Of a stretch of 64,000 nucleotides of DNA, positions 1 through 64,000 are shown in pieces; position 1 is the first letter of the stretch; the number at the start of each line of letters is the position of its first letter. This stretch comes from a virus. Position numbers and translations under genes: made by a program. The notes beneath the pieces were generated by a model. That model was not told where the DNA came from. It was given only the letters and a program-made list of their open reading frames with translations, and ran no database searches. The DNA is taken from IMG/VR virus record IMGVR_UViG_3300045988_179183. The stretch is one strand, 5' to 3'.

Positions 1-233
1 GATTCATTTTGGCCCCTTCTAATTAAATCGATGTCTCGGACATTCTTTCTAGAAGTATAATCGAGCCAACATTTCTCTATCGCGGATTGAATCGCAGTCT
101 TCCCACTTCCATTACTCTCCTGACCCTCATCGGATCTATTCTCACCAACCAGAAGCACCGGTCCTTCCTCGAAATCATACTCAAGTTCCTTGAACGAAAG
201 AAAATTCGTTAACTTTAATTTTATCGGTTGCAT
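1..233 (-). CDS. Rad50/SbcC-like (T4 gp46-like) recombination ATPase, N-terminal fragment; the gene runs off the window start
   Basis: ATG at 233 on the minus strand. My translation is MQPIKLKLTNFLSFKELEYDFEEGPVLLVGENRSDEGQESNGSGKTAIQSAIEKCW. This shows the typical Rad50/SbcC N-terminus plus a Walker A (GSGKT). It sits directly downstream of recA and near the sbcD-like gene. Confidence 0.7.
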   Translation of the reverse strand, partial: MQPIKLKLTNFLSFKELEYDFEEGPVLLVGENRSDEGQESNGSGKTAIQSAIEKCWLDYTSRKNVRDIDLIRRGQNE

Positions 234-234
234 G

Positions 235-2235
235 TTAATCCAATTTTATCTGTTTACGTATTTCCTCCAATAATTCCGGGTTGTCGGATAGTACTGTTTT
301 AACATTCACCTCTCCTTGACCCAGACTCGTTCCATTATAGGAGAACCAACTTCCGTTCTTCTTGATGATACCCTGCTCGATCGATAAATCTAATATTTCT
401 TGCATGATATCGATCCCCTTACCGAAAGCGATTGAAATCTCCGCCTGCTTAAACGGGGGTGCTATTTTGTTTTTTTTAACGGTGACCTTGCTCCGAATAG
501 CGGTGACATCGTCACCCTCTTTTTTATTACCCATCCTGCAAATCTCGATACGCTGGGATGCGTAAAATTTCATCGCGTTTCCTCCGGGTGTTGTGTTCGC
601 CGCACCCATAAATCCGATATTACTTCGGTATTGATTTATGAATATAACCAACGTCTTATTCTTCTTTGCCTTCTGCGCTATAAGGGGTAACTCCGCGCTC
701 ATCAACCGAGCGACTAATGCGATCACGGCATCACCGACCTCACCATCTATCCTCGCCTTGGGTACTAACGCGGCGATGGAGTCAAGGATAATTATACCAA
801 TATCCGGGCAATCCAACATCCTCCTCATGATGGAAAGGGCCATCTCTGCCGAATCTGCCTGACTTAACACAAACTTTTCCGGGCTCAAATCAACCCCGAG
901 TGCCCTCATATAATCAGGATCCATTGCTTGCTCGGTATCGATATAACCCGCCGAGCGACCCATATCCTGTACTTCCCTGCACGCGTGAATGGCGAGGGAA
1001 GTATTATGTGTTATAACATGATCCTCAAGCAAATATGAATGATCGGGTGAATCTATGCTAATACAAGTACATTCGCCTGCATCAACCTCATCTATTGCGA
1101 CAACCTTTCTATGACACCCCCTTCCTGTGAGAAGAGCGGCTTTACTATGCTTTCTTTTGCAACTAAATGGATTGAACGTCACCCTCAACGAAATAGAGTA
1201 ATAGGAAAAACCTTTCGTGTTATGACATAATTTAACCGGGGACGTATATCCACCTAAACTTTGAACAAGATAAATGATATCGTTTATAAGTTGAAGTGAT
1301 GCGCTTGTATATGATACAACACTTGCCGAAACGCAACCATCCGTATCCATTAATCCCGCCAACAGATCCCTTCTTTGCGAAATAGAACCGTTGAGATAGT
1401 TTTTTGGTATAAACTTATCGGACGAAGGAACTCGAATACCTAATCGATCAAGTTCAGAAATATATTCATTTTCACGACTATAAATATCCTTTACAATTCG
1501 ATATTGAGAACAATTTTTCTGATTTCTACAAACAGTTATCCTGTAACCATCATTTAATTCTAATTTAACTCGATCGATAATATCGGAATCAGTGTTTCCT
1601 ATCGCCATAGTGGGATAACAATGGAGGCATCCATCGCCAAGAAGAACCCCCAAAATATAAGGAGAGATAAAACAATCAATAGGTTCTCTCTCTAAAGGTT
1701 TGCATAAAGGAATCTCCCATCTATAATTAGGCTTTGTTATGCCCCTCCTATAATCACTCGGAACGCGATTTCTTAAAACGCCTTTTTCTATCATTGATTT
1801 AAGCGTTCTGGGTGCATATTTTCGAATATGAGGGTTACCCATATCTTTTGCGAACCAAATATGGTCCTCCGAGCATATTTTTTCAACACCATCAATAAAC
1901 CGAACCTTATATAATCGTTTTATTCCTTGAGGATAAACACCGGTTACAGGATAAAGGTTTCCATCCGACGCGTAAACCTTATCCCCTATTCTTAAACTCT
2001 CAATAGGCGTGAGACCTTGTTCCGTAAATATCTTTGTACCATTCTTTAGGGCTTTGCCACTCGATTCATGTCCGAATATCTCAACCAGCCTACCCAGTCC
2101 GTAACCACCACCTAGCGCTCTATCTAGAATCAACGAACCCGATGGCACTCTCTCAACATCTATGTAACTACCACATATTGCTTCCTTGCCGAACTCTTTC
2201 TCAATTCCGGCAATCATACTTTTTAAATCCATCAC
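235..2235 (-). CDS. recA: RecA/UvsX-family recombinase interrupted by an intein (666-aa precursor, 316-aa mature)
   Basis: The N-extein ends FGHESSGK and the C-extein starts TSLAIHA, which rebuilds the RecA P-loop GxESSGKT. The C-extein carries RecA core motifs (IIILDSIAALVP, NQYR..IG, TPGGNAMKFYAS). Confidence 0.9.
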   Translation of the reverse strand: MMDLKSMIAGIEKEFGKEAICGSYIDVERVPSGSLILDRALGGGYGLGRLVEIFGHESSGKALKNGTKIFTEQGLTPIESLRIGDKVYASDGNLYPVTGVYPQGIKRLYKVRFIDGVEKICSEDHIWFAKDMGNPHIRKYAPRTLKSMIEKGVLRNRVPSDYRRGITKPNYRWEIPLCKPLEREPIDCFISPYILGVLLGDGCLHCYPTMAIGNTDSDIIDRVKLELNDGYRITVCRNQKNCSQYRIVKDIYSRENEYISELDRLGIRVPSSDKFIPKNYLNGSISQRRDLLAGLMDTDGCVSASVVSYTSASLQLINDIIYLVQSLGGYTSPVKLCHNTKGFSYYSISLRVTFNPFSCKRKHSKAALLTGRGCHRKVVAIDEVDAGECTCISIDSPDHSYLLEDHVITHNTSLAIHACREVQDMGRSAGYIDTEQAMDPDYMRALGVDLSPEKFVLSQADSAEMALSIMRRMLDCPDIGIIILDSIAALVPKARIDGEVGDAVIALVARLMSAELPLIAQKAKKNKTLVIFINQYRSNIGFMGAANTTPGGNAMKFYASQRIEICRMGNKKEGDDVTAIRSKVTVKKNKIAPPFKQAEISIAFGKGIDIMQEILDLSIEQGIIKKNGSWFSYNGTSLGQGEVNVKTVLSDNPELLEEIRKQIKLD
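1003..2052 (-). mobile_element. Intein in the RecA P-loop (350 aa) with a LAGLIDADG homing-endonuclease domain; starts with Ala and has class-3-like features
   Basis: Codon-checked boundaries: GK|ALKNGTKIFTEQG at the start and EDHVITHN|T at the end. Block B reads SEDHIW. LAGLIDADG motifs are ILGVLLGDGCL and LLAGLMDTDGCV. The C-terminal region reads CTCISIDSPDHSYLL..VITHN. Confidence 0.85.
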
Positions 2236-3290
2236 TCAACGTATTTTTTCAGGAAATTATATCCCGCGTTAAAATCATATTTTTTCTCGTCACAGAATTT
2301 TTTAAACACATCTTTCATACTTGCCCTCGACACCGGATTATTTTCTTCCCCGTTAACGGGAGCAACATCACACTCTATATCCTTTCTCCGCTTCTTCACA
2401 ACAATACCCTTCTCCGTGAAAATTTCATCAGCAAGTGATTTAAGTTTACTTTCAGATCCGATAAATTCAATTTTCACGTTTGAATTCGATGTGTCTTGCT
2501 CTTCAGCGAGCTTAACTAGCTCTGATTTCGATATGTTATCTAGGTCAACCTTGAATGAACGGTATTCCCTGAATCGTGCCTTCTCAAAAATCACCTCGCC
2601 GTCATCACATAGCAACCAAAAGCCTTTTTCCGGATCCTCGCCGAAATTATTCTGCCTTATCGAAGATAGGTGATATATTCCCTGTGATACTTCTTGAGCG
2701 TTGTGATAGTGGCCGAGATAAACTCTCGTGAAGGTTTCTTTCAATAACTTGGGTGTGATCTTGCTTATGACTTTTGAGCCGTCATTGTTGACACTCCCCG
2801 TTAACGCGGTATGACTCAACAATACCTTGGGTGCCGATGCCGCGATACCGTTCTCGGAGATCTTTCTCCTCAACTTCTCATACCTCTCCAACCATATTTC
2901 AGTGTCATAAAACGGTATAACACCCACCGCTAGATCTTGAATTGATATTAATTCCTCGGTTCTGTGAAGGTGAAATGCCGGGTGATGATAAAACGGATCC
3001 AAAAAACTACTATCACTTTTATAATCAGTCTTATCATGGTTTCCGGGAATACAACTCAGACCCATGTGATTCTCCCTGATCATGTCAAGTATCGCCGTGA
3101 ACGCATTCAAAACTTCCTCTCTCTGTGAAATCCTACTATCGAACACATCTCCCAAACAGAGCAATGTCTTGCAATCATGTTGTTGTGCAAGTTTGATCTG
3201 CTGATCGATAAGATCTTTCACGATAGCTATATTAGATTGTTGTAGATGCCAATCCGTTGAGATGACACCTATGACTCTATCCTTATCCAT
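2232..3290 (-). CDS. sbcD: Mre11/SbcD-like (T4 gp47-like) nuclease, calcineurin-type metallophosphoesterase
   Basis: Phosphoesterase motifs appear in order: ISTDWHL, GDVFDS, GNHD, SHTAL, GHYH. Confidence 0.85.
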   Translation of the reverse strand: MDKDRVIGVISTDWHLQQSNIAIVKDLIDQQIKLAQQHDCKTLLCLGDVFDSRISQREEVLNAFTAILDMIRENHMGLSCIPGNHDKTDYKSDSSFLDPFYHHPAFHLHRTEELISIQDLAVGVIPFYDTEIWLERYEKLRRKISENGIAASAPKVLLSHTALTGSVNNDGSKVISKITPKLLKETFTRVYLGHYHNAQEVSQGIYHLSSIRQNNFGEDPEKGFWLLCDDGEVIFEKARFREYRSFKVDLDNISKSELVKLAEEQDTSNSNVKIEFIGSESKLKSLADEIFTEKGIVVKKRRKDIECDVAPVNGEENNPVSRASMKDVFKKFCDEKKYDFNAGYNFLKKYVE

Positions 3291-3327
3291 ATTTCATATT
3301 GATAAAAGAAAGGGTGTTACCCCTTTC

Positions 3328-4638
3328 TTATTTTTTTCGATTAAGAATGTTTCTTAAAGAAGCTTTCACATCTTTCGGATCGTGAACCTTAACACCTGTA
3401 TCCTCCTGTTTTACCTCTCTTTTTTCGGTTACCGGTGATGCATTGGGCACTTCATCCATGACTCCGGGTTCATCCCCCTCTATTTCATCAAACGGTAATT
3501 CTTCCCCCTCCATCGCGAGTTGATACCACTTAACAAGATCCTCTTTCGATAAATTCGGTAAGGTATACCCTTCGTCGGAATAATTGGATGCTATATACTC
3601 ACGAAGCATTTTTTTCATCTTCAGTGGTGTCACTTCATTCGATTCTTCTTTTTTAAATGCCTGCTCGACCTCATCCTCGGCAACTTGTTTCGGTTCCGGA
3701 ACGATTTCATATAACTTACTTACAAGTTCTTCAAAATCTGGATCACGCAACACGTCGAACTCCGGGTGTTGCGCTTCGAGATTCTTCAACCCCTCTAACG
3801 CAAGATTCAAATCACGAGTTGTGTAGCAGTCAACGTATAATTCTTTCAAGGATGGCTGACCTACCAATCTTTCTAATTCCGAATCGGAGATCTTACATTT
3901 TTCAAAGAAATCTTCCCATGATTGTCCAACCGTGGGTTTTCCCGCCTCAACATCGTAATAAACTCTTTCCTTTCCGTTCTGCGTTTTAGTTCCCTTCACA
4001 ATAATCAACGGGAAACCATCGTCAGGTGATGAGAACATATCCAAGGATACTTTATTGCACTCTTCCGCCAATTCGATTGATTTCTTGTGCAATAAATTGA
4101 ACCAATTTGTTCTCAATTCGAGACGATACAAATCCCTTTTTGCATCCTGCACGTAGCAGACCCAGGTTGATTGAGGAATACACCCAGGTTTCCAATTCTT
4201 TCCCGATCCCCCACCCTGTATCGGAAATAAGAATTTCTTCTTATCATTCTCATCCTGAAAATCTTCCGCTTTTTCAAACACCTTTTGGATGTAGAACTCA
4301 ACGGGATCCTGAAGACCTGATTCCTTAACCGCGTCACAGTGGGTTGTTGCGATGAAAATTTTCTTATTCTTCATCACTTTCCGCCCTGTTTTCTCACCGT
4401 TTTCCCATTCGTCATCTAAAACGGGTAACTGCGTTGTACGCATCGCGACGTACGCCGCCGTTTCCGGGTCTGATGATGGTAGCACGCGGAGCCAATTTCG
4501 TCCGTCGCTGATTGTGTAAAAGGGAGCTCGTCGTCCATCGGTTTGATAAAATGTTTTATTCGTTTCCTTCTGTTTCTGTTCCTCTTTCTGAATAGTCTCA
4601 AAACTTGATGCTTTAAATCTACTTCTGTCAAATGCCAT
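3328..4638 (-). CDS. Probable ssDNA-binding protein, distantly T4 gp32-like
   Basis: GRNWLRVLPSSDPE resembles gp32 GQAVIRFLPSKNDE. STWVCYVQD..LYRLELRTNWFNLL resembles gp32 SYWANILVVKD..FKYRFGKKIWDKI. The C-terminal tail is acidic. It sits inside the recombination gene set. The gp32 zinc ligands are not evident. Confidence 0.5.
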   Translation of the reverse strand: MAFDRSRFKASSFETIQKEEQKQKETNKTFYQTDGRRAPFYTISDGRNWLRVLPSSDPETAAYVAMRTTQLPVLDDEWENGEKTGRKVMKNKKIFIATTHCDAVKESGLQDPVEFYIQKVFEKAEDFQDENDKKKFLFPIQGGGSGKNWKPGCIPQSTWVCYVQDAKRDLYRLELRTNWFNLLHKKSIELAEECNKVSLDMFSSPDDGFPLIIVKGTKTQNGKERVYYDVEAGKPTVGQSWEDFFEKCKISDSELERLVGQPSLKELYVDCYTTRDLNLALEGLKNLEAQHPEFDVLRDPDFEELVSKLYEIVPEPKQVAEDEVEQAFKKEESNEVTPLKMKKMLREYIASNYSDEGYTLPNLSKEDLVKWYQLAMEGEELPFDEIEGDEPGVMDEVPNASPVTEKREVKQEDTGVKVHDPKDVKASLRNILNRKK

Positions 4639-4658
4639 AACTTTACGTTTTAAATTGT

Positions 4659-4934
4659 TTAATTAATCTTTTTACTTAACTCTGATAATCTACTTAAAAA
4701 TTCGTCCTTCAATAAATGATATTTATTTAACAATGAACTTAAATCACTAGCCGTATCAAATGACACTCTCTCAACTGCGAGAGATATCGCCCTTTCTAAA
4801 GTGACACCGTATGCTAAATCTTTCGAATATGATTCCTTGATTTTCTCGCCGCTTCTTATTTCGAACACGTCATATCTACCAAGGGTACCCGGGCAGGGTT
4901 TGATCTCAATATTCTCAATTATTAATGAATCCAT
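4659..4934 (-). CDS. Hypothetical protein (91 aa)
   Basis: ORF packed tightly in the co-directional array; no motif recognised. Confidence 0.5.
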   Translation of the reverse strand: MDSLIIENIEIKPCPGTLGRYDVFEIRSGEKIKESYSKDLAYGVTLERAISLAVERVSFDTASDLSSLLNKYHLLKDEFLSRLSELSKKIN

Positions 4935-4935
4935 G

Positions 4936-5502
4936 CTATAATCCTTTCTTGATTAAAAATGTGTTTACTTTTGCTTCAACTAATTCGGATAAAAATTCCT
5001 CCGGTGATACGGGTCGAACTATCGAACTTAACTTCTTACTTTTATCATTGATCGCCCAGAACCAAGAATCCAAAATATTCAACATTCTCTGATTCTCAAT
5101 CATATCATCCTTCAACGCCTGAAATTCAGTGTCAGTATAGATAGCTTCATCAACTGATTTCTCCGTTAATTTGATATAATCATCACCGAATTTAAACTTT
5201 CCTTGATTTTTATTCGCTTCGATACGGATATCCTTGCGAAAATTCGCCTCGTAAATATCACATTTCAATTTACTCCTATTGTATAGCGCCTCTGCTTCCG
5301 CCTTCCAGATCCCCACCTTGTTCAACAATGCTGAAACGGTCACTATCTCGCCGTACAAATTTCCATGATCGATCCTGCACAAAGCGTCAATATCTATTTC
5401 ATCTTCCGAATCCTCCGATATCAGCACAACAGGCCTATTTCCTATATGAACAACAGTATTCATCTCTTCTTGTTTTCGTTTACGTCGTTTAAAGATACCC
5501 AT
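4936..5502 (-). CDS. Hypothetical protein; possible UvsY-like recombination mediator
   Basis: Weak by-eye resemblance to T4 UvsY (LY..LLNK.. segment and LTEKSVDEAIYTDTEF..LNILDSWFWAI segment). The position between the gp32-like gene and the polymerase fits that role. Confidence 0.3.
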   Translation of the reverse strand: MGIFKRRKRKQEEMNTVVHIGNRPVVLISEDSEDEIDIDALCRIDHGNLYGEIVTVSALLNKVGIWKAEAEALYNRSKLKCDIYEANFRKDIRIEANKNQGKFKFGDDYIKLTEKSVDEAIYTDTEFQALKDDMIENQRMLNILDSWFWAINDKSKKLSSIVRPVSPEEFLSELVEAKVNTFLIKKGL

Positions 5503-5535
5503 TCAAAAATCAAATCACAACAACCAAAATAACCG

Positions 5536-7531
5536 TTACGTTAGTATCAACACCTCCGTGTTTTCATTCGCGTAAATAGCCATTTGTTGATTTCTCTCGT
5601 CCCAGTTTGTTCGACCGTTCATAAACAGGATCGTATCCTTACAGTTTTTCAAAATATTTTCGAACGATTCATATTCATTGGACCAGAAAACAACCGTTCG
5701 AAACTGGTAATTCTGCTCAAGCGTGATGATGGCGTAATCACCCTTTCGTCCAGTTTTTATTGCGATTTCATACACATAACCCCCAGCCGTTAAATTATAA
5801 CTTTTCGTTTCCAAGGGATCGTCCACTATTTCCGAAAAATCTTTGAAAGGATACTCCGAATCACCAACCATCTCCTTGAAATAATCCAAGTATAATTTTG
5901 AGTAATTGAAAAACGCCAAACCACACAATTTCTTCTGCCTCAAATTATGCCACCACTCTAGTTTCACCTTATCGGGATTCAACTCAAACACATCTTTTTC
6001 CTTATCGATTTTTACCTTATTAACGGTTCTGTATCGTTTTATAAGTTTTATCCTGTCTATAACGTTTGATATTGATTCTAGCTTATCGAAAGCACCACAT
6101 GAAATCAAATTTTCTATAACACTTTTATTAACGGCACTTCCTTTCTGTGAATGACGGTCTAAAAATTCATCAAAACCAAAGTAGGGGCCGTTCTCGGATC
6201 TTTCCTTCATGATCTCCGCTTGTGCCTTCTCGCCGACCTGTTTCACTGATGAGATTGACCACACCAAACTTTTATCAGTGAAATCTGTCTTGATCTTATC
6301 CGTCGATTCATTAATATCAGGGGGGGTCACCTTGATATTTCCTATTTCATTTATCTCGTGTAGATAAACGGGGAAATCATCATCATCAGCGTAGGAGAAC
6401 GCAACGGACCAGAAAGCTAACGGATAATTTACTTTTAACCACTGACACGCGTATCCTGTGTTTGCATACGCGACCGCGTGGGATTTATTGAACTGATAAT
6501 CAGCCATATTCTCAATTTCCTTCCATGTCTCTTCCGCGTATTTTTGATCAACACCGAAATTCTCGATATAATTTTTCAAAAATCTTTCCCTGAAGGGTTG
6601 AAGTTTCTCCACGTTCTTCTTACCAATCGCACGGCGTGCGCCATCCGCGTCAACAAGATTAAACCCTCCTAACACTTGGAACATTTTCATTGTCTGCTCC
6701 TGCCATATCATGATATACCGGCTACTTTGAAGTATTTCTCCCGCCCCTTTTCTAAATGATACTTCCCTCTCACCCTTTTTACGAAGGATATACTCGTTAT
6801 GGAAATTTCCCTCCATAACCCCCGGTCGATATAACCCAATACAGTTTACAAGCTCTGTTATGTTATCGGGCTTTAACATCTTACAATATCCGGTTAACCC
6901 TTTCGCGCCAAAATGAAATACATCACCATTCCACCCCCTTTGAAAATACGAGTAAACTTTCGGATCATCAAGAGGTAATTCATAGAGGTTGATTTCTTCA
7001 CCAGTATCATCTTTGATTAATTTCAATATATCACCGAACTTACTTAACTGCAAGATTCCCAGAATATCCTCTTTCAAAAAACCCGCGGTGTCAAGTTCAC
7101 CACCCTCCCACTCACTGATCAACATATCACCCTGCCGGCGAATCGGATTCCAATGATACATATCCTTTTCATCCGGGTAAATCATCATGGCACATGCGTG
7201 AATCGATTTCGCCTTAGGTTGACCCTGTATCAAGCCGACCATCTCGATGATCTCCGGGTTTCTGTTAATGAAATTCGCGACATCTTTTTTCTGACAGGCG
7301 ATTCTGAATAAATCATCAAAATCCTTCACACCATCTATTTTAGAAGTAAATGAGTTTACCTCTGCGACGGGGACACCTTTCAACCTACATAGATCCTTGA
7401 CGGCGGCCTTGACTTGAAGAGTCGTGTAGGTTCCCACGGAGCAAACTTGATCGGCACCGTAACGCTCCTCCATGTATCTTTTAACTTCCGGTCTTCTCGC
7501 CATCTCGAAATCAGTATCGATGTCCCTTAGT
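5536..7531 (-). CDS. dnaE: DNA polymerase III alpha (DnaE-type) replicase, 3' exon; the 5' limit is approximate
   Basis: In frame, upstream of the first ATG (7503) and with no start codon, the sequence reads ..RLRDIDTDFE-MARRPEVKRYMEERYGADQVCSVGTYTTLQVKAAVKDLCRLKG. This aligns with E. coli DnaE [51 protein letters not shown]. Downstream is the finger/beta-binding region (FNKSHAVAYA). Confidence 0.85.
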
Positions 7532-8520
7532 CTGGCAGCGAACCGTGCTTGATTCGCTGCCGCTTTTCTAATTTAATTGATTTAACTATATATTCCATTT
7601 CAAATTTTGTTTTATCTGTTTTACAAATCTAGATTTTTCAATAAAAGACATCACCTTTCTCCTTATATCTGTTTCTCTTAAATACACCTCCGTATATAAA
7701 GGAACCCATTTCCTTTCGAATAGCTTGCCTTTCTGAAGAAAAGTAAGTAATGTATCATGATTACCACTCGGTGATAATGTTTTTTGTGCGTCATAAGCAG
7801 ATAGAAATTTATGTACCTCTAAAGTATAAATATTTATCATCACAATCGGTTTCGCATTCGGATTAAGACTCCCTTTCGCAACACCCCGGTCTTTTCGGAT
7901 TACTGAGATATGATCCTTCATTTCCTGGGACCATTTATTCCCATAATTACCATTTTTCCCACCCACTCGTCTCGGCGGCTTAATACCGCCAATTTTTAAA
8001 TTTAGTGTTCGTCGATCTCTCACCCACTGATGATCAACTACACGTTTTTCCTGAATCAATGCATCATCTACGGTATTAAAATACAACAAATTCACTCTCT
8101 TAAACGCACCAACCCCGTACAATCTCACGCAATTACCTAATGGCATTGGTAAAGGGTCCTTGTAATCTTTTAAACCGGTGGAGTAATCCGTCTTGATTCC
8201 GCCACCAATATAAGAATCTTCCACTGTTTTTGATGAATGAACCCCAACATATACTTTTCCGTTTACCATACAGGTTGTTTTATACAAAATATTATAAAGG
8301 TTATTGTCACCCTTAAACGGATTCTTTTGTCCGTTCGAGCATTTTGCTAATATCTCCTGATCCGACACTAACGATTCTATCTCCATCTTTTAAATCTTGA
8401 GCTTTTACATCTAATTTTTCTCCCGATCTAAAAATACACACTTTATCATCAAAATCCAACTCTATATCTAAATTATTATCGAATGTGATTTTTACAACGT
8501 CCACTTCAACTTGTTGACCG
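7532..8520 (-). mobile_element. Probable group I intron carrying a GIY-YIG homing-endonuclease ORF, interrupting dnaE; boundaries are tentative
   Basis: The DnaE reading frame breaks after FERFLNKGR (R codon at 8523..8525). It resumes at RDIDTDFE (7504..7527), which has no start codon of its own. A perfect 9-bp stem (7534..7542 pairing with 7553..7561) lies just before the resumption point. An HEG ORF lies inside. One frame-preserving junction is ..CGT AT | A CTA AGG.., with U before the 5' splice site and G at the intron end. Confidence 0.55.
7586..8386 (-). CDS. GIY-YIG homing endonuclease (I-TevI/Seg-like)
   Basis: The GIY-YIG module reads NILYKTTCMVNGKVYVGVHS...YIGGG. NUMOD3-like linkers are GKNGNYGNKWSQEMKDHIS and GSLNPNAKPIVM. 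There is a C-terminal DNA-binding-like tail. The ORF lies between the two dnaE halves. Confidence 0.8.
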   Translation of the reverse strand: MEIESLVSDQEILAKCSNGQKNPFKGDNNLYNILYKTTCMVNGKVYVGVHSSKTVEDSYIGGGIKTDYSTGLKDYKDPLPMPLGNCVRLYGVGAFKRVNLLYFNTVDDALIQEKRVVDHQWVRDRRTLNLKIGGIKPPRRVGGKNGNYGNKWSQEMKDHISVIRKDRGVAKGSLNPNAKPIVMINIYTLEVHKFLSAYDAQKTLSPSGNHDTLLTFLQKGKLFERKWVPLYTEVYLRETDIRRKVMSFIEKSRFVKQIKQNLKWNI

Positions 8521-9935
8521 ATACGACCTTTATTCAGAAAACGTTCGAATAGCAAATCGTAATCAAACGGGTTAATGTGCGTCAGACCCAATAAATAGGC
8601 GACGAGGGAGCCACAAGCTGATCCACGGCCGAACCCTACGAGTATACCTTGACGTTTACACCATTGGGTGATATCCCAAAGTATCAAGAAATAATCAACA
8701 ACATCTCCGTATTTAATTACATCTATCTCAGTTTCAAGTCTATCAAGATACTTCTCTTGTTCATCAACATCACTTATCCCCATGCTATTAAACCCATCCG
8801 CGACCAAGGATATAAGCATATCAACTTTTGATCCATCATATTTCTTGAACTCCTCCTCGGTCATTTTATATTTAGGAAGATGACGTTGTGATAGATCGAC
8901 CTTGAAATTACTACACCTTTCAGCGATATCATTTGTGTTCTCGATCGCGAATCCGATGATATCAAGCATAATATCTTGGTCATTATCAGAGAATAACTCC
9001 CTAATCTCCATCAAATATTCTTCGTTACATTTGAAGTATTGATTTTTTGAAAAATCGTTACTTATACCCGCGGATGAATTCAACGCTTTTTTCAGATAGA
9101 AATATTCTTGGTCCAAATAATACGCATCACAGATATTTGTGGGCAACATGGAACTTGAGAAATATTCCTGAAGATTCAAAAGATATACCCTATCTCTTTC
9201 ATTTGAATCAAACTTAACTGAATCAAGTTGATAGTATGTGTTCATCAATTCTTTCGGCACATCTTTAAATTGCAGGCTCTTCGGGTCAATCACGATAATT
9301 AATCCCTCTCTCAATGACAGAAACTTTCCTTCATCGATCCTCACATTATTATCAACGTTAATTTCCTTGTTGATAGAAAGAAGGTTCATCCACCCTGTTT
9401 CATCCACGACGTAAACCTTCACATCGTACAGAAGATCTTTCTTTTGATTGAACACGGTAACGGTTTCACCGATCACCGGTTTCAAACCGTGTTTCTGGCA
9501 TTCCAACTGAAATTTAAGCACACCCGCAAGTGTGTTTTTCTCACAGATACCCAAAATACTCACACCGAAAAAATTCGCTTTTCGACACCAATCTCCATAA
9601 TCTCCGGTTCCGTTCAATAATTCAAACGGACCTCTCACTCCCAGAAATGATTCGGTCGGTAAATCACTATCAACCTTACCGATATATTTCAAGAGTTTCA
9701 ACTTCACTTTCGATTCATTACCCTTTCTCAAAGTGTAATACAGACGGCCGAACTTATAGATGTAATTATTCGCAGTGATGGGTGTTCCTATGTAATTAAA
9801 CCCTCGATCAAACAGAAGTCCGTCGACATTGGGCCCTGATAATTCATATGTATCACCATCCATTGTGATAATACCCAGGTCGGAAATATCATATATAAAT
9901 CCATTGCGATCGAGATACGATAACAGTTCTTTCAT
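8521..9935 (-). CDS. dnaE: DNA polymerase III alpha (DnaE-type) replicase, 5' exon; the ORF reads through into the intron as far as 8313
   Basis: The palm region YFLILWDITQWCKRQGILVGFGRGSACGSLVAYLLGLTHINPFDYDLLFERFLNKGR matches the DnaE consensus. An N-terminal PHP-like region is present but lacks the usual His ligands (FLGVRGPFELLNG where E. coli has HLRVHSDYS). Confidence 0.85.
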
Positions 9936-9957
9936 ATTTTAAATATAATGGGAACCC

Positions 9958-9975
9958 TTTTACGGGGCCCCGTAA
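9958..9975. other. Perfect 18-bp palindrome TTTACGGGGCCCCGTAAA in the gap upstream of dnaE
   Basis: Read directly from the sequence. It lies between the stop at 9984 and the dnaE start at 9935. No clear U-run follows on the minus strand, so it could be an operator or a weak terminator. Confidence 0.4.
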
Positions 9976-9983
9976 ATTCAAAT

Positions 9984-10580
9984 TTATATCTCGCCCTGGC
10001 TGGAATCACAACTCGATGCCTCAATTGCCTTAACACACTTGTAAATATACACGTTGCTTTTTCCAAGAATGGTTGCTATTTCAGCTTTTTTCTTTCCCTC
10101 AGAGAGAAGTTGTTTGATTTGAGGTAATAGTGGGTTACTGAGAGAGATCACACCGTTTCTCTTCCCGGTCACTGACTGTTTCTTCGCCTTCTTCTCAGCC
10201 GGTTTTTCATCCACACTTTTATCCGTTTCAACTGTGTGCTTCCTGAAATCATCCGGGTTGAAATTTTCACGGAATGAAAGGATCGCATCCAACTCACTCT
10301 CTTCAAGATCCTTCATATCGCGATCATCAACAATCGCGTCAACCCTGGCGTATAAATCGCATGCGCCAAACGCCGCCAGTTGATCGTAAAATTCGGTTGC
10401 CTGATCGCACTTGCTCTTTACATCCTGACCCAGTTGATCCGCAACCGAATTCTTTCGAGCCTCATATTCTTCCAATGTCTCAACTAATTTTAAATTAGAC
10501 ATTGTGATATAATTTTTAATTCCACGAATTGATGCTTCTTTACGAAGTTCCTCACGGGTCATTTCACTAAACTTTTTCAT
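9984..10580 (-). CDS. Hypothetical DNA-binding protein (N-terminal HeH/Rho-N-like motif, C-terminal HTH-like segment)
   Basis: TREELRKEASIRGIKNY..LKLVETL resembles SAP/HeH motifs. KKAEIATILGKSNVYIYKCVK looks like an HTH. It is preceded by the conserved promoter motif. Confidence 0.4.
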   Translation of the reverse strand: MKKFSEMTREELRKEASIRGIKNYITMSNLKLVETLEEYEARKNSVADQLGQDVKSKCDQATEFYDQLAAFGACDLYARVDAIVDDRDMKDLEESELDAILSFRENFNPDDFRKHTVETDKSVDEKPAEKKAKKQSVTGKRNGVISLSNPLLPQIKQLLSEGKKKAEIATILGKSNVYIYKCVKAIEASSCDSSQGEI

Positions 10581-10624
10581 AATCTCTTGTTTTTAAGTTG
10601 TTACTGTTTCATTGTTTCAATGTC

Positions 10625-10644
10625 TAAAGATACACAATGTTTAT
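10625..10644 (-). promoter_or_regulatory. Conserved promoter-like motif, copy 1 (plus strand TAAAGATACACAATGTTTAT)
   Basis: One of four near-identical intergenic copies. On the coding strand it reads ATAAACATTGTGTATCTTTA, which contains TATCTTTA and resembles the Bacteroidota -7 box TAnnTTTG. It lies 45 nt upstream of the ATG at 10580. Confidence 0.5.
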
Positions 10645-11448
10645 TTATTTACCAACGAATCCAGCAAAAAATCGGTACTTTTCAATATTAAATTTTATGT
10701 CATTCCATTGAGATTGTTGTACATCGATACCCACCATCTTATGAAGCATCACGGGAATTTTTTCTTCAAGTCCGCTATCCGTATATCTTACACCGTGTAA
10801 ACCATGAATAACTGGATTAGATGTATCGATACTTCTGATAAAGTGATACTTATCCTCGTTATATTGGCAAACTTCTTGCGGTAATACTGTGCCCAGTAAA
10901 TGCAACGGCTTTTCACAATCCATAACACCGTGATTGATGAGCTGGTCAATGAACATTTTTCTTCCTCTACAATATGCCTTCGATGTATTCTCATCAGCCG
11001 CGAGACTTAAATAAATGGGTAAGTTGAAAGGTAGCGCAACCATATCACAGCATTCGACCATGCATTTATAGCATTCGACAAGTTCATTCCAACTTATCCC
11101 CTGAACAACACCGATTGAATAGCTGCACGATATTTTCTCCCACGTTCTCGCCATTCTCATCGTTTCTTTCGCATTTCTCAAAACATCGGGTAAAACGTAA
11201 TAAGTTGGCTTCAGTGCCTTAATCCATGAACGAAATCTATTTGCGTCAAATGCCGACCCCAATTCGAACACTGAATTGTCAAGAATTACCTCGCGTCCCT
11301 TGTTAACAAGCGCATCCATGAAAAATTCGAAATAATCGCCACCTATATCGGGATCTTCAAACAAGTGAACAAGTGCGTAATCATAATCAGTCATCGATTG
11401 AACCTTGTTCATAATCGATAACGGTGCTTCATGCGCTATCTTAATCAT
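10645..11448 (-). CDS. Divergent TGT-fold (tRNA-guanine transglycosylase/DpdA-like) TIM-barrel protein; second paralogue
   Basis: Motifs occur in the TGT order: ILDNSVFE (cf. DSGGFQ), VLPDV (cf. LDEC), GVVQG (cf. IVQG), PLHLLG (cf. YLMGVG), SIDTSNP (cf. GIDMFDCV). It is adjacent to queC. Confidence 0.45.
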   Translation of the reverse strand: MIKIAHEAPLSIMNKVQSMTDYDYALVHLFEDPDIGGDYFEFFMDALVNKGREVILDNSVFELGSAFDANRFRSWIKALKPTYYVLPDVLRNAKETMRMARTWEKISCSYSIGVVQGISWNELVECYKCMVECCDMVALPFNLPIYLSLAADENTSKAYCRGRKMFIDQLINHGVMDCEKPLHLLGTVLPQEVCQYNEDKYHFIRSIDTSNPVIHGLHGVRYTDSGLEEKIPVMLHKMVGIDVQQSQWNDIKFNIEKYRFFAGFVGK

Positions 11449-13171
11449 TGTGTTGATATTTTATGGGATCCGTCATTCCGTTTAATTCAAACGCTTCGAG
11501 CCGCTCGGTACAATTATGCACCAAATATCCCTCACAAATAAATGAACCAGCACTAGTCTTAATATCATATACATGTGCCTCCTTAACTGGTTCATCTATT
11601 TTATTTACCACCACTTGGTCTAAAAGCCTTATTGAATTATATGTGCCTAACTTTTCAAGCATCGACGCACGTTTTCCCGCACCGTACTTTAATGTAATTA
11701 TGTACGGTCTTGTTACTCTCCAAGTTTGCATAAGGGTACCGCCCTCTTTAAAACCGGGCGTAACGGATTGCGACCTGTCACACTTAATCCCCAACAATGA
11801 TAATGCTTTATCGATTTGAATACACTTTTCTTTATTCACAATCACTGCTTGGCTTATAGAAAAACCGAATGATCCATTTGATTTATTATGACAAGCACAC
11901 CCATCAGCTATCAACATTCCGTTTAAATACCCGCGCAAATACTCAGGGTGTTCATTAAATTTTGTCTTCTCAAGAAACACAGGACCATAACCGCCACCAG
12001 CACGGTGCATGTTGGTATCCTCCCTGTAAGTGATTTTTACATCACATGGCTTGATATATTTATCATAAAGAGACCAAAATTCTTCCAATACATCGAACTC
12101 CTTTTGAAATGTATGAACACCCCGTGTGTCAATGGATCCATCACCATCAGCAAATCCACGTAAATAACCCAGGGCGAATTTTTCATCATCAACCTCTTTT
12201 CTTGTATTTGATACTGGCCAAAATTTCACCATATAAGTAGCATCCTTTCTCTTCATCTCCTCGTACTTTCTATATCTTGGCCTTAACTTCATATTTGAAG
12301 CATACACATAATGATCCTTCGTTAAAAGAAGACCCGCCATATCATATACCGGTTGAATACCATTATCAAACTTATCCAATACCTTCGCCACACAAATTTT
12401 CTTCGTGTTTTCATCCACGGACCACACTTCGTCTCCAATACAAATATCCTTAATTTGCTTCCATGTATTATCACTCATCAGTACTTTCTGCGATTCTTCT
12501 ATACACGACCCACACCTTCCACACGATCTTCCTTCTGGATCGGGATTATAGCACGTGTGAGTGTTACCCAGAACCAAATTAATTTCATAATCATTGAACC
12601 CGAGGATCGTCATCGCACGTAACCCTTCGGCAAGTACACCGCCCTTATCCATGTGATTGAACGGAGCTTCGTATCCCACTCTTTCACTACCCCAATTCGA
12701 TACTTTAAACGCGTGCTCACAAGCGATTCGAGATTCCTCGGATGTATCAGGATAACAGCAATGATCGCCGCTATGTAGGCCTAAAAACACATCAACATTA
12801 CTCTCCGTTTTATTCGCCCATGAAAGTGCCTTCCCATAAATGATAGCGGAAAAGATCACGTTTCTATTTTCAATAACCGTTGATTTCATATTTTCGGACG
12901 CGTAATGACCTTCCGGTATAGGTTCACCACCTACATGAAGGGACGAATTACTGTCACTGAAACAATCCCTCAGATCGATAATCTGGTGTGATAACTTAAA
13001 CCTCTTACCTTGCAAGAACTCAATATTTCTTTTCACCTTCTCCAATTCAACCTGATGCTTCTGACCGTATTGAAAAGAATAAGCCTTAACTTCGTAATCA
13101 TGAGCAAGTAAATACATGAGCAAGCACGTACTATCCAATCCGCCCGATAAACTTAAAATCGCCTTTTTCAT
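11441..13171 (-). CDS. queC: 7-cyano-7-deazaguanine (preQ0) synthase QueC interrupted by an intein (576-aa precursor, 245-aa mature)
   Basis: PP-loop MKKAILSLSGGLDSTC. The C-terminal Cys cluster SCGRCGS-[intein]-CTERLEAF rebuilds the QueC CxxCxxC..R motif. I prefer the start at 13171 (2 nt after the upstream stop) over the longer ORF start at 13228. Confidence 0.85.
   Translation of the reverse strand: MKKAILSLSGGLDSTCLLMYLLAHDYEVKAYSFQYGQKHQVELEKVKRNIEFLQGKRFKLSHQIIDLRDCFSDSNSSLHVGGEPIPEGHYASENMKSTVIENRNVIFSAIIYGKALSWANKTESNVDVFLGLHSGDHCCYPDTSEESRIACEHAFKVSNWGSERVGYEAPFNHMDKGGVLAEGLRAMTILGFNDYEINLVLGNTHTCYNPDPEGRSCGRCGSCIEESQKVLMSDNTWKQIKDICIGDEVWSVDENTKKICVAKVLDKFDNGIQPVYDMAGLLLTKDHYVYASNMKLRPRYRKYEEMKRKDATYMVKFWPVSNTRKEVDDEKFALGYLRGFADGDGSIDTRGVHTFQKEFDVLEEFWSLYDKYIKPCDVKITYREDTNMHRAGGGYGPVFLEKTKFNEHPEYLRGYLNGMLIADGCACHNKSNGSFGFSISQAVIVNKEKCIQIDKALSLLGIKCDRSQSVTPGFKEGGTLMQTWRVTRPYIITLKYGAGKRASMLEKLGTYNSIRLLDQVVVNKIDEPVKEAHVYDIKTSAGSFICEGYLVHNCTERLEAFELNGMTDPIKYQHND
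11513..12505 (-). mobile_element. Intein in QueC (331 aa), class-1-like, with a LAGLIDADG endonuclease
   Basis: Codon-checked boundaries: GS|CIEESQKVLM at the start and EGYLVHN|CTER at the end. Block B is LLLTKDHYVYA. LAGLIDADG motifs are LGYLRGFADGDGSI and LRGYLNGMLIADGCA. Block F is HVYDIKTSAGSFI. Confidence 0.85.
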
Positions 13172-13172
13172 T

Positions 13173-13757
13173 TTATAATCTGTAATTAAATTCCATAATA
13201 TCCAATACCTGGGAAACTCTTTCGTCAATACTTCCGCTCACATAGTGTATCCCTCGTGGTGCGAAGTCTTGTAACATACGCGCGTTTTTCTCAAATAAAC
13301 GATCGATTTCCTTTTGAAATACTTCATCAGTTGACCGAACTCCGTCGTCCACGATTTTAAACTCCGGCCTCAGTACAATGTGATGGCTGTAAAGGGGCTC
13401 TATATGAAATAGAAGTTGGGTGACCGTGTCAACCATTTCATCCCAGAGAGGCCTATCCTCGCTCGATGACCTGTCCCGGTTATACTCCGTGTAGCATAGA
13501 ACATCTAATAAACATCTATCGGAAATAATATGATCATGCGCTGACATCGCTGACTCGATAATTTCTTTCACATACGAAGTTGCGATCCAAAGTTGATCAT
13601 AAATACCCGCTTCCTTATTAATCTTTATGCCGCGATCATTACCTTTCCTTGAAGGAGATCCCATAAAGAGAGATCCCTTCAAACACTCCTCCTTTTTCAA
13701 CGCCTCAATTAACGTTGTCTTACCTGTGCATTGAGCACCTGAAATTGATATAATCAT
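13173..13757 (-). CDS. P-loop NTPase, NadR/AAA_28-like putative nucleoside or nucleotide kinase
   Basis: Walker A ISGAQCTGKTTL. Kinase-like segments SDRCLLDVLCY and VDDGVRSTDEVFQ resemble the NadR ribosylnicotinamide-kinase domain. Confidence 0.45.
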   Translation of the reverse strand: MIISISGAQCTGKTTLIEALKKEECLKGSLFMGSPSRKGNDRGIKINKEAGIYDQLWIATSYVKEIIESAMSAHDHIISDRCLLDVLCYTEYNRDRSSSEDRPLWDEMVDTVTQLLFHIEPLYSHHIVLRPEFKIVDDGVRSTDEVFQKEIDRLFEKNARMLQDFAPRGIHYVSGSIDERVSQVLDIMEFNYRL

Positions 13758-13786
13758 TTTTAAACAATTAATTTATTTCTAACACC

Positions 13787-13807
13787 ATAAAGATACACAA
13801 AGTGTAT
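13787..13807 (-). promoter_or_regulatory. Conserved promoter-like motif, copy 2 (ATAAAGATACACAAAGTGTAT, preceded by AACACC)
   Basis: Intergenic, about 31 nt upstream of the ATG at 13757. It shares AACACCATAAAGATACACAA with copy 3. Confidence 0.5.
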
Positions 13808-13814
13808 CGAATTA

Positions 13815-13845
13815 TCAACAAAAACAGAGATTATTTTCTCTGTTT
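13815..13845 (-). terminator. Hairpin plus U-run, putative intrinsic terminator after the dCTP-deaminase-fold gene
   Basis: The minus strand reads AAACAGAG-aaaataat-CTCTGTTT followed by TTGTTG. The stem overlaps the stop codon at 13831. Confidence 0.4.
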
Positions 13846-14331
13846 GTCGTTTTGATATTGGCCGTTATATAAATCTTCCTCGTTTACATCCGTGCAATCA
13901 TAACAGTAGAACTGGGCCACGCGGGCGTTCTTCTCGATCGTGATTGTGTGAAACACTTCCATGAACGTACCCATCGAATCAGTGTGAAAACCCGCGTCGA
14001 AAATCGATGAATAAATCCAAGCACCGCACCGGGCAACTGAACTTCGCTGTACTATCCGACCCATTTTGTTTTTGGGTATGTTACAACCTTCAATGAAATC
14101 AACCATGTAATACCCCGGAGGTAGATGCCAAACTTCGTTTCCATTTATATCAGGAAAACATCGAACTTCTTCGTATGAGGGTAACATTGTTTTGCCCTCG
14201 CGGGGTATGAATCCATGACCTTTCACAACACTTACCTTTCTCAACCGAATATCACATCCGTGCTGGGTTAGATTCTCTTCTAAATGATTAACGATAACAC
14301 CTTCTCCGTGTAATTCCTTTCCGTTTAACAT
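13831..14331 (-). CDS. dCTP deaminase/dUTPase-fold protein
   Basis: GRIVQRSSVARCGAWI...FDAGFHTDSMGTFMEV...ARVAQF matches the dCTP-deaminase family pattern (grSS.aR.G, dPGf.G..tlEl, aQl). Confidence 0.6.
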   Translation of the reverse strand: MLNGKELHGEGVIVNHLEENLTQHGCDIRLRKVSVVKGHGFIPREGKTMLPSYEEVRCFPDINGNEVWHLPPGYYMVDFIEGCNIPKNKMGRIVQRSSVARCGAWIYSSIFDAGFHTDSMGTFMEVFHTITIEKNARVAQFYCYDCTDVNEEDLYNGQYQNDKQRK

Positions 14332-14355
14332 AATCTCTAATTTATTAAAATTTAA

Positions 14356-15252
14356 CTATTCAATTATTTCATCATTCTGTTTTTCATACAAGAACTCTCT
14401 CGCTCTCGCGTCAGCGAACGCGTACAAAACTATATCTCGACTCAGATAATGATACGGTATCCTGCCAGATAGATCGGGGCCGGCACTCCCATACGCATCT
14501 TGCCCCGGTACGAGGGTTCCCTCTGCCACTTTCTTCAAAAAATTATTACGTGCCTTCTCAATATTGATGGCGTACCTGAAAATAGAGAAATCGACCGAAT
14601 CCGGCATGACAAACCGGGTTGTTTCAACGTTTGAACATCCCAGGAGATGAACGTATTTCCCTTTATCGCGAGCGTACTTCATCATCTTTCCCAGTTCATC
14701 CCTGTACACATGCCATTCCCTACCCTGAGCCAGACCTCCTATCGAAAGGATGGGGTAGAGGGGCGAGTCACAGAGATCCTTCCAGTATTGAAAACCCTGA
14801 TGCATTTTAAATACCGGTGCGGGATAGTACCCTGTTATTTCCTTGATCTCGTCTCTCAGATAATTTTTAGGTGATAACAGGTTATCATCTTTTCTAAAAT
14901 ACTCGTTATCAAGTTCAAAACACATTTTAAACGGATACATTTTAAGAAACCGAAGAAACTTTTTCTTCATTTTCTCGCATTCATTCCAAAAATCAGGGTT
15001 GTTTTCACCCAGTTTCTTCTGTTTTTTGAATAATGTGAAACCACCGGAATCCAACCATATTCGATCGCCTCCAACAACGGTTTGAATAAATTTAATATAC
15101 CCGGCGGTCATATCAACGGTTGAAATTAGATAGTCGTTATCATGTGCAAGCAAAAGTTTTTCCAAGACCTTATCGGACCTACAACTACACACCAGACCAC
15201 CACCCAATCCCATCACAAGCCTTTTTTTAGGTTTTTCAAACATATCAATCAA
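14356..15252 (-). CDS. dpdA: DpdA-like DNA (7-deazaguanine) transglycosylase, TGT family
   Basis: TGT motifs: WLDSGGFTLF, FELDNEY, LSIGGLAQG, YVHLLGCS, PDSVDFSIF. It is embedded among the preQ0 synthesis genes. An alternative start lies at 15243. Confidence 0.7.
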   Translation of the reverse strand: MIDMFEKPKKRLVMGLGGGLVCSCRSDKVLEKLLLAHDNDYLISTVDMTAGYIKFIQTVVGGDRIWLDSGGFTLFKKQKKLGENNPDFWNECEKMKKKFLRFLKMYPFKMCFELDNEYFRKDDNLLSPKNYLRDEIKEITGYYPAPVFKMHQGFQYWKDLCDSPLYPILSIGGLAQGREWHVYRDELGKMMKYARDKGKYVHLLGCSNVETTRFVMPDSVDFSIFRYAINIEKARNNFLKKVAEGTLVPGQDAYGSAGPDLSGRIPYHYLSRDIVLYAFADARAREFLYEKQNDEIIE

Positions 15253-15682
15253 TACCAGCTATTAATTTATCAAGTTCATCTTTGTTATCTTGAAGGGTTG
15301 TGATACCGATTTCTTTCATCGCATCCTTGTTGCCTGATTTTTCAACAAGACGTTGAAGGCCTGTATAATTCCATGAGGAATACTCACCAACTTTATTATC
15401 AGCGACCAAAAAACCAACCTTTTCCTCGTCCGTTAAACCACTAACGACTAAAACATCAAACTCTTCAACGCCAAGTAGCTGTAACGCTTTGAATCTCGTG
15501 TTTCCCGCAAGTATCGTTCCTTCTTCATCAACAACAATAGGATTGATATATCCATATTCTTGGATGCTTTTTGCAACAATTTTCGCGGATTTCGAATTTT
15601 TTCGAGGATTCAATGGGTGGCAGCGTATGTCACCCACGCTCACCCATTTAATTTCCTTCCGTATTTTCTTTATCGCCGACAT
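15245..15682 (-). CDS. ParB N-terminal-domain (ParB/Srx-like) protein, possible DpdB analogue
   Basis: VSVGDIRCHPLNPRKNS...IQEYGYINPIVVDEEGTILAGNTRFKALQLLG is a typical ParB-like nuclease/NTPase domain with a GxxR box. Its stop overlaps the dpdA-like start by 8 nt. Confidence 0.65.
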   Translation of the reverse strand: MSAIKKIRKEIKWVSVGDIRCHPLNPRKNSKSAKIVAKSIQEYGYINPIVVDEEGTILAGNTRFKALQLLGVEEFDVLVVSGLTDEEKVGFLVADNKVGEYSSWNYTGLQRLVEKSGNKDAMKEIGITTLQDNKDELDKLIAGID

Positions 15683-15685
15683 ATT

Positions 15686-16327
15686 TTATTTTCTCCCGAG
15701 TTTATAAATCTGTATCGCTCTTAAAAACTCATCTCGGCTATTCATCTCATTTGTTAAAAACGCCCCCGAACAATAGTGGGTTGTCATCGTACTATTATCT
15801 TCCGCGCCCCGCATACTCACGCACATATGTTCCGCCTCAATATAAACTGCGATACCCAGCACTGTGTCGCCGAATATGTTAACCAAATAATCATGAATCT
15901 GACGAGTTAATTGTTCTTGTAATTGAGGCCGTTTGGCGAACCAGTGAACTATTCTGTTTAGTTTCGAAAGACCAATAACTTGGCCACTTTCCTTGCTGAT
16001 ATACGCCAAACTACAGAATCCTGTGAACGGAAGTAAATGGTGTGAACACAATGAATTCACCTCGATCCCATGTTCAATTACCATACCTGAGTATCCTGAA
16101 CTTGGGAATACCGCCAATTTCGGAGGTGCAGAATACGCACCTGACGTGATTTCATTGACAAACATTTTCGCAACCCTGTACGGTGTTTTTATCATGTTAG
16201 GGTCATTCTTCCAATCATACCCCAGGGCCTCCAAGAACTTACCGTACGCCTCGGTGGCCCTTGCCAACATCTCGTTTCTATCATCATCGGAAAGAACGAC
16301 GTTCCCTCCTGCCATTATTTTTTTCAT
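15686..16327 (-). CDS. folE: GTP cyclohydrolase I (FolE)
   Basis: Active-site motifs SLCSHHLLPF and EAEHMCVSMRG, plus QERLT-like QEQLTRQI. Confidence 0.9.
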   Translation of the reverse strand: MKKIMAGGNVVLSDDDRNEMLARATEAYGKFLEALGYDWKNDPNMIKTPYRVAKMFVNEITSGAYSAPPKLAVFPSSGYSGMVIEHGIEVNSLCSHHLLPFTGFCSLAYISKESGQVIGLSKLNRIVHWFAKRPQLQEQLTRQIHDYLVNIFGDTVLGIAVYIEAEHMCVSMRGAEDNSTMTTHYCSGAFLTNEMNSRDEFLRAIQIYKLGRK

Positions 16328-16352
16328 ATTTCGTGTTTTATCTCGTTTTTAA

Positions 16353-17117
16353 CTAAGCATCTCTCTTATCTCCGAAGATTATTATATGTAAGCGGTCAGA
16401 GTAGAAGTAGCCCAAATCTATACATCTCTGTGCCAACCATTTTCTTTTCTCTGCCAGTTTCTCCTCGGTATCCCCCTCCGGCATCAGATAGACTATTACA
16501 GGCCAGAAGGGGTCCAGTTTAGATACCTCCTTCTTAATTTTCCGAACTTGTCTCTCGACTTCCTTTATATCATCCTCCGAGGACACCACATATTTCAACT
16601 GCGAGAATTTCGATTCCATGATCCATGACACTATAGCGGGGATATTCTCCCTCGTTTTCGCGTGTTTCTCCGCGAATTCGCCCGAACTCGGAATTGAACT
16701 CTTCAATTTAGGTGAGATTGATACGACGTCTACGTACGTATCCTCATCCAGTACATCACCTCTCGCGATGGTTCCGTTCGTTTCCATGCTCACACTCAAC
16801 TTATGTCTCCGACCTATCTCGATCAACGATCTCAACAATTCGGGATGAAGGGTCGGTTCTCCCCCGGTAATAAGCATGCATTTTATCTGAGGGTTCATGA
16901 TTATGATATCGACGACATCGTTCAATGAATATTTACCCTTTTCCGGGTTCCACGAGCTGTAGGCCGTGTCACATATACTCCCTTTAAAAGTACATCTCAG
17001 GTTACACCCAGATGTTCTTATAAGAATATGGGGGACCCCCACCTTCATACCCTCTCCCTGTATACAGGTGTGCAAATCAATAATCGGTTGAATTTCTGAA
17101 TAATCCATTTTTAACAT
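16353..17117 (-). CDS. queE: 7-carboxy-7-deazaguanine synthase QueE (radical SAM)
   Basis: IQGEGMKVGVPHILIRTSGCNLRCTFKGSICDTAYS, followed by GGEPTLH. The Cys spacing is Cx3Cx6C rather than Cx3Cx2C. Confidence 0.8.
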   Translation of the reverse strand: MLKMDYSEIQPIIDLHTCIQGEGMKVGVPHILIRTSGCNLRCTFKGSICDTAYSSWNPEKGKYSLNDVVDIIIMNPQIKCMLITGGEPTLHPELLRSLIEIGRRHKLSVSMETNGTIARGDVLDEDTYVDVVSISPKLKSSIPSSGEFAEKHAKTRENIPAIVSWIMESKFSQLKYVVSSEDDIKEVERQVRKIKKEVSKLDPFWPVIVYLMPEGDTEEKLAEKRKWLAQRCIDLGYFYSDRLHIIIFGDKRDA

Positions 17118-17344
17118 AAATAAGCGTTATACAATTCTATAAACTCGGCGAGATCCAGTTCTGAGAATCTCCGTTCTTTCGCAATCTCTTTAATAAGATC
17201 AAGTTGATTTTCATAAAGCTCGTCCGCCATCTCACCATACCCGCTCACCCTTAAATCAATCACAGGCAATGAAAGTTCAAATGCCAGACTTTCATCAAAC
17301 CCATAGCGATCAACAAGATCATTTAGTTCCTTTTTCGTTATCAT
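17111..17344 (-). CDS. Hypothetical small acidic protein (77 aa)
   Basis: ORF overlapping both neighbours by a few nt, suggesting translational coupling between queD and queE. Confidence 0.5.
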   Translation of the reverse strand: MITKKELNDLVDRYGFDESLAFELSLPVIDLRVSGYGEMADELYENQLDLIKEIAKERRFSELDLAEFIELYNAYLC

Positions 17345-17916
17345 AACTTCACTTGTAGTTCAACCTTTGGGTTCACGAATTTAATCCCTCGAAAAAGTTT
17401 ATGATAAATCTCAGTTTTTGCCAGTGAAGGGCTAACTTCTATTTCTTCGGGATACATTTCCAAGTATCTATCATAATCATTTCGATCCGATTCGGCATAA
17501 CCAGTATCTGTTTCATGAACTCGCACTGATTGCACAACCACGTTACCCTCACCATTGTTAAATTCTGTTTTTTCCAATATCGATTCAAAACAAGCGAAAA
17601 ACATGGATGAGAGTAATTCAGCGGAGGGATTGCAAGGTAAAATTATCCACCTATCATTCATCGCCTGTATAAAATTTTTGTAAACCTCGTTATCCTTCGC
17701 CCACAATAAATGAGTATGATCGAATAAATCAACGACTTCTTTAAAATTACCAAGAAGACCGAAATCGACGACCATCCCTGCGTTATCCAAACGATCCGAG
17801 GTCAAAAATAACTCAACTTTATAGCTGTGTCCGTGAATTGAATGTGAACATCTGTCCGATGTACAATTTCTCACAATATGGCTTCCCTCAAACTTAAACA
17901 ATTTTCTAATTATCAT
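17341..17916 (-). CDS. queD: 6-carboxy-5,6,7,8-tetrahydropterin synthase QueD (PTPS family), long form
   Basis: FKFEGSHIV..CSHSIHGHSYKVELFL and VRVHETDTGYAE match PTPS/QueD signatures. Confidence 0.8.
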   Translation of the reverse strand: MIIRKLFKFEGSHIVRNCTSDRCSHSIHGHSYKVELFLTSDRLDNAGMVVDFGLLGNFKEVVDLFDHTHLLWAKDNEVYKNFIQAMNDRWIILPCNPSAELLSSMFFACFESILEKTEFNNGEGNVVVQSVRVHETDTGYAESDRNDYDRYLEMYPEEIEVSPSLAKTEIYHKLFRGIKFVNPKVELQVKL

Positions 17917-17942
17917 ACTATCAATATTTTTAAATCAACACC

Positions 17943-17963
17943 ATAAAGATACACAATGTTTAT
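17943..17963 (-). promoter_or_regulatory. Conserved promoter-like motif, copy 3 (ATAAAGATACACAATGTTTAT, preceded by AACACC)
   Basis: Intergenic, about 28 nt upstream of the queD ATG at 17916. Confidence 0.5.
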
Positions 17964-18433
17964 CAGATAAACAAATCTTCAACCAACAATTCTACGTCTA
18001 TATAGCGTAATGGTATACTTTCTCCTTTCGGTGTTGTGACGATTATTTTTTCCCAATTAGGATTATTCTCCTTCACAACACACACTTCACCCTGATACCT
18101 TACCTTTCTCCCTGATTTAAATGCGTAAAATCTATCATATATCACCGGACTGTTTTTTAAAGGGTCATATTTCAAACTCGGCATCCCGTACGGTTGAAGG
18201 AACACATCCTTCAACATGCGATGGTATTCTTGACTATCCTTGAAAATACTACGCAGTTGGTATTGATGCGAGATTTTCATTATCTTAGCCTTTTTCTTCT
18301 CGCAAATATCATTACACATTTTAATAAAACAAGGTTCCTCGTACACCAAGGCCCTGAATAAATATGAGAAATATTCCAACTCCAATTGTTCAAAATATTC
18401 CCTTACCGTTAATTTTCCGTTCTGAGGTATCAT
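17963..18433 (-). CDS. Hypothetical protein (156 aa)
   Basis: Long ORF in the array. It overlaps the primase 3' end by 44 nt. No motif recognised. Confidence 0.5.
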   Translation of the reverse strand: MIPQNGKLTVREYFEQLELEYFSYLFRALVYEEPCFIKMCNDICEKKKAKIMKISHQYQLRSIFKDSQEYHRMLKDVFLQPYGMPSLKYDPLKNSPVIYDRFYAFKSGRKVRYQGEVCVVKENNPNWEKIIVTTPKGESIPLRYIDVELLVEDLFI

Positions 18434-19445
18434 ATATCGTTTTATCTAGGTTATTTAAATAAAAATTCAAAGGATCCTGCATATCGATCAGAACTCGTTG
18501 TAAATATTGCATCGTCATATTTCCGGGATCAACATCTTTATCCTTTATCCGACAAACTTTCACATTGAAAAATTTACTCAAATGGAGTGCTGTTTCCTTG
18601 CTTTCCCTTAAAGCGTCCTCATCGTACATTAAGATCACCGTTTTGACGTTCGTTTTTCTTAATTGATTCAATTGACCCGGACTTATCTTCTTGCCAAATG
18701 TGAAGCAACATGCGATTTCTTGGTTAAATCCCAGGTTAATCAGATAATCAACGTTCACCTTATCAAACAAACCCTCAACCAATATCACCGTTTCTGTTTC
18801 CGGCCCGATAAAATTATACCCACCCAGAATATGAGAAAAACCATCCTGACTGTTCATGTATCGTAGAACCATTTTGCCAATACCTTCCTTGAATAACGTT
18901 CTATTATTATCATGCCACGTTTTATTGTATCGTGACCTTGCCAGCCACGCGACAACCCTATCTCCTTCCTTAATCTTGAAGATAATGTAATTATGCTTGG
19001 CTAACGTCTCCTCCAAAACTGATTTAGTGTATGATGGTTCAAATTCTTCATAGTGTTCCTTTAAAAAATGCCTGCTCTCCAGATACGGATCGTTGACCAA
19101 AGGTTTCAACCCAATGGGGAGTCTTGTGTTTGATTGAACATTCTCTTCAATATCATCCTCTTCTTTGATTAAAGGTGTTAATTTAGTATTTTTTTTCGAC
19201 ATTTGGTAATCATTTCTTATCAAATCTTTTCGGTCCATTTTGATAAGATAATTACGAATACTTGTTTTCGTTCCGCATTTAAAACAATGGAATACTGCCG
19301 AATGTCCATCGTCCGTGAAAATTAATGCATTCTTCCCATCTTTCCCACAAAACGGGCACGGTTCTTTCGAACTTAACCAACCTTTTTGGCCGAAGGGCTT
19401 GAGGTTTAATTCGGCGATTATCTCATCCTTATCAATAATCATCAC
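18390..19445 (-). CDS. DNA primase (zinc finger plus TOPRIM)
   Basis: Zn ribbon CPFCGKDGKNA...FHCFKCGTK. TOPRIM motifs VILVEGLFDKVNV and LMYDEDA. It lies immediately downstream of the helicase. Confidence 0.8.
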   Translation of the reverse strand: MMIIDKDEIIAELNLKPFGQKGWLSSKEPCPFCGKDGKNALIFTDDGHSAVFHCFKCGTKTSIRNYLIKMDRKDLIRNDYQMSKKNTKLTPLIKEEDDIEENVQSNTRLPIGLKPLVNDPYLESRHFLKEHYEEFEPSYTKSVLEETLAKHNYIIFKIKEGDRVVAWLARSRYNKTWHDNNRTLFKEGIGKMVLRYMNSQDGFSHILGGYNFIGPETETVILVEGLFDKVNVDYLINLGFNQEIACCFTFGKKISPGQLNQLRKTNVKTVILMYDEDALRESKETALHLSKFFNVKVCRIKDKDVDPGNMTMQYLQRVLIDMQDPLNFYLNNLDKTIYDTSERKINGKGIF

Positions 19446-20860
19446 ACAACCCTCCCTTTCTGTTCGTTTGAATTAGATCTTGTTCGTTTTCTCCCACCAC
19501 CATGTGTGTGTGTAATTTTTAAATCATAGAATTCCTCTAGGGTTCTCTTTCTATCATAGAACCGTCCGGCGTTATAATTCGTTGCCACTTTAAAAACAGG
19601 ATCGATATTTTCATAATCACGGACCTTATCCTTGAAAATCCTACAAGTTTTATGTTTCACCTCCTCTAATGTTTGATTAATAGAAAATACCCAACTAAAA
19701 GGTTGAACAACAGTTCTATCACCTTCCGCGTAGCTTCGATCTATAACTTTTTCTTCGTCATTCCAAACTTCAAAAGGAACATCACCCGTCTGAATCGCGG
19801 TTACACAGGACATACTGAATTCCTCACACATATTTTTCAATCTTTTTCCACACTCCTGAAACTTATATTTTGGTCGGGGGTCATTATCAAAACTCGGTAT
19901 ACCCGTTCTTATCAGGTTAAATGAATCTATGATTAAAATCCTAGGAAACTTACCCACTAATTTCTTATATTCGAGGCATATCGTCCTCACATCAAGAATG
20001 GTCGCATCACCAAATTTCTTGAAACTGTAAATTTTAATATCATTCGCATAGGATTCTATATCCTTCAATGTCTTATGTAAATCATCAAGCTCATCCTGGG
20101 TGAAATTATCCTCCTTCAAATCGGTATACGTCTTAAAGGTCCACATCTGGGAATATTTCATATGTATTTTCTCTTTCGCCTCCTCACATTGGATATGAAG
20201 AACGTCTGCCCCGGTAAGTGCGGATGTTAACCCCCTCCATCGTAACACTGTTGACTTTCCCACCCCGGATCTGGCCAACCATAACTCAGTGTCGCCCACA
20301 TCAATTCCCCCGTATTTATCATCAAGTGCATCTATTCCGAATGCAACAGGAGGCTGCTGCTCTGTTTTTTCGGCCCAATCTTTCCGGCATTTATCAAAAT
20401 CACTAAACACCCCTAAAAACATCTCCGACTGAGCCCTTAATGAAAATTCCAAAATCCTCGTACTTTCCTCCTTGCTTAACCTCATCGCCTCTTCTTTTTT
20501 TCCTTCACCATAAAGATCAACGATGGCCTTGTTAAGGAGAAGAAATTCACTGTCACGAATATAGCTTTCAAGTTGATTTAAAAGGACTTCGTCATCAACA
20601 ATTTGAGATTCCTTTATCTGATCAACCGCGAGTTGAACAGACTCCATGTCACTATATTTTTGGGAGATAACCCCCAGTGAAGGTATTTTATCATATTGGT
20701 GAAACTGTTCTTTCGCATCCTTCAAAATAAATTTATACCCCACTTCCTCTTTAGGAATAAATTTAAAATCAAGGTGTCTGTCAACAATAAACATCATTTC
20801 CTTGCTTAGAAACATTTTCCGAAACAGTTCACCTAAAAAATTTGCGTTTATTTTTTCCAT
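19442..20860 (-). CDS. DnaB-family replicative helicase
   Basis: Walker A LARSGVGKSTVL and Walker B ILIIDSFN, with a RecA-like C-terminal domain. I prefer the start at 20860 (MEKINANF), 2 nt after the terL stop. Confidence 0.75.
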   Translation of the reverse strand: MEKINANFLGELFRKMFLSKEMMFIVDRHLDFKFIPKEEVGYKFILKDAKEQFHQYDKIPSLGVISQKYSDMESVQLAVDQIKESQIVDDEVLLNQLESYIRDSEFLLLNKAIVDLYGEGKKEEAMRLSKEESTRILEFSLRAQSEMFLGVFSDFDKCRKDWAEKTEQQPPVAFGIDALDDKYGGIDVGDTELWLARSGVGKSTVLRWRGLTSALTGADVLHIQCEEAKEKIHMKYSQMWTFKTYTDLKEDNFTQDELDDLHKTLKDIESYANDIKIYSFKKFGDATILDVRTICLEYKKLVGKFPRILIIDSFNLIRTGIPSFDNDPRPKYKFQECGKRLKNMCEEFSMSCVTAIQTGDVPFEVWNDEEKVIDRSYAEGDRTVVQPFSWVFSINQTLEEVKHKTCRIFKDKVRDYENIDPVFKVATNYNAGRFYDRKRTLEEFYDLKITHTHGGGRKRTRSNSNEQKGRVV

Positions 20861-20861
20861 A

Positions 20862-23800
20862 TCAATCCAAATCAACAAAATCAATCATTGCCTGTACGTT
20901 GTTTTCCCTCAAATCTTGTATTGCCATGAACGATGACATACATATATCATCATGTCCACAAACTGATTCAAGAGTCCCTTTCTTTGAGTTAAACGCGATT
21001 GAATTAAATTCACCAAACATCGTATCAACCAACTTTCGTGTGTTTTCATCTCCGTAAGGCACCCTCAAACGTGCACTTTCAAAAAACGCTGATAGTGAGG
21101 GTAGACCTGATTTCAGATCCTTTTTATTCCCTTCAGTTGTGATAAATTCCTCGACATTAACTAATCCCCTCTCTTTCGCCATACCCGCAAGAATTCTTTG
21201 AAATCCATTCGACTCACACACGGATTTGTTCGGTTTATATCTCGCGTTAAATTCAATAAGTTTATTCACTTGAAGATCATGGCTCGCACCCTGCTCTCTA
21301 AATATATTTATAAGATATATCAATCCGTGTGCATCCATACCCCATACAGTGTATACTGTATAATCGGCACCCACATTACCCGATATCGCAAAATCACATC
21401 CCACGACAACCCTGACTAACTTTATGGGGTAACTTTCTATATCATTTGCGAAACTGATATGTTCCATCCCACGTATCGATCTTTTCAGAAATTCATACGG
21501 GAAAATCGTTGACGTGTCCGCGATCGGCACAACTAGATATTCTCGGTTGAAAACTAACGTTCCAAGTGATTTCCGTTCCTCCGTTAACCTTTTAAACGTA
21601 AGACGATCAGGTGCTAACAGTTGACCATTTGGGAAAACCGCCGGGTATTCAAATACCTTGAATCGGCCATCTTTTTTTAAATCCCCGTAAATATCCGTTG
21701 CCGAATACGGTGTGTTGTGTGATATTATCCCATTCGAAATAAACCGATGAGAAATTGGGATTTTGAAATCAACGGTGTAAGACTCACTCTCAATTATCGA
21801 TTTTATCGGTGCGAAATGATACTTCAAATTCATATTACTCAAAATAATCTGAACATCAGGATCATTTTGAGGTAAAGATAAAATCCATTTTTTTATCGGT
21901 CCGTTCATTCTTTTAAAAGAATGAACTTTCGTATAAAAATCCCCCGATCTCATACCGTAAAATTTCATCTTATCATTACCCAACGGATATTTTGATCGAA
22001 TCTTTCTTAATATCACCGATTGAAACGGTATTCCTTTATCAATGCAAGAGGATTCTCTCCTAGTTTCTCGCGGAACCTTCCCTTTTCCTGAATAAGTGAA
22101 CCCGATTTTCTCCATGAATAGTTTCACGCTCGAATTTTTGCTTATAACCAAATTGTATCCTGTTCGGTTTGATTTAACTAATTCGGTTGATTGGCATTTT
22201 TTCTTCTCAATACGTGAATCAATCCCCATGTTAAGAAGAAGTATTTGAATCTGCTGGATTAAACGAAAGCTCGTTGAAAAATAGCTTACATTTATTCCTT
22301 TATCTGAACGATGTCCGTGATAGCAGCATCCATCGCCATCAAAACACCCTCGAAGAAACCATATAACATCCTCCTCGGACGCACTCATGATTTTATCAGG
22401 AATTGTCTTGGTATGCGAATACATCCCTTTTCGATACCCTAAACTCAACCACGTGGAGATTTTCTCCTTGCTATTAAACGACATCCCTATGTGATTTTTC
22501 TTAGGGTGATACCCCCTCTCATTAATCAGAAAATTTCTTATACCGGGATTCTTTTTTGTTATCGTGACCCTATTTCCATAACCACTTAAATCCAACGTAC
22601 CGTCCGCTATACAAAGCCCGATTTCATAAAGCTCCTCCCCTTCTATACCAAGAGAACGACCCCAAATATTTGACCCCATCTTAAACGCGACAAAATCTCC
22701 TTCATACAAATCTTTCGCGTTAACCCATTCGAATAAGCCCGTTTCCGAATTACATCTAAGTAAAGGATGAATGAAACTTGTTTCAATCTCCAATCCGTTT
22801 GAAAGGGTTATGATTTTTGTGGGGGTTTTTCCGTTTACGTAATAGTCTGTCGCGTTAACAAATCCCTCACCATCATGAATGTTCATATCAAGAGGGAAAA
22901 ACCCCTTCTCTCTTTCAATATTAACAGGAGATAATTTGCCAATTTCAGTTAAACCGTTTTCGGTAAACACGTACGTATCTGGTCTCACACAACCGAGTAC
23001 ACATAAATAGCCGAACGGTTCCACGATCGGAGTGATTGACCCGTAAAAAACTTCATGAAGCTTCTCCCTTTGCTCTTGTGAATACAACGAACTTTCATCA
23101 GGCAGGTCGTCGCATACGACGGCACCAACGTGAAGACCTCGAATCATGGAATCTTTCGATCTCAAATGGAGGATTGAATCTGTTTCAGTCGTGATTGATG
23201 TCGCGGCTAACTTAGCTTTTCCGTTGCGATTCAATTTCTCCCGAAGAATATCATTTTGCTCTATCTCGGAAATAATCATCGCGATGTGTTTCTTGCCGAG
23301 TGTTTCATTATTCGTAATCATACACGTTTCCTTACGATTCTTATTGTCGATACTATCCCTAAGAAACGTGGTTGGTCGGTCATAAGAATATAACCTCCAT
23401 AAAATGAATGCAAAACACCCCTCGTAACTATTATGTACAACGGTCCCATCTTTCAAGAGAAAAAGGTGATCTCCGTCACAAGAAAAACCAACATAATCGC
23501 CATCACCGATACATTCAACCTTGAGAGAGGTTGATAAATTATCCTGCACCGTGATTTTTGAAGGTATCTTCTTTCTTTCTATTTTCACAGGAATTTCATC
23601 AACATCTCCCGAAATTGTTATCCTGTAATGAGTATAATCATGAAGGATGTTTTCACCCTTTAATGTTTTCACCTTTACATCTGCCGTCCGAGTTATAATC
23701 GAATTACATCTGAATCCCAATGATTGAGCAAGTCTTTGCGTTTGCTCTATTAAATTCCTGTCCTTAAACCCAATTTCAAAAGCATATTTACTTCGAGGAT

Positions 23801-24875
23801 TTCCTTTTTTATACTGGGATGAACCGTCAGTATCAATTAACCCGGCTAAAAGTTTCAACCGTTGTTCCCTTGATCCAAGAAGATAAATTTCAGGTATATG
23901 CTTATTACCAAGAACCCCTAAATCTTTAAGAGCGGTTTTTAGGCGGTTTTTGAATAACCTTTCTTTTTCAATAATTCGATATGAATATTTATTTGAATTA
24001 TGTTTTGACAAAATAAAACCGTTTTTCTCACAAAATTCATTTAAATATTCAATTATTTCATGATCAATAGTTGTCACTACGGGTTCCGTGTATAAACCAT
24101 CACCCAACCACAACCCCAATAAATACGGATCAACAGGAAGGTCTTTTTCAGGAAGGTCCCACCCCTTCGTTCTATACCCCATTATTTTTCTCTGAGTGTA
24201 CCCTGGCATAGAGGGGATCTCCTCAACGGGAATATTAAAGGTTTTCCAGCGCATATCTTTCCCAATACGTTTTTCATATCGAGATGGAACCTTCTTTTTG
24301 CAACAAACAATATGACCCTCGTTTACAACGTAATCAATACCCCATGTTTGTTTCACTTTCCACATTCTCGATCTACCTTTGTGTAAAGATAAAACGGTTC
24401 TTGGTTTTGAATCGGGCCCCATAACTTGATCTCCGATCGAAACATCCTTTATCTTGCGAATCGTTCCATCAGCCATCACTATTTCTGTCTCGGGAGATAA
24501 ACACTTTCCCGATGAGCGGCTCGCTAAAATGCAGTTATACAAATATAACTGGAATAGGTTACCCCATTCAAGGTTTCTCCATCCCTGTCGAAACGTTGGA
24601 AGACAAACAGTTTTAAAATAATTATAACTCTGCTTACGTAGCGAGAGGTCCATGCTCTTCTCCACGTTGGCGAGATATTCCAGTTTTTCCATGTCAAGAG
24701 TTCTATCCATGTGGGTAACGATGCATGTTTGTTCTCTCATCACGGATAGAAGCCGATCCAAATCATTTTCATAACCTGAAAGTAACTCTTGGATCGCCTT
24801 CGGTGGTAAACTCGATATTATCTCCCTGACGTAGTTATCTATATAGCTTTCTTGTACGGGAGATAATAACATCAT
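20862..24875 (-). CDS. terL: Terminase large subunit interrupted by two inteins (1337-aa precursor, 553-aa mature)
   Basis: The exteins rebuild Walker A ILASRSSGK|S, Walker B VVCDDLPDE and the coupling motif LCVLG|TPYSATD. The C-terminal nuclease domain reads VVGCDFAISG..ADYTVY. Confidence 0.85.
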   Translation of the reverse strand: MMLLSPVQESYIDNYVREIISSLPPKAIQELLSGYENDLDRLLSVMREQTCIVTHMDRTLDMEKLEYLANVEKSMDLSLRKQSYNYFKTVCLPTFRQGWRNLEWGNLFQLYLYNCILASRSSGKCLSPETEIVMADGTIRKIKDVSIGDQVMGPDSKPRTVLSLHKGRSRMWKVKQTWGIDYVVNEGHIVCCKKKVPSRYEKRIGKDMRWKTFNIPVEEIPSMPGYTQRKIMGYRTKGWDLPEKDLPVDPYLLGLWLGDGLYTEPVVTTIDHEIIEYLNEFCEKNGFILSKHNSNKYSYRIIEKERLFKNRLKTALKDLGVLGNKHIPEIYLLGSREQRLKLLAGLIDTDGSSQYKKGNPRSKYAFEIGFKDRNLIEQTQRLAQSLGFRCNSIITRTADVKVKTLKGENILHDYTHYRITISGDVDEIPVKIERKKIPSKITVQDNLSTSLKVECIGDGDYVGFSCDGDHLFLLKDGTVVHNSYEGCFAFILWRLYSYDRPTTFLRDSIDNKNRKETCMITNNETLGKKHIAMIISEIEQNDILREKLNRNGKAKLAATSITTETDSILHLRSKDSMIRGLHVGAVVCDDLPDESSLYSQEQREKLHEVFYGSITPIVEPFGYLCVLGCVRPDTYVFTENGLTEIGKLSPVNIEREKGFFPLDMNIHDGEGFVNATDYYVNGKTPTKIITLSNGLEIETSFIHPLLRCNSETGLFEWVNAKDLYEGDFVAFKMGSNIWGRSLGIEGEELYEIGLCIADGTLDLSGYGNRVTITKKNPGIRNFLINERGYHPKKNHIGMSFNSKEKISTWLSLGYRKGMYSHTKTIPDKIMSASEEDVIWFLRGCFDGDGCCYHGHRSDKGINVSYFSTSFRLIQQIQILLLNMGIDSRIEKKKCQSTELVKSNRTGYNLVISKNSSVKLFMEKIGFTYSGKGKVPRETRRESSCIDKGIPFQSVILRKIRSKYPLGNDKMKFYGMRSGDFYTKVHSFKRMNGPIKKWILSLPQNDPDVQIILSNMNLKYHFAPIKSIIESESYTVDFKIPISHRFISNGIISHNTPYSATDIYGDLKKDGRFKVFEYPAVFPNGQLLAPDRLTFKRLTEERKSLGTLVFNREYLVVPIADTSTIFPYEFLKRSIRGMEHISFANDIESYPIKLVRVVVGCDFAISGNVGADYTVYTVWGMDAHGLIYLINIFREQGASHDLQVNKLIEFNARYKPNKSVCESNGFQRILAGMAKERGLVNVEEFITTEGNKKDLKSGLPSLSAFFESARLRVPYGDENTRKLVDTMFGEFNSIAFNSKKGTLESVCGHDDICMSSFMAIQDLRENNVQAMIDFVDLD
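21714..22991 (-). mobile_element. TerL intein 2 (426 aa) before the GTP/motif III site, with a LAGLIDADG endonuclease
   Basis: Codon-checked boundaries: CVLG|CVRPDTYVFTENG at the start and SNGIISHN|TPYS at the end. LAGLIDADG motifs are LYEIGLCIADGTL and WFLRGCFDGDGCC. Confidence 0.85.
23430..24503 (-). mobile_element. TerL intein 1 (358 aa) in the Walker A P-loop, with a LAGLIDADG endonuclease
   Basis: Codon-checked boundaries: SSGK|CLSPETEIVMADG at the start and KDGTVVHN|SYEG at the end. LAGLIDADG motifs are LLGLWLGDGLY and LLAGLIDTDGSS. Confidence 0.85.
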
Positions 24876-25534
24876 GATGGTATCTGAAATTTAAATTGTT
24901 CCCTGAAAGATCCCTCACCGTTTGATTGGGATGCTACACCTTCTCCTCTCAATTTTTTGATATACGTGATAAAAAGCTGAGCGTTCGATCTTGTATCATA
25001 GATCGCCCTGTGGGCCCCCACCAAGGCTATATCGTTATTACTACAACATGTCGCAAGCTTATAATCCTGCTGTTCAAGAGATGAGTAATAAGCTAATTTC
25101 TGCGTGTCCTCAACCCATTTCACATATTTCCACACATCATCACCGTAATATTTGAATAATTCGATCGTGAAAGGGTGGTCAAACCCCGTGAAATTATGTC
25201 CGCATACAATTGCTCCCTGACGCGGATTCTTATATTTCACATACAAATCTTTTATCTCCTTGTAAATGATTTTCGGATCTTTTCCTTGTTCGTCCAACAT
25301 ATCAAGTGTGAGACCGTTCACCTCCAGCGCTTTAGGTGCGTAGACAAGACCATCTTTGTAATGAGGCTTAAATAATGATTGGTACTCTTCAATCACCTCC
25401 AACTTTTCCATATCAACGACAACGCACGCCACCTCGCATAACGCTATATCAATGAACGGTTGATGGTCTTTATCGGGTAATCCCCCGGTCTCATAATCTT
25501 GAACGATTACATATTTTACACTACTTTTCGCCAT
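24872..25534 (-). CDS. DnaQ/epsilon-like DEDDh 3'-5' exonuclease
   Basis: ExoI VIVQDYETGG, ExoII GHNFTGFDHPF, ExoIII HRAIYDTRSNAQL. Confidence 0.8.
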   Translation of the reverse strand: MAKSSVKYVIVQDYETGGLPDKDHQPFIDIALCEVACVVVDMEKLEVIEEYQSLFKPHYKDGLVYAPKALEVNGLTLDMLDEQGKDPKIIYKEIKDLYVKYKNPRQGAIVCGHNFTGFDHPFTIELFKYYGDDVWKYVKWVEDTQKLAYYSSLEQQDYKLATCCSNNDIALVGAHRAIYDTRSNAQLFITYIKKLRGEGVASQSNGEGSFREQFKFQIPS

Positions 25535-25778
25535 TTTCTTTCAATAAATTATACGTTTTTATTCTTGGATCTTTTTTTGAGATCACCTTTTCAATCCTAT
25601 TTCCTCCCAAATACTTAGGTAGACGGCCCCTATTGCAATACGCTTTCACATCGTGAATAGTGAATTCCTTCGCTACACCCGACCCTTCCGTGGAAACGGG
25701 GGTTTTCATTTTATTCTCATTTAACCAATCTCTCAATGTTGAAAGAGTAACTCCCTCCAAAACAAACTTATTATCCAT
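25521..25778 (-). CDS. Hypothetical small protein (85 aa), possibly DNA-binding
   Basis: ORF in the array; basic, with an HTH-like segment. No firm motif. Confidence 0.4.
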   Translation of the reverse strand: MDNKFVLEGVTLSTLRDWLNENKMKTPVSTEGSGVAKEFTIHDVKAYCNRGRLPKYLGGNRIEKVISKKDPRIKTYNLLKENGEK

Positions 25779-26289
25779 TCTTTCTTCTTACTATTAAATC
25801 AAAATCATCATCACGGTCGTGTTCATCCGTATACGATAATACGGTGTTGTAAATTAACGGTCGACGCGTGACGTCCAAACTCCCCCTATTCAACAATATG
25901 GCCGGATTCCCATTTTCATCCTCGGTTTTCTCCCACGAGAAAATCTCAGATACCTTGATACAGGTATAATTAAAATCTCTAAACAAAAGAGCCGTCCCTT
26001 TAGTTGACACCGAAACCCCACCCACTAATTTTTTAGTGGGTATGTTTAACGATAATCTCGTTAATTTCTCTTCAATATCCTTATCACTCACTGTCTTGTA
26101 CTTCCTAAAAACATGGAAAACTTCTTCTTTTCCACATTTTTTAAGAATTTCCAGCAATAACATGATTATTCTGATATCACTATTGGATATCGGATTGATA
26201 TATCGATCACCGAACATTTCGCGGTGGAGATCCGTCATATTCTTGATAACTTCCTCATTCATGATGTAAAAATACGATTTTAAATTCAA
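25771..26289 (-). CDS. Hypothetical protein (172 aa)
   Basis: ORF in the array; no motif recognised. Confidence 0.5.
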   Translation of the reverse strand: MNLKSYFYIMNEEVIKNMTDLHREMFGDRYINPISNSDIRIIMLLLEILKKCGKEEVFHVFRKYKTVSDKDIEEKLTRLSLNIPTKKLVGGVSVSTKGTALLFRDFNYTCIKVSEIFSWEKTEDENGNPAILLNRGSLDVTRRPLIYNTVLSYTDEHDRDDDFDLIVRRKNG

Positions 26290-26299
26290 TAAACAAAGT

Positions 26300-26755
26300 T
26301 TATTCCTTTTTTCTTTTTAAAAAAGCCTCACGTGATCTGAAATCATGGGTGTAATGACAATCAATACACCATAACTTGATATTATCCTCGTTCAATCTTT
26401 CCTCCGTGTGAGCACCCTTACCCTTCACATGTGCAAAAAATTGTACTCGAGGTTCTTCTCCTAGATAACAACCACAATGTTCGCAATAATGAGGCCTCAA
26501 TTTCCATATTTTAAGAAACAAATCCTTCTCACCCGTTGCCTTACGAGGTTTTCGTTTTATGGGGGTGGGTTTCAACCGTCCGGGTGTGAATGATGATGGC
26601 ACGCTCACGCGGCCTAATCTCTCCCTGTTACAATAATCGCATAATCCGTACTTCTTATTCACTATATAGGTCTCCCTCCCGCATTTATGACAAACACCTC
26701 TACTCTTTAGCATATATTTCGTTCCAATTACAGGTTGTGATTGGTAATCCCTCAC
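26300..26755 (-). CDS. HNH endonuclease-like protein
   Basis: Cys pairs CHKCG..CDYCN and CEHCG, then FAHVKGKGAHTEERLNEDNIKLWCIDCH, which is an H-N-H core with a CxxC..CxxCH zinc-binding arrangement. Confidence 0.55.
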   Translation of the reverse strand: MRDYQSQPVIGTKYMLKSRGVCHKCGRETYIVNKKYGLCDYCNRERLGRVSVPSSFTPGRLKPTPIKRKPRKATGEKDLFLKIWKLRPHYCEHCGCYLGEEPRVQFFAHVKGKGAHTEERLNEDNIKLWCIDCHYTHDFRSREAFLKRKKE

Positions 26756-26808
26756 TAATCATTCCACCAAAAGTAATTTCAATCTGATTTAATATATACT
26801 CCTCCATG

Positions 26809-27309
26809 TTAACAACAATGTTTTTTATATTTACAATTCTTACAAAACGGGTTTGCCTCATCGTAAAGAACACCCCCGAAATCCAAACAATTCAAATACC
26901 CCCGTGATGTGTTCCAATACATTTTACGCTGTTTGTTTTTATAATCCTCCGACAGCTTCAACGAATAACTTTCTCTAAGAGGGTTTTTTATCGTTTTGGA
27001 CTCCTTGTATTGCTGGAGGTAATATATTTGCTCCTCCGTCCTTTCATTATAGCGTAAATACATTTTTTCACTATAAATCCAATTCAATTCGATGTGGCGT
27101 CGTGTTAGGAGACCCTCATAGCACCAAAAAGCGTACACGGAATAATTCCATATAAAACTATCACCGCTGCTAATGGGTATCAACTTTGTGAACTTCGAGA
27201 GCATCCTTAGATTTCTCGAAGTTCTGGGTAAACGATATTCGGGTTGCAAGTACTTTCTTTGGTATAAATACTCAAAAACGCGAATTATCTTATATACAGG
27301 AACCATCAC
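26809..27309 (-). CDS. Hypothetical protein (166 aa), Cys-rich C-terminus (CKNCKYKKHCC)
   Basis: ORF in the array. Confidence 0.5.
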   Translation of the reverse strand: MMVPVYKIIRVFEYLYQRKYLQPEYRLPRTSRNLRMLSKFTKLIPISSGDSFIWNYSVYAFWCYEGLLTRRHIELNWIYSEKMYLRYNERTEEQIYYLQQYKESKTIKNPLRESYSLKLSEDYKNKQRKMYWNTSRGYLNCLDFGGVLYDEANPFCKNCKYKKHCC

Positions 27310-27915
27310 CTATTTTTTGAACCGACCTAATTCGGCTCTCAGAGATTCAATGTTCGTACAAGGATCGTTAGATTCAAGACCCCTCACTTTCAAATAGGCC
27401 TCGTATGCTTCAGGAAAATTATCCTTCAATGAATTTTCTGTTGTTATCCCTGATAGTGCGCAATCGATCTGATTTTTTAGACTAAAAATCTTGTGGGTTA
27501 ATCGAGCCCATGCTAAAACAAGCTCGAACACTTTGTTTAAAACAGCCTCATCTTTCGCTATAAGACTGATGATATTTGCCTTTGATTTTCTCTCAAAATC
27601 ATACCTATATGGTATATCAGAAAAGTCAATCGATTCGACATACATCCCCTCGATTTTTTTACGTTCAGGTAATCTCGACCAATCACCTTTAATATTGAAA
27701 AAATCACGAGGACCGTACCACTCAGAATCTTTCGAAATTAAACCGGGATATTTTTCATGAAACTTAATCACCTCGTCGGGAGCTTTACCTTGTATAAAAG
27801 ACGAAATCTCATCTTTTATGTTTTTACGAATTTCATTCACTTCTTTCCGAGTCGGTTCAAGAAGTTTGTTCCTAATAGCCTCTCTCTCGGCCTTATTTAA
27901 TCTTTTCACTGCCAT
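27310..27915 (-). CDS. Hypothetical protein (201 aa)
   Basis: ORF preceded by conserved promoter motif copy 4. Confidence 0.5.
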   Translation of the reverse strand: MAVKRLNKAEREAIRNKLLEPTRKEVNEIRKNIKDEISSFIQGKAPDEVIKFHEKYPGLISKDSEWYGPRDFFNIKGDWSRLPERKKIEGMYVESIDFSDIPYRYDFERKSKANIISLIAKDEAVLNKVFELVLAWARLTHKIFSLKNQIDCALSGITTENSLKDNFPEAYEAYLKVRGLESNDPCTNIESLRAELGRFKK

Positions 27916-27947
27916 AATTAATTGGTATTAATATTAATTTTAACAGG

Positions 27948-27968
27948 ATAAAGATACACAATGTTTAT
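27948..27968 (-). promoter_or_regulatory. Conserved promoter-like motif, copy 4 (ATAAAGATACACAATGTTTAT)
   Basis: Intergenic, about 34 nt upstream of the ATG at 27915 and immediately downstream of a terminator hairpin. Confidence 0.5.
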
Positions 27969-27977
27969 CTATTTGCC

Positions 27978-28007
27978 AACAATAAAAGGAGGAATTTTCC
28001 TCCTTTT
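27978..28007 (-). terminator. Putative intrinsic terminator at the end of the structural gene block
   Basis: The minus strand reads AAAAGGAGGA-aaat-TCCTCCTTTT followed by ATTGTTG. That is a 10-bp stem, located 8 nt after the stop at 28015. Confidence 0.6.
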
Positions 28008-28014
28008 ATATCTT

Positions 28015-28578
28015 TTAATTCCACTCAACATTTAATTGCCAACTCTCATCGGTTTCTTTCTTCACACTCTCAAACCAATACAATTTATTCTCCATCGGTT
28101 TTGCCACATCCCTATAATCTTTCATCACATTATCGGTATCTATCTGCCTGCACACCCATATACCGATAGATCCATTGGGAGGTATCGCCCCTATATTAAG
28201 TTTATTCTCGGAATCAGTCGTTTGAAAATCTCCGACAAAAGGTTTTGAATAGATATCCGGGATTCTTTCCATGACGGGTCTCCCCTCCTTATCAACATTC
28301 ATGGCAACGGGAGCGATCAGGAGAGTTCCTTGATTTAATTCACCCGCTGTTGTCATATATAATGTCACATCCGTCGCCTCCTGATCCGAATCATTAACGA
28401 GGACGAGGGCCCGGTATTCAGTTTTAGCTTTCGATGCCCCGTACACGGAGATTTCACCGAATAAATTATCAAACTCATCATTTCTCACGGTTAACTCTGA
28501 TATATAACCGCCGATCGATCCACTCGGTCTATTAGGCCCTTGACCCGAATTCAAACTCGTTGTATAACACAATTTCAT
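28015..28578 (-). CDS. Hypothetical virion/fibre-associated protein
   Basis: ORF at the end of the tail-fibre block. I prefer the start at 28578 (MKLCYTT) because the longer ORF overlaps the upstream gene by 38 nt. Confidence 0.45.
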   Translation of the reverse strand: MKLCYTTSLNSGQGPNRPSGSIGGYISELTVRNDEFDNLFGEISVYGASKAKTEYRALVLVNDSDQEATDVTLYMTTAGELNQGTLLIAPVAMNVDKEGRPVMERIPDIYSKPFVGDFQTTDSENKLNIGAIPPNGSIGIWVCRQIDTDNVMKDYRDVAKPMENKLYWFESVKKETDESWQLNVEWN

Positions 28579-28588
28579 TTTTCTTCTC

Positions 28589-29398
28589 TTAAATGGTCCA
28601 ATACTTACGTAACGTATCCTGATCACTAACCGTGATCACTCCGTTATTATTAACAACTTTTGCTAAAAGGAATTCGATATCCTGAACATACGCTGGAGGG
28701 CCGCCATTAACCGATTCAGTCAATAACTTCGACGCGTTATATCTATCATATGAATACAATCCCTCTTTCTGTTCGTCTGAGAAATTAGTACCGATGGGTA
28801 ATGTACCGAGAACAACCATTTTTAGATTCTGCTCGGCAACCAAACTATTATATGAATTAATAATCGCGGAAGTTCCGTTCACGACATCAACAACTTCGTA
28901 TATGCCGTTATTCAAAGGATCTGACCCGTCTTCTTTCTCAAACTTAATACTGATCGGTGCCTGACTTCCCTGCCCTCTTAGAACGTTTAAGAAATCAGTG
29001 TTTAGCCCGTTCAAATTTCCATTCACATCGACCGATACGTACCCATCCTCCCAGTGAACGATATCATACGCTAGAAAGACATAATAAGGTATCCCGTTGT
29101 TGGGAACTTCTAGATATCGTATTTCAGGTACTGTGATTAACTGTTTGTTCTTCGTAACGATATACCCCGGGGTTATTTTAATCGTGCCGGGATTCGAATC
29201 AGCTGTCACTCTTAGCTCTGTCGAACTCGATCCCCCCGCTGATGATACTATCCCCCATGATTTCGTTATCCCCATCAACAGGGTCTTGCAGAAACCCAGT
29301 TCGGAGAGAAACTCCTGACTTTTTTGTAGCTCCTCCTTTGAAAGAAACGTTCTTCTGTTATAATTTAATTTACTCATATATCCTTTTGTTTTAATCAA
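28589..29398 (-). CDS. Hypothetical fibre-associated protein
   Basis: ORF downstream of the LRR protein gene. An alternative start lies at 29377. Confidence 0.5.
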   Translation of the reverse strand: MIKTKGYMSKLNYNRRTFLSKEELQKSQEFLSELGFCKTLLMGITKSWGIVSSAGGSSSTELRVTADSNPGTIKITPGYIVTKNKQLITVPEIRYLEVPNNGIPYYVFLAYDIVHWEDGYVSVDVNGNLNGLNTDFLNVLRGQGSQAPISIKFEKEDGSDPLNNGIYEVVDVVNGTSAIINSYNSLVAEQNLKMVVLGTLPIGTNFSDEQKEGLYSYDRYNASKLLTESVNGGPPAYVQDIEFLLAKVVNNNGVITVSDQDTLRKYWTI

Positions 29399-32300
29399 CT
29401 AAAATCAAATTCCAACCTTTTGCTAGCACCAAATCACGAGAAGGCCCACCCTCTTTTAAATAAAGATCACTGTTTGAATAATAATACTTACCATCAGTTG
29501 TTGAATTTAAGTAACGTAAAAATCCGTTGTAATTACTCAAAAGTTCGGATGCGACACGAGCGTTCTCGGCATGAATTTCTTTATATGAAGGTGTCTCCGA
29601 TGAGACTACCATGGTGTCGGCTGAACATCCTGCAAAATTCAGGTATGTTATCCTCGTTGAAGTGAAAACTTCTATCCGCTCCAACTGTTTACAATTCTCA
29701 ACAGACATCCATCTTAAATTAGCACAGTATTTTACTGTACCACCGACAGATTTTTGAACCTCCGTTCGAACCGCAGTTGAACCGCTAATATCAATCACTT
29801 CAAGCCCCTCCATATGATAAAGAGGAACCCAACCTTCATACGCGTCTTGTGGTGAGAATTGCGTTAAATTTCTCAAATACAACTCTTTCAGTTTACTTGA
29901 TTGCAATAACGCGTAATAAACTTGCGCACCCGGAAGATTCACAGAATCGGATAAATCAAGATACTCCAACGAAGTGGGAACTGCGATAAGCAGGGTTTTC
30001 AATGAGTTATTCTTACTCAGATCTAATTTGACAAGATTCCGTGTTACAATCCCGAACGCGGGTATTGATGTGTTCGATGATAGCCAAGTTTGAACGTTCA
30101 TTATCGAATTCCACCAACCGAGTCCATCAATGGTCATATCGGGGTTATTATTTAGGTTGACATTCAATAAATTCGAATTATTCGTCAAATCTATAAGTTT
30201 CAACTGATTATTGCTCGCATTGAAATCCTCTAGCTTATTACCCGCTGCCAACGCTTTTCCAAATGTTATCGAAGGTTGACCTGATGATTGATTTTTTCCC
30301 AGTTGATTATACGAGCAATTGAATTTTCTCACATAATCGATTGTAGATAAATCCAACGTTGTTAATTCGTTGTATGAACAATTAACAAGTTCAAGTTTAG
30401 GAAAACGGAGCGCACCGACATTTTTATAGTAATTGATCAACCGCTGAACATCACTATCGGAAAAGTATCTATCAGTTATGATAACATCCTGCGCTCTTCC
30501 TTTAAACAACTTCCACCCTGATTGATATCCCCGGCCGAATGATATATGCTCGGTTCCGGTAAATCCAAGTAATCCATCATACGATAACGTGTCGCCTCCG
30601 GGTGTTGTTGATGCCGTGTATTTAACACCGTCAACATATATCTCGGTTAACCATGGGCCACCATTCCACTTAAATCTGAACATGACATGTTGCCATCGAT
30701 TAGGAGTTAGCTGGATCGCTTGACAGGTTTGACGCCCCGATCTCGTATAAAGGTCGACCGTTAATTTATTTTGGAACGTATTTTGCCCCCATCCAATCGC
30801 CCATCCAAATTGTCCTGTATTTAACCCGAAAAACACACCACCACATAGCCCCTGATAAGAAGTGACATCCGTTGGATAAATCATAAAACTACCTGAAACT
30901 TCTGACGTTACATTCGAACTCATTGTTAAAGGTAACTCAGCGTAAGTGCTTCCCATTTGGAGAGCGGATCTACCTTCTTCGTAACCTTCGACATAGCGCG
31001 GTTGCCCGACAATTGATGAAAATTCGAGTAAACTCTTATTCATTTTATTCATGTTTCCGTTAAGCAGATACGCTATGTCGATCGGGGTGGTCATTGAATT
31101 AACCACATCCTCGACATTCTCCGCCGTTGAACCACCCTCCGGCGTGAATGTTAGATTGGTGAGATTGTTATTATCGCAATTCAATGTCGTTAAATTCACC
31201 GTGTTCGTTAGATTCAATGTAGTCAGTAGGTTTTCACTGATATTTAATACCTGCAATGACTCACCTATTGCGTTTGGATCAAACGAGGTCAATAAGTTCT
31301 GATTCAGGTTCAAATTCACGATATTTTTACATCCCGTATAATTAAATGTGTGAATTTGATTGTTATATAGATAAACGAATTTCAACGCGTTATCCGTCGA
31401 TATATTAACCGTCTCCAAGGCATTATTATACCCGTTTAAGGTTTCAAGTACAGGGTTGTTCGAAACATCCAGTGTTTCCATCAACGCATTATTCGTCGCG
31501 GTTGCCGTTTTTAAAACAGGGCAATCATGTAACTCGACAAATTTAAGCTGAGGTTTATTACTGATGGTAAACTGGGTGAAGTTATTATAACTAGCATCGA
31601 CATTGACAAGATTATTACTTGTCACAATACTTGCAGCCGAACTATCCGTCAGTAAATTGTGTGAACAGTTCAATCCCCGTACGCCGGGGTGGGAACTGAG
31701 GTTAAGTGATGTTAATTGATTATTATCAACATCAATATTCTTCAACTCAGTGTTATTCGTTAATGTTATCGATGTCAATTGATTGTTGGATAAACTCAAA
31801 TTCGCAAGTTTCGTACAATACGGGGCTGAGAACGTTGTTAATCTATTGTTATCCATCGATAGAGTTGCGAGGTTGCTGTTTGTACTCAAATCGATCATGG
31901 TTGAAATCGATGTATTATCAGTTCTTAAACTCTGTAATTTACCGTCATTCAGAACATTCACGCTCGTCAAAATCGAGTTATCACCACAATCAGCTGTCAA
32001 TAAACTACCGCACCCGGATATATCAACTGAGGGTAATTTCGAGTTATTCGTCACATTTGCCACCGTCATCGCCGGACACTTACTCGCTGTCAACGTCGTT
32101 AGAAGATCCATCCCCGTGACTGTTAACGAGGTCATCACGGGCATATCGGCTATTAATAGAGTGGTAAGTTTCGGGTAACCCGCCCCCGTGAAATTACCCG
32201 TGGAGAGGTTATTCTTTCCTATATTCAAATCGACTAAGATGTTCGATGATGGGATTGTGAACGTGGTTAATTTATTATTATATACCGTGATCAATTTCAG

Positions 32301-34646
32301 ACTCGTTGCGTTACCCAAGTTCAAAGATGTCATTTGATTATTATCGGCATTCATGTTGATAAGCGCAACATTCGCGGCAACGTTAAGAGAAGTCAACTTG
32401 TTATCGTTCAAAAGTAAGTTTTTTAACGATACGAGGTTACTCAAATCAAGCGACGAAAAGTTATTTCTCCCCAAATCCAAGTAATTCACATTCGGATTCG
32501 CGGTTAGGGATAGATTGGATAATTTATTATTCTTCAATGAAATCGATGTTACCTTTGTTAACGATGATATATCTATCTGGGTTAACAAATTATTATCCAT
32601 GTTAAGAACATCGATATTCGGCATATTAGTAAAACTGACAGATATAATTTCATTATCGGGTACGTTCAATGTCGTTATATCCCCGTCATTGATCACGATA
32701 ACGTGTTGGGCCTGATTATCAGTATATCGGTGTGTTAGAATATCGGTTGTCGTCACACCATCCCCCCAATCAACAACCAACTTCCCATCATACTGAGTTC
32801 CCTCGAAAGAAAACGCACGTTTTGACGTGACAAAATTCATCAACGATTTTTTGAACACGACGTTTGCGACTATGTTTTTGCTCATCGAAACCAGATATTG
32901 ATTCGAAACTGGCTTCATCTCCCCGTCTATCTCGACCGAATCTATCTGATACCCAACACTAGGTGTGATTCTGATAGTCGCGATATCCCCGGCTCTGTAC
33001 GTCCCGGCACCCACAACAACACCTCCGGCTGTTGGAACCCAGTTAACTGTAAGAACGAAGAACATAATATCAACACCCGTTAAATAAGTTGGTAGCAGAA
33101 CATTGTTCTTGTAACTTAAAAGGTATTGCTCCGTGAAGTTCTTAATATATGATTCCTCCCTCCCGGAATTATTATAAAAGTATGTTGCAATCGGTAGTAT
33201 CGAACTCAAGTATCCCCGCTCGATCGATAATTGTAGCGGTTTTACCTTGATATCTCGTATTAGAAGTGCCTTATCGCCGCTCTGATATGTTTGTGTTATA
33301 ACGGGCGTGAAATATCGCATATCCTTGTGGGATAACAAGGGTGTCCCGTTTAGGAAGTTAAGTCTCACATTCGGGTTCGGATATTCATCCGCTCTTAATA
33401 TAACCGCACGGAACCAATATTCAACACCGATCTGATTTATCACCCGTGGTGTATCCTTGTCGTAAAATGAATTCTGAGGCTGCCCGGTCTGAGCGTTGGA
33501 AAAATCCAAGGGTGAGAGATTTTTATCGTAACCCTTCACACCGAAATTCAAATGATCGGGTGCGGTTACCTCACCGGAAATGGCGATGACCCTGAAATAA
33601 ATCTCATAGGGTATGGAAGGCGAGATCTTCAACAATTTTTCTTTATCAACAGGTGCTTCAATACCGTTCGTCCCCGCGGATGTTGCCAACCTCAACCATT
33701 CATAGAGTCCGTGTTGAAAAACATCAACTGAACCAACGACAGGATACTTCGATATATCCTTAATCGATTCGGTGTACTCATATGCCTTCATCGCGTTAAC
33801 GATCTGCTCCGTTCCGATCCACATGGGCGAGGAGAAATCACAACACCAGCCCAGATCCTGTCTCACTAAGTTAAAAAACATGAATTCCTCGTCCGGGTTA
33901 TAATTAATCAGTCTCAAAAATTCCCCGTTCACCGTCCCGTCCATGTCTATGATGTTACGCGTTCCCCTTTTTCGAAATTCATCTATGTAATGCGAGAAGA
34001 GATAATTTCTCTGTAATTGAGTTTCCTCCCCGGAAAGGGCCAACCCCCTTCCCTCCAGAAATAAATTGAATAGAATGTTATTTCCCGGTATATCCTCAAA
34101 CTGTCGTGCCATGTAAACGATCAGAGCGAAAAAATGCGTTATCGATAGCCAATAATCGATGAAATCCTTACTATTCTCCGTGTAATCTCTTTGTACATAT
34201 TTAGGAAGTATTCCTAATTCATATAATTTTTCGAGCACGTTAAAAGCCCAGCCCAGAACATTGATATCATTAACATCGAAAAATTGCTTGAAATCCGTTT
34301 TCGAATATATCGTATCATCGCCTTGACGAACCTCGCCTTCAAGCTGAACCCAGTTAAAATAGAGCTCTCCATTCTGTCCTTCGTGTTCATACGTGTATTC
34401 GAATAAAAACGATTCCTTTTCCTTGATTGGAACGTTTTGTAGGTTCGCGGCTGTCAAATTTTGCCAATCACTCCAATTTGTTCCTATATCTTTTGAATAG
34501 CGGAATTTCTTCTGATAATACATATCGGCTGTTTCACCGGATGTGTTATCTATGAAACCGTACAACAAAACTAAACCCAAAACGGGTACATCAGTACTGA
34601 TATGGAGCACATCGCCATTCTCCGTTGTTTTATTCTCAATGATCAT
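29391..34646 (-). CDS. Giant tail adhesin with leucine-rich repeats (1751 aa)
   Basis: Domain layout: an N-terminal ~530-aa domain; an InlB-B-repeat-like Ig module (GAGTYRAGDIATIRITPSVGYQIDS); ~25 LRRs of about 22 aa (e.g. LTSLNLSS..L..L.C..N.LT) at aa ~657-1168; a LamG-like insert at aa ~1196-1410; and a second LRR block at aa ~1416-1670. Confidence 0.7.
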   Translation of the reverse strand: MIIENKTTENGDVLHISTDVPVLGLVLLYGFIDNTSGETADMYYQKKFRYSKDIGTNWSDWQNLTAANLQNVPIKEKESFLFEYTYEHEGQNGELYFNWVQLEGEVRQGDDTIYSKTDFKQFFDVNDINVLGWAFNVLEKLYELGILPKYVQRDYTENSKDFIDYWLSITHFFALIVYMARQFEDIPGNNILFNLFLEGRGLALSGEETQLQRNYLFSHYIDEFRKRGTRNIIDMDGTVNGEFLRLINYNPDEEFMFFNLVRQDLGWCCDFSSPMWIGTEQIVNAMKAYEYTESIKDISKYPVVGSVDVFQHGLYEWLRLATSAGTNGIEAPVDKEKLLKISPSIPYEIYFRVIAISGEVTAPDHLNFGVKGYDKNLSPLDFSNAQTGQPQNSFYDKDTPRVINQIGVEYWFRAVILRADEYPNPNVRLNFLNGTPLLSHKDMRYFTPVITQTYQSGDKALLIRDIKVKPLQLSIERGYLSSILPIATYFYNNSGREESYIKNFTEQYLLSYKNNVLLPTYLTGVDIMFFVLTVNWVPTAGGVVVGAGTYRAGDIATIRITPSVGYQIDSVEIDGEMKPVSNQYLVSMSKNIVANVVFKKSLMNFVTSKRAFSFEGTQYDGKLVVDWGDGVTTTDILTHRYTDNQAQHVIVINDGDITTLNVPDNEIISVSFTNMPNIDVLNMDNNLLTQIDISSLTKVTSISLKNNKLSNLSLTANPNVNYLDLGRNNFSSLDLSNLVSLKNLLLNDNKLTSLNVAANVALINMNADNNQMTSLNLGNATSLKLITVYNNKLTTFTIPSSNILVDLNIGKNNLSTGNFTGAGYPKLTTLLIADMPVMTSLTVTGMDLLTTLTASKCPAMTVANVTNNSKLPSVDISGCGSLLTADCGDNSILTSVNVLNDGKLQSLRTDNTSISTMIDLSTNSNLATLSMDNNRLTTFSAPYCTKLANLSLSNNQLTSITLTNNTELKNIDVDNNQLTSLNLSSHPGVRGLNCSHNLLTDSSAASIVTSNNLVNVDASYNNFTQFTISNKPQLKFVELHDCPVLKTATATNNALMETLDVSNNPVLETLNGYNNALETVNISTDNALKFVYLYNNQIHTFNYTGCKNIVNLNLNQNLLTSFDPNAIGESLQVLNISENLLTTLNLTNTVNLTTLNCDNNNLTNLTFTPEGGSTAENVEDVVNSMTTPIDIAYLLNGNMNKMNKSLLEFSSIVGQPRYVEGYEEGRSALQMGSTYAELPLTMSSNVTSEVSGSFMIYPTDVTSYQGLCGGVFFGLNTGQFGWAIGWGQNTFQNKLTVDLYTRSGRQTCQAIQLTPNRWQHVMFRFKWNGGPWLTEIYVDGVKYTASTTPGGDTLSYDGLLGFTGTEHISFGRGYQSGWKLFKGRAQDVIITDRYFSDSDVQRLINYYKNVGALRFPKLELVNCSYNELTTLDLSTIDYVRKFNCSYNQLGKNQSSGQPSITFGKALAAGNKLEDFNASNNQLKLIDLTNNSNLLNVNLNNNPDMTIDGLGWWNSIMNVQTWLSSNTSIPAFGIVTRNLVKLDLSKNNSLKTLLIAVPTSLEYLDLSDSVNLPGAQVYYALLQSSKLKELYLRNLTQFSPQDAYEGWVPLYHMEGLEVIDISGSTAVRTEVQKSVGGTVKYCANLRWMSVENCKQLERIEVFTSTRITYLNFAGCSADTMVVSSETPSYKEIHAENARVASELLSNYNGFLRYLNSTTDGKYYYSNSDLYLKEGGPSRDLVLAKGWNLILVD

Positions 34647-34663
34647 AAATACTTTCGTTTATT

Positions 34664-34680
34664 CCGTAAAGATAAAAAAA
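34664..34680 (-). promoter_or_regulatory. Short promoter-like motif, late-type variant (plus strand CCGTAAAGATAAAAAAAA)
   Basis: It shares TAAAGATA with the long motif. It lies about 20 nt upstream of the ATG at 34646 and directly after a terminator hairpin. Confidence 0.4.
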
Positions 34681-34705
34681 ATAATCCTTTAAACAAAGGA
34701 TTATT
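34672..34705 (-). terminator. Putative intrinsic terminator after the LamG-like gene
   Basis: The minus strand reads ATAATCCTTT-gttt-AAAGGATTAT followed by TTTTTTTT. Confidence 0.65.
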
Positions 34706-34738
34706 CATCTTGTGTATCTATCTCGTTAATAAACAGGA

Positions 34739-35983
34739 TCAGGTTGTTTTCGTCACGATAAACTTTTGAGTGACTCCCTGAAATGTAAATTCAAAAACTA
34801 TATCACCTAACGGGAAAACATTATTAACCGGTAAATACGCTCCACTGCCGTCAAGATTATTCTTGATCTCTTTCATCGACCCGGTTATATTATACGGGAT
34901 TGTAATTCCACTGACGGTCACGGTCGCCTTGAGTGAGTACCCACCCAGCGACCCCTCAACGCCAACATCAGGAGACATCGACCGGTTAAAATACAAACCA
35001 TTTATTGCACTCGTTATGATTTTATTCGTTTCCGACGCTGCGGTCATATTAGGCTTGATATTATCTTCCGTGGTACCCGTTCCACCCGTACAAACGAAAG
35101 GCTTCGTTGCTCCCCATGAATCGATAGAAGGTGATTTCGATGTACTCGGCAACATATTACCCTTATACACCCGGTATAAAAGATTCAGTTCCACGGGTGT
35201 GAGTGCCCGTGAAAAGTAGGCATATTCTTGAAGATACCCTTGCCACCAATCTAAGGGAGGTACCGTCGTGCGGAACGCCCGACCCAACCAGATATTACCA
35301 TCCCAGGTGTAATCTCGGCCATCATATTGAACCGGGCCCCCTAGAGGATATTGATCGGGTGTCATCAACCCGTATTTCTCCCCGTTCAAGTAAAATTCAA
35401 TGGTGTTAGATGATACATCGAGAATCATTATCAGGTGATTCCACCCGTTCACGATCCAATTATCAACATCCGCCTTACATACCTGATTTGATGAACCGTT
35501 ATAAATTTGGAACCTCATCGGCGTGGATGACGGGGTTCCGTTCGCGACATCTAGACCGAGAGCGTATCCCAGACCGGAGGTTCCCGGACCGTTTAAAACA
35601 CCACCCATGATCCCGTCATACGTGGTGTTTGACGTACCCATACTGAACGCACAGATGGATATGGTAAACGCGTTCGTACCTTTCACTACCGTGGGCAATC
35701 GAATGGCCGCACCCCCGTCGATTAAATCAAGGCAAGTCGCCCCGTTAAAGCCGGCTGTGTAATATTCTATATTCCCTATCGTTGCACCGGGATCATTACC
35801 GTTCCCGGAATAGTCGGTTATATCCCCTCCCAGGGGTAAATAGATAGAAGGTTTCAGGTTAAGTATCGTGTTAATACCGGCAACCGGCCATAACTTCACA
35901 CCCTCGAACCACGCTTCTTTCAAGTTCTTACCTTCAAAGGCCCCCGCCTTCAGATCACCCAGTGTTCCCAGTGTTATTCCCAT
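34739..35983 (-). CDS. LamG/concanavalin-A-like lectin-domain tail fibre protein (414 aa)
   Basis: NAFTISICAF..YDGIMGG..WNHLIMILD..IEFYLNGEKYG..IWLGRAF..LQEYAYFSRALTPVELNLLY is a LamG-like beta-sandwich pattern. It is paralogous to the insert in the LRR protein. Confidence 0.55.
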   Translation of the reverse strand: MGITLGTLGDLKAGAFEGKNLKEAWFEGVKLWPVAGINTILNLKPSIYLPLGGDITDYSGNGNDPGATIGNIEYYTAGFNGATCLDLIDGGAAIRLPTVVKGTNAFTISICAFSMGTSNTTYDGIMGGVLNGPGTSGLGYALGLDVANGTPSSTPMRFQIYNGSSNQVCKADVDNWIVNGWNHLIMILDVSSNTIEFYLNGEKYGLMTPDQYPLGGPVQYDGRDYTWDGNIWLGRAFRTTVPPLDWWQGYLQEYAYFSRALTPVELNLLYRVYKGNMLPSTSKSPSIDSWGATKPFVCTGGTGTTEDNIKPNMTAASETNKIITSAINGLYFNRSMSPDVGVEGSLGGYSLKATVTVSGITIPYNITGSMKEIKNNLDGSGAYLPVNNVFPLGDIVFEFTFQGVTQKFIVTKTT

Positions 35984-35987
35984 AATC

Positions 35988-38900
35988 TTATCCGAAAACT
36001 AAATATAAAACCCCACTTGCCTGTGTAGCCGGTAACGCGTCAACCGGCTGAATATCTGTGACCTTCTTGGTTGAAGTCGATTTCACGAAATTCTGGGAAT
36101 TAACCCACGCCTGAGTCGCGTAACCATTTAATGCAGAACTAGTAATAAATCCACTATCATTAGTCAAATGACTGGTATTTGTTGGTATATTAACTGTTGC
36201 TGCAGCACCATTAGGATCAAATGTTTTAGCAGAGAAAGTTCCAGCTTGGAATGTTAGATTATATATAGTTTGATGTGATGTTAGATAACCCTTATTATTT
36301 ACCCATGTTTGGGTGGCCACTAAATCTCCATTCATGTATAAACTACCCCAATATCCATTAGCATAAGAAGTACTAGAACCAGCTCTCCATACCCAAGTAG
36401 AAGGAGCATAAGTACAACCAGAAGGAATTCTATAATTAACTATCACTTCATTGGAAGCAGAAGTGGCAATAGTATTTCCTAAACAAAATTCATTTCCTCT
36501 AGTTCTAATAGTAGTATAACTACCAGTAGTATTGTATAATGATAGGGAAGCAAATTGACCATTAGCCCAACTCTGTGTTGCATATCCATCTAAAGAACTA
36601 GATGTTAAATATGTAGCTCCTTTAGTAACAGTTAATGTATGGCCATTAGCTGTTATTGCAGTTACAGCATTACCAGAACCACTATTAGATATAGAGATAC
36701 TTGGTATAGATGGTATTTGATCTGTAGTAGCTATTGTTTTTCCAAATAAAAATCCTTTAGCTGTGCTTAAGTCTAATTGAAATGTTGAAGTATTAGACAA
36801 AGTAATCCTAAAAGTATTACCAGTATTTAATAATTCCATACTAAGTAGTCTTTCAGCTGCAGTGGTAGTATCTATAGCTGCACCAGATCTTCTAGCTACT
36901 AATAAAGGAGTTTGACCCCCATCCCCTGGAACTTGAACACTTAATGCTCCAGCTCCTCCATTCCAATTATTTCCTGTTCCTCCAACTACATCAATTACAG
37001 CATTATTTTTTCTGCTGTTCATGGTCAGAGCACCTGTTAATGTTCCTCCAGACAAAGGTAAATATCCTGAAACAGTAGGAATATCTGTAATTAAAGCTAA
37101 TCTAGTACTGCCAGAAGTTGTTCCAACTCTAGCATATCCATCATTATCTATAAATAAATATTTGTTAGAATTATAATTATATATATAAGCACCTAGACTA
37201 TCCATGAATCCTATTGCAGCTGAAGCAGTTCCCCTTCTAAGAACTCTCATAAAAGTTTCAGATCCATTAGTGTCATTATTATTAATTACAAGAGTTGTGC
37301 TTCCAACTGTATTTATAGTTAAATTGCCTGATAATGTTCCTCCAGTTAGAGGAAGATAATTACCTATATCAGATGTAGTAGCTAATTTAATCCACTTTCC
37401 AAATGATGTCCATTTAGTTCTATAATAAAGTTCTGTCCTATTAGCACCTGCCCATAATTGGATTCCTTCATCATCTCCTTGAACACTAAATAATAATCCA
37501 CTACTTGTTGGAGTTCCAGCAACACCCTGAGTTTCAGCATAAAATATTTGATTAGTAGGTACACTATTTGGATTATTATTATAAGATGCTGATAATATAT
37601 TAACATCTTTATTTGTTAATAACCTATTCCATTCTCCATATGTTGTCTCATTATAAGCCATATGCCTATAATAAAGACCATTTTTACTAGCTTCTGCACC
37701 ACCTGGAAACCATAATTGATTTGCCCAATGAGCATTTCTTGAATTTACTTGTAATACAGTTCCATAATTAGTGGGACCTCCTGCACTAGATACATCATAA
37801 GCATCTAATACTTGTAAATACCCACTATAATTTCTATTTGGAGTTAAATCATTTGTCCAAATACTACTTCTAAATCCTATTCCATTTTCAATATATATAA
37901 TTCCTCTAGAATAAATTCCATTAGCAGGTACTAAATTTAAAGCATCACTGGTATAACTTGGTCCTACATACAATCCTCCAGTAGCTACTTTATGAACTCC
38001 ACCAGCAGAATTTAGAAACTGAAATGCATTAGTGGAGGCGATCATATATGGACCCGTTACACCGAATACCAATTTGTTGGTATATACCGATGCGATATAT
38101 CCTGCCAGAAAAGCCCAACTCGATGATCCTAATTGCGATACACCACCCGATGCAAGACTCTTTTCGACATTGGGAAGGAAACCATTACCATTTGCTCTCA
38201 ACCATGGATACGTTGTGCCGTCAACTCTGATGATCGCCGGGTAATTGTTCTCATCGAAAGATAACCCAGCAATATTCTCATCTGCGGTCACGACTCTCTT
38301 CCAGTTGGATGAATCACCGTACCCAAGGTTATTGGCGGTCCTGAACCACATCCTGCCTGTTCCGTTATCCACGTTATGGATTATATCGAATGCGAGCTGA
38401 GTTTTCAGTGCCGCCTCATTATAGGATGAAGTGTAAGGTCCATCTATCTGTAATACATTGCCATAACCCATACCAGTAGGTGCATTGACAATCTTCCCTG
38501 GGGTGTAATAATTGAATAGGAGTTTCGGTTTATCCACCCCGATCATAGAATTCGCATCGTACCCATCGTTATTAACAGCGTGGGAAACAAATCCGTAAGT
38601 CCATGTGATGTTTTGGGGGAGGAACTCCGTGTAATTCGATGAATCAAGAATCGTGTAATCAGTTGCCCCCTTGGTGTGAATCAAATTGACATTACCACTT
38701 CTAATTTTAGTGGTACCTGAAGCACGACCTAAATGTGCCAACGTTGAACTCTGAGACCAAACCAACGCATTACCGTTCGGGTCATCCAATGACCATGTGA
38801 TTGGAACTACTAATGAAGCGGGTTTGAATTTATATTGTGCTGTACTAGAATTAACATCTCCTATACCTATATAAGCATATCCAAGATTAGTATTATTAAC

Positions 38901-40985
38901 TGAATTGTATCCTCCAAATATAGACTTTGAAGTGGCATCACTATTAGCTTGAAATGTAAGATTTCTTGCCCATGCACTTCCTGCAGGTGTACTTATATTT
39001 ACTAACAAATGTTCATTATTTGTAACTTCAAAAGAACCCACATTAAATTTACCTACTTGAAATGTGTTATTACCAGTAAATGTATTATTCCCTGATTTCG
39101 TTGCGGGATCAGATAAATTATATTTATCCCAGATTTCATAATAAGTTCCACCATGTCCAATAGCCCATTTATCTCCTGCATATCCAAATACCCCTAACTG
39201 AGAGGCTTGTGAATTTATAGCTTGTATAATACAATAATTATCAGCATCAGTGGACTGTAATCTCAATTTAATATCCACTGATTGTTTTATTGTAAGTTGT
39301 CCAGTTAAGGTACCTCCAACAAGTGGAAGGTACTTACCGTCACCCAGATCCTCTAATTGTTGCCATACGGGTGCGCCGGTACCGCTTGAGACAAGGTAAT
39401 ATCCTTTTGTTCCGACCGTTGTCGGGGCGAAGATCGACGTTGTCGGTGCGTTCGTCGCGCTTAAAAAAGTCCATCCTGTTCCATTAACACTCAAATTTCG
39501 ATCGTATATCGTCGTGGGTGTCCCAATGGCACCACCGTTATAAACTGTGGGTTTACTAAGATTATAGGAATCCCATATTTTATATGGGGTGGTATGTCTA
39601 TAATGTATTAAATCCTTATTCGAACTATAAATATTAAGATCTAATGCCGTGTTGCCAAAGCTTAATGTTTCTATGTTGTTAGTATTGTTGATAATTAAAA
39701 GTGTGGCAATCCCTTGTGATATTGATGCCAATAAGGGCTTGTTACCAAGATTTATACTACCAGTCATTGTGCCACCAGAAAGTGGTAAATAATTAGCTAA
39801 ATCAGTTGTGCTCGCCGGGGTTGGTAGGTTATAAGCATCCCATATTTTATAACTAGTATCCGACCTATGATGTAAGAGATCGCTAGCATTTGAAATAATT
39901 CTAGTTGAAAGAGCTGCTGATCCTATATCAAGTCGATTATTAAAAGATCTTAATATGTAGGTGTCACCAGTGCCATCAGCATTTCCTATTATACCTGATT
40001 CTGCAGGAAATCTAATACTACCCTTCATTGTACCACCGGCAAGGGGGAGGTAATTGGTTAGTTTATTATTGAAATCATCACTTAACGTTTTTAACGCGTC
40101 CGTGACAGCTTTCTGAGACATGACTTTATCCGTCGCCGCACCCGATACTTGAAGAACTGATGCTTTGTCAAACTTCAAATTAAGGGCATCCGTCGTTGCC
40201 TTCTGAGACATCGGATCAATTGTTGATTCCCCGGTTCCTTGCTGACTCACCAACCGATTGATGATATCATTATAATTATGTTTATGCGCCGGTGTGAGCG
40301 GAGTGAGTGGTGAGGGATCTCCCGGAACGATTGATCCATTTGATAGAGCCTGTAACCATGAATATTGTCCCGGCAACATAACCCCGGCTAATTGATCTGT
40401 CGCACCTTGAATCGTTGTCTCCTTTCCGGCAGAGCTGTGAATCGTCACCTCCGTCTCCGAATATGACGTGGTTAAGTTAACCGTGATATTTATCTTTCCC
40501 AGGGATTCCCAGGACCGGGTGACCTCATCCCAGACAATCTTCTCCGAATCCTCGAATGTCTTCCCGCTATACGGATCTGTTACCGTCCCCCCGACGGGTG
40601 AAGTGATGATAACGTACATATCACCCGCTTCCAACGTTGATGGATTAGGAAAATCCGCGCTCACCCGGATCACCCCCTTGAAATCAAGAGGATTACCCAC
40701 GGCACTTTTAACGAAATCCTTTACGGTTATCTTGTAATTGACGTTATTCGAATTAATCAACATGTAATCACCATCATCCGCTAGTTGCCGGGGTGGTAAT
40801 GTAACCAGCCACCCGTCGACATACGCTCGAACCCATTTATGGGTTGCAAGTTCCGACCATGCCGACCCGTCGTAGGCACGAAACACAAACGGAACAACCG
40901 TGTTATCCAACCATATCAGGTTGGTATTGCGGGGAGCGGAACTCCCTATATATATGGCCGCGACCTGTCCTAAATTTCTAATCAT
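35988..40985 (-). CDS. Long tail fibre protein (1665 aa) with repeated fibre modules
   Basis: YLPL(S/A/V/T)GGT(M/L)(T/K/S)G occurs five times. The modules (H)YRH..YKIWD.YNL recur. The sequence is Ser/Thr/Gly/Asn-rich, and the gene sits after the baseplate genes. Confidence 0.8.
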   Translation of the reverse strand: MIRNLGQVAAIYIGSSAPRNTNLIWLDNTVVPFVFRAYDGSAWSELATHKWVRAYVDGWLVTLPPRQLADDGDYMLINSNNVNYKITVKDFVKSAVGNPLDFKGVIRVSADFPNPSTLEAGDMYVIITSPVGGTVTDPYSGKTFEDSEKIVWDEVTRSWESLGKINITVNLTTSYSETEVTIHSSAGKETTIQGATDQLAGVMLPGQYSWLQALSNGSIVPGDPSPLTPLTPAHKHNYNDIINRLVSQQGTGESTIDPMSQKATTDALNLKFDKASVLQVSGAATDKVMSQKAVTDALKTLSDDFNNKLTNYLPLAGGTMKGSIRFPAESGIIGNADGTGDTYILRSFNNRLDIGSAALSTRIISNASDLLHHRSDTSYKIWDAYNLPTPASTTDLANYLPLSGGTMTGSINLGNKPLLASISQGIATLLIINNTNNIETLSFGNTALDLNIYSSNKDLIHYRHTTPYKIWDSYNLSKPTVYNGGAIGTPTTIYDRNLSVNGTGWTFLSATNAPTTSIFAPTTVGTKGYYLVSSGTGAPVWQQLEDLGDGKYLPLVGGTLTGQLTIKQSVDIKLRLQSTDADNYCIIQAINSQASQLGVFGYAGDKWAIGHGGTYYEIWDKYNLSDPATKSGNNTFTGNNTFQVGKFNVGSFEVTNNEHLLVNISTPAGSAWARNLTFQANSDATSKSIFGGYNSVNNTNLGYAYIGIGDVNSSTAQYKFKPASLVVPITWSLDDPNGNALVWSQSSTLAHLGRASGTTKIRSGNVNLIHTKGATDYTILDSSNYTEFLPQNITWTYGFVSHAVNNDGYDANSMIGVDKPKLLFNYYTPGKIVNAPTGMGYGNVLQIDGPYTSSYNEAALKTQLAFDIIHNVDNGTGRMWFRTANNLGYGDSSNWKRVVTADENIAGLSFDENNYPAIIRVDGTTYPWLRANGNGFLPNVEKSLASGGVSQLGSSSWAFLAGYIASVYTNKLVFGVTGPYMIASTNAFQFLNSAGGVHKVATGGLYVGPSYTSDALNLVPANGIYSRGIIYIENGIGFRSSIWTNDLTPNRNYSGYLQVLDAYDVSSAGGPTNYGTVLQVNSRNAHWANQLWFPGGAEASKNGLYYRHMAYNETTYGEWNRLLTNKDVNILSASYNNNPNSVPTNQIFYAETQGVAGTPTSSGLLFSVQGDDEGIQLWAGANRTELYYRTKWTSFGKWIKLATTSDIGNYLPLTGGTLSGNLTINTVGSTTLVINNNDTNGSETFMRVLRRGTASAAIGFMDSLGAYIYNYNSNKYLFIDNDGYARVGTTSGSTRLALITDIPTVSGYLPLSGGTLTGALTMNSRKNNAVIDVVGGTGNNWNGGAGALSVQVPGDGGQTPLLVARRSGAAIDTTTAAERLLSMELLNTGNTFRITLSNTSTFQLDLSTAKGFLFGKTIATTDQIPSIPSISISNSGSGNAVTAITANGHTLTVTKGATYLTSSSLDGYATQSWANGQFASLSLYNTTGSYTTIRTRGNEFCLGNTIATSASNEVIVNYRIPSGCTYAPSTWVWRAGSSTSYANGYWGSLYMNGDLVATQTWVNNKGYLTSHQTIYNLTFQAGTFSAKTFDPNGAAATVNIPTNTSHLTNDSGFITSSALNGYATQAWVNSQNFVKSTSTKKVTDIQPVDALPATQASGVLYLVFG

Positions 40986-41280
40986 TCACAGTTTGAATTA
41001 ATTGTCCATCTAACCTATCTATCTTGTATTGATCGGGATTGTTCGATTCAACGATCAAATCACCGCTTCCATCAACATAAAATGTATCCTCGACCCCTCC
41101 CTTAACTCTCATCACCAAATCACCGATACCGATCTTCTCGCCCTCCATTGTCCTGTCAAACTGGGATATGAAAAAGAACAAAAATTCTCCCGCCCCATCC
41201 TTGTCATAATAGGTTAATATCTCAATATAAGGTCTGTATATATTGAAGACGGTCGATGTATTCAGTTTCTTAGTCTCCGG
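40978..41280 (-). CDS. Hypothetical small baseplate/fibre-proximal protein
   Basis: ORF between the baseplate J-like gene and the fibre gene. I prefer the start at 41280 (MPETKK). Confidence 0.45.
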   Translation of the reverse strand, partial: PETKKLNTSTVFNIYRPYIEILTYYDKDGAGEFLFFFISQFDRTMEGEKIGIGDLVMRVKGGVEDTFYVDGSGDLIVESNNPDQYKIDRLDGQLIQTVND

Positions 41281-42454
41281 CATAATCACTGGGATAAAAT
41301 ATCGGTGACAGTACTCCGTTTGAATCAAATATTGGATCACCTTTTAAATCTCTCATCACAAACCCCCTAATACGAGGAAGCTCATTTATGGGAACAAGCT
41401 CGTCGGCAGAAGGATAAAATGTTGAATCTTGGACATACTTAACACCCTCCGTATCCTTCACTATACCTAATAAATCATCCCACTCTACCTTCGATCCCGG
41501 TACCCAGTATCTAAAATCGAGATACTTTGTCATCGCGATTTGAATATTCCGACGTACATCATCGGGATCATAGTTATCTGCTATCTCAACCCTGAAATCA
41601 ACACCCCGGCTTCCACCCACACTATACCATTTCACATTCGTAAGAACTATCTCAACTGTATCGCCATATTTATTTCTATCACTTAGCGGGAAATATGGTG
41701 CAGCTTGTTCTAGTAAATTTGCCAACTCAGTATCGGTAAACTCAACGCCATTCTGAGTCGAAAGTGCTAATTGTAATTTCGCATTCTCATTTACACCGAA
41801 ATTAAAAAACATCAGCACTCTATCGTCTATATTTTGGAAAACTTGTGTGAAATATTCCCTTGTACCAATTGATAATATATTCAAATTATTTCTAATCCGA
41901 ATCCTGAATGTTTCATCATCTTCTGAATCTCTCCCTCCCACCGCGTAATATTCGTTTGAACACGCCTTATGACCGACAGGTTCGGGAACCACATTCGTAA
42001 TCGTATTAGGGGCTACATTCGTCTGAGATCCTGTTCCAGCGCTCCTCACTTTCACATACGTATAGCCGTTATCACCCACTGTTGCATCAAACTCGGTCAT
42101 AAAACGAACACCGTTTATATTCACGAATTCCGTTTTACCGGCTTCGTAAAAAGTTCCCTGTTCGGCGATAACCTTAACATAGGTCGAAGATCCCAGCGCA
42201 CCCTTTCGCGGACTAACACCGAATAGCTGGGCCGCGACATCGAGATCACTCCCGGAAGCTGTATCCGGGAATATACGTGCCGCCACGATCGCGACGTCCT
42301 TTAAACACTTCTGCCCGACTTTCGCAACACCGAAAGCCGTGGCATTCACAACCGAGTTATCGCTGATATCCGACACTTTATCAGTTTTATTCAGGAACAA
42401 CTCGATGAACAAACTTTTCAGAAGGGATATTGTATGTTTAACGCCTATTATCAT
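41270..42454 (-). CDS. Baseplate J-like (P2 gpJ / T4 gp6-like) wedge protein
   Basis: NATAFGVAKVGQKCLKDVAIVAARIFPDTASGSDLDVAAQLFGVSPRKGALGSSTYVKV matches the Baseplate_J pattern. The position also fits. Confidence 0.55.
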   Translation of the reverse strand: MIIGVKHTISLLKSLFIELFLNKTDKVSDISDNSVVNATAFGVAKVGQKCLKDVAIVAARIFPDTASGSDLDVAAQLFGVSPRKGALGSSTYVKVIAEQGTFYEAGKTEFVNINGVRFMTEFDATVGDNGYTYVKVRSAGTGSQTNVAPNTITNVVPEPVGHKACSNEYYAVGGRDSEDDETFRIRIRNNLNILSIGTREYFTQVFQNIDDRVLMFFNFGVNENAKLQLALSTQNGVEFTDTELANLLEQAAPYFPLSDRNKYGDTVEIVLTNVKWYSVGGSRGVDFRVEIADNYDPDDVRRNIQIAMTKYLDFRYWVPGSKVEWDDLLGIVKDTEGVKYVQDSTFYPSADELVPINELPRIRGFVMRDLKGDPIFDSNGVLSPIFYPSDYAGD

Positions 42455-43365
42455 ACGTTTATATTTGTAATAAAACTATCACTGTTAACCGTTCTTATCT
42501 TTATCTTCATGATTATGTAATCATCTTCACGAGTTAAAGATAATAAATTTACTTCTATAAACCGATCGTCTTTCGCGAACATCGTCGATAAATTTCTGAA
42601 TAGCGTGGGGTACTGTATCGCTGAAACATTGGTTCCCACGAATTCATTCGATATACCATCTTCTGGAAATTCAGGAATATCTCCCTTGAGAGTATTCATT
42701 ATCGTGTCTATAGTTTGATTTATCGCATCCTTGTATTCAACTATCGCTAAATCATTATCCTTGAAATAAAAACGCTTATCGATATCTTTTCCGAGAATTC
42801 TTTCGCCCACCAAACTATCAACGACGGTCTGTATCCCAAAATTAGCCGTGCTACTTAAACTGATCTTAAATATCGGCCCGCCATTTCTAGGAGAATATTT
42901 CTCCTCTATAATGAAATTATCAATCGCTATATTTTCCCAGTCATTCTGCGGATCATTACTACCCACACTTGATGCGACTTGTTCAAAATTTTCGAAATCC
43001 GCTAACGCTCTTTCAAGGTAAAATTTCCCGTCATACCTTCCCACTCTCGAACTTCTCATCCATTTACTGGTATTGTTGATCGTGAGTAATTGACCCCAAG
43101 TATCCTCGAACGTATCTAAAAGATCCCACATATCAGTGGTCTTCATCTGCCCTGAAAAATTATAAAACGCGGCATCTATCTTTTCCGCTCTAAAAAGAAG
43201 ATCGTCAAGTACCTTGAAACTATTGGCCGGCAGATTTCCACCTTCATAATACGATAAAATGGATGGATATCCTTGATTGATAAAATCAACGACATCCTGA
43301 AAAAATTGAGCTATATCAATTCTCGTTATATTGTAATATTTTTCCGCACTCGTTGTTTCCATCAC
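42451..43365 (-). CDS. Putative baseplate component (304 aa)
   Basis: Position between the spike-like and J-like genes, with 4-nt overlaps to both neighbours. Confidence 0.4.
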   Translation of the reverse strand: MMETTSAEKYYNITRIDIAQFFQDVVDFINQGYPSILSYYEGGNLPANSFKVLDDLLFRAEKIDAAFYNFSGQMKTTDMWDLLDTFEDTWGQLLTINNTSKWMRSSRVGRYDGKFYLERALADFENFEQVASSVGSNDPQNDWENIAIDNFIIEEKYSPRNGGPIFKISLSSTANFGIQTVVDSLVGERILGKDIDKRFYFKDNDLAIVEYKDAINQTIDTIMNTLKGDIPEFPEDGISNEFVGTNVSAIQYPTLFRNLSTMFAKDDRFIEVNLLSLTREDDYIIMKIKIRTVNSDSFITNINV

Positions 43366-44153
43366 GGTAAAGTATCAGTTGCCCACTTTTGAATTAATGA
43401 ACCCAATTGATTCGAAAGAACATTAACACCTTTTTGAATGATCCCTGTTTGCAGTGAATTCTTCAATGAACCCTCATAGGCTTTCTTTGATAGCACCAGA
43501 CTCAAAGGCGCTATGGCTGTTAATGTCAAATTATAATTCCATAACGTATTTGAATTATCCGCGTCAGTATTTAACGTCAACCCGTTACTGGGAACCGTGA
43601 CAAGGTAGCTCTCACCTAAAGCCATGTTATAAAAATACAGCCGGAAGGGTAATCCCTGATCATCTATCCCGTTTGATTTCGCTATAATCGCACGGAGTAA
43701 ATTCATGGCACCGAAACCACTCTTCACACCAACATCAAAATTGGGATAATTAACTATCAAACTTTTCGATTTCGCCTGATATAAGTCATAAACACCCCTC
43801 GACGTGGAATATGCAACCGCGCTTCCAGTAGGACCTTTCGTTGAAAGTATCAATTTAAAAAACCTTCCAAAATTACCCTTTATAGTAATCTGTTGAGGTA
43901 CGAACGCTGTGCTACTTAACACCGTAATCCCAGTATTCGATTGCTTTATATTCGTTCTTTTAGGTTCTGTTTTCTGAATTGATGCGGGTAAGACCGGGAA
44001 TGAAAAATAATCTATCGTCCTACCCGATCCATCCGTTAATTCGAGTGCCACCATGTAATACTCAAAGTCATGAGGTGATAAGCTGCTCAAAGCCGCCTGC
44101 CCTATTGACCTAACAAGGTTCGTATACTGTCTATTAACTGAATCTATTGACAT
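43362..44153 (-). CDS. Putative baseplate component (263 aa)
   Basis: Position only. Confidence 0.4.
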   Translation of the reverse strand: MSIDSVNRQYTNLVRSIGQAALSSLSPHDFEYYMVALELTDGSGRTIDYFSFPVLPASIQKTEPKRTNIKQSNTGITVLSSTAFVPQQITIKGNFGRFFKLILSTKGPTGSAVAYSTSRGVYDLYQAKSKSLIVNYPNFDVGVKSGFGAMNLLRAIIAKSNGIDDQGLPFRLYFYNMALGESYLVTVPSNGLTLNTDADNSNTLWNYNLTLTAIAPLSLVLSKKAYEGSLKNSLQTGIIQKGVNVLSNQLGSLIQKWATDTLP

Positions 44154-44193
44154 GATTTCACTCTATTTTACAGTTAAAATTACGCAAAATATT

Positions 44194-45177
44194 TCAATCC
44201 GTAAAGGATATCTCAGAATTTAATTTACTTAAATCGGGGGCTTGTATACCGGCGACCGCGTTAACACCTGCTGTGAATGCTGTTCCACCGCCACCCCCTG
44301 GGCTCCCTTGTGCTGCCGGTGTGACTGCCGCGGAACCAGTTGACCAAGCCCGTTTCAAAGTATCTATATTCGAATTTATCTTTTCCAAAATACCCTTCAA
44401 CGTATCACCTAAAGGGATCGGTTCACTACCTCCCTTAACTTTCATTTTTATTGAAGGATCAATTATTATATTCTCCTTATCGATAAAAATTTTTGACGTA
44501 TCACCGCTTTCGGGATCAACGACTTCAATATTAACATCCATCGATGACGTGACATTCGTTGATGTGGGTGTTAACAACGCGGTCGTCGTTTTCTCATTTT
44601 CAACATCAATCACGGTCGCTTCAATCTGCTTGAAAGATTTCACGGAAACATTCCCATTCACAACTTCCATCTTATCACCGTTCGTGTTGAGTTCAATCCC
44701 GGATCCCTCGTCACCGTTAACAACAACCTTTAATTTCCGGGGGCCTATCCCGTCAACATTCACAAGTAAAGTTTGGTCATTGAGTGATGCTTGTATTAGA
44801 AACGATCCGTTATCATCCTGAAAGATTTTTCGATAATCACCCTCTTTGAATGTCACACCACTATTCGTACTTGGAATCGTCGCTATCACTAGTGGTTTTT
44901 CACCGAATTCAGGTTTAACCAAAATAATCGGAGTACCCAGCTCATTCTCTGACTCCGGGATTTTTAGGTATTGATAAACCTGTTCGGTAACTAGGCAATT
45001 ATGTATAACCGCGTTATTTCGATCTATCATGACTGAAACCCTGAGGTTTTTATCACAGGTATCAATAAAATTATCTCTTTCAACACCAGCGGGTAATATC
45101 ACGTACCCGATCTCAATCGAATAACCTCCGTTAAGAACGGGAATTCCTGTCACACCTTTATTAAATTTCATTGTCAT
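44194..45177 (-). CDS. Putative baseplate central spike/hub protein (gpV/VgrG-like)
   Basis: An N-terminal OB-like region, a repetitive beta-strand-like middle (VNGNVSVKSF..), and a Gly-rich C-terminus. It sits two genes after the tape measure gene. Confidence 0.35.
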   Translation of the reverse strand: MTMKFNKGVTGIPVLNGGYSIEIGYVILPAGVERDNFIDTCDKNLRVSVMIDRNNAVIHNCLVTEQVYQYLKIPESENELGTPIILVKPEFGEKPLVIATIPSTNSGVTFKEGDYRKIFQDDNGSFLIQASLNDQTLLVNVDGIGPRKLKVVVNGDEGSGIELNTNGDKMEVVNGNVSVKSFKQIEATVIDVENEKTTTALLTPTSTNVTSSMDVNIEVVDPESGDTSKIFIDKENIIIDPSIKMKVKGGSEPIPLGDTLKGILEKINSNIDTLKRAWSTGSAAVTPAAQGSPGGGGGTAFTAGVNAVAGIQAPDLSKLNSEISFTD

Positions 45178-45178
45178 G

Positions 45179-47410
45179 TTATAAATATCTTCTTTTTAGC
45201 ATGTACTCAAAAACATCTTCGTTTATATTGAAATCAGATTTTATCATCGATAACGAATTAAACGCGTTTCCCGTTCTCCGATTCTCCAATATCGATTTAC
45301 GTAGTTCTTCAGTGTTCACAATATTAAAATACGAGTATCGAACGGGAACTGTTTTGTTTTGATCGATTACTGTCGTCCTTGCCTTTTCAAATCCCAAACC
45401 AACCGTGTTTGTTCGCGGGTTCCGGGCCATCCTCACTTCACCAGTATCAACACCCTTAATCAAATCCCATCTCATCCCTCTTTCGACTTGAATTGTTGTT
45501 ACTCTGTCAATATTTGAACCTATCGTAAGGCTATTATCGACGCCGGTAACGTAATACAATTCATCTGTTACGTCAAGTCTGATAAATGTTCCAACCTTTA
45601 TCCTTCTATCACCATTAATCTGAATGGTTCCCTTTCTTGTGAAGGGTAGATACACGAATGATTCGATCAAAAACAGAAGGTCATTTAATATCGCTTGTGA
45701 TATGAAATCAATATCGCCTATCTGCTCCTGCCCCTTTAACGCACCCGTGTACAAATAGATGTCTGATATTTGAAGACGTTTATTCCCGAACACTTCCGCT
45801 ATCTGTGGTAGGAAGACGACTGGGATGTTTGCGGCTGTTGTTTTACCCTCCTCCCCGGTCGATGTATCCGATGGTGTTACCTGATACCACGCGTATGATG
45901 TTGTATCATATCCAAGGGTTAGATTTAACAAATCCTTGTTTTCTATCGTGATATAGTTCGCCGAATCATTTATAACACTTCTAATCGACTCACCAGTAAA
46001 AGGTGGCTGTCTGACGGTAAAATTAAACATATCAATCCATGTATCACCGAATATTTCGACGAACGGTGGCTGACATATCCTGTTAAATAATTCGAGAAGC
46101 GTTCCGTCCGCGCCACCCAGATCCCCGGATAAAACCCGGTCGTTAATATGTTCATCAAAAAAGAACTTTATGATCGACCAAACTCCCTTTAAATTTCGAT
46201 TTTCATCATCTATTCCCTCAACCTTGTTCAATTTACTCAATCGCTCCCCATAACTACTAAAAACATTACTTGATATTATCCCAAGATTTGATAATCTATT
46301 CACGACAAATCCCAGGTATTCCTTTATACTTTTCAGGCTGTAATTAAGAAAATATTGCTCAAATTGACCTGTTAGAATGTTTCTTTTAAACACACCCGAA
46401 TTCTCATCACCCATCCACATGAAACGATTATCGCTCGCCGACATAAATCGATACGAATAAAAATAAGACCCATCCTCTGATAAAAGTTTCATAAAATCAC
46501 GTCCTTTGATTGAAATTGATTTATCAGTGTATGAGAAATTCGTCGTTACATCGACGGAATCAACCAACCCCATCATATCCCAAACGCGGTACCATGATGG
46601 GTTCTCATTTGGATCGGTAATCGGGTTGGCGAGGGTGCTTAATTTCAGCACTTGACCACTTTCATATCCAACATCATCCTTCTCAACTTGTAGCCTTTCA
46701 AATCTTATAAAAACAAGATCATTATACTGTATATATTTCTCAAAATAATCAGCGATCAATTCATCTCGATTCCCCGTGAAATTAAACGTATTAACGGAAC
46801 CTTTCTGGTTAACTGCGGTCGGATATTCAACATCAAACTCCAAACTTTTAGCAGGGTTGAGTGTTATCGAAAACGCTCCCATTGCCATGTTCTTCGATGT
46901 GTTACATGCCACAACGAGAGGTGATACATCTATCAACTCATCTAATACTTTACTATAAATCCACACACGAACATTTAAATTCACAATCTGTGCGTCAATA
47001 GATACCCGGTCGATGTGTGATATAAGTGATTCAAGTTTATAATAACCGTCACTACTTTGCAGTATTTTCTGATATTCATTAAAATACGCGTTGAAATTAT
47101 CCTGTTTCAGATATTGATTCTTCCCGTAAATCAATTGTTTTTCAACCATCGTTTTATTCAAAGGAACTCGTACGAAAATCCCCGCTTTTATCATGGTAGG
47201 ATCAGCACCGTTCATCCACTTCAACTGTTCCTCTGGAGTGTAAGTTTTTACGATTTTCTGTCGATTTGTTAAATTCGATGACCCCGTGAAATCAAGAAAA
47301 TCTTTCACTGTTAAGGGTGCTCCACCCGTTAAACCGTTATCATCATTGAATTTTGATACAAAAGCACTAACTTCTATATCCTCTCCTATCGTTACAACCA
47401 TGCTTTTCAT
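45179..47410 (-). CDS. Putative baseplate hub / distal tail protein (743 aa)
   Basis: A large ORF immediately downstream of the tape measure gene, overlapping it by 4 nt. Confidence 0.4.
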   Translation of the reverse strand: MKSMVVTIGEDIEVSAFVSKFNDDNGLTGGAPLTVKDFLDFTGSSNLTNRQKIVKTYTPEEQLKWMNGADPTMIKAGIFVRVPLNKTMVEKQLIYGKNQYLKQDNFNAYFNEYQKILQSSDGYYKLESLISHIDRVSIDAQIVNLNVRVWIYSKVLDELIDVSPLVVACNTSKNMAMGAFSITLNPAKSLEFDVEYPTAVNQKGSVNTFNFTGNRDELIADYFEKYIQYNDLVFIRFERLQVEKDDVGYESGQVLKLSTLANPITDPNENPSWYRVWDMMGLVDSVDVTTNFSYTDKSISIKGRDFMKLLSEDGSYFYSYRFMSASDNRFMWMGDENSGVFKRNILTGQFEQYFLNYSLKSIKEYLGFVVNRLSNLGIISSNVFSSYGERLSKLNKVEGIDDENRNLKGVWSIIKFFFDEHINDRVLSGDLGGADGTLLELFNRICQPPFVEIFGDTWIDMFNFTVRQPPFTGESIRSVINDSANYITIENKDLLNLTLGYDTTSYAWYQVTPSDTSTGEEGKTTAANIPVVFLPQIAEVFGNKRLQISDIYLYTGALKGQEQIGDIDFISQAILNDLLFLIESFVYLPFTRKGTIQINGDRRIKVGTFIRLDVTDELYYVTGVDNSLTIGSNIDRVTTIQVERGMRWDLIKGVDTGEVRMARNPRTNTVGLGFEKARTTVIDQNKTVPVRYSYFNIVNTEELRKSILENRRTGNAFNSLSMIKSDFNINEDVFEYMLKRRYL

Positions 47411-49440
47411 CTTCCAAATAAACTAAGAATTGAACCTATTAATGATGTAGGATCCAACATCGCCGAAGCACGAGCGGCTGCCGATAATCTTTCACCCACC
47501 CCTCTGTTTTCATCCTTCATCAGAGACATTAAATCGTTTATCTGTTTTGCCCTACGTTCCGGATCATCGTATAAAAAGTTAAGTAACTCATTCATTTTAC
47601 CCACTATTGCATCTTTTAATGAGTCAATACCTCTTGTGATCTGTTCCTGTGTTGTTGTTAGTTCTCGTGCACGAGAATCTGAACTCGGACCTCCCCCGGT
47701 TTTTATTTTACTGATTGCTTCGTCTAAGTTACCCGATGTATATGCTCTGTAAAGTGCTTCAGTATCAGCATGAGATAATCCTGTTAATCCTTTAAGCAAA
47801 TATTTCGTGCTCACTTCATTACCACCAGATAGACTAGACGCTTGTGATAGATATTGGTTTAAAAATTGTGTGTTATTTAATGGATTCTCAGCCATCATTG
47901 CAAGATCCCATGTATTTGCATTCGGGTTAACCATTGCCGCTGCCCTGTATGCAAGCCCCCTTGCTAACGGATTCTGATTACTTCCGATATTCTGCAATCC
48001 GCCAACAATCCTATTTAACTGAGCACCCTGAATACCGCTTTGAGTTAAACCGCCGATAACCCCTGCAATGGCATTTTGATTAAAATCACCCCTTGAACTT
48101 AATACACTCTGTGCCGCACTTTGATACGCACCCAAAATTTCAGGTAATAACGCTAAATTTCCAAAACCATTCCTTGTAATTCGCGCAAGTGCGTTGATGG
48201 CGCCGGTCGCTGTTCCTCCTTGACCAAATCTACCCAAGGATAGCATTTGATCATATTGTCCATTATCAATCGCGAGCGCTCTTTGTTGCGCAAAATTAGA
48301 AAGTGCTTGCCGGGGTGAATAAAGTCTCCCGGTTGCTCTTTCATATGCGATCATGCGGGATGTTAATTCTCCCGATTTCAAACCCAATGCGATTGACTTT
48401 TCATCCCATTGAGTTACCATATCTCTTGCACGATCAAGCGATGTATCATGCATGACCGCCAAATCTCTTGCGCCAATCGCTTGATCGGAATATCTATTCC
48501 AACCCCACATGCTGGCCCCAATAATCGCCCCCGCAGTCAACCCTGCGGGTCCAAATCTTGAAATCATTCTGCCTATACCACCGCCAGCACCCGCAGCGGT
48601 AAGGGCCCCCGTTGTAAATAAATTACCCCAAATACCGCCTCCGCCTGACTCGCCAAGCGCAAATTGATCTTTTAATATATTAGCGGCCTCCTGTCTCCGT
48701 ATTATATCCCGTGCGTCACCGGTTCTTTTTCCTTCAAGTCTCGCAATCCATTTAGCGGCATCATCTTTCGATGTAATTCCAAGCCGTCTTACAAGCTCTT
48801 CCGCCGAATTTTTGGCGTCATTCTTCGTGTTATCCGCTATCTCACGGAGTAACTTAATAAGTAAGGCGTCTCCCTGGCGATCCGCCTGTATAGACCTCAA
48901 TCCACTACGATACTGTTCCCTACTCAAATACCCCTGATCATATCGTGATCTTAATTGAAATGCACGTTGAGTTTGATCAATTCTACTTTGCCGCTCAAAT
49001 TGCTTGATTTTTTCGTTAATATTCGAGCCAATATCACCCCCAGCCCCCAGAGCGCTCGATGCCATTTCGGAATAAAGTTCACGCGCTCTTTTACTGGGTG
49101 ACATGTCACTTTCAAGCATCTCGCGGAGACTCCTTACCTGTGCGGTGTAATAGGATCTGTTCGCCTCGAGTCCTTTGAGGTTCGATTTATATTCCCTCGC
49201 AGAAATTGCACCGCCCTTAAATTCAGCCTCTAATTCTTGTCTCCTTAAAGCGTTCGCTTTTTGATTTCTTGTTTCAAGTAAACGAATCTGTTCCGATATA
49301 TGTCGGTTAACATCACGTAAATCCTTCGCTTGTTCACGGGCGTTTTTAGCGAATTTATCGTATAATTCAGCAGCACTCTGTCTCAGTTCTTTTACCCTTG
49401 AATCATCGACCTGAATTTTAACCCTGGCATTATTGTCCAT
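47407..49440 (-). CDS. Tail tape measure protein
   Basis: Coiled-coil-rich N-terminal half, Gly/Ala-rich hydrophobic middle (GGGIWGNLFTTGALTAAGAGGGIG). It follows the two chaperone-sized genes. I prefer the start at 49440 (MDNNARVK). Confidence 0.7.
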   Translation of the reverse strand: MDNNARVKIQVDDSRVKELRQSAAELYDKFAKNAREQAKDLRDVNRHISEQIRLLETRNQKANALRRQELEAEFKGGAISAREYKSNLKGLEANRSYYTAQVRSLREMLESDMSPSKRARELYSEMASSALGAGGDIGSNINEKIKQFERQSRIDQTQRAFQLRSRYDQGYLSREQYRSGLRSIQADRQGDALLIKLLREIADNTKNDAKNSAEELVRRLGITSKDDAAKWIARLEGKRTGDARDIIRRQEAANILKDQFALGESGGGGIWGNLFTTGALTAAGAGGGIGRMISRFGPAGLTAGAIIGASMWGWNRYSDQAIGARDLAVMHDTSLDRARDMVTQWDEKSIALGLKSGELTSRMIAYERATGRLYSPRQALSNFAQQRALAIDNGQYDQMLSLGRFGQGGTATGAINALARITRNGFGNLALLPEILGAYQSAAQSVLSSRGDFNQNAIAGVIGGLTQSGIQGAQLNRIVGGLQNIGSNQNPLARGLAYRAAAMVNPNANTWDLAMMAENPLNNTQFLNQYLSQASSLSGGNEVSTKYLLKGLTGLSHADTEALYRAYTSGNLDEAISKIKTGGGPSSDSRARELTTTQEQITRGIDSLKDAIVGKMNELLNFLYDDPERRAKQINDLMSLMKDENRGVGERLSAAARASAMLDPTSLIGSILSLFGR

Positions 49441-49732
49441 TTTGTGCCTCCTGCATCTTTTGTAAAAACTCTCGTGCTTCTGCTGCACGATCCTCGGGTG
49501 TTCGATCTATCTTCCTTGATTTCAGAAAATCGCATTCATTTGGTTTATACTCATCGGTATCCTGAATCTCATTAAACAATCGATCTTCCTCCCATTCTAA
49601 CCGCATATTTAAAAAAGAAGATTCCCTATGTTGTTGCGACATGAAGGGAATCTTATGTTTTTCTCTATACCACCTGTCGATCGGAAATTTGAGATTCCAT
49701 TTTACCATGAACTCTCTAAACTCATTCGACAT
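49430..49732 (-). CDS. Putative tail assembly chaperone 2 (100 aa)
   Basis: Position between the tube and tape measure genes. Confidence 0.4.
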   Translation of the reverse strand: MSNEFREFMVKWNLKFPIDRWYREKHKIPFMSQQHRESSFLNMRLEWEEDRLFNEIQDTDEYKPNECDFLKSRKIDRTPEDRAAEAREFLQKMQEAQNGQ

Positions 49733-49737
49733 GGCCG

Positions 49738-50082
49738 TTAAATTTTCATCAACTTCTCAATTTCATCTGCGAGGGGTTTCACATCCCGGTTAAAGGCCTC
49801 CTTGATCACCGCGAAATCTTTCAAACCCAAATCTCTGATTTCACACTTCAAATCTTCCATGAATTTAGGACACAACACCCTCAATGTCGCCTCGATATCA
49901 ATGATATCTAACGCATTCATCGCACTGTTTGTTGCTGACGTAACCAAACTCGCGTACATCCCGTTGGATAACATCTGTTTGTAAACTTCAATATCCCGGT
50001 ACTGTCCGACTGTGGGTAGATTGATCTCGTACTCGTTCTGAACAGTCGATGTCTTAACTTTAAATAAAATTTTTTCCTTCAT
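49738..50082 (-). CDS. Putative tail assembly chaperone 1 (114 aa)
   Basis: Position directly after the tube gene. Confidence 0.45.
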   Translation of the reverse strand: MKEKILFKVKTSTVQNEYEINLPTVGQYRDIEVYKQMLSNGMYASLVTSATNSAMNALDIIDIEATLRVLCPKFMEDLKCEIRDLGLKDFAVIKEAFNRDVKPLADEIEKLMKI

Positions 50083-50094
50083 ATCTGATTTTTA

Positions 50095-50580
50095 TTAACT
50101 CATTGTCATGGGAGTCTTGTATCGACCTGAAATATCCGTTGTTGCAATACCACCTGTTGCGACACTCCATGACATATTTTCCATGACGCAATCGCGTGCC
50201 CTCATGATGGTGTTTCCCGTTGTGTCCGTTTCTGTAACAAGACGGTTTGTCTCATCAACACCCGTTGCCTGTTTACGATACACAACAATAGAGAAAGTTA
50301 ACGACATCAATGAGATGGTATTGATAACTTCGTCAACGGATCCGTATCTATTCAACATTTTCTTAAACCAAGGAGTATCAAATCCTATAAAGAAATAGTT
50401 GCTACTGAAACTACAATCAACAGCAGTCGGTACAAATTCATTGACCAATAAGTCACCGAGACCCCTAACCGGAGTTAAGGTGGTCTGTTCGGTGAACTGA
50501 ACCTGTTGCATTTGACCAACAAGTTCATTATCTATATAAACTGCGGCTTGAGGTGCCCCGAAAGATTTAATCGAATCCAT
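50095..50580 (-). CDS. Putative tail tube protein (161 aa)
   Basis: Size and position directly downstream of the sheath-like gene. Confidence 0.55.
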   Translation of the reverse strand: MDSIKSFGAPQAAVYIDNELVGQMQQVQFTEQTTLTPVRGLGDLLVNEFVPTAVDCSFSSNYFFIGFDTPWFKKMLNRYGSVDEVINTISLMSLTFSIVVYRKQATGVDETNRLVTETDTTGNTIMRARDCVMENMSWSVATGGIATTDISGRYKTPMTMS

Positions 50581-50584
50581 TTAT

Positions 50585-52246
50585 TTAGTTTTTAAATACA
50601 AATCCGGTGAAGAATATCTTATTAATCTCATTATTAACAACAATACCGTACGTTACCCAGTAATAATCATCTTTCTTCGTCACAGTTACGTTACGATAAG
50701 AGAGAATCAGATTATCGGTATTCGAATTGGCGGTTCTTGTTAAGAGATAATTCTCCGTCCAATTTTTCAAAATACCCACACTTAATGTGTTCGCATTTAC
50801 ACCGTTCTCGGCACCCAGCAAATCGATCTCACTGTTCACAATCAATTCTTTGTTAATCTGATCAACGATTCTCATGAATTGAATTGAGAATGATTCCCCG
50901 TTTCCTGTGAACAACACTTGATTATCCTGCAATGTGTTTATACCCTGAAGTACAACAAATTTCTGAAGACTTTCGTTATAAACAGTGACGAGCACACCCG
51001 CATCAAGAGCTTTTTTCTTATCTGTTTCAGTTAATTGGTGTTTTAGCTTTGAAACCCCTATACTCTTATTTGTAACGGGAATTTGAGGTGCCTTACCTGC
51101 CGTGCGACCGATAATACTACATAAATTATACATCACACCCCACCAACGGTATCCAATTCCCAGTGCGGTAGAAGGCATACCCACGCCGCCATGAACGACA
51201 CAAACATGAGATGAATTGAATCCTTGCGCTGCCTCTAATGATGTCGAAAAATCTCCCTGATCTTCTCCCACGCCGATAAATACTTGTTTTTTAAATTTCG
51301 CCACGTTATTAACATGAGCAATTAATGCGTTATTCATCGCGCTATTATAGTTTTGTGTACCGTACTGATCCGTGAAAACAAAACTTTCATCCAAATTCAC
51401 GATAGCAGAGAGAACATTATCAAAATATTCACTATTATACGTTTCACTACCGCCTGTTGCCGCACTGTATTTTGTAAGTACCGTTATATCCTGCTTATTG
51501 ATTGCGCCAGTACCTGTCGCTGTCGATGAACTATCCAACATAAACAATTGATTGAACGCTGAACTTGATCTGGCCCAACTGATCAATTCATTCATGTTAT
51601 TAAATTCAGGTGATTCAATAATCAATCGAGGTGCCGCCGATGCCGCGGGAACTTCGTTAAATGGTACACCATCGGGTGCCAATCCCGTAAATGTTCCTCT
51701 CCAAATTTGAAAAACATACTTCGAAGGGTCAAGTGTTCCCGAAACAATTGAAAACGCGTACCCCGTCGTAAGTTCGTCGGTTGCAGCTTCTCCCGCGGAA
51801 TTTAAACCATTTGCATTGAGACCCTCATCTAATGTGATTATCTTAAATACCCCACCATTAGATCCGCCCCCGGTCGCGGTAAATGTCATTGTTGCTGGTG
51901 TTGTTGAGGCTGCTCTCACGAACATAAGCTCGGAGATACCAACAGCCGCGGGGTTACTAGCATCCGGAAAAAAGAGTGCGTTTGCCAGTTGCCAGTACCA
52001 TCCACCTTTAACAAAGGACCTAAAATCTTCAATATTATCGAACCTATAGATGGCATTTTTCCCGTTGGCATTTTTCCCGTTAATTCCCGCTCCGCCACCC
52101 CATTTTGCACCAAGCACACCGGTATCAATTATCAGACACTTACCATAGTCAAGTGCACGGGGATCGTTTTGCTCCCCGGCTGCAATCGTTGCGTAAGCGC
52201 CCGGCAAAGTGATTTTTTTATTATTAAAATATACTGATATTGCCAT
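50585..52246 (-). CDS. Putative contractile tail sheath protein (553 aa)
   Basis: N-terminus ..ITLPGAYATI.. resembles the sheath PGVY motif. Size and the sheath-tube-chaperone-TMP order support the call. It has its own promoter-like motif. Confidence 0.6.
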   Translation of the reverse strand: MAISVYFNNKKITLPGAYATIAAGEQNDPRALDYGKCLIIDTGVLGAKWGGGAGINGKNANGKNAIYRFDNIEDFRSFVKGGWYWQLANALFFPDASNPAAVGISELMFVRAASTTPATMTFTATGGGSNGGVFKIITLDEGLNANGLNSAGEAATDELTTGYAFSIVSGTLDPSKYVFQIWRGTFTGLAPDGVPFNEVPAASAAPRLIIESPEFNNMNELISWARSSSAFNQLFMLDSSSTATGTGAINKQDITVLTKYSAATGGSETYNSEYFDNVLSAIVNLDESFVFTDQYGTQNYNSAMNNALIAHVNNVAKFKKQVFIGVGEDQGDFSTSLEAAQGFNSSHVCVVHGGVGMPSTALGIGYRWWGVMYNLCSIIGRTAGKAPQIPVTNKSIGVSKLKHQLTETDKKKALDAGVLVTVYNESLQKFVVLQGINTLQDNQVLFTGNGESFSIQFMRIVDQINKELIVNSEIDLLGAENGVNANTLSVGILKNWTENYLLTRTANSNTDNLILSYRNVTVTKKDDYYWVTYGIVVNNEINKIFFTGFVFKN

Positions 52247-52275
52247 TGTATACTATTTTTAAATCTAATCTTCGT

Positions 52276-52292
52276 GTCATAAAGATAAAAAC
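52276..52292 (-). promoter_or_regulatory. Short promoter-like motif, late-type variant (GTCATAAAGATAAAAAC)
   Basis: About 33 nt upstream of the sheath ATG at 52246. Confidence 0.4.
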
Positions 52293-52295
52293 TTT

Positions 52296-52514
52296 TTAGC
52301 AGTTACGGAAATTAAAACCGTTTTTTAATAGAAAATTTTTCCACTCATCGATCGTTCTACCGGGTGATTCGGGTAACATGTTATATAATGTCATCCTCGT
52401 TATACCCGAGATATGAAAATGATTGCACATTTGAGATAGGGTGTACAATCTTTGATTCTCTTGTTGGGGCGCCATGTTTTCATGGGCTACATTTCCTGTT
52501 CTTTTCTTCGCCAT
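52296..52514 (-). CDS. Hypothetical small protein (72 aa)
   Basis: ORF in the array. Confidence 0.4.
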   Translation of the reverse strand: MAKKRTGNVAHENMAPQQENQRLYTLSQMCNHFHISGITRMTLYNMLPESPGRTIDEWKNFLLKNGFNFRNC

Positions 52515-53278
52515 ACTGTTTTCTCAACCAATAAATTCTGATCTTCCTCGCTTAACACTGGGCCATCATTCTCCTGTAATATCGCCTTGCGAGTTTTTTC
52601 TTCTTCCTTCTCCTCCCGTATCTGTGTACGTGTTTCAATTTTCGCCTCAAAACGTATACTGTCAAGATACATCTTTCTCTCTATCGATGGAATGAAATTT
52701 GATCTCTGAAGATCTAATCCCACCGTTCTTATAAATGTGGGGTAAGGATTTAATTCCGAATTAACCAACATCTCCCTAAGTGAAAAGCTCACTTTTTCAT
52801 AGTCGCGTGCAAATGTATTATACGCACCCACCAATAAGCCGTACAAAGTATCAGAGATTGTCAGTGTCTCCTTGTAGTTTAAACCCACGCACATCAAATC
52901 ATAATTAAAACGCTTCGAATCTCTGAAAACTTGCATCTGAGCCCCACCTGATAAGGAAATTACCTCGCTATCAGTTGCTCCGATTATATTTGTATCACCA
53001 TCCACCCGGGACGGTTCACGAAGCACGATCACAGGCAAAATGGTGGTATCTTTCGGAAATTCAAGTTCAACGGTTAACATGTTTCTCGATGATTCTCTTC
53101 GAAGAAAAATCTCTTTTGCCATTAAATAAAATTCCTCGACATCACCATCTCTTTCGCCTAAATGAATGAACTGATATAACCACGAATCTTCTTCGTTATC
53201 AAATTTATCAAAATCTTGCTTCACCCATTCTAAAAGTGCTTGCACTATACCCTTTAAGTTATATATCGGACTTATCAT
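52487..53278 (-). CDS. Hypothetical head-tail joining/neck protein (263 aa)
   Basis: Position between the capsid and sheath genes. Confidence 0.4.
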   Translation of the reverse strand: MISPIYNLKGIVQALLEWVKQDFDKFDNEEDSWLYQFIHLGERDGDVEEFYLMAKEIFLRRESSRNMLTVELEFPKDTTILPVIVLREPSRVDGDTNIIGATDSEVISLSGGAQMQVFRDSKRFNYDLMCVGLNYKETLTISDTLYGLLVGAYNTFARDYEKVSFSLREMLVNSELNPYPTFIRTVGLDLQRSNFIPSIERKMYLDSIRFEAKIETRTQIREEKEEEKTRKAILQENDGPVLSEEDQNLLVEKTVWRRKEQEM

Positions 53279-54048
53279 AACCCAAAAAAATTATCAATCG
53301 CCATCGCGACTGTCGTTTGTATATTCATATTTGAAAGAGCTTGGCCCATAAAATCATGTCTCTCGAAACCCTTATTCCACCATGATAGAGGATCACTCTT
53401 ATCACTAACACGACGGAAAACATAATACCCACCTCTTTTCTCCTTGTTCGTCGACGATATATCTTTCCGAATCAAACCCGCATAAACCGATACCTTGTGT
53501 TTATATTCTTCGACGCGCTTATTCATCCTCTCTATGGTAGCTCTTTGATTCGTGCCATTAAAAGGTATCGGAAGATCCGTCTGACGTAAAGGTATCGTCG
53601 ATTGTTTTGCCAACCTCTCTATCTGTTTAGGTAAAATTCCCGCGAACGCACCCGATTCTGCCAACGCCTCACTTGATGCGTATCTGAATGGAATCGTCAT
53701 ATACCAACCACCGCCCTTTTTCATTTTCTTTTTAGGAGATTGGCTGAATCCGATCTTCTCATCAAAAGGTTCATGACCAACCTCCAACATTAAAGGTACC
53801 GGGTTTCCTTTTGAGTAATTTAATGTGAAAATGGCTTCGGTTGATGATATCCTATCGAATGACATTGCTCTTAAATAATCAACTCTCGTTGATCTAAGAT
53901 TCTTATTCACAACATTCGTCCATTCTTCTGAATACCTTTGAACCAATCTATCAAGAACAAATGATGATAACGCGGACATTCTATCGGCTGTAAGTGCAAG
54001 TGATGCACCTACCTCGCTTAAATCAATATACACTGGGAGTGGTATCAT
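53275..54048 (-). CDS. Hypothetical neck/head-completion protein (257 aa)
   Basis: Position, with 4-nt overlaps to neighbours. Confidence 0.4.
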   Translation of the reverse strand: MIPLPVYIDLSEVGASLALTADRMSALSSFVLDRLVQRYSEEWTNVVNKNLRSTRVDYLRAMSFDRISSTEAIFTLNYSKGNPVPLMLEVGHEPFDEKIGFSQSPKKKMKKGGGWYMTIPFRYASSEALAESGAFAGILPKQIERLAKQSTIPLRQTDLPIPFNGTNQRATIERMNKRVEEYKHKVSVYAGLIRKDISSTNKEKRGGYYVFRRVSDKSDPLSWWNKGFERHDFMGQALSNMNIQTTVAMAIDNFFGL

Positions 54049-54809
54049 AACTCACTACCTTTTATGGTTTGATTCGATTCATTCACAACAAAATTCGCTC
54101 TTCTCGCGATTGCTTGCACGGGGAGGTCTATCTTTTGTAAATTCCCGTTTTCATCCGTTTTATTGCTCGCTCTAATTTCATGAGGTAAATCAATAACGTT
54201 ATACTGCACATAATGCTTATAATACACGGAAACAATATCACCCTCTTTTAATCCTGCATTAGCGTTGAAGAATAGGGTATATTCATTATTCTCGGGATCG
54301 GTGTAATAGGAGTCGGGTGTTAGATTTTGAAGTTGGCCATTCCCATCTATCACGCTTAATTGAAATAATTTAAAGGGTTGGAATGTTAACCATACAAATA
54401 ACATCCCATTGAAAGCTCGAACAACACGGTTCTCAGAAAATATCCCAAACTTTTCTTTAAATGTTAATTTATCAAAAAAACTGAAGTTCAACCCCTCATC
54501 ATACGTTGAAACCGCAATGGTACCAGCATTATCCATCGTCCACTCTCGGTATTTCGTATTAACATTAACACCTGTAATTAAACATATTACCTCGGTTGGA
54601 TCAATATAATAATAACCAGTTCCCCCACAATAAGGACACGATGGATTCGGGTGGCCCGCATCCATTCCACAAGGACACGCAACAGCCCGTTCCTGATATA
54701 TCCTATACCCTTTTTGAGTAATTGCCGCATCAAACGCACCCTTATCAAATTCAGGTGACGGATATCCCGTCGTATTAGGCGACTGCTGTAACGTGTAATT
54801 TTTGCTCAT
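54045..54809 (-). CDS. Hypothetical structural protein with a DnaJ-like zinc ribbon
   Basis: CPCGMDAGHPNPSCPYCGGTGYYY (CxC...CxxCxGxG). Position in the neck gene run. Confidence 0.4.
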   Translation of the reverse strand: MSKNYTLQQSPNTTGYPSPEFDKGAFDAAITQKGYRIYQERAVACPCGMDAGHPNPSCPYCGGTGYYYIDPTEVICLITGVNVNTKYREWTMDNAGTIAVSTYDEGLNFSFFDKLTFKEKFGIFSENRVVRAFNGMLFVWLTFQPFKLFQLSVIDGNGQLQNLTPDSYYTDPENNEYTLFFNANAGLKEGDIVSVYYKHYVQYNVIDLPHEIRASNKTDENGNLQKIDLPVQAIARRANFVVNESNQTIKGSEL

Positions 54810-55603
54810 AATACCTCAAATTGTAGCCCCTTGTAAATACCCTCGATCCGTTTCACTGTTTCGGTAATTTCTTTCCCATAATTGATTAACCTCGCGTTAT
54901 ACCCCGCTGATGTTGCGGATGCCGTTGTTGAAATTGATTGACTCAAACCATCAATCGAAAGACTCTGACTCGCAACACCCGCAGTTCCGAGAATCAAATC
55001 ACCCGCTATATTTAGCGGCCCGAAAGTTGCAAGTTTACCGATAATCCCGATTAAATCCCACGGTAAATTATCAAGATCAAATCCCGTTATGTACTGATAG
55101 TTCCAGTAATCGGGTATGTTACGAAATCTTTGAATTCCAAGTTGTGTCACAATACCCGTTAAAATAATATCCTGATTCGCCGCCATTCCACCTGACCCCG
55201 TCGGAACTATACTTATACGTCTTCCCCCAATTTGATCAGGATCCTTCGCATATGATAACCATTCAACGGGATATCTTACTTGTTCAATCGTTTTTAAAAG
55301 ACCAATCAATGCAAGAGGTCTTTGAACTATATACTTCGTATTGATTATCGGGAATTGCTGGCTATAACTGTCCCAGTAATAAGAAGATGATTCGGTTATC
55401 AACTGTTTGATAATTTTCACGGAGAACCAATTTTCAACCGTTTTCTGAGCTTCCCTCACATAATATGTATAGGCTTCATCAGAGAATTTAGTGCCATTCG
55501 TCGCATTAATCTCAATACCATACAGATACAGGGTTATCACCTCCGCCGGTGAAAATAATAACCCCGTATTCTTCTTATATTTTATAGACAGTGTGAGTTT
55601 CAT
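54806..55603 (-). CDS. Hypothetical structural protein (265 aa)
   Basis: Position. Confidence 0.4.
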   Translation of the reverse strand: MKLTLSIKYKKNTGLLFSPAEVITLYLYGIEINATNGTKFSDEAYTYYVREAQKTVENWFSVKIIKQLITESSSYYWDSYSQQFPIINTKYIVQRPLALIGLLKTIEQVRYPVEWLSYAKDPDQIGGRRISIVPTGSGGMAANQDIILTGIVTQLGIQRFRNIPDYWNYQYITGFDLDNLPWDLIGIIGKLATFGPLNIAGDLILGTAGVASQSLSIDGLSQSISTTASATSAGYNARLINYGKEITETVKRIEGIYKGLQFEVL

Positions 55604-56190
55604 TACTTCACAGACATAAGTAATTCGATGATATCATCCTTCGTTCTGAATTTTCCGTCAACCATCAATTGATCCTCGCTAATTCCAAGTTGTTTAGCCA
55701 TATCAATTAACTCATCTTTTTTCTTCTCTTTCAACCGTTTTAGAATTTCATCGTCTTCTGTCTCTGTATCGGGTTCAGTTTTCCCGGGTTTAGTATCAGA
55801 CCCTTCTTTTTCAACTTCGGCTGATTTATTAAGAATTTCACCCAGCAACGTTGGATCGATGTGTTTTTTTAATTTCTCACAAATTCCTTTCCATAAAACA
55901 AGCTCCTCGTTGAGTTTCTGGATCTTTAAATTCAGGCCCATAATTTCATTCTTCAAAAAGCCCGTTTCTGCCTTGTATCCCGCCACTCGTTTTGAGAGTT
56001 CATTTTCAAGCATCAGTTCTGATTTTGTTTTATTTGACGGAACGCCCCCTTCAATATAAATGGGTAGGCCTGATGATATAGCTTTCTCACCTAACTCGTC
56101 GGTTACATCGGCAATGCCATTAACAAATTCGATATCTTCATCAAAGATTCTAATCGTTTGATTTCTATACACTTGAGATTCTATCTTCAT
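55603..56190 (-). CDS. Hypothetical coiled-coil protein with a C-terminal HeH/SAP-like motif
   Basis: DELIDMAKQLGISEDQL...DDIIELL. It is preceded by a promoter-like motif. Confidence 0.4.
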   Translation of the reverse strand: MKIESQVYRNQTIRIFDEDIEFVNGIADVTDELGEKAISSGLPIYIEGGVPSNKTKSELMLENELSKRVAGYKAETGFLKNEIMGLNLKIQKLNEELVLWKGICEKLKKHIDPTLLGEILNKSAEVEKEGSDTKPGKTEPDTETEDDEILKRLKEKKKDELIDMAKQLGISEDQLMVDGKFRTKDDIIELLMSVK

Positions 56191-56221
56191 ACTTTAAAAA
56201 TTTATTGTTAACATAGATTCA

Positions 56222-56240
56222 GCTATAAAGGTAGAAAAAA
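56222..56240 (-). promoter_or_regulatory. Short promoter-like motif, late-type variant (GCTATAAAGGTAGAAAAAA)
   Basis: About 35 nt upstream of the ATG at 56190 and downstream of the capsid-gene terminator. Confidence 0.35.
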
Positions 56241-56250
56241 ACTTTCCATT

Positions 56251-56284
56251 ATCAAAATAAAAGGGAGTGATTTTAATCACTCCC
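56251..56284 (-). terminator. Putative intrinsic terminator after the major capsid gene
   Basis: The minus strand reads GGGAGTGA-ttaaaa-TCACTCCC followed by TTTTATTTTGAT. Confidence 0.65.
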
Positions 56285-56314
56285 CCTTATAACTACCAAT
56301 ATTTAGCAACGAGA

Positions 56315-57835
56315 TTATGCTTTCGGTCTCCCGATGTTGCAAATTCTCACGAATTTACCGGGAGCGTATAATACCGGCGTACCGTAGTTCAAAATGGAGA
56401 AACGTCTACTTGGAGAAGTGATCGCGTATTCCATTTTCATAGTATCGGCTAATTGCAAGTATTGGATCAAAGAATCATCCATCTTGAATACCAATGCCGA
56501 ATGAGTGCCTGCGATAGAGCGGTTTCTATCACGAACCGCACCAGCGGCGGCTCCATCATACCCAGAAGCTAACGCTGCTGCCGGGATTTGGAAAATCGGA
56601 TAATAGTTCGCCGTGTTCGGATTTGCCGGGTTTGCCTCCGTACGATAAATCACAAATGCTTGTGTCGGGTACGTTGAATTGATCGCGGCGGTAAATTTCA
56701 AATCTACCGAATCAGTTGCAGTCACAGCTTGAGCCGCATCGTTCAATTTCGTTAACGCACTCTCACCGTAGCGGTTTTTAGCTGCGACGGCGTATAAATA
56801 CGTACCCGCATGATTCGTGAATTTCGTTTTTGAATCAGCTGCAACAATTTTAACAGCGGCTGATACGTCTTTAACAGGTGCTGCCGGTGCCTTATCGTTT
56901 GTTGCCGGTGAATTAAATAAACGAGCCGGTTTGCTATCAAAGAACGGATCCGCCATGAAATCAATGTCACCGAACTGGGTTGCAACACTGGTAACCTGCA
57001 AACCTGCTCTCGCGTTCATCATGCTGCCTGACACTCCATTAACATTCAGAACCTTGTTTTCAGTATGATCATTCACATAATCAGTGAATACAATCGGGTT
57101 TGCGATAATCTTATCCGCGAAACCGTAACGCAAGTTGACAATCGTGTTTGTTGCTTCCTGCATCAAGAAATCCGTTAAGATACTACCATCGGCATTAACA
57201 ACTGCCGGGTCAGCGTAGTAAGTGTCAAGGATACCTTCAGATGTCTTTCCGGCCATTCCGCCATAAACATCGAGAATACCTTCAACGTGCTGTTGCCAGA
57301 TTCCTGAGAATTCTTCCTCGATGCAGCTACTGTCGAAATTGGTCAATGCAACATCCAAGCTTTGTAACAATAACAAAGTTTTGTTACGAACTTCGAGTTC
57401 AAACATTGAATCACCCTCTGCTGCAATCCGCACCAACGTTGCGGGATGTGTAACCTGACCGCTCACACCCAAGAATTTCGTGATGATCGGTTTGCGTCTG
57501 TATTGTGAATCAGTGAATTGAGGAGTTTCTCCCTCAAGATTAGCAATACCGACATTGTTACCGTATTTCACCAACTGATTGTATTGATGTACGGTATTAT
57601 AAATTTTTTTCTTTCCGATGTTTTTCCAGAATACCAACTGTTTTTCAGTATATTCCAACACCTTGATAACGCCATCCAAAGACTCCACTTTCAAGCCACC
57701 TCCGTTATTCAGAGTGTTGGCATATTGCATACCAGTCATAAGACCGGCTTCCATCGCCTTCAGAATATCCGCAGTTAAGAACTCTCCGCGATCGATCCCC
57801 GGAGCAACTTCATTTAAACCAATTTGTTCTAACAT
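56315..57835 (-). CDS. Putative major capsid protein (506 aa)
   Basis: Protease-scaffold-capsid gene order, followed by the strongest terminator in the window. No sequence motif could be verified by eye. Confidence 0.55.
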   Translation of the reverse strand: MLEQIGLNEVAPGIDRGEFLTADILKAMEAGLMTGMQYANTLNNGGGLKVESLDGVIKVLEYTEKQLVFWKNIGKKKIYNTVHQYNQLVKYGNNVGIANLEGETPQFTDSQYRRKPIITKFLGVSGQVTHPATLVRIAAEGDSMFELEVRNKTLLLLQSLDVALTNFDSSCIEEEFSGIWQQHVEGILDVYGGMAGKTSEGILDTYYADPAVVNADGSILTDFLMQEATNTIVNLRYGFADKIIANPIVFTDYVNDHTENKVLNVNGVSGSMMNARAGLQVTSVATQFGDIDFMADPFFDSKPARLFNSPATNDKAPAAPVKDVSAAVKIVAADSKTKFTNHAGTYLYAVAAKNRYGESALTKLNDAAQAVTATDSVDLKFTAAINSTYPTQAFVIYRTEANPANPNTANYYPIFQIPAAALASGYDGAAAGAVRDRNRSIAGTHSALVFKMDDSLIQYLQLADTMKMEYAITSPSRRFSILNYGTPVLYAPGKFVRICNIGRPKA

Positions 57836-57865
57836 ATTTTATTTATTTATTCTGATTCAATTTAA

Positions 57866-58585
57866 TTACTCAACAACTTCAATACCTTGTTTACCCAAGT
57901 AATCAATGGTCGATTGAGATATCATCGCATTACCTGTTGAATAAGACATGATATCGTTCGCAAGTGATTTTTTCAAATCACCGTCCTGTGCCTTCTCAAA
58001 GCATTCAGTCATGATCCGTTTCAAAGGTTCACGGTGTATTGATTTTGAAAGAACTTTCTTTCCATCATCGGTTGTTTTAACATTAAATGATTTTTCTAGT
58101 ACCGCACCCTTATCAACAGAGCGGAATGGCATTGGTTGGTCTCTTAAAACCGAAATCTCATCCTTTATTGATTTCATAATGGATTTCATTTCCCCAAGAG
58201 ATTCCGAAAGATCAGAAAGGAATTCCTTTTGTGATTTATAGAAGTCCGCCTGTAATGCTTTCTCCATTTCATCGTCTTCGTCTTCTCTTTTTTTCTTTTT
58301 CTCCAACTTATCCTTTTCTTCCGCCTCTCCGGCTCTTTTTCCTTCTTCGTAATCGCGACGTTCATGTTCGCCCGATTTTTTCTCATCATAGGCGATTTCC
58401 TCTTTTTCAGTGTACTTTGATTTACTTAAAGTGGAAATCTCTCCGTTATCAATACTCTTCAAGATGTAGTCGTGTTCAAAATCCGCATCCATCAAAGCAC
58501 TCACGACGGAGTCGCCACAATATTGATCCAAAGAAAGACCCCTCTTTTGCAATTCCTGCACTATCTCATTCGTAATCGGTTTCAT
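57866..58585 (-). CDS. Putative scaffolding protein (239 aa)
   Basis: Highly charged Glu/Lys-rich helical sequence, between the protease-like and capsid-like genes. Confidence 0.5.
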   Translation of the reverse strand: MKPITNEIVQELQKRGLSLDQYCGDSVVSALMDADFEHDYILKSIDNGEISTLSKSKYTEKEEIAYDEKKSGEHERRDYEEGKRAGEAEEKDKLEKKKKREDEDDEMEKALQADFYKSQKEFLSDLSESLGEMKSIMKSIKDEISVLRDQPMPFRSVDKGAVLEKSFNVKTTDDGKKVLSKSIHREPLKRIMTECFEKAQDGDLKKSLANDIMSYSTGNAMISQSTIDYLGKQGIEVVE

Positions 58586-58636
58586 TTCTTAAATATTTAG
58601 TTTCTAATTCTTACATTGTGCGATAAAAATAAATAA

Positions 58637-59461
58637 TTAATTTGACAAACGAAAATTTTTCTCAATCTTTTTGACAAAATCACGGTAAACTTTCTCTGAA
58701 ATTAGACCAGATTTAAAACTTTTCGTTATTTTTTCGATTGTTTTTACTTTGTACTGGGGTTTTTTCTTGACCTTGATTCTAAACTTGGTATCCAACATTA
58801 ATAGATTTCCCCGTTCATCCTCCCACTCCAAGATCACCTTGTCACCTTCGTCAAAATCTTTATCACTTTCAAATTCGTAATCGATGAAATCAGCAGATTG
58901 ACGTCCCTTGATAATGTCAAAAAATGAATTCGTATTCACCGGCTGAAAAGTTAGCGCGACGTTTGTGATCAACGCCTTATTTACTTTTCGGGGATTTGTC
59001 TTATCTCTTTCGATGACCTTTCCTTCTATCGACATTCCGGGTTTGCGGGTTGACCCTGATTCAGCCATCTGAATGCACTTATCCCAGAACGCTCTCGCTT
59101 CCGGTGATTTTTTCCACAATTTCCCTTTAACAAAAAATTTATTATCTTTCACCCATGCGTCGAGAGGTTCCCCTATCCAGAAACGCGATTTATTCTCCTT
59201 CGATCGTGATGTTAGGTGATCTAAATTTAACAGCCCGCTTTTCAGAAACCTGTCCAATATAAACCCATTGGGATTCATGGATTCACCCTCATCATCCTCG
59301 CTACTATCACTTGCAACACCCTCGAAAACCATGTTGTCATACCGTGAATCATCATCAGTACCAGTCGATTTTTCTTTCGACGTCTTTGCCTTCTCTATAT
59401 CTATAGGAACCCAGAAATTAAATTTATCTTCCATTATCGATTTCGATTTACTTATTATCAC
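58637..59461 (-). CDS. Putative prohead protease (HK97 U35/S78-like)
   Basis: FEGVASDSSEDDEGESMNPNGF...LLNLDH...IGEPLDAWVKDNKFFVKGKL...GMSIEG resembles the prohead protease pattern (G.AS...D..ge.i, H....iG, v.g.l, lSiG). The start may instead be at 59434. Confidence 0.5.
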   Translation of the reverse strand: MIISKSKSIMEDKFNFWVPIDIEKAKTSKEKSTGTDDDSRYDNMVFEGVASDSSEDDEGESMNPNGFILDRFLKSGLLNLDHLTSRSKENKSRFWIGEPLDAWVKDNKFFVKGKLWKKSPEARAFWDKCIQMAESGSTRKPGMSIEGKVIERDKTNPRKVNKALITNVALTFQPVNTNSFFDIIKGRQSADFIDYEFESDKDFDEGDKVILEWEDERGNLLMLDTKFRIKVKKKPQYKVKTIEKITKSFKSGLISEKVYRDFVKKIEKNFRLSN

Positions 59462-59634
59462 ACGGTATGCTGACTAAATCTCGCGTATACCTGTGTATTC
59501 TTATCCATATTAAATCCGTACGTTTTGCTGTACGAAAGATTAGTTTCCTCATTCATCTCCGTGAAAGTATATGTTTAAATTTTCAAACGCTCTTTTTTAT
59601 ATGTAAAAGTTTGCATGTAGATAGAATTATACGA

Positions 59635-60714
59635 CTAACCTTTCTGTTTTTCTTGTTTTTTAGCGTTTCTCTCATCGAGTTTTTCCTTCACCCTTCTCTT
59701 GAATTCATCGTCGAATTCATCACTCTCTAATAAACGATTTAACGCATCACTTATCTCATCAGCCTCTTCCTTCGCGGATACATTCCTACTCTCCAATTCT
59801 TGCCGGGCGATCTGTTTCACCTCATCGGATTGCCCCGGTTTCTTGATCGCAGATTCAAGTTGTTGATCGGTGGCATTTGCGGCGTATTCCTCGAGAACTG
59901 CTCTTTTATCTTGAACCTTATTTTCAGAGCGTGACGTTTGATTCTTTCCCTGTTCATCTTGGTTTGCAGAAGATGAACCCTTTCCTTTGGGTCGCCAGCC
60001 CTTAGTCGTTCTAACGTATACCTTTCCGCCCCAAGTTCTTTCCTCTCCAATCATCGCAGCCCTCGCTTTCTCCAAAGGTTCATCGGGGATAACGATATCA
60101 ACACTGTAAAACTTGGACCCCGATAATCCCATATCCAACACGTTACCAACTGATTCATTCCATTCCTGATGGGTACCCTCCCTTTTTTCAGCTTTAATAA
60201 ATTCAATCTTACCTTCCTTATCCTTCGCAAGGATTCTATACGGCGCGGAATTTTTATCTTTCCTTAAATACAATTCACATTGACCGTTCTTTAATATAAG
60301 TTCCCAGATTTTATCTTCAAGTGAAATATTTCCCTCAATCATAGGGATGACCCATGTTTGAGTATCGGAAGAAAATAACGAGATTAAATTTTTGGCATTA
60401 GTATTTTTCCCGCTATTTCTAAGACGAATCGCTGCGACTTCACGAACGCTGAAATTTCCTTTAGGTGATGTGAATGATGTATTGCCCTCTCCGTGATCTT
60501 TTTGATATATTAATTTGAATTCCGGGTCATTCTTCATCCTCGTTTCAACTTGTGCATTTCTTTCCCTGAACTCTGTTTCAACAATACGATTCACGGATTC
60601 ATCGGTAAGAATCCACCCACGAGGAGTTTTCATATAGCTTCTACCTCCCCAAGTCCTGATTTCACCCATATAAGCCGCTCTTTTGGATTTTTCCATCATA
60701 CCTTGAAATTTCAA
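59635..60714 (-). CDS. Hypothetical head-module protein with a duplicated RTWGG motif
   Basis: AAYMGEIRTWGGRSYMKTPRGW (N-terminal) and AAMIGEERTWGGKVYVRTTKGW (middle). The C-terminus is charged. Confidence 0.5.
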   Translation of the reverse strand: MKFQGMMEKSKRAAYMGEIRTWGGRSYMKTPRGWILTDESVNRIVETEFRERNAQVETRMKNDPEFKLIYQKDHGEGNTSFTSPKGNFSVREVAAIRLRNSGKNTNAKNLISLFSSDTQTWVIPMIEGNISLEDKIWELILKNGQCELYLRKDKNSAPYRILAKDKEGKIEFIKAEKREGTHQEWNESVGNVLDMGLSGSKFYSVDIVIPDEPLEKARAAMIGEERTWGGKVYVRTTKGWRPKGKGSSSANQDEQGKNQTSRSENKVQDKRAVLEEYAANATDQQLESAIKKPGQSDEVKQIARQELESRNVSAKEEADEISDALNRLLESDEFDDEFKRRVKEKLDERNAKKQEKQKG

Positions 60715-60745
60715 ATGCGGGGTTCCCCGTGGAACCCCTTTTATC

Positions 60746-62488
60746 TTAATGTAATTGTAATCTATATTTACTTTGTTTCAACGTGGCGAGGAAATCGTCG
60801 ATCCAAGAAATCTCTCCGTTATAATCAGGGTCTCCATCAAGTATCGCTCTTAACTCTTCCGTTCTTTCAAATAGAAGGTCAACCAATTCGATTGGATCAT
60901 TCACATCAATCTGTTCACCAACAATCTCACCATCACCGAATCTTCCAAACTCTGACTGACCTGCTTCCGCGAATTTATCCTCGAAATCAGAAACTTCATA
61001 CGAGAGTTCATCCAGATAAGCATGTTTTGAATTATCCTCCTCGCTCCAATGAATGTTCTTGATCCTCGTTTTCACGCCTTCGATAAAATTGAGATAATCT
61101 CTGAACAATGATTTATCCCCGGGATCTGATTTCTCTAATTCAGAAATATCGATTCCCGTCATTCGAAGTTTCCCTTCTGCCTTAATCTCTTCAACCATTG
61201 ATTTGAAAAGTTCCGCGTGCTCAGAATCATCAAAACTAACGGTAACAGAAAAACCTGACTTCTCAACACGATCATCTTTTGTTTCACCATCCAATGATTC
61301 TCTCGCTATCACCCCGGCCTGTTCAACACCCATTCCTTTCTCAACATCTTTTTCACGCCAACTTTCAGGCAATTCGCTTTCAAGACCCAATTCCTTCGCT
61401 CTTTTCTTAATCCAAGACTTCACCTCATTTTTAGGCGTTGAAGATGCACCAACCAATCTGATGGCATCTTTGAGGTCTTGACTGTTTCTTATAGGGTACT
61501 TTCCATCGGGCATCGCTTCTCCTTCTTTTGCAAGTTTACCCCTCTCCTTCTCGGAGAAATATGTTTTATTCCTCGCCTTCTCAACCGCTTCCTTGAAAAA
61601 CGAAGGAGTGATCTTTCCTTCCTTCAACGCTTTCGCGAGTATCTCAATCGTTTCAGGTCCCTTTGATTCTTTCTCTTCCATGCCGGTAAGTTTTTTAATA
61701 TTATCTTTCATATTGAAAATAAAATCATATTTATCTAAATCTTTAAGTTCAATCCACTCAACCCCGTCGTGTTCAGTGCTATCGACCATCACTGAAGGTT
61801 GCTTATCATCAGTGAACGCCCTGTAATAGTTTATTGAACTATCACGATCCTGATAAAAACCGATAGGCGAAGGCTGAAAATTCAATTTTAACCCCGTCTC
61901 TTCCTTCAATTCGCGTTCAGCTGCATCACGGTGACTCTCACCGTAATCAACATGACCTCCCGGGATACACCATTCACCCCCTTCATCGGACTTACCTTCC
62001 TGTATTCTATGTAAAATTAGAAGTCGGCCATCGCCATCAAAAACAAGAACATCCGAGTATTCAACAGGACCTTCCTTGCCTTTTTGAATCAACTTATTAA
62101 ATGTGTCCATTGAAATACTTCCTGATTTGAAAAGTTTTTTCGATTCAAAATATCTGTCAACGTTCTCACATTCTTCCATAATCGATTCATCCTTTCTTAA
62201 TTGATCCATCTCTTTCTCAATTTTCATTTTCGATTTGATCAGATCATGTACATTCTGTTTATGATAAATCATAAACTCGTTGAACTTTGATAGTCGCTTT
62301 TCCTGTTCAATAATATCGCCCGAGATACTCAAATCTTCAACAATTGACTTATTCAATCTGAATGAATCCGCGAGTTCTTCTCCTTGTATCGAAATAACGT
62401 CCAAGCTTTTTAGTAGTTCAATATAACGGGCTACCTTCGCCTCGTCACTTTCATTCCGTTGTCCCAGTATTTTTTTTAACCAACCCAT
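60746..62488 (-). CDS. Multidomain protein: coiled coil + Nudix hydrolase + conserved phage motif + Dps/ferritin-like C-terminal region
   Basis: Nudix box GGHVDYGESHRDAAERELKEETGL. The C-terminal IKNIHWSEEDNSKHAYLDELSYEVSDFEDKFAEAGQSEFG...ISWIDDFLATLKQSKYRLQ resembles Dps (HWNV.G..F..LH...D..AER...LGG ... eK..WML). Confidence 0.6.
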   Translation of the reverse strand: MGWLKKILGQRNESDEAKVARYIELLKSLDVISIQGEELADSFRLNKSIVEDLSISGDIIEQEKRLSKFNEFMIYHKQNVHDLIKSKMKIEKEMDQLRKDESIMEECENVDRYFESKKLFKSGSISMDTFNKLIQKGKEGPVEYSDVLVFDGDGRLLILHRIQEGKSDEGGEWCIPGGHVDYGESHRDAAERELKEETGLKLNFQPSPIGFYQDRDSSINYYRAFTDDKQPSVMVDSTEHDGVEWIELKDLDKYDFIFNMKDNIKKLTGMEEKESKGPETIEILAKALKEGKITPSFFKEAVEKARNKTYFSEKERGKLAKEGEAMPDGKYPIRNSQDLKDAIRLVGASSTPKNEVKSWIKKRAKELGLESELPESWREKDVEKGMGVEQAGVIARESLDGETKDDRVEKSGFSVTVSFDDSEHAELFKSMVEEIKAEGKLRMTGIDISELEKSDPGDKSLFRDYLNFIEGVKTRIKNIHWSEEDNSKHAYLDELSYEVSDFEDKFAEAGQSEFGRFGDGEIVGEQIDVNDPIELVDLLFERTEELRAILDGDPDYNGEISWIDDFLATLKQSKYRLQLH

Positions 62489-62489
62489 A

Positions 62490-63137
62490 CTATAAATTGT
62501 TATACGCTATGATTTCATTAAATAAATCTAGCTTCATATTATCATAAAATAATTCGATGTTTCTTTTAACTCTATCCTCGGAAAAACCGTCGGATGCGTA
62601 TAATTCACTAAGCATTATGTCAGCTATATCTTCTTTCGATATGGAATTAAATTCGCTCAAGGGTTTCCCCTTCCAATTATAATTATACAGTTTACTTTTT
62701 CTATCGTTTATTCTTTGACGAACTATGGTCTTCACCTTCGCGTTCACGGCGTTCTCGTTATTTAGATGGTTCTCCTTTCTTATTCTGAGAACTTCTTCGA
62801 ACATGGTGAATTTTGCAAGATCAAATAACGCGTTTGTTGTCGTTTTCACTTGTTCTATCGTACATTCTTTCGTTGCACCCTCCCGGATTTCTTTCAAAAT
62901 CGAAAGCATATTATCGTTTATCTCCGTTTGCTTTTTCATGTAATCACTCGCCGTACCTTTCGCGAGAATCATATCCGTCAACTTATCATTCTTTTTTTCC
63001 AATCTCGCCCAATTCTGGGTAGTTTTCCTGAATACGTTGAGGAATATAACGATCATAATCGCACTCATGACCACCGTGATCCCATTATCCGCTATAAGTT
63101 TTACCAATGTACTCGTCTCTTCCATTATTGATTGCAA
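62490..63137 (-). CDS. Hypothetical membrane-anchored protein (215 aa)
   Basis: One N-terminal hydrophobic helix, GITVVMSAIMIVIFLNVF. Confidence 0.45.
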   Translation of the reverse strand: MQSIMEETSTLVKLIADNGITVVMSAIMIVIFLNVFRKTTQNWARLEKKNDKLTDMILAKGTASDYMKKQTEINDNMLSILKEIREGATKECTIEQVKTTTNALFDLAKFTMFEEVLRIRKENHLNNENAVNAKVKTIVRQRINDRKSKLYNYNWKGKPLSEFNSISKEDIADIMLSELYASDGFSEDRVKRNIELFYDNMKLDLFNEIIAYNNL

Positions 63138-63190
63138 TTATGACAAATTTTTATACGTAAAAATAAGATTTTAATTCCGTATATACAATT

Positions 63191-64000
63191 TTAAGTATAA
63201 AAAACTTTGTCACCAACAATAATTTTGACCTTTGCACCCGGTGCTGTTTTTCTTTTATAATCAATCGGTTGCTTGAATGACCTCGTTTCCTTGTCCCAAA
63301 CATCACCTTTCATGTATCGTCTCGCCAAACAACGGCAGTTGCCGCTGACACATACATTATCGTTTCTTCTAACAACCAATGTATGGTTCTTCTCAAGTTC
63401 AACATCATAAATAAAACCTTTATAAGGTTTTATTTCTTTTTTCATAACTTTCTCGTACCTGTATTTTGAATTCAGTTCAGCGACATTCCATTGGTCATAT
63501 CTGGCAAGATAATCTTTCTTCTGTTTTTTACAATGATAGATCGATTTCCCTCTATTTTTAAACGAAGGACATTTCCCCACTTTTAATAAAAGTTCACCCA
63601 AGTCATCCTTCAATTTCACCGATGATGTTGAGTATATCCTTTGAGGCTTGCACTGATACCCATCATACAAAACACCACGATGAACCGTACCATCACCTAG
63701 AAGAAACGCATCAAGAAATATTTTAATGTATTTAGGTGATAATTCTTTTATGAAATCGGGTACGTATTTTTCATGCGCGTGACCGAATGATCGAATTATA
63801 TGTATCAAATCCTTGTCATTCTCCTTGTTTAAGTTAAATTCAATCCTTTCTTTTGTTACGATAACATTTTTGAATAATGCCCTGCAACATTTAATTATTT
63901 TCTCTTTCGCTTCGGATTTTTTTTGGCTTATATTAACTCTTCTCCTCAGTATCGTACGATTCTTATCACCCCACTCTGTGAAAGAGCCTTCCGACAAATA
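63191..64000 (-). CDS. Probable MuF/SPP1 gp7-like minor head protein, C-terminal part, containing an intein; the gene runs off the window end
   Basis: The ORF is open to the window edge. The C-extein begins CRCLARRY, which resembles the conserved (H/P)NCRC motif at the end of MuF-like head morphogenesis proteins. The position at the start of the head module fits. Confidence 0.4.
   Translation of the reverse strand, partial: YLSEGSFTEWGDKNRTILRRRVNISQKKSEAKEKIIKCCRALFKNVIVTKERIEFNLNKENDKDLIHIIRSFGHAHEKYVPDFIKELSPKYIKIFLDAFLLGDGTVHRGVLYDGYQCKPQRIYSTSSVKLKDDLGELLLKVGKCPSFKNRGKSIYHCKKQKKDYLARYDQWNVAELNSKYRYEKVMKKEIKPYKGFIYDVELEKNHTLVVRRNDNVCVSGNCRCLARRYMKGDVWDKETRSFKQPIDYKRKTAPGAKVKIIVGDKVFYT
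63338..64000 (-). mobile_element. Intein (C-terminal part only; N-terminus outside the window) with a LAGLIDADG motif
   Basis: LAGLIDADG motif FLDAFLLGDGTV. Block F is GFIYDVELEKNHTLVV. Block G is NVCVSGN|C (codon-checked; Asn at 63338..63340, +1 Cys at 63335..63337). The penultimate residue is Gly, not His. Confidence 0.65.

Follow-up and report, generated by a model that had tools for sequence, protein, structure and literature searches.

The QueC locus and its insertion

The window, which is the whole 64-kb stretch of DNA analysed, derives from a ~100-kb genome of an uncultured tailed human-gut phage, known from metagenomes alone, that encodes a tail sheath and a baseplate. An assignment to the crAss-like phages was rejected, since the window shows the tail sheath, the baseplate and a DnaE-type polymerase. 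Translation of 11441-13228 on the minus strand shows a single uninterrupted ORF, which encodes 576 residues from the ATG at 13171 (Table 1). Pfam QueC matches residues 3-225 of this precursor (4e-36), and LAGLIDADG_3 also exceeds its cut-off. The splice junctions in the translated precursor are ...SCGRCGS/CIEESQ...YLVHN/CTERLEAF, so that the intein comprises precursor residues 223-553, and the N-extein (222 residues) and C-extein (23 residues) add up to a predicted spliced QueC of 245 residues. The junctions and limits given by the initial annotation are exact to the base in this translation, and the 245-aa product that it proposed agrees with the extein lengths. The insertion in the QueC gene with these junctions is far beyond chance. 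An index of public assemblies lists the identical precursor protein in 58 blocks, and the 21 contigs inspected include ~100-kb human-gut contigs.

Table 1. Window coordinates of the QueC precursor, its intein and the neighbouring genes.
Feature	Coordinates	Strand	Remarks
QueC precursor ORF, 576 aa + stop, ATG at 13171	11441..13171	-	Translation; Pfam QueC 4.3e-36
N-extein, QueC residues 1-222	12506..13171	-	Includes PP-loop SGGLDS (13130-13147) and Zn ligands C207, C217, C220 (12512-12553)
Class 1 intein, 331 aa (CIEESQ...YLVHN), with inserted LAGLIDADG homing endonuclease	11513..12505	-	
Intein Cys1, predicted block A nucleophile	12503..12505	-	Preceded by N-extein cysteines at -3 and -6
Block B TKDH (TxxH motif)	12311..12322	-	T284, H287 invariant
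Homing-endonuclease domain, approximate limits	11627..12199	-	Pfam LAGLIDADG_3; helical alpha/beta region 329-511 in model; Foldseek
LAGLIDADG motif 1, LGYLRGFADGDGSI	12131-12172	-	
LAGLIDADG motif 2, LRGYLNGMLIADGCA	11894-11938	-	
Blocks F-G, VYDIKTSAGSFICEGYLVHN, with block F Asp, the penultimate His and the terminal Asn	11513..11572	-	V534, D536, H552, N553 invariant; profile matches to C-terminal parts of solved inteins
C-extein, CTERLEAFELNGMTDPIKYQHND + stop	11441..11512	-	First codon (11510-11512) is the +1 Cys
DpdA3-like DNA guanine transglycosylase	10645..11448	-	Overlaps QueC stop by 8 nt; 43% identity to Flavobacterium phage immuto "DNA guanine transglycosylase"
AAA_28 / nucleotide-kinase-like, directly upstream of QueC	13173..13757	-	Pfam AAA_28 4.5e-13
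Second, distant TGT-like gene	14356..15252	-	phrog_887 queuine tRNA-ribosyltransferase 1.6e-10; 47% identity to Campylobacter phage CC_R7 protein
FolE (GTP cyclohydrolase I)	15686..16327	-	
QueE-like radical SAM enzyme	16353..17117	-	
QueD-like 6-carboxytetrahydropterin synthase	17341..17916	-	

The genes encoding FolE, QueD and QueE are all located less than 5 kb from QueC and on the same strand. The product of the gene that overlaps the QueC stop shows no Pfam or NCBIfam match; its homologs are found in Campylobacter phages of the CP220 group, which belong to the described DpdA3 group (PMC10516641). This FolE-QueD-QueE-QueC cluster beside a DpdA3-like gene is consistent with 7-deazaguanine modification of the phage DNA. 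The kinase-like gene upstream of QueC is fused to it in one relative (P0111). No QueF or other finishing enzyme was found among the unannotated neighbours, and no second QueC is present within the 64-kb window. The window also carries inteins in TerL and RecA; kinship of the QueC intein to them was rejected, with only a marginal match of 37 residues to TerL. A search of the whole window against Rfam at gathering thresholds gave nothing and therefore gives no support for an intron, either at the QueC site or in the split DnaE gene.

QueC (PF06508) is 7-cyano-7-deazaguanine synthase, the enzyme producing preQ0, from which the modified DNA base derives. QueC proteins show a SGGxDS PP-loop and a C(x)8CxxCxxC zinc motif (PMC13082051). 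The PP-loop lies within the N-extein; the zinc motif, C207(x)9C217xxC220xxC223, with a first spacer one residue longer, is complete only after removal of the intein. Ser222 and Cys223 of QueC flank the intein, which directly precedes the last of the four zinc-ligand cysteines. When the exteins are concatenated they align through the junction with the QueC structures 3BL5 and 2PG3 without a gap, and the +1 Cys of the C-extein, C554 of the precursor, aligns with Cys201 of Bacillus subtilis QueC (3BL5), which is the fourth zinc ligand. This alignment, which the initial annotation had proposed, bears out the position inside the CxxCxxC motif that it had assigned to the insert. The precursor still reads CxxCxxC because the intein Cys1 stands in for the fourth cysteine. 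Since the +1 Cys is the fourth zinc ligand, it can soundly be inferred that splicing would be needed to assemble the metal site of QueC. The Pfam QueC score is 124.8 bits (cut-off 22), and on the NCBIfam equivalog TIGR00364 the spliced extein scores 119.7, under the cut-off of 150.3. By these scores the spliced product is a member of the QueC family, and it may be either a preQ0 synthase or a variant such as the ADG-forming QueC* proposed for Campylobacter phages (PMC10516641).

Intein blocks, fold and endonuclease domain

In an alignment of 18 homologous precursors, with extein identities as low as ~27%, residues C223, T284, H287, D536, H552, N553 and the +1 Cys are invariant, and the glycines and acidic residues of the LAGLIDADG motifs are likewise kept. 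Of the two acidic positions, D344 hardly varies and 423 holds D or E in every precursor. Cys1 is also nearly invariant in an alignment of the inteins only, where the sole exception is an intein of the third QueC site (site c, P0052) that starts with Ala. Conservation of blocks A, B, F and G, whose absence had been named in the initial annotation as a sign of a non-intein domain, is found, and all catalytic residues are unchanged among the 18 precursors.

LAGLIDADG_3 matches with 30.1 bits (cut-off 22.5), and Pfam Intein_splicing reaches 25.9 bits, under its cut-off of 35.8. A phmmer search of the single intein against PDB sequences gave no match at E<=1; solved relatives emerged only with a family profile and a fold search. 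The intein is judged divergent in sequence because of this sub-threshold score and the empty single-sequence search. The intein-family profile matches solved inteins at both ends (Spl DnaX, DnaB, PI-MtuI and PI-SceI), and its matches to mini-inteins span positions 5-90 and 300-332. The AlphaFold2 model of the precursor shows a mean pLDDT of 84 and, in Foldseek, retrieves the TliVMA intein (7qsu, 2.7e-14), PI-SceI (1ef0, 1e-12), QueC (3bl5, TM 0.73) and the endonucleases I-DmoI and I-Tsp061I (TM about 0.6 each). The two LAGLIDADG motifs, each with its conserved acidic position, and these last matches agree with the double alpha-beta-beta-alpha-beta-beta-alpha fold of such endonucleases. The Pfam match, the profile matches at both ends and the model together uphold the reading of the insert as a 331-aa LAGLIDADG intein.

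The best structural matches, PI-SceI (the yeast VMA1 intein) and the Thermococcus litoralis VMA intein, show the same organization as the QueC intein, with a Hint domain split by a LAGLIDADG endonuclease, Cys1, TxxH, His-Asn and a +1 Cys, yet their sequence identity is only 11-14%. They also differ in the host protein, a V-type ATPase instead of QueC, and in length (366-454 aa versus 331 aa). From sequence and model, it is very probable that the insert is a genuine class 1 intein encoding a LAGLIDADG homing endonuclease, inserted in the QueC of a ~100-kb tailed human-gut phage, with canonical splicing and homing.

Distribution and mobility

Of the public proteins collected, 73 have their intein at this QueC site (site b) and 59 have it at a second site, with a third site occupied in several more. 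Thus, the metagenome search suggested by the initial annotation gave more than 130 public QueC proteins with an intein, all named only QueC or PP-loop ATPase and with the intein unannotated. Several QueC clades have kept the site-b intein, homologous inteins are found at two different sites of QueC, and sequence relatives of the intein are essentially confined to QueC. In INPHARED, 221 records match the QueC part of the precursor by tblastn and none of the 221 covers the intein part, and 11 kb of the window, compared with INPHARED phages by megablast, matched nothing. The intein profile was also run against GTDB representative genomes; among the matches listed, seven are weak and partial (24-34% identity) and none is beside a QueC extein.

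No paper describing a QueC intein was found in the literature searched. It is not mentioned in a 2026 survey of the QueC family, in a paper on inteins of crAss-like phages, in the main text of the 2015 intein census or in a 2025 survey of actinophage inteins. The initial annotation, which knew of no description of QueC as an intein host, is borne out by the literature searched, but such proteins are common in public sequence data. QueC is a new intein host protein, and the element is one of ordinary, well-understood mechanism.

Three QueC backgrounds, with N-exteins of 75-87% DNA identity, carry inteins that are 96-99.8% identical; the intein DNA is 99.6% and 96.4% identical where the N-extein DNA is only 86.9% and 74.9% identical, respectively. 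Sequence L030, which contains the intein, and the intein-free L011 share 99-100% identity across 1.5 kb of upstream DNA, the N-extein and some 2 kb on the downstream side, and their difference consists of the intein and about 20 converted nucleotides. Sequence L015 shows 100% identity with the intein-free L008 and switches at the insertion site to at least 99% identity with the type of the window. Intein-free alleles show a precise empty site, with host codons neither lost nor gained, and clusters at 90% identity in three QueC clades show long and short forms mixed in each. Near-identical genomes with and without the intein, an intein more conserved than its flanks and co-conversion tracts are all present, which is the signature expected of homing, and by these comparisons the QueC intein is still mobile. 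Recombination independent of endonuclease cleavage could in principle yield similar mosaics.

The N-extein dN/dS is 0.02-0.13 in the intein-bearing lineages and that of the intein is 0.10. Comparison of the intein with a diverged allele gives a pN of 0.19 and a pS of 0.84, and the endonuclease part shows a like pattern. Extein and intein are both under purifying selection, which for the exteins of intein-bearing alleles lends indirect support to splicing.

Splicing model, alternatives and relevance

The precursor would splice after translation by the canonical class 1 pathway. An N-S acyl shift at Cys1, aided by the Thr and His of block B, would be followed by transesterification to the +1 Cys, cyclisation of Asn331 of the intein, aided by the penultimate His, and an S-N shift. 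Because the insertion is between Ser222 and Cys223, the +1 splicing nucleophile is predicted to coincide with the last of the four cysteines in the zinc site C(x)9CxxCxxC. Two products are expected, a QueC of 245 aa whose zinc site is intact and the 331-aa endonuclease in free form. Spliced QueC would complete the FolE-QueD-QueE-QueC route to preQ0 or a close 7-deazaguanine derivative, and the adjacent DpdA3-like transglycosylase would insert the 7-deazaguanine base into phage DNA. During co-infection the endonuclease may cut intein-free QueC alleles at the conserved codons of the zinc motif, with a predicted target ...TGTGGAAGGTGTGGGTCG^TGTACCGAGCGGCTCGAAGCG..., and repair of the cut allele would copy in the intein and a short flank. 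We infer splicing, cleavage of the target and the dependence of DNA modification on splicing; a dependence of genome protection on splicing, as the initial annotation had put forward, is suggested by the gene context and by the single QueC in the 64-kb window.

A reading of the insert as something other than an intein, such as a chimeric assembly, an endonuclease encoded by an in-frame intron or a Hint/BIL domain that does not splice, has nothing in its favour except the sub-threshold Intein_splicing score, and we give it hardly any credence: the same ORF is found in dozens of independent assemblies, no Rfam intron matches the window, Hint halves with canonical splice residues flank the endonuclease, the empty sites are precise to the codon and the fold is like that of PI-SceI-type inteins. 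It is highly improbable, too, that the intein no longer splices or only cleaves, leaving a dead QueC allele with the deazaguanine precursor supplied by the host or by another gene. The weak scores against generic intein models would fit such a loss, another QueC could lie in the remaining ~38 kb of the genome, and a relative (L038) shows two QueC paralogs side by side; but the catalytic residues are all invariant, the low dN/dS of N-exteins in intein-bearing lineages indicates strong purifying selection, the intact ORF is recurrent in many independent gut assemblies, and the window lacks a second QueC.

The intein may also be a zinc- or redox-gated switch and not only a parasite. Binding of Zn2+, or a disulfide between Cys(-3) and Cys1, would keep the precursor unspliced, and the infected cell's metal or redox state would set the timing of QueC activity and hence of DNA modification. 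Conditional splicing can arise where an extein Cys or Zn2+ engages Cys1 (PMC10663303). Cysteines are located at -6, -3, 1 and +1, with the intein Cys1 in the place of the fourth ligand (CGRCGS-C1), the Pyrococcus abyssi MoaA intein is trapped by a disulfide from an N-extein Cys to Cys1, and zinc inhibits several inteins, the mycobacterial DnaB intein in vivo included (PMC10663303; PMC7360933). Retention of the site-b intein in several QueC clades points in the same direction. Intein-free sibling alleles, however, are frequent and show the phage thriving in the intein's absence, as would be expected of a selfish element, and the choice of the site is simply explained by the preference of the endonuclease for highly conserved codons. 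We regard this gating as unlikely on balance, and as slightly more doubtful still the specific form in which a Cys1 pseudo zinc site or the Cys-3 disulfide holds QueC inactive until released and splicing times the onset of DNA modification. The preferred reading is that of a mobile class 1 intein that splices and homes in the canonical way.

The MoaA intein of P. abyssi, a redox trap, the zinc-sensitive Mtu RecA intein, the mycobacterial DnaB intein and the Cne Prp8 intein share with the QueC intein a position beside metalloenzyme extein cysteines. What sets the QueC intein apart is that its neighbouring cysteines make up the host enzyme's own zinc site, one of whose ligands is the +1 nucleophile. 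Phage inteins in terminase, RecA/UvsX, helicase, ribonucleotide reductase and similar genes are likewise mobile, inserted in conserved genes and polymorphic in presence among close relatives, whereas the host here is a nucleobase-modification enzyme and not a replication or packaging protein. Intein-free phage QueC proteins, such as those of Escherichia phage CAjan, Flavobacterium phage vB_FspM_immuto and the Campylobacter phage CP220 group, are like the spliced product and belong to a FolE/QueD/QueE/DpdA cluster; the spliced product is 41% identical to immuto QueC.

The QueC intein reveals no new mechanism. With it, the known intein hosts come to include a nucleobase-modification enzyme, and the QueC of uncultured phages, with its three insertion sites, emerges as an intein hotspot. 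Annotation pipelines and surveys of the QueC family will mis-size or mis-cluster intein-bearing genes, and expression of such phage QueC genes must allow for splicing. The near-identical genomes that differ by the intein, with mapped co-conversion tracts, offer a clean record from nature of homing in progress. With both intein nucleophiles inside the host zinc site, the protein lends itself to tests of zinc- or redox-conditional splicing; if the switch were true, near-isogenic human-gut phages that carry or lack the intein would amount to a natural experiment in whether the host gains from such an intein.

The QueC precursor and its intein

Translation of the window shows a minus-strand ORF (13228-11441) that contains QueC and the insert. 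Its ATG at 13171, one base past the stop of the upstream gene, is the likely start codon and gives 576 aa. The junctions are ...NTHTCYNPDPEGRSCGRCGS / CIEESQKVLMSDNTW...SFICEGYLVHN / CTERLEAFELNGMTDPIKYQHND, and they match exactly the intein coordinates of the initial annotation; the N-extein (222 aa) and C-extein (23 aa) sum to its 245-aa product.

The Pfam QueC model matches precursor residues 3-225 (4e-36), the PP-loop SGGLDS is found, and the joined exteins align with both solved QueC structures straight across the junction, where TCYNPDPEGRSCGRCGSCTERL pairs with a 20-letter stretch of 3BL5. Here QueC C207, C217 and C220 pair with Cys186, 195 and 198, and the +1 cysteine pairs with Cys201; together they make up the C(x)8CxxCxxC zinc motif by which canonical QueC is defined (PMC13082051). 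The intein thus lies immediately before the last zinc ligand, which is also the +1 splicing nucleophile. The insertion into the C-terminal CxxCxxC, claimed from the sequence, is confirmed by this continuous alignment with intein-free QueC structures. The initial annotation did not mention that the unspliced precursor keeps the CxxCxxC pattern, because intein Cys1 stands in the place of the fourth cysteine.

Eighteen full precursors with the insert at the same place, with exteins down to ~27% identity to that of the window, were aligned. Cys1, Thr284 and His287 (block B TxxH), Asp536 (block F), His552-Asn553, the +1 Cys and the glycines of both LAGLIDADG motifs are invariant in all of them; the acidic residue is nearly invariant in motif 1 and always Asp or Glu in motif 2. 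The Intein_splicing model gives the window's intein a weak score (25.9 bits, cut-off 35.8), and a phmmer search of the PDB gave no match for it. The intein-family profile matches solved inteins (Spl DnaX, DnaB, PI-MtuI, PI-SceI) in both their N- and their C-terminal half and, in its middle, a LAGLIDADG enzyme. The AlphaFold2 model of the precursor (mean pLDDT 84) has the TliVMA intein (2.7e-14) and PI-SceI (1e-12) as top PDB matches, followed by B. subtilis QueC (TM 0.73 on target) and then I-DmoI and I-Tsp061I, folds that correspond to the three expected precursor parts. On both conserved residues and fold, the proposed LAGLIDADG intein holds.

An intron was set aside as the nature of the insert, since no Rfam family was found in the window and this explanation is left without support. 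Neither a dead QueC nor decay of the endonuclease is compatible with the low dN/dS (0.02-0.13 in the N-extein among intein-bearing lineages; 0.10 in the intein between the window and L030, an IMG/VR relative) and with pN well below pS between the window and the relative L007 (0.19 and 0.84 in the intein; 0.235 and 0.80 in its endonuclease part). This selection argues that QueC extein and intein are both functional. Among public assemblies, 58 indexed blocks contain the identical precursor, and the 21 contigs examined include ~100-kb ones that come from independent human-gut samples. By its mechanism the QueC insert is an ordinary intein of class 1 that carries a homing endonuclease, and splicing is predicted.

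Homing and distribution of QueC inteins

Related ~100-kb phage contigs of IMG/VR occur both with the insert (eight loci: L001-3, L007, L014-16 and L030) and without it (nine loci: L004-6 and L008-13), and the intein-free alleles show a precise empty site, ...GGN NNN TGY GGN NNN / TGY.... DNA identity to the window in N-extein and intein is 86.9% and 99.6% for L014, and 74.9% and 96.4% for L030. Between L030 and intein-free L011, identity is 99-100% over 1.5 kb upstream, all of the N-extein and ~2 kb downstream; the two loci differ solely by the intein and by ~20 nucleotides converted immediately 3' of it. Up to ~nt 660 of QueC, L015 matches intein-free L008 at 100% identity; past this point it is at least 99% identical to the window type through intein and C-extein. 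Clusters at 90% identity mix long and short forms in each of three QueC clades (576/245, 570/240 and 563/233 aa). This mosaic and presence/absence pattern is what endonuclease-driven homing with co-conversion classically leaves behind, and indicates an element that is mobile now. The intein-QueC association is also old, as shown by the diverged allele of L007, whose intein has 67.5% DNA identity to that of the window.

Queried by itself, the intein retrieved 64 proteins, all QueC or short fragments. When 1.84 billion representatives were searched exhaustively, 13 clusters reached E<=1e-30, and each was a QueC protein, a free-standing ORF of intein size or a short fragment; the nearest intein relative in a host without QueC match was at 3.5e-21 and 36% identity. 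Metagenome searching, suggested by the initial annotation, collected 73 QueC proteins with an intein at site b (that of the window), 59 at site a (GDH/C...N/S-I-YPD; inteins of 138-395 aa) and one at site c (YPD/A...HN/C), with more site-c cases from the exhaustive search; two QueC proteins have two inteins each. The gene contexts inspected are phage-like, and an intein-profile scan of GTDB representative genomes showed no QueC intein among the matches listed. That QueC is undescribed as an intein host stands for the literature, where no description was found, but such proteins are common in public data, named only '7-cyano-7-deazaguanine synthase' or 'PP-loop superfamily ATPase'.

Relatives P0063-P0120, of the same QueC clade as the window, show site a as GDH/CFT...LISN/SIYPD. 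The smallest site-a inteins are mini forms of 138 aa and the largest, at 395 aa, carry an endonuclease; most terminate in Ser-Asn, without penultimate His; P0046 has site-a and site-b inteins together. At the site-a position the window's QueC has Thr in place of the canonical YPDC cysteine and two cysteines before Tyr, and close relatives show GDH-x-[IV]-YPDC or GDH-x-C-YRDT; the window may have a variant of the target site here, or a scar left by loss of a site-a intein. Over their full length, the site-c inteins of P0052, P0163 and P0165-P0168 (YPD/A...VHN/C) share 31-37% identity with the site-b family, suggesting that an intein moved from one site to another within the same protein; each begins with Ala and has a block F Cys (xCYDLTT), reminiscent of class 3 inteins. 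P0160, P0161 and P0162 are proteins of 326-338 aa that stand alone. They share 38-40% identity with the intein as a whole, lack Cys1 and terminal His-Asn/+1 Cys, and may represent free-standing endonuclease genes that arose from this family or mis-called ORFs. The T4-like contig L038 (GCA_964322765.1, CAYDIL010000026.1) contains adjacent QueC paralogs of 245 aa and 570 aa, the latter with a site-b intein; its QueC block is present twice, inverted, within 13 kb, possibly through an error of assembly.

Deazaguanine gene cluster and other inteins of the window

Features of the window
Feature	Coordinates	Strand	Remarks
RecA/UvsX-like ORF	235-2235	-	666 aa; intein within Walker A loop
DnaE-type Pol III alpha gene	5536-9935	-	split in two ORFs
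DnaE C part	5536-7503	-	NTPase-domain model positions 111-260, finger, HHH
Homing-endonuclease-like ORF	7586-8386	-	between DnaE parts; phrog_314
DnaE N part	8313-9935	-	PHP; NTPase-domain model positions 6-99
QueC precursor	11441-13171	-	
Intein	11513-12505	-	residues 223-553 (12505 down to 11513); middle segment of precursor translation
Site-a position in QueC	12734-12781	-	GDHCCYPDT
AAA_28 / nucleotide-kinase-like gene	13173-13757	-	directly upstream of QueC
dCTP-deaminase/dUTPase-like gene together with the TGT-like gene of the next row	13831-15252	-	within deazaguanine cluster
Second, very distant TGT-like gene	14356-15252	-	phrog_887 1.6e-10; 47% identity to hypothetical protein of Campylobacter phage CC_R7
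ParB-like gene		-	listed after FolE, before TGT-like gene
FolE	15686-16327	-	same strand as QueC
QueE	16353-17117	-	same strand as QueC
QueD	17341-17916	-	same strand as QueC
Large terminase ORF	20862-24875	-	1337 aa; two separate intein/endonuclease blocks

The AAA_28 gene is fused to QueC in P0111, a 442-aa relative, which hints at a functional link. A 267-aa gene with an 8-nt overlap of the QueC stop shares 43% identity with the 'DNA guanine transglycosylase' of the Flavobacterium phage immuto and has homologs in CP220-group Campylobacter phages. The transglycosylase of the latter is assigned to the DpdA3 family, associated with complete guanine replacement, and a DpdA3 is reported to modify the genome of immuto completely (Cui et al., PMC10516641). 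No QueF was found among the deazaguanine-cluster genes and their neighbours and the spliced QueC scores under the NCBIfam equivalog cut-off, so the base made may be preQ0, ADG (an alternative base possibly made by phage QueC variants) or another.

The terminase ORF shows Hom_end_hint and Hom_end at aa 125-424 and Intein_splicing and LAGLIDADG_3 at aa 683-1054, and probably has two inteins. The RecA/UvsX-like junctions, placed by eye, are GHESSGK/ALKNGTKIF...HVITHN/TSLAIHA, the intein starting with Ala, not Cys; among contigs with the identical QueC precursor (L040-L042) RecA is either 660 aa or intein-free (310 aa), so this intein is also polymorphic. The DnaE N fragment has a ~65-aa tail beyond FERFLN, the split gene shows no Rfam intron match, and the ORFs between its parts differ in L042; the split may be an intron, a split intein or a fractured gene.

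QueC as host and possible conditional splicing

What appears to be new is QueC as host protein and the location of both nucleophiles inside the host zinc site. Given the gene context and since no second QueC was found within the 64-kb window, it is reasonable to infer that DNA modification would depend on QueC splicing. The N-extein cysteines at -3 and -6 adjoin intein Cys1, which recalls the MoaA redox trap and zinc-inhibited inteins and makes conditional splicing a fair hypothesis by analogy. Intein-free sibling alleles are abundant, however, which argues for a primarily selfish QueC intein.

Follow-up and report, generated by a model that had tools for sequence, protein, structure and literature searches.

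The formation of mosaic tail fibres by exchange between phages is a known kind of event. In T-even phages the gp37/gp38 adhesins are reportedly swapped by recombination at conserved motifs, as Tetart, Desplats and Krisch are said to have described in 1998, and the side fibres of P2, Mu, P1 and lambda are likewise said to be mosaics, reportedly described by Haggard-Ljungquist et al. in 1992 and by Sandmeier in 1994. The fibre gene analysed here resembles these systems in joining exchangeable distal modules to an N-terminal anchor that is conserved, in the near-identical DNA found in otherwise unrelated phages and in having its breakpoints at short motifs that are conserved and recur along the fibre. 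It differs from them in that exchange is between a contractile-tailed phage and gut crAss-like podoviruses, in that the last 43 residues are lineage-specific and the cassette lies within the gene and not at its end, and in that the total absence of one dinucleotide, CG, from the donor DNA shows every junction without any comparison. A further parallel is provided by genomic islands as recognised by Karlin's dinucleotide relative abundance: here too, a stretch of DNA has the signature of its donor and not that of the resident genome, in CG as well as in the other 15 dinucleotides, but only one gene is concerned, amelioration is not apparent, and the imports appear recurrent rather than a single ancient event. 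Nothing relevant on crAss-like phages and myoviruses trading fibre modules was found in the searchable literature.

The window, a 64-kb stretch of DNA from a ~102-kb human-gut myovirus (CpG o/e 1.24) whose host probably belongs to the Bacteroidales, contains 3005 CG dinucleotides at an o/e of 1.24. A first-pass annotation had described a block without any CG in the fibre gene, and our recount between 36121 and 38038 gives none, the gap extending from a CG at 36119 to the next at 38039 (1920 nt). The next-longest gaps, from 38819 to 39099 (280 nt) and from 39104 to 39338 (234 nt), match the additional CpG-free patches it had listed at 38821..39098 and 39106..39337; outside the fibre gene the longest CG-free gap in the window is 162 nt, and neither an overlooked CG nor a comparable stretch elsewhere was found. 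From its own base composition the block would be expected to hold ~52.8 CG (Poisson P(0) ~1e-23), and 1920-nt windows in the rest of the stretch contain 64-122 CG each, with a median of 92. The block was also said to be richer in AT, which agrees with its GC content of 33.5% compared with 44-48% in the adjoining CpG-containing parts of the gene, and its codon usage had been described correctly: arginine is encoded by 17 AGA and 5 AGG codons and by no CGN codon, NCG codons are missing, and none of the 191 codons followed by G ends in C. Since CGN codons, NCG codons and junctions of C with G are all absent, the avoidance acts at the level of the dinucleotide and not through codon choice alone. 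The dinucleotide signature, calculated without CG, likewise sets the block apart from the backbone: the distance between them is 0.27, and no randomly drawn piece of backbone exceeds 0.144. From crAss-like genomes the block is 0.12-0.155 away. On its coding strand, the block has the CT, GG and GT biases of the donors. Ratios for TG and CA are 1.15 and 1.10 in the block and 1.07-1.13 and 0.99-1.08 in the donors, a small excess that is close to the yield of full methylation-deamination conversion at this base composition and speaks neither for nor against such a loss of CpG.

The whole mosaic lies within a single gene (Table 1) that adjoins a Baseplate_J gene at 41270..42454. Searches of Pfam, PHROG and PDB gave no match for the fibre protein of the window; its homologues in the donors contain the domains PF22337 Phage_fiber_rpt and PF21882 Gp53-like_C. 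Judged by position and homology, the product is a tail fibre, as the first-pass annotation had it, and the CG-free block occupies residues 983-1622 of 1665, in keeping with the distal two-fifths to which it had been assigned. An identical fibre protein is present on 7 metagenome contigs, and its homologues number at least 183 proteins.

Table 1. Segments of the fibre gene and predicted 7-deazaguanine genes, with positions in the window
Feature	Position	Strand	Description
Tail-fibre gene, 1665 aa	35988..40985	-	ORF; directly downstream of baseplate genes; holds the whole mosaic
N-terminal 316 aa (gene nt 1-948)	40038..40985	-	Resident lineage, CpG-rich
Segment A (aa 317-445)	39650..40037	-	CpG-poor variable module; 5 CG, o/e 0.39
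Patch B (aa 446-549)	39338..39649	-	CpG-rich, o/e 1.56; resident-type composition
Segment C (aa 550-722)	38821..39337	-	CpG-free cassette, very probably imported; begins at YLPLVGGTLTG (39300..39332)
Patch D (aa 723-982)	38039..38820	-	CpG-normal, o/e 1.01; resident-type composition
Block E (aa 983-1622)	36121..38038	-	Zero CG; distal fibre cassette, very probably imported
C-terminal 43 aa and stop	35988..36120	-	Resident lineage, CpG-rich
QueC	11441..13228		5e-36
DpdA-like transglycosylase candidate	14356..15252		phrog_887 'queuine tRNA-ribosyltransferase', 1.6e-10, about half of the profile; no Pfam match
FolE (GTP_cyclohydroI)	15686..16327		1e-48
QueE (Radical SAM)	16353..17117		5e-11
QueD (PTPS)	17341..17916		3e-22

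The N-terminal part, presumably the baseplate attachment domain, is 88-97% identical at the nucleotide level to all 12 of the 12 family members and has no crAss-like match; it contains 36 NCG codons and 21 junctions of C with G between codons, and it closes in the first YLPLAGGTMKG motif (40020..40052). At the other end, the last 43 residues show 95-100% amino acid identity across every complete family member, against only 46-47% to the C-termini of crAss-like fibres. The junction between cassette and C-terminus lies inside a GYATQAW motif (36105..36125), and crAss-like identity stops at gene nt ~4864, with TAC GCG ACT CAG GCG in place of TAT GCT ACA CAG AGT. Resident affinities are also found for the CpG-containing patches within the gene. 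The sole close relative of patch B is resident-family locus L004 (86% amino acid identity, 20 CG in 300 nt), its crAss-like homologue reaches 54% at best and is CpG-free, and its dinucleotide signature is closer to the backbone. Patch D has its sole close match in resident-family locus L013 (91% amino acid identity, 37 CG in 777 nt), with homologues in CpG-free phages at only 35-57%, no nucleotide match among crAss-like phages and a signature distance of 0.147 to the backbone versus 0.23-0.26 to crAss-like genomes. Segment A, with CpG-free homologues in both lineages at 40-55% amino acid identity and a portion (gene nt 949-1232) whose 88-92% identity is restricted to resident relatives, is possibly an older import.

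The CpG-free segments, the block among them, match crAss-like fibre genes at up to 98% nucleotide identity, and the CpG-containing segments have no match there. When the gene is mapped in bins of 99 nt the correlation is perfect, as CG-free bins find matches of 82-98% nucleotide identity in CpG-free phages and CG-bearing bins find none. All of the sequences are metagenome assemblies. Block E is itself a fine mosaic, with sub-module borders at YLPLxGGTxxG (37326..37358 and 37032..37064) and GYATQxW (36567..36587) motifs. Identity to crAss-like sequences is 82-91% over much of the block and rises to 95-98% for sub-modules only, namely gene nt 3623-3953 (98.2% to L070, 97.5% to L065 and 95.7% to L066) and gene nt 4699-4887 (95.2% to L059). 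In segment C, gene nt 1650-1886 are 89-93% identical to crAss-like loci L062, L063, L064 and L072, gene nt 1836-2199 are 78-83% identical to L065, L070 and L059, and the only two CG of the segment (39099 and 39104) sit where these two homology blocks meet. The junctions at gene nt 948, ~1650, 3623, 3953, ~4390 and ~4864 fall on YLPLxGGTxxG or GYATQxW motifs, and CG boundaries and homology breakpoints coincide. Among GenBank phages, neither the fibre region (megablast) nor the block (tblastn) has a match, and donor loci L059 and L069 have no megablast match either; at that similarity, neither phage lineage is represented in the GenBank phage collection.

The donors lack CG almost throughout their genomes. 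Donor loci of 12-23 kb hold 0-2 CG each, and tiled donor contigs contain 0 CG in 59,084 contiguous nt (1,356 expected), 1 in 58,246 and 7 in 57,841, with CG under-represented in every codon phase and on either strand; cultured PhiCrAss001 has 84 CG in 100 kb (o/e 0.029). The order of the terminase, portal (phrog_6547) and major head protein genes is crAss-like, the contigs are ~100 kb long, and the portal is 55-57% identical in amino acids, over 90-93% of its length, to those of cr108_1 and PhiCrAss001 (Steigviridae). By portal homology and gene order, the donors are placed among the crAss-like phages (Crassvirales). They have no backbone gene in common with the window phage. The donors' extreme under-representation of a short sequence recalls restriction-site and palindrome avoidance in phages and CpG suppression in vertebrate viruses, but a whole dinucleotide is lost (o/e 0 to 0.03) rather than particular 4-6-bp sites, and the hosts are bacteria. 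No report of a near-total lack of CpG in Bacteroidales or crAss-like phages was found in the searchable literature. Several candidate sources were set aside: locus L043 (crAss-like, cr85_1 type), the first CpG-poor locus seen, has only a 28-residue motif in common with the fibre; MT835494, the nearest GenBank match to a donor tail protein, is CG-normal at 51% GC and irrelevant; a Firmicutes host for the donors, suggested by the similarity of a tail protein to its counterparts in Bacillus phages, was dropped once the portal placed them in the Crassvirales; and engineered 'CpG-free' synthetic DNA does not fit the dozens of natural, diverged homologues in independent metagenomes.

Direct observation covers composition, homologies, breakpoints and the pattern across the family, and we consider it very probable that the recipient fibre gene is a recombinant with recurrently imported crAss-like cassettes. 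The first-pass annotation had named recombination as one possible cause of the mosaic, and this proposal is directly supported by the finding of CpG-free donors, which match the cassettes at up to 98% nucleotide identity and also in their whole dinucleotide signature. The N-terminal 316 residues and the last 43 belong to the phage's own lineage, and block E and segment C, about half of the gene and including most of the shaft and the distal part, would have been copied from the fibre genes of crAss-like phages, whose genomes have lost CG almost completely. Because the donor genomes are nearly without CG, such imports stand out from the CG-rich genome as islands that lack CG and are richer in AT. 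Exchange may have occurred by homologous recombination during co-infection, itself presumed, at the sequences encoding the YLPLxGGTxxG and GYATQxW motifs, and it would be recurrent, each family member having its own set of CG-free cassettes within constant, conserved ends. Functionally, the exchange has probably switched receptor-binding specificity between unrelated phages with, presumably, the same hosts. From the match in composition we infer that transfer ran from crAss-like phage to myovirus.

As to the immediate donor, a variant of this explanation, which we regard as possible though unlikely, holds that the cassettes belong to a wider pool present in several CpG-poor Bacteroidales phage groups and that the last step did not involve a crAss-like phage. 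Such a pool is suggested by one or more further CpG-poor lineages with the same cassettes, represented by L056 (a 109.5-kb contig), L071 (a 175.9-kb contig) and L073, which have different backbones and a flank o/e of 0.18-0.34; the longest single match of the block, 87.9% over gene nt 2982-4368, is to L056, which is CpG-poor and belongs to a third lineage, and CpG is scarce in the Bacteroides myophage DAC19 too (o/e 0.098). The top identities of 95-98% are nevertheless to the wholly CpG-free crAss-like loci L070, L065, L066 and L059, and a 1.9-kb block without CG is more readily explained by a donor whose o/e is ~0 than by one at 0.2-0.3.

The relatives of the recipient bear on a different alternative, in which selection confined to this module, or a local mutational process, purges CG from the variable region of the fibre without any foreign donor. 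In all 12 of the 12 relatives, whose fibres range from 1148 to 1665 residues, the region free of CG begins at gene nt 948 and ends ~130 nt short of the stop (its length reaches 2,880 nt in L012), with the same layout and different cassettes; past the N-terminal 948 nt the cassettes of the family differ by at least 10% or are non-homologous. The family backbone differs by 3.6-4.4%, and 31-32% of these differences make or break a CG. For the cassettes the divergence is 10.1% (2.5 times that of the backbone), and only 1.9% of the differences touch a CG. That the variable region stays CG-free despite differing cassettes, and that changes from cassette to cassette almost never create a CG, is what a local purge would also produce. 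Against it, phages that lack CG genome-wide have the same sequences, with nucleotide identity as high as 98%, the other 15 dinucleotides also bear the donor signature, the CG boundaries are homology breakpoints, and the CpG-normal patches B and D lie inside the same variable region. The donors are CpG-free throughout their genomes and match only the CpG-free segments; module-specific selection, which the first-pass annotation had offered as the other possible cause, is therefore not needed, and given the donor matches we consider a local purge very unlikely and largely refuted. As few cassette differences touch a CG, the divergence of the cassettes arose under a CG-free regime and thus outside the recipient lineage, and the pattern across the family indicates, at the level of sequence comparison, repeated imports.

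The chance that the gene is an assembly chimera, in which crAss-like and myovirus reads were joined at conserved motifs, is very slim. Many family contigs do stop inside or just past the fibre gene (L008, L009, L010, L014 and Logan contigs of ~43 kb), a clear sign that this region is difficult to assemble, and three of the listed contigs with the identical gene possibly come from one project. The gene is, however, one intact ORF of 1665 residues in which resident sequence bounds the foreign segments on both sides, so that misassembly would have to have joined reads wrongly several times, always in frame. Independent data sets and assemblers, namely ENA, Logan and IMG/VR samples (3300039321, 7000000624 and 3300045988), give this architecture again with other cassettes, and the cassettes of the window differ by 2-18% from every crAss-like sequence found and are therefore not the same molecules. 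Diversity-generating retroelements and inversion systems usually target hypervariable distal regions of fibres, but the probability that a retroelement, an invertible segment or a shufflon diversifies the fibre tip here is negligible, as self-comparison of the 64-kb window reveals no second copy of a fibre segment, direct or inverted, no reverse transcriptase, invertase or recombinase is found among the neighbouring ORFs scanned, the variable region measures 2-3 kb and not ~0.1 kb, and neither mechanism removes CG.

Recombination with crAss-like donors, our preferred explanation, would make the block base-pair-resolution evidence for recent, repeated DNA exchange between two unrelated, uncultured groups of gut phages. 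No other phages are as abundant in the human gut as the crAss-like phages, whose receptor-binding modules would thus circulate outside the Crassvirales. Exchange of this kind implies co-infection of the same hosts by both groups and so offers a clue to the host of the uncultured myovirus; a search for a prophage copy in bacterial genomes yielded only a 26% match in a Neisseriaceae MAG, which is uninformative. Zero CG could serve as a simple marker for tracing such transfers in metagenomes.

The larger point concerns the existence of whole phage genomes of ~100 kb with almost no CG or none, the laboratory model PhiCrAss001 included. A genome-wide purge of this dinucleotide would be possible because CG alone can be removed in all three codon phases without changing the protein. 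We tentatively suggest, as a reading that is less than even in likelihood, that the purge is a counter-defence of unmodified Bacteroidales phages and that the window phage instead replaces guanine with a 7-deazaguanine derivative and stays CG-rich. CG loss is seen in both the crAss-like phages (0 CG in 59 kb; o/e 0.03 in PhiCrAss001) and the unrelated DAC19 (o/e 0.10). On this reading the target would be a CG-dependent host defence or the very large and variable set of CG-containing Bacteroides restriction sites, and the fibre gene would then record the flow of DNA between phages that use alternative strategies in the same host cells. If a CG-directed defence of Bacteroidales, or the evasion of restriction sites, proves true, it could be tested in culture and would bear on the design of gut phages. 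7-Deazaguanine modification of phage genomes is a known system (Hutinet et al. 2019, PMC6884629), and the recipient resembles the phages that use it in its predicted FolE, QueD, QueE and QueC genes, next to which it has a DpdA-like candidate, a comparison that concerns the backbone of the recipient and not the block. The set for preQ0 synthesis (FolE, QueD, QueE and QueC) is complete in the recipient phage, and the predicted modification may explain its tolerance of CpG. The candidate DpdA-like ORF adjoins a gene for a ParB-like protein.

The window carries 3005 CG dinucleotides in total (observed/expected, o/e, 1.24), and a count bore out the first-pass annotation, which had read 36121..38038 (the block) as free of CG: the CGs at 36119 and 38039 bound the longest interval lacking the dinucleotide (1920 nt), and two further intervals in the same gene (38819 to 39099 and 39104 to 39338) match the additional CG-free patches reported there. 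Outside the fibre gene, a scan of the window found no CG-free stretch longer than 162 nt, and 1920-nt windows over the remainder contain 64-122 CG each (median 92). The block's own base composition predicts ~53 CG (P(0) ~1e-23), and the block is also AT-richer, as had been noted, with a G+C content of 33.5% vs 44-48% in the adjoining CG-containing parts of the gene. Read in frame, the block encodes arginine by 17 AGA, 5 AGG and 0 CGN codons, contains no NCG codon, and ends none of the 191 codons that precede a G in C; CG is therefore avoided at the dinucleotide level, beyond codon preference. With CG excluded, the mean dinucleotide distance of the block to the window backbone is 0.27 (same-length random backbone pieces, at most 0.144), against 0.12-0.155 to crAss-like genomes (minimum for backbone pieces, 0.166). 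The N-terminus and patches B and D, the parts of the gene that do contain CG, are closer to the backbone in dinucleotide composition, and the sole close relatives of patches B and D are two members of the window phage's family, that is, relatives with the same fibre ends (L004 and L013).

The block corresponds to aa 983-1622 of the 1665-aa fibre, its distal two-fifths, as first described. In the window survey, every gene-like ORF of at least 100 aa is on the minus strand. Strand asymmetry is strong (plus strand C 23.7% vs G 16.0% over the whole window, with essentially all genes on minus). Directly upstream of the fibre ORF is a Baseplate_J gene and, farther upstream in transcription order, genes for tail sheath, tail tube and major head protein; since Baseplate_J, sheath and tube are present, the window phage is contractile-tailed. 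Seven contigs from human-gut metagenomes, the largest ~102 kb, encode a protein identical to the fibre, and the closest cultured relatives by major head protein are the Bacteroides thetaiotaomicron myophages DAC19, DAC20 and SJC03 (37.7% aa). No tRNA gene was found in the 64 kb of the window. The product (1751 aa) of a CG-normal gene (29391..34646) two genes downstream of the fibre combines leucine-rich repeats with an InlB B-repeat-like domain, and its aa ~1200-1410 show 30-32% identity to a protein encoded beside the fibre gene in crAss-like phages.

Relatives of the block's protein were sought in IMG/VR, which returned, besides the family, contigs with 0-2 CG per entire fetched locus (12-23 kb) and a G+C content of 28-31%. 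Tiled loci gave 0 CG in 59,084 nt sampled from IMGVR_UViG_7000000112_000001 (1,356 expected), 1 in 58,246 nt from IMGVR_UViG_3300029564_000006 (1,121 expected) and 7 in 57,841 nt from IMGVR_UViG_3300045988_156696 (1,119 expected); the first sample, from an uncultured crAss-like phage, is contiguous (contig 29453-88536; L108, L090, L069, L081, L119). Walking along the donor contigs, we met genes for terminase, portal and major head protein. The portal shares 55-57% identity with its counterparts in PhiCrAss001 and cr108_1 (Crassvirales, Steigviridae), and the donor fibre homologues bear Phage_fiber_rpt and Gp53-like_C domains. Donor contigs and window have in common the fibre, plus weak similarity to two genes downstream of it, and no other common gene was found among the fetched donor loci. 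In L081 (6113..8046), the major head protein ORF covers the C-terminal 60% of its profile alone and is preceded by a homing endonuclease ORF, which suggests a capsid gene split by an intron; the 1765-aa terminase ORF of L119 (5975..11272) looks fragmented or insert-bearing. Published crAss-like genomes are likewise poor in CG, cr108_1 less so than the others: PhiCrAss001 (NC_049977.1; L102, L103) contains 84 CG over 100 kb (o/e 0.029), of which tRNA genes account for 18, and cr85_1 (L078) and cr108_1 (L101) have o/e values of 0.10 and 0.55. The Bacteroides myophage DAC19 (L104), unrelated to crAss-like phages, has 0.098 over 50 kb.

The window fibre gene was compared by blastn with all fetched loci, and matches were mapped in 99-nt bins. 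Every bin lacking CG matches a CG-free phage at 82-98% nucleotide identity, and no bin containing CG does. The matches to crAss-like loci include gene nt (counted from the start of the fibre gene) 3623-3953 (98.2% to L070, 97.5% to L065, 95.7% to L066), 4699-4887 (95.2% to L059) and 1650-1886 (93% to L062, L063 and L064). CG state and homology switch at short conserved motifs (see table). At the 3' junction, window and crAss-like sequences are the same through GGTTA, past which the window reads TAC GCG ACT CAG GCG and the donors TAT GCT ACA CAG AGT, a pattern that homologous recombination at conserved linkers would produce. With donors found, and homology, composition and breakpoints in agreement, the earlier proposal of recombination with a donor of different dinucleotide bias is supported. 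The immediate donor is not fixed, and the pool of cassettes (imported CG-free segments) is wider than crAss-like phages because a third, CpG-poor kind of phage (L056, L071 and L073; flank o/e 0.18-0.34, GC ~29-30%; L071 contig, 175.9 kb) bears the same cassettes, L056 matching gene nt 2982-4368 at 87.9% and L073 encoding fibre aa 552-627 at 94.7% identity.

Coordinates of the fibre gene, its CG-containing patches and breakpoints, and the DNA modification gene set
Feature	Position	Strand	Remark
Fibre ORF holding the block	35988..40985	minus	1665 aa
Patch B	39338..39649	minus	CG-containing
Patch D	38039..38820	minus	CG-containing
Breakpoint	gene nt 948		in YLPLAGGTMKG
Breakpoint	gene nt ~1650		in YLPLVGGTLTG
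Breakpoints	gene nt 3623 and 3953		two YLPLxGGTLxG motifs flanking the 98% sub-module
Breakpoints	gene nt ~4390 and ~4864		two GYATQxW motifs
QueC	11441..13228	minus	
DpdA-like ORF	14356..15252	minus	phrog_887 match, 1.6e-10
ParB-like protein	15245..15682	minus	
FolE	15686..16327	minus	
QueE-like radical SAM enzyme	16353..17117	minus	
QueD	17341..17916	minus	

The same layout recurs in the family. Twelve relatives sharing 97-100% identity with the window fibre over its first 300 residues were examined, and in all of them the first 948 nt of the gene are CG-rich, a region with zero or near-zero CG follows (the longest 2880 nt, in L012), and the last ~130 nt are CG-rich once more; fibre lengths span 1148-1665 aa, and the cassettes have just 40-94% protein identity to the window's. 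Between the window and ten family members, the backbone differs by 3.6-4.4% and 31-32% of these differences make or break a CG, vs 10.1% and 1.9% in the cassettes, where L013 supplies more than half of the CG-touching differences. The cassettes have thus diverged further than the rest of their genomes, under a CG-free regime, and as this divergence arose where CG is disallowed, it arose outside the window phage's lineage. The simplest reading of these alignments is repeated replacement of cassettes from a CG-free pool; continuous local purging of CG within the lineage is less likely and not needed as an explanation. L010 (11736..13182) carries two copies of the sub-module that corresponds to window gene nt 3602-3944 and is enclosed by a pair of YLPLxGGT motifs (identities 90.8% and 97.4%), which shows that fibre modules undergo duplication in addition to exchange. 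Many family contigs (L008, L009, L010, L014, L004, L005) stop inside the fibre gene or at one shared point ~8 kb downstream, the latter endpoint being that of the ~43-kb Logan contigs, and assemblies seem to break at the fibre gene presumably because the cassettes of co-existing strains differ.

Assemblers thus often break within this gene, but a chimeric assembly is an unlikely origin of the mosaic: the ORF is intact, resident sequence flanks every foreign segment on either side, the same architecture with other cassettes occurs in ENA, Logan and three IMG/VR data sets, and no crAss-like sequence found is identical to the window's cassettes. Selection against CG in the fibre module alone, the other explanation first offered, is contradicted by the donors, their nucleotide matches and the motif breakpoints. 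A diversity-generating retroelement or inversion was rejected, as every fibre segment occurs just once in the 64-kb window and the window ORFs scanned include no RT or invertase.

Mosaic tail-fibre genes arising by exchange at conserved motifs are well known, and the window fibre is a fresh example with an ordinary mechanism. Unlike in the usual fibre mosaics, the exchange links a gut myovirus with crAss-like podoviruses, the cassettes are internal, between lineage-specific ends, and a compositional tag exposes every junction. A full-text literature search returned nothing relevant on crAss-like phages and myoviruses exchanging fibre sequences, and no description of CpG-free or CpG-depleted phage genomes; because much literature lay beyond its reach, the novelty of CG-free genomes is not proven. 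The donor property that the mosaic exposes, near-absence of CG, is striking and testable.

CG should be removable from all three codon phases with the protein unchanged (CGN to AGR, NCG to NCH, and NNC to NNT before G), so a genome-wide purge would be feasible; the three others considered (TA, GC and AG) would not allow one. As at least two unrelated Bacteroides phage groups are almost CG-free, the loss points to host-linked pressure. The window carries a preQ0/7-deazaguanine gene set (11441..17916, minus strand; see table), which also includes a dCTP-deaminase-like protein. Phages use such a gene set to modify their DNA with 7-deazaguanine, which protects against restriction (PMC6884629). Judging from this gene content, the window phage's DNA probably contains modified guanine, and we hypothesise that this modification could explain the backbone's tolerance of, or even enrichment in, CG. 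Inteins with LAGLIDADG or Hint domains interrupt RecA (235..2235), QueC (11441..13228) and the large terminase subunit (20862..24875), the terminase having two intein-like insertions in 1337 aa. DNA polymerase III alpha (5536..9935) lies in two ORFs (8313..9935 and 5536..7503) with a homing-endonuclease-like ORF between them (7586..8386, phrog_314), and could be interrupted by an intron or be a split gene.

Follow-up and report, generated by a model that had tools for sequence, protein, structure and literature searches.

A 580-aa protein encoded on the minus strand of the window, meaning the whole 64,000-nt stretch of viral DNA analyzed here, combines an apparently active Nudix hydrolase domain with a C-terminal domain of predicted Dps fold. 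Between the two lies a ~75-aa mobile module that recurs in phage head proteins, and a candidate prohead-protease motif marks the domain boundaries. Our preferred reading, which we hold tentatively and with considerable reserve, is that this is a capsid-internal cargo polyprotein that releases a MutT-like Nudix domain and a Dps-like domain, with protection from oxidative damage as the favored role. Domains, conservation of catalytic and metal ligands, synteny, module partners and motif enrichment were all computed in this work.

The gene, its family and its place in the head module

The gene (60746..62488, minus strand) is present in the list of open reading frames, begins with ATG and ends with a stop codon at 60746-60748. 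These exact bounds, given by a previous sequence-only reading, are confirmed; the coding strand is minus, and the plus-strand frame over the same interval contains many stops. A plus-strand ORF at 60550-61062 that overlaps the gene was rejected as a real gene because it is antisense to a gene conserved in >1,000 homologues. Searches at E≤0.001 returned 1,295 homologues of the 580-aa protein, the best 120 of which have the same architecture, and many of the homologues sit on ~100-kb gut-phage contigs. Residue conservation was read from an alignment of 40 homologues (A1). The only deposited record with the full architecture is MT835500, an unannotated metagenomic record, and a search of deposited phages turned up no close relative in culture. 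The major capsid protein (MCP) of the window (56315..57835, minus strand; phrog_752, E=1.7e-59) is 29–38% identical to MCPs of Bacteroides DAC and SPO1-like phages. Our best explanation takes the source to be a gut myophage of ~100 kb whose capsid protein is distantly SPO1-like.

All neighboring genes described here are on the minus strand. Immediately upstream, a 215-aa gene in the same orientation (62490..63137, phrog_19698) has its stop 1 nt from the start of the Nudix–Dps-like gene, which implies co-transcription or translational coupling. It is preceded by the 3′ part of a conserved head-module gene of ~655 aa, recognized by homology (63191..64000); the window end cuts this gene, its frame stays open to that point, and its product is 47% identical to aa 406-653 of L007:4961-6928, a homologue in a diverged genome. 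This neighbor had been called MuF-like, a label that finds no support: neither the fragment nor its full-length homologues match Phage_Mu_F or a MuF PHROG in scans of Pfam and PHROGs, which gave only a weak LAGLIDADG_3 match and an odd phrog_85 match. On the downstream side are a 359-aa gene (59635..60714), the prohead (head maturation) protease (58637..59461; phrog_1028, E=3.3e-37), a scaffold-like acidic/basic protein rich in the candidate cleavage motif (57866..58585) and the MCP. Pfam and PHROG scans assigned no functional family to the 359-aa and 215-aa neighbors or to the scaffold. The 359-aa product is probably a second internal head protein, judging from its two 'EK[SA]..AA..GE.RTWGG..Y..T..GW' repeats, its motif count and its syntenic position; the GW-type repeat is also inserted in some homologues of the Nudix family.

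Even homologues that are only 48–50% identical are encoded in the same conserved order: portal, ~655-aa protein, Nudix-DUF5856 protein, 343-599-aa gene, protease, scaffold, MCP. The sequence-only reading had put the gene between the large upstream protein and the protease, scaffold and capsid genes. It does lie upstream of the latter three, but it is not directly adjacent to either side, being separated from the protease by the 359-aa gene and from the ~655-aa protein by the 215-aa gene.

An apparently intact Nudix domain behind an N-terminal helical region

Residues 1-140 (62069..62488, minus strand) form a helical region without a match in Pfam or PHROGs. AlphaFold2 places three long coiled-coil-like helices there (aa 15-55, 59-98 and 101-121), in keeping with the N-terminal coiled coil seen earlier in the bare sequence. 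The Nudix domain follows (aa 141-270; 61679..62068, minus strand), with a PF00293 match over aa 147-255 (E=2.9e-20; 73.1 bits against a cut-off of 21.1). Its Nudix box, seen at about aa 175-200 in the sequence-only reading and located here at aa 178-200 (GHVDYGESHRDAAERELKEETGL; 61889..61957, minus strand), reads G178-x5-E184-x7-R192-E193-L194-x-E196-E197-x-G199-L200 and thus conforms to the canonical GX5EX7REUXEEXGU. Its catalytic residues G178, E184, R192, E193, E196 and E197 are invariant in the 40 homologues.

A Foldseek search with the full-length model returned Nudix matches only: MutT, YmfB, Ap4A hydrolases, RppH and Dcp2, with TM scores of about 0.7–0.8 on MutT-like targets. None of the NCBIfam equivalog cut-offs considered (MutT, NudG, RppH, ADPRase/NudE/NudF, NadM-Nudix) was reached. 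The best NCBIfam match scored 38.5 bits against a cut-off of 245, with RppH as runner-up; MutT scored 27.8 against 97.9 and NudE 20.9 against 169. BLASTP against T4 NudE gave 32% identity over 62 aa, confined to the surroundings of the box (pairwise E=7e-6). The closest similarities are to (d)NTP pyrophosphohydrolases of the MutT/NudG/NUDX1 type, not to ADP-ribose pyrophosphatases. An active-looking, catalytically intact, MutT-like minimal Nudix hydrolase is the best explanation of these features.

A predicted Dps-like domain at the C-terminus

The C-terminal domain (aa 455-580; 60749..61126, minus strand) was modeled alone because the full-length Foldseek search had yielded nothing but Nudix matches. 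The sequence-only reading had described a Dps/ferritin-like region here and had named structure prediction as a check. AlphaFold2 models the domain as four long helices (pLDDT 89.9, pTM 0.85), a four-helix bundle of the Dps type, and nearly all of its best 50 Foldseek matches in the PDB are Dps-family proteins, with query TM scores of 0.57–0.78 and a probability of about 1.0 but E-values of only 0.007–0.1. The closest structural neighbors are Dps proteins, a family that includes those of E. coli (1DPS/1F30), M. smegmatis (1UVH/2YW7) and L. innocua. In domain searches, the match to PF19174/DUF5856 stays below threshold, at E=1.9e-5 for the full-length protein and 4.4e-6 for the domain alone (26.1–28.1 bits against 34.6); most homologues carry a precomputed PF19174 match. 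The C-terminal ~125 aa also match phrog_858, whose name is Dps-derived.

The ferroxidase ligands of Dps could be followed into this domain by hhalign. With plasmid-borne dps genes as the basis of the Dps profile, the alignment (E=8.1e-5, Prob 61%) has the ligands in register, equating H480/W481 with H51/W52, H489 with H63, D493 with D67, D504 with D78 and E508 with E82 of E. coli Dps. H480, W481, H489, D493, D504 and E508 are invariant across the family, as are their counterparts in the Dps alignment, so that both families have an invariant HW...H-x3-D...D-x3-E pattern with identical helix B spacing. A Dps HMM, in turn, reaches DUF5856 domains at about 3e-4. Other comparisons place the sequence-level similarity to Dps as weak: hhalign of the single sequence with E. 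coli Dps gave no significant match (E=0.16), a family HMM of the C-terminal domain found no Dps among all PDB sequences, and the Pfam Ferritin model PF00210 did not match the 580-aa protein. The domain also departs from Dps in being ~30 residues shorter (~126 aa versus 145-167 aa), with an A-B loop shorter by 3 residues and, in the model, no B-C helix predicted at domain residues 61-77, and in forming the C-terminal part of a polyprotein. Model and alignments together indicate a Dps fold that keeps all of the Dps ferroxidase ligands. With these di-iron ligands kept, the domain should dimerize or oligomerize and bind Fe(II).

The 'putative DpsA' proteins of crAss-like phages (DUF5856/PF19174) belong to the same family, with identities of 26-43% in structure-based alignments and 33-39% by tblastn. 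They are stand-alone proteins of ~149 aa, whereas the DUF5856 domain of the window sits behind a Nudix domain and the module in a head operon. Since the crAss-like genes lie among small non-structural genes, outside the head module, the DUF5856 domain is not in itself a virion marker. A word-based search with crAss DpsA returned only close crAss relatives; our literature search found no paper on DUF5856 and no relevant one on crAss DpsA.

A mobile module that accompanies head proteins

Residues 305-380 (61349..61576, minus strand) are the most conserved part of the protein in alignment A1, with the pattern 'GEAMPDGKYPIRN..DL.DAI.L.G.S..P...V..WI.KRA..LGL...LP..W'. A profile of this module finds 4,966 representative proteins, which bears out the remark that the middle motif is common in phage proteins; it has no Pfam family and no PHROG match. 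In S78 capsid maturation proteases, as in a portal-annotated head protein, the module is C-terminal; outside the window it is fused to three prohead-protease families. Among 89 representatives, its partners include Peptidase_S78 (4), XkdF-type protease (2), Mu-I protease (1), NUDIX (5), Ferritin PF00210 (4), DUF5856 (3), rubrerythrin (1) and 2H (1). ChaB is also found as a partner.

P0276 consists of phrog_859 'portal protein', Dps and the module; P0133, encoded directly after a head protein of the portal-annotated type, consists of Dps and three modules; P0164 combines 2H, a head protein and the module; and P0148 has the module and DUF5856 without a Nudix domain. In structural searches, BFVD entries named 'Prohead protease' proved to hold a Dps-like fold, and gp346 of phage G was also a match. 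The portal PHROG phrog_15528 contains a Nudix segment. Between the module and the Dps-like domain of the 580-aa protein lies a second, smaller conserved block of A1 (aa 412-450, 'GFSVTVSFDD..A.LFKS..E....G'; 61139..61255, minus strand), with a modeled helix at aa 422-437.

A candidate prohead-protease motif at domain boundaries

The motif Phi-E-K-[S/A/G/T] is found at domain boundaries of the 580-aa protein. We scored a strict form, [VILMF]EK[SAGT], and a loose form, Phi-x-K-[SAGT]. Site 1 (V-E-K|A, aa 302-305; 61574..61585, minus strand as for all four) has the loose motif in 40/40 homologues, with K304 invariant. Site 2 (V-E-K|G, aa 382-385; 61334..61345) is strict in 31/40 and loose in 34/40, with K384 invariant, and the linker around it is predicted to be disordered (pLDDT <50 for aa 380-412). 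Site 3 (V-E-K|S, aa 408-411; 61256..61267) falls in a disordered, low-pLDDT linker and is loose in 37/40. Site 4 (L-E-K|S, aa 451-454; 61127..61138), strict in 29/40 and loose in 34/40, directly precedes the Dps-like domain (pLDDT <50 for aa 451-455).

The strict motif occurs 4 times in the 580-aa protein versus 0.43 expected and 3 times in the scaffold versus 0.24 expected, counts reached in 0/500 shuffles in either case. The 359-aa neighbor has 2 versus 0.26 expected, and the loose motif occurs 7 times in the prohead protease versus 1.9 expected. Enrichment is limited to these four proteins; 17 other proteins of the window contain 3 strict motifs in total. It is replicated in the diverged genomes L007 and L009, including their scaffolds, and the 40 homologues have a mean of 4.05 motifs per protein versus 0.52 expected, at positions conserved in 34-40/40. 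The one loose site of the MCP falls where its variable part gives way to the conserved part: in three diverged genomes the N-terminus varies and conservation starts at 'EILKAMEAGL', so that '...ADILK|AMEAGL', after K26, is the likely propeptide boundary. Taken with the enrichment and its replication, this boundary makes the motif look like a prohead-protease site. Lys at P1 would presumably be analogous to HK97.

Lys/Glu-rich composition was considered as an artefactual source of the enrichment and rejected: when the residues of each protein were shuffled, the observed counts were never reached. Part of the enrichment could be a signature of module boundaries and not a cleavage site, since the motif also starts each copy of the mobile module.

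Proposed role and alternatives

From these observations we infer packaging, cleavage, delivery, substrates and physiological role as follows. The protein would be made late, alongside the protease, scaffold and capsid protein, and would enter the procapsid through the ~75-aa module and/or the N-terminal helical region. The prohead protease would then cut Phi-x-K|[S/A/G] sites in the inter-domain linkers, releasing at least the following: aa 1-304 with the helices and the Nudix domain, aa 305-384 with the module, a short segment (aa 411-454) and the 126-aa Dps-like domain (455-580). The Nudix piece would be a catalytically intact MutT-like minimal hydrolase that clears oxidized or otherwise unwanted nucleotides on cell entry. 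The Dps-like piece, with the inter-subunit di-iron ligands of Dps, would dimerize or oligomerize, bind Fe(II) and keep iron and peroxide off the packaged, and later the injected, DNA of a strict-anaerobe phage. A nucleotide-sanitizing enzyme that is expressed late is not obviously well timed.

The main rival, which we consider unlikely but worth keeping in view, has the protein packaged and processed in the same way, with the injected Nudix enzyme serving anti-defence or host takeover (through NAD/ADPR or nucleotide signals, decapping or de-NADylation) and the Dps-like part acting as an oligomerization or metal accessory. All of the evidence for packaging applies to it equally. Such a function was proposed in PMC9503650 for Nudix proteins that are encoded in the head module or joined to MuF, portal or protease, and it is consistent with the Nudix segment of phrog_15528, with RppH and Dcp2 as structural neighbors, with the second place of RppH in NCBIfam, with the weak resemblance to T4 NudE near the box, and with the presence of the same module beside 2H phosphoesterases, predicted degraders of signalling nucleotides. 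Models of the ADPRase and NudE types nevertheless score below those of the MutT and NudG types, and an accessory role leaves unexplained why five Dps ferroxidase ligands are so strictly conserved. The Dps-like part moreover looks like an independent cargo, because module and DUF5856 occur without Nudix in P0148 and canonical Dps domains are fused to head proteins on their own in P0276 and P0133. The sequence-only reading had likewise proposed a virion-delivered Nudix enzyme. Incorporation into the capsid gains indirect backing from the module common to proteases and the portal-annotated protein and from the boundary motif; NAD/ADPR-signal or cap substrates gain no specific backing, as no curated Nudix subfamily was reached and the closest similarity is of the MutT/NudG/NUDX1 type.

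Less probable again is a protein that stays out of the virion: a bifunctional enzyme of the cytoplasm, made late, that would help the anaerobic host and the replicating phage DNA to withstand oxygen, iron and peroxide during infection, with a place in the head operon that reflects no more than expression timing. Given what is established for the two families, MutT and Dps make a coherent antioxidant pair, and the stand-alone DUF5856 genes of crAss-like phages lie outside the structural module. A role of this kind was put forward by Benler et al. (PMC8008677) for gut-phage genes that encode Dps-like proteins and Mn-catalase. A cytoplasmic enzyme leaves three things unexplained: the linker motif common to the scaffold, the protease and the MCP propeptide boundary, the module common to proteases and the portal-annotated head protein, and the strict head-module synteny across diverged genomes. 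Improbable, finally, is an auxiliary scaffold or core protein that acts in assembly only, through its N-terminal helices and module, and is cut into pieces expelled before or during DNA packaging so that no enzyme domain reaches the next host: the scaffold-like density of cleavage motifs, the long helical N-terminus and the multi-site propeptides that help to clear fragments from T4-like and phiKZ-like capsids (PMC5694885) would suit it, but invariant catalytic and metal-binding residues would be pointless in a disposable scaffold, and the candidate sites lie between folded domains, not inside them, so that intact domains of 14-35 kDa would be released that are unlikely to exit through capsid pores.

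Relation to known systems

The components of the preferred cargo reading have precedents, and the combination extends an existing idea, in that head-packaged Nudix enzymes and phage Dps proteins have each been proposed before. Iyer et al. 2022 (PMC9503650) predicted from context and fusions that head-module or head-fused Nudix proteins, T4 NudE-like, are packaged and injected. Like those, the Nudix domain of the 580-aa protein is encoded among head morphogenesis genes; unlike the fusions in that study, it is not joined to MuF, portal or protease, and its adaptor module, candidate protease sites and Dps-like domain are not mentioned there; the words Dps and ferritin do not occur in that paper. 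Dps-like proteins of gut phages have been proposed to counter oxidative stress (PMC8008677), and the ferritin-like gp346 was detected by proteomics in particles of phage G (PMC12484599). Together with P0276, P0133 and the BFVD 'prohead protease' entries, gp346 shares with the window protein a ferritin/Dps fold linked to the phage head. It and the head-fused Dps/ferritins are of the canonical PF00210 type and come without Nudix, whereas the window protein has the divergent DUF5856 type. The claim that no described system has this architecture appears to hold for the Nudix-DUF5856 fusion, which we did not find in the literature searched, but not for its elements: packaging of Nudix proteins is proposed, and phage Dps and phage G ferritin-like proteins are described, in the three studies just cited. 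Nor did the literature searched yield a description of the ~75-aa module or the Phi-E-K motif.

Motif-directed processing of head and ejection proteins is established background in T4, phiKZ and SPN3US (PMC5694885). The internal proteins and Alt of T4, the ejection proteins of phiKZ and SPN3US and the 'polyvalent proteins' (PMC5512222) follow the same load–trim–deliver logic that we propose. Two differences stand out: the candidate motif has Lys at P1, versus Glu in T4- and phiKZ-type systems, and targeting appears to depend on an internal ~75-aa module, versus a short N-terminal capsid targeting sequence.

Implications

More speculatively, and rather doubtfully as a general rule, Dps/ferritin folds may be a widespread and unrecognized class of capsid cargo in tailed phages: recruited by the ~75-aa adaptor, in this lineage freed by the prohead protease at Phi-x-K|S/A/G sites, acting as virion-borne antioxidants that guard packaged and newly injected DNA against iron and peroxide, and co-delivered with Nudix or 2H enzymes on one polyprotein. 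Three points of wider use are open to testing: an abundant mobile module that lacks a Pfam entry marks head-associated proteins, a candidate cleavage motif can be offered for this protease lineage, and Dps/ferritin domains are repeatedly found fused to head proteins. Module and motif could also be handles for loading foreign proteins into capsids. If the preferred reading is true, the capsids of a large gut-phage family (>1,000 protein clusters) contain an enzyme payload composed of a nucleotide pyrophosphohydrolase and an iron-detoxifying, DNA-protecting domain. Injected phage proteins would then extend past ADP-ribosyltransferases, RNA polymerases and anti-restriction proteins to the protection of DNA from oxidation, which bears on the question of how the phages of strict anaerobes endure exposure to oxygen and iron between hosts.

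Gene, reading frame and head operon

The sequence-only reading had placed a head-protein gene at 60746..62488. These coordinates delimit a real ORF, which lies on the minus strand (ATG start, 580 aa in the ORF list); the plus-strand frame over the interval carries many stops. Neighboring genes share this orientation, and the start lies 1 nt past the stop of an upstream 215-aa gene (62490-63137, minus strand; phrog_19698, no assigned function). The N-terminal segment of the 215-aa product is hydrophobic (LIADNGITVVMSAIMIVIFLNVF) and is a probable membrane anchor, which is unusual for a head operon. Downstream on the minus strand follow a 359-aa gene (59635-60714) without a family match, a head maturation protease (phrog_1028, next but one to the Nudix fusion), a scaffold-like protein and the major capsid protein (MCP; 56315-57835, phrog_752). 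The 359-aa protein contains two copies of EK[SA].RAA..GE.RTWGG..Y..T..GW, and a related block, G..Y.KT..GWKPKKKG, is inserted in the linker of two homologues of the fusion, P0022 and P0037; this repeat is probably another mobile head-protein module. Two very large minus-strand ORFs, 29391-34646 (1,751 aa) and 35988-40985 (1,665 aa), follow the head and tail genes downstream.

Further upstream, the window end truncates a conserved gene of ~655 aa, leaving its 3′ part as a 268-aa ORF (63191-64000, minus strand) with 47% identity to the C-terminal 250 aa of the head-module protein at 4961-6928 in the related phage genome L007. Neither the ORF nor the ~655-aa protein matched a MuF or portal family, and the earlier description of this neighbor as MuF-like was not confirmed. 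All versions of the ~655-aa protein have a weak LAGLIDADG_3 match and the sequence ...VCVSGN|CRC..., a combination suggestive of an intein or homing-endonuclease-like insert.

Distribution and related phages

Among 5.8 billion proteins searched, 1,295 homologues were found at E<=0.001. The best 120 of these are 332-973 aa long, all with NUDIX and most also with PF19174; many come from contigs of 90-110 kb, and their source records name them 'MutT' or 'hypothetical'. Among deposited phages, the full architecture occurs only in MT835500, an unannotated gut record. Two diverged genomes encode Nudix proteins 48-50% identical to ours in a conserved order: portal, small genes, the ~655-aa gene, one or two small genes, Nudix-DUF5856, a gene of 343-599 aa, protease, scaffold and MCP. 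MCP identity reaches 37-38% with Bacteroides myophages DAC16-23 and SJC03 and about 29-33% with SPO1-like Bacillus phages. The source is therefore a gut phage of ~100 kb that is uncultured and has no close cultured relative; it is probably a myophage.

Related phages have mobile elements dispersed among their structural genes: an IS605 OrfB transposase adjoins the portal in L007 (614-1798), and GIY-YIG endonuclease genes lie downstream of the capsid gene (L007 15496-16407; L009 16795-17487). In L009/L010, the portal gene (2308-5337; 1,009 aa) holds an intein (PF14890 Intein_splicing plus LAGLIDADG_3).

Protein anatomy and the Nudix domain

Region limits were drawn from an alignment of 40 homologues and an AlphaFold2 model (mean pLDDT 77). 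Three long helices (aa 15-121) precede a compact Nudix domain (aa 141-270) and two further helices (aa 279-306). The most conserved block, aa 305-380, reads GEAMPDGKYPIRN..DL.DAI.L.G.S..P...V..WI.KRA..LGL...LP..W and is present twice in some homologues. A disordered linker (aa 380-412), where homologues carry extra modules, leads to a small conserved region (aa 412-450) and a four-helix bundle (aa 456-579).

Pfam places NUDIX at aa 147-255 (E=2.9e-20), and the box read from sequence as canonical is so: G178-x5-E184-x7-R192-E193-L194-x-E196-E197-x-G199-L200. Because its catalytic residues are all invariant in the 40 homologues, the enzyme is very probably active. The nearest proteins by sequence and structure are minimal MutT-like enzymes: MutT, NudG, NUDX1, YmfB, Ap4A hydrolases, RppH and Dcp2. 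No NCBIfam equivalog came near its own cut-off, MutT, NudG and RppH models scoring above NudE and ADPRase models, and similarity to T4 NudE covers only 62 residues around the box. This profile leans weakly to (d)NTP-type enzymes.

The Dps-like domain

The C-terminal ~125 aa match DUF5856/PF19174 below threshold and phrog_858, a family named after Dps. Modelled alone, they form a confident four-helix bundle (pLDDT 89.9, pTM 0.85), and nearly all of the top 50 PDB neighbors are Dps-family proteins, including those of M. smegmatis and L. innocua, Treponema TpF1, Dpr, NapA and MrgA (query TM 0.57-0.78; E modest, 0.007-0.1). The sequence signal is weak, though consistent: the domain HMM had no match in PDB and hhalign against E. 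coli Dps (sequence checked against 1F30) was insignificant, while a profile built from 11 genuine Dps sequences gave E=8.1e-5 (Prob 61%) and a Dps HMM touched two DUF5856 domains at about 3e-4. All alignments share one register, pairing H480/W481 with H51/W52, H489 with H63, D493 with D67, D504 with D78 and E508 with E82, and the phage residues are predicted to make up a complete Dps ferroxidase centre. They are invariant in the phage family, as H51, W52, H63, D78 and E82 are in the Dps set, and the helix B spacing from H to D/E, 15 and 19 residues, is that of Dps. The original Dps/ferritin-like call was therefore right in substance. The ferroxidase site of Dps lies at the interface of two subunits, so at least dimerisation is expected of the phage domain. 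In contrast to Dps, it is ~30 residues shorter, has an A-B loop 3 residues shorter and lacks a B-C helix in the model.

Stand-alone DUF5856 'DpsA' genes lie outside the head module in PhiCrAssBcn25 (5929-6378) and Dulem virus 41 (5989-6438). In crAss-like and other gut phages their neighbors are small genes, with HU, GroES-/GroEL-like and ferredoxin-thioredoxin reductase-like genes nearby.

A mobile head-associated module

The middle motif, earlier described as common in phage proteins, proved to be a ~75-aa module with no Pfam family. By tblastn it ends actinophage S78 capsid maturation proteases such as ChisanaKitsune gp30, occupies the extreme C-terminus of a portal-annotated GX15bay protein, and in Bacteroides phage BS162P1 stands alone as a 102-aa protein. 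At E<=0.001, an exhaustive profile search found 4,966 representative proteins (2,943 at E<=1e-10), ranging from 71 to 1,771 aa and carrying one to three copies at any position. Pfam partners, counted in 89 representatives of at least 250 aa each, were ChaB (5), NUDIX (5), Peptidase_S78 (4), Ferritin PF00210 (4), DUF7211 (4), DUF5856 (3), XkdF-type protease (2), and Mu-I protease, rubrerythrin and 2H (1 each). P0276 joins phrog_859 'portal protein' (E=1e-98), a canonical Dps and the module; P0133, a Dps with three modules, is encoded directly after a phrog_859-type head protein; P0164 combines 2H, head protein and module, P0180 an S78 protease and module, and P0148 module and DUF5856 without Nudix. 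Among BFVD entries, the Dps-like fold also turned up in phage G gp346 and in proteins titled 'Prohead protease'. From these architectures, partner counts and entries, the module is a mobile element tightly tied to prohead-resident proteins, and Dps/ferritin-fold domains recur as head-protein partners irrespective of Nudix.

A candidate prohead protease motif

Phi-E-K-[S/A/G], where Phi is a hydrophobic residue, marks each domain boundary (arrows show candidate cut positions) of the fusion: V-E-K↓A (302-305), V-E-K↓G (382-385), V-E-K↓S (408-411) and L-E-K↓S (451-454). We counted [VILMF]EK[SAGT] against shuffles of each protein. The fusion has 4 (0.43 expected) and the scaffold 3 (0.24 expected), numbers reached in 0/500 shuffles; the 359-aa neighbor has 2 (0.26 expected; p=0.03), and the protease has 7 of the looser Phi-x-K-[SAG] (1.9 expected; 0/500 shuffles). 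In the remaining 17 proteins of the window (~9,000 aa), the motif occurs 3 times in all. The pattern is replicated in L007 and L009 (Nudix proteins, 3 and 4 sites; scaffolds, 3 and 5). Despite variable linkers, the four sites keep their positions in 34-40 of 40 homologues, with a family mean of 4.05 motifs per protein (0.52 expected), and sites 2-4 fall in segments with pLDDT <50. The MCP has one loose site, ADILK↓AMEAGL after K26, where three diverged MCPs switch from variable to conserved sequence; a propeptide is likely cut there. In the three genomes, MCP residues 1-30 comprise ~20 variable residues, then (A/S/N)EILKAMEAGL.TGMQY.

The HK97 protease cleaves after Lys. Cleavage directed by a motif is well established for the scaffold, for the protease and for internal or ejection proteins, the motif being L/I-x-E in T4, S/A/G-x-E in phiKZ and A-x-E in SPN3US (PMC5694885). 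We infer that Phi-x-K↓[S/A/G] is the prohead protease site of this lineage and the fusion a substrate, which would thus lie inside the procapsid. The motif opens each copy of the mobile module, and part of its enrichment could be a module-boundary signature; scaffold and MCP lack the module, which speaks against this being the whole explanation.

Directly after the L007 portal lies a 309-aa Zeta-toxin/AAA_33 kinase-like protein (3549-4478) matching phrog_16619 'minor head protein', with LLEK↓S at aa 18; it is a candidate further packaged effector of the lineage.

Mechanism and role

Head-packaged Nudix enzymes have been proposed as a computational prediction (PMC9503650), and phage Dps-like genes (PMC8008677) and a ferritin-like protein of phage G virions (PMC12484599) are known. 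In the literature searched we found no Nudix-DUF5856 fusion, recognition of DUF5856 as a Dps with intact ferroxidase ligands, abundant head-associated module lacking a Pfam entry, recurrent Dps/ferritin-to-head-protein fusions, or candidate Lys-P1 cleavage motif.

The domains, invariant catalytic and metal ligands, synteny, module partners and motif statistics were computed here. In the proposed mechanism, the fusion would be loaded into the prohead and cleaved into N-helix plus Nudix, module, small piece and Dps-like domain, and the fragments would stay in the capsid and reach the next cell. Anti-defence or host takeover, the role first suggested, agrees with what has been published on Nudix proteins of head modules as a proposal (PMC9503650); we consider it rather unlikely. 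A late cytoplasmic enzyme that is not packaged is less likely again, and a protein serving assembly only, then cut and expelled, is improbable.

We tentatively favor oxidative-damage control as the physiological role. Dps removes Fe(II) and peroxide beside DNA, and MutT-type Nudix enzymes clear oxidised nucleotides. Three points fit this role: action against oxidative stress in anaerobic hosts has been proposed for the Dps and Mn-catalase genes of gut phages (PMC8008677), the ferritin-like protein in phage G particles has been discussed as DNA protection (PMC12484599), and in other architectures the Dps-like part is head-associated cargo of proteins that lack Nudix.
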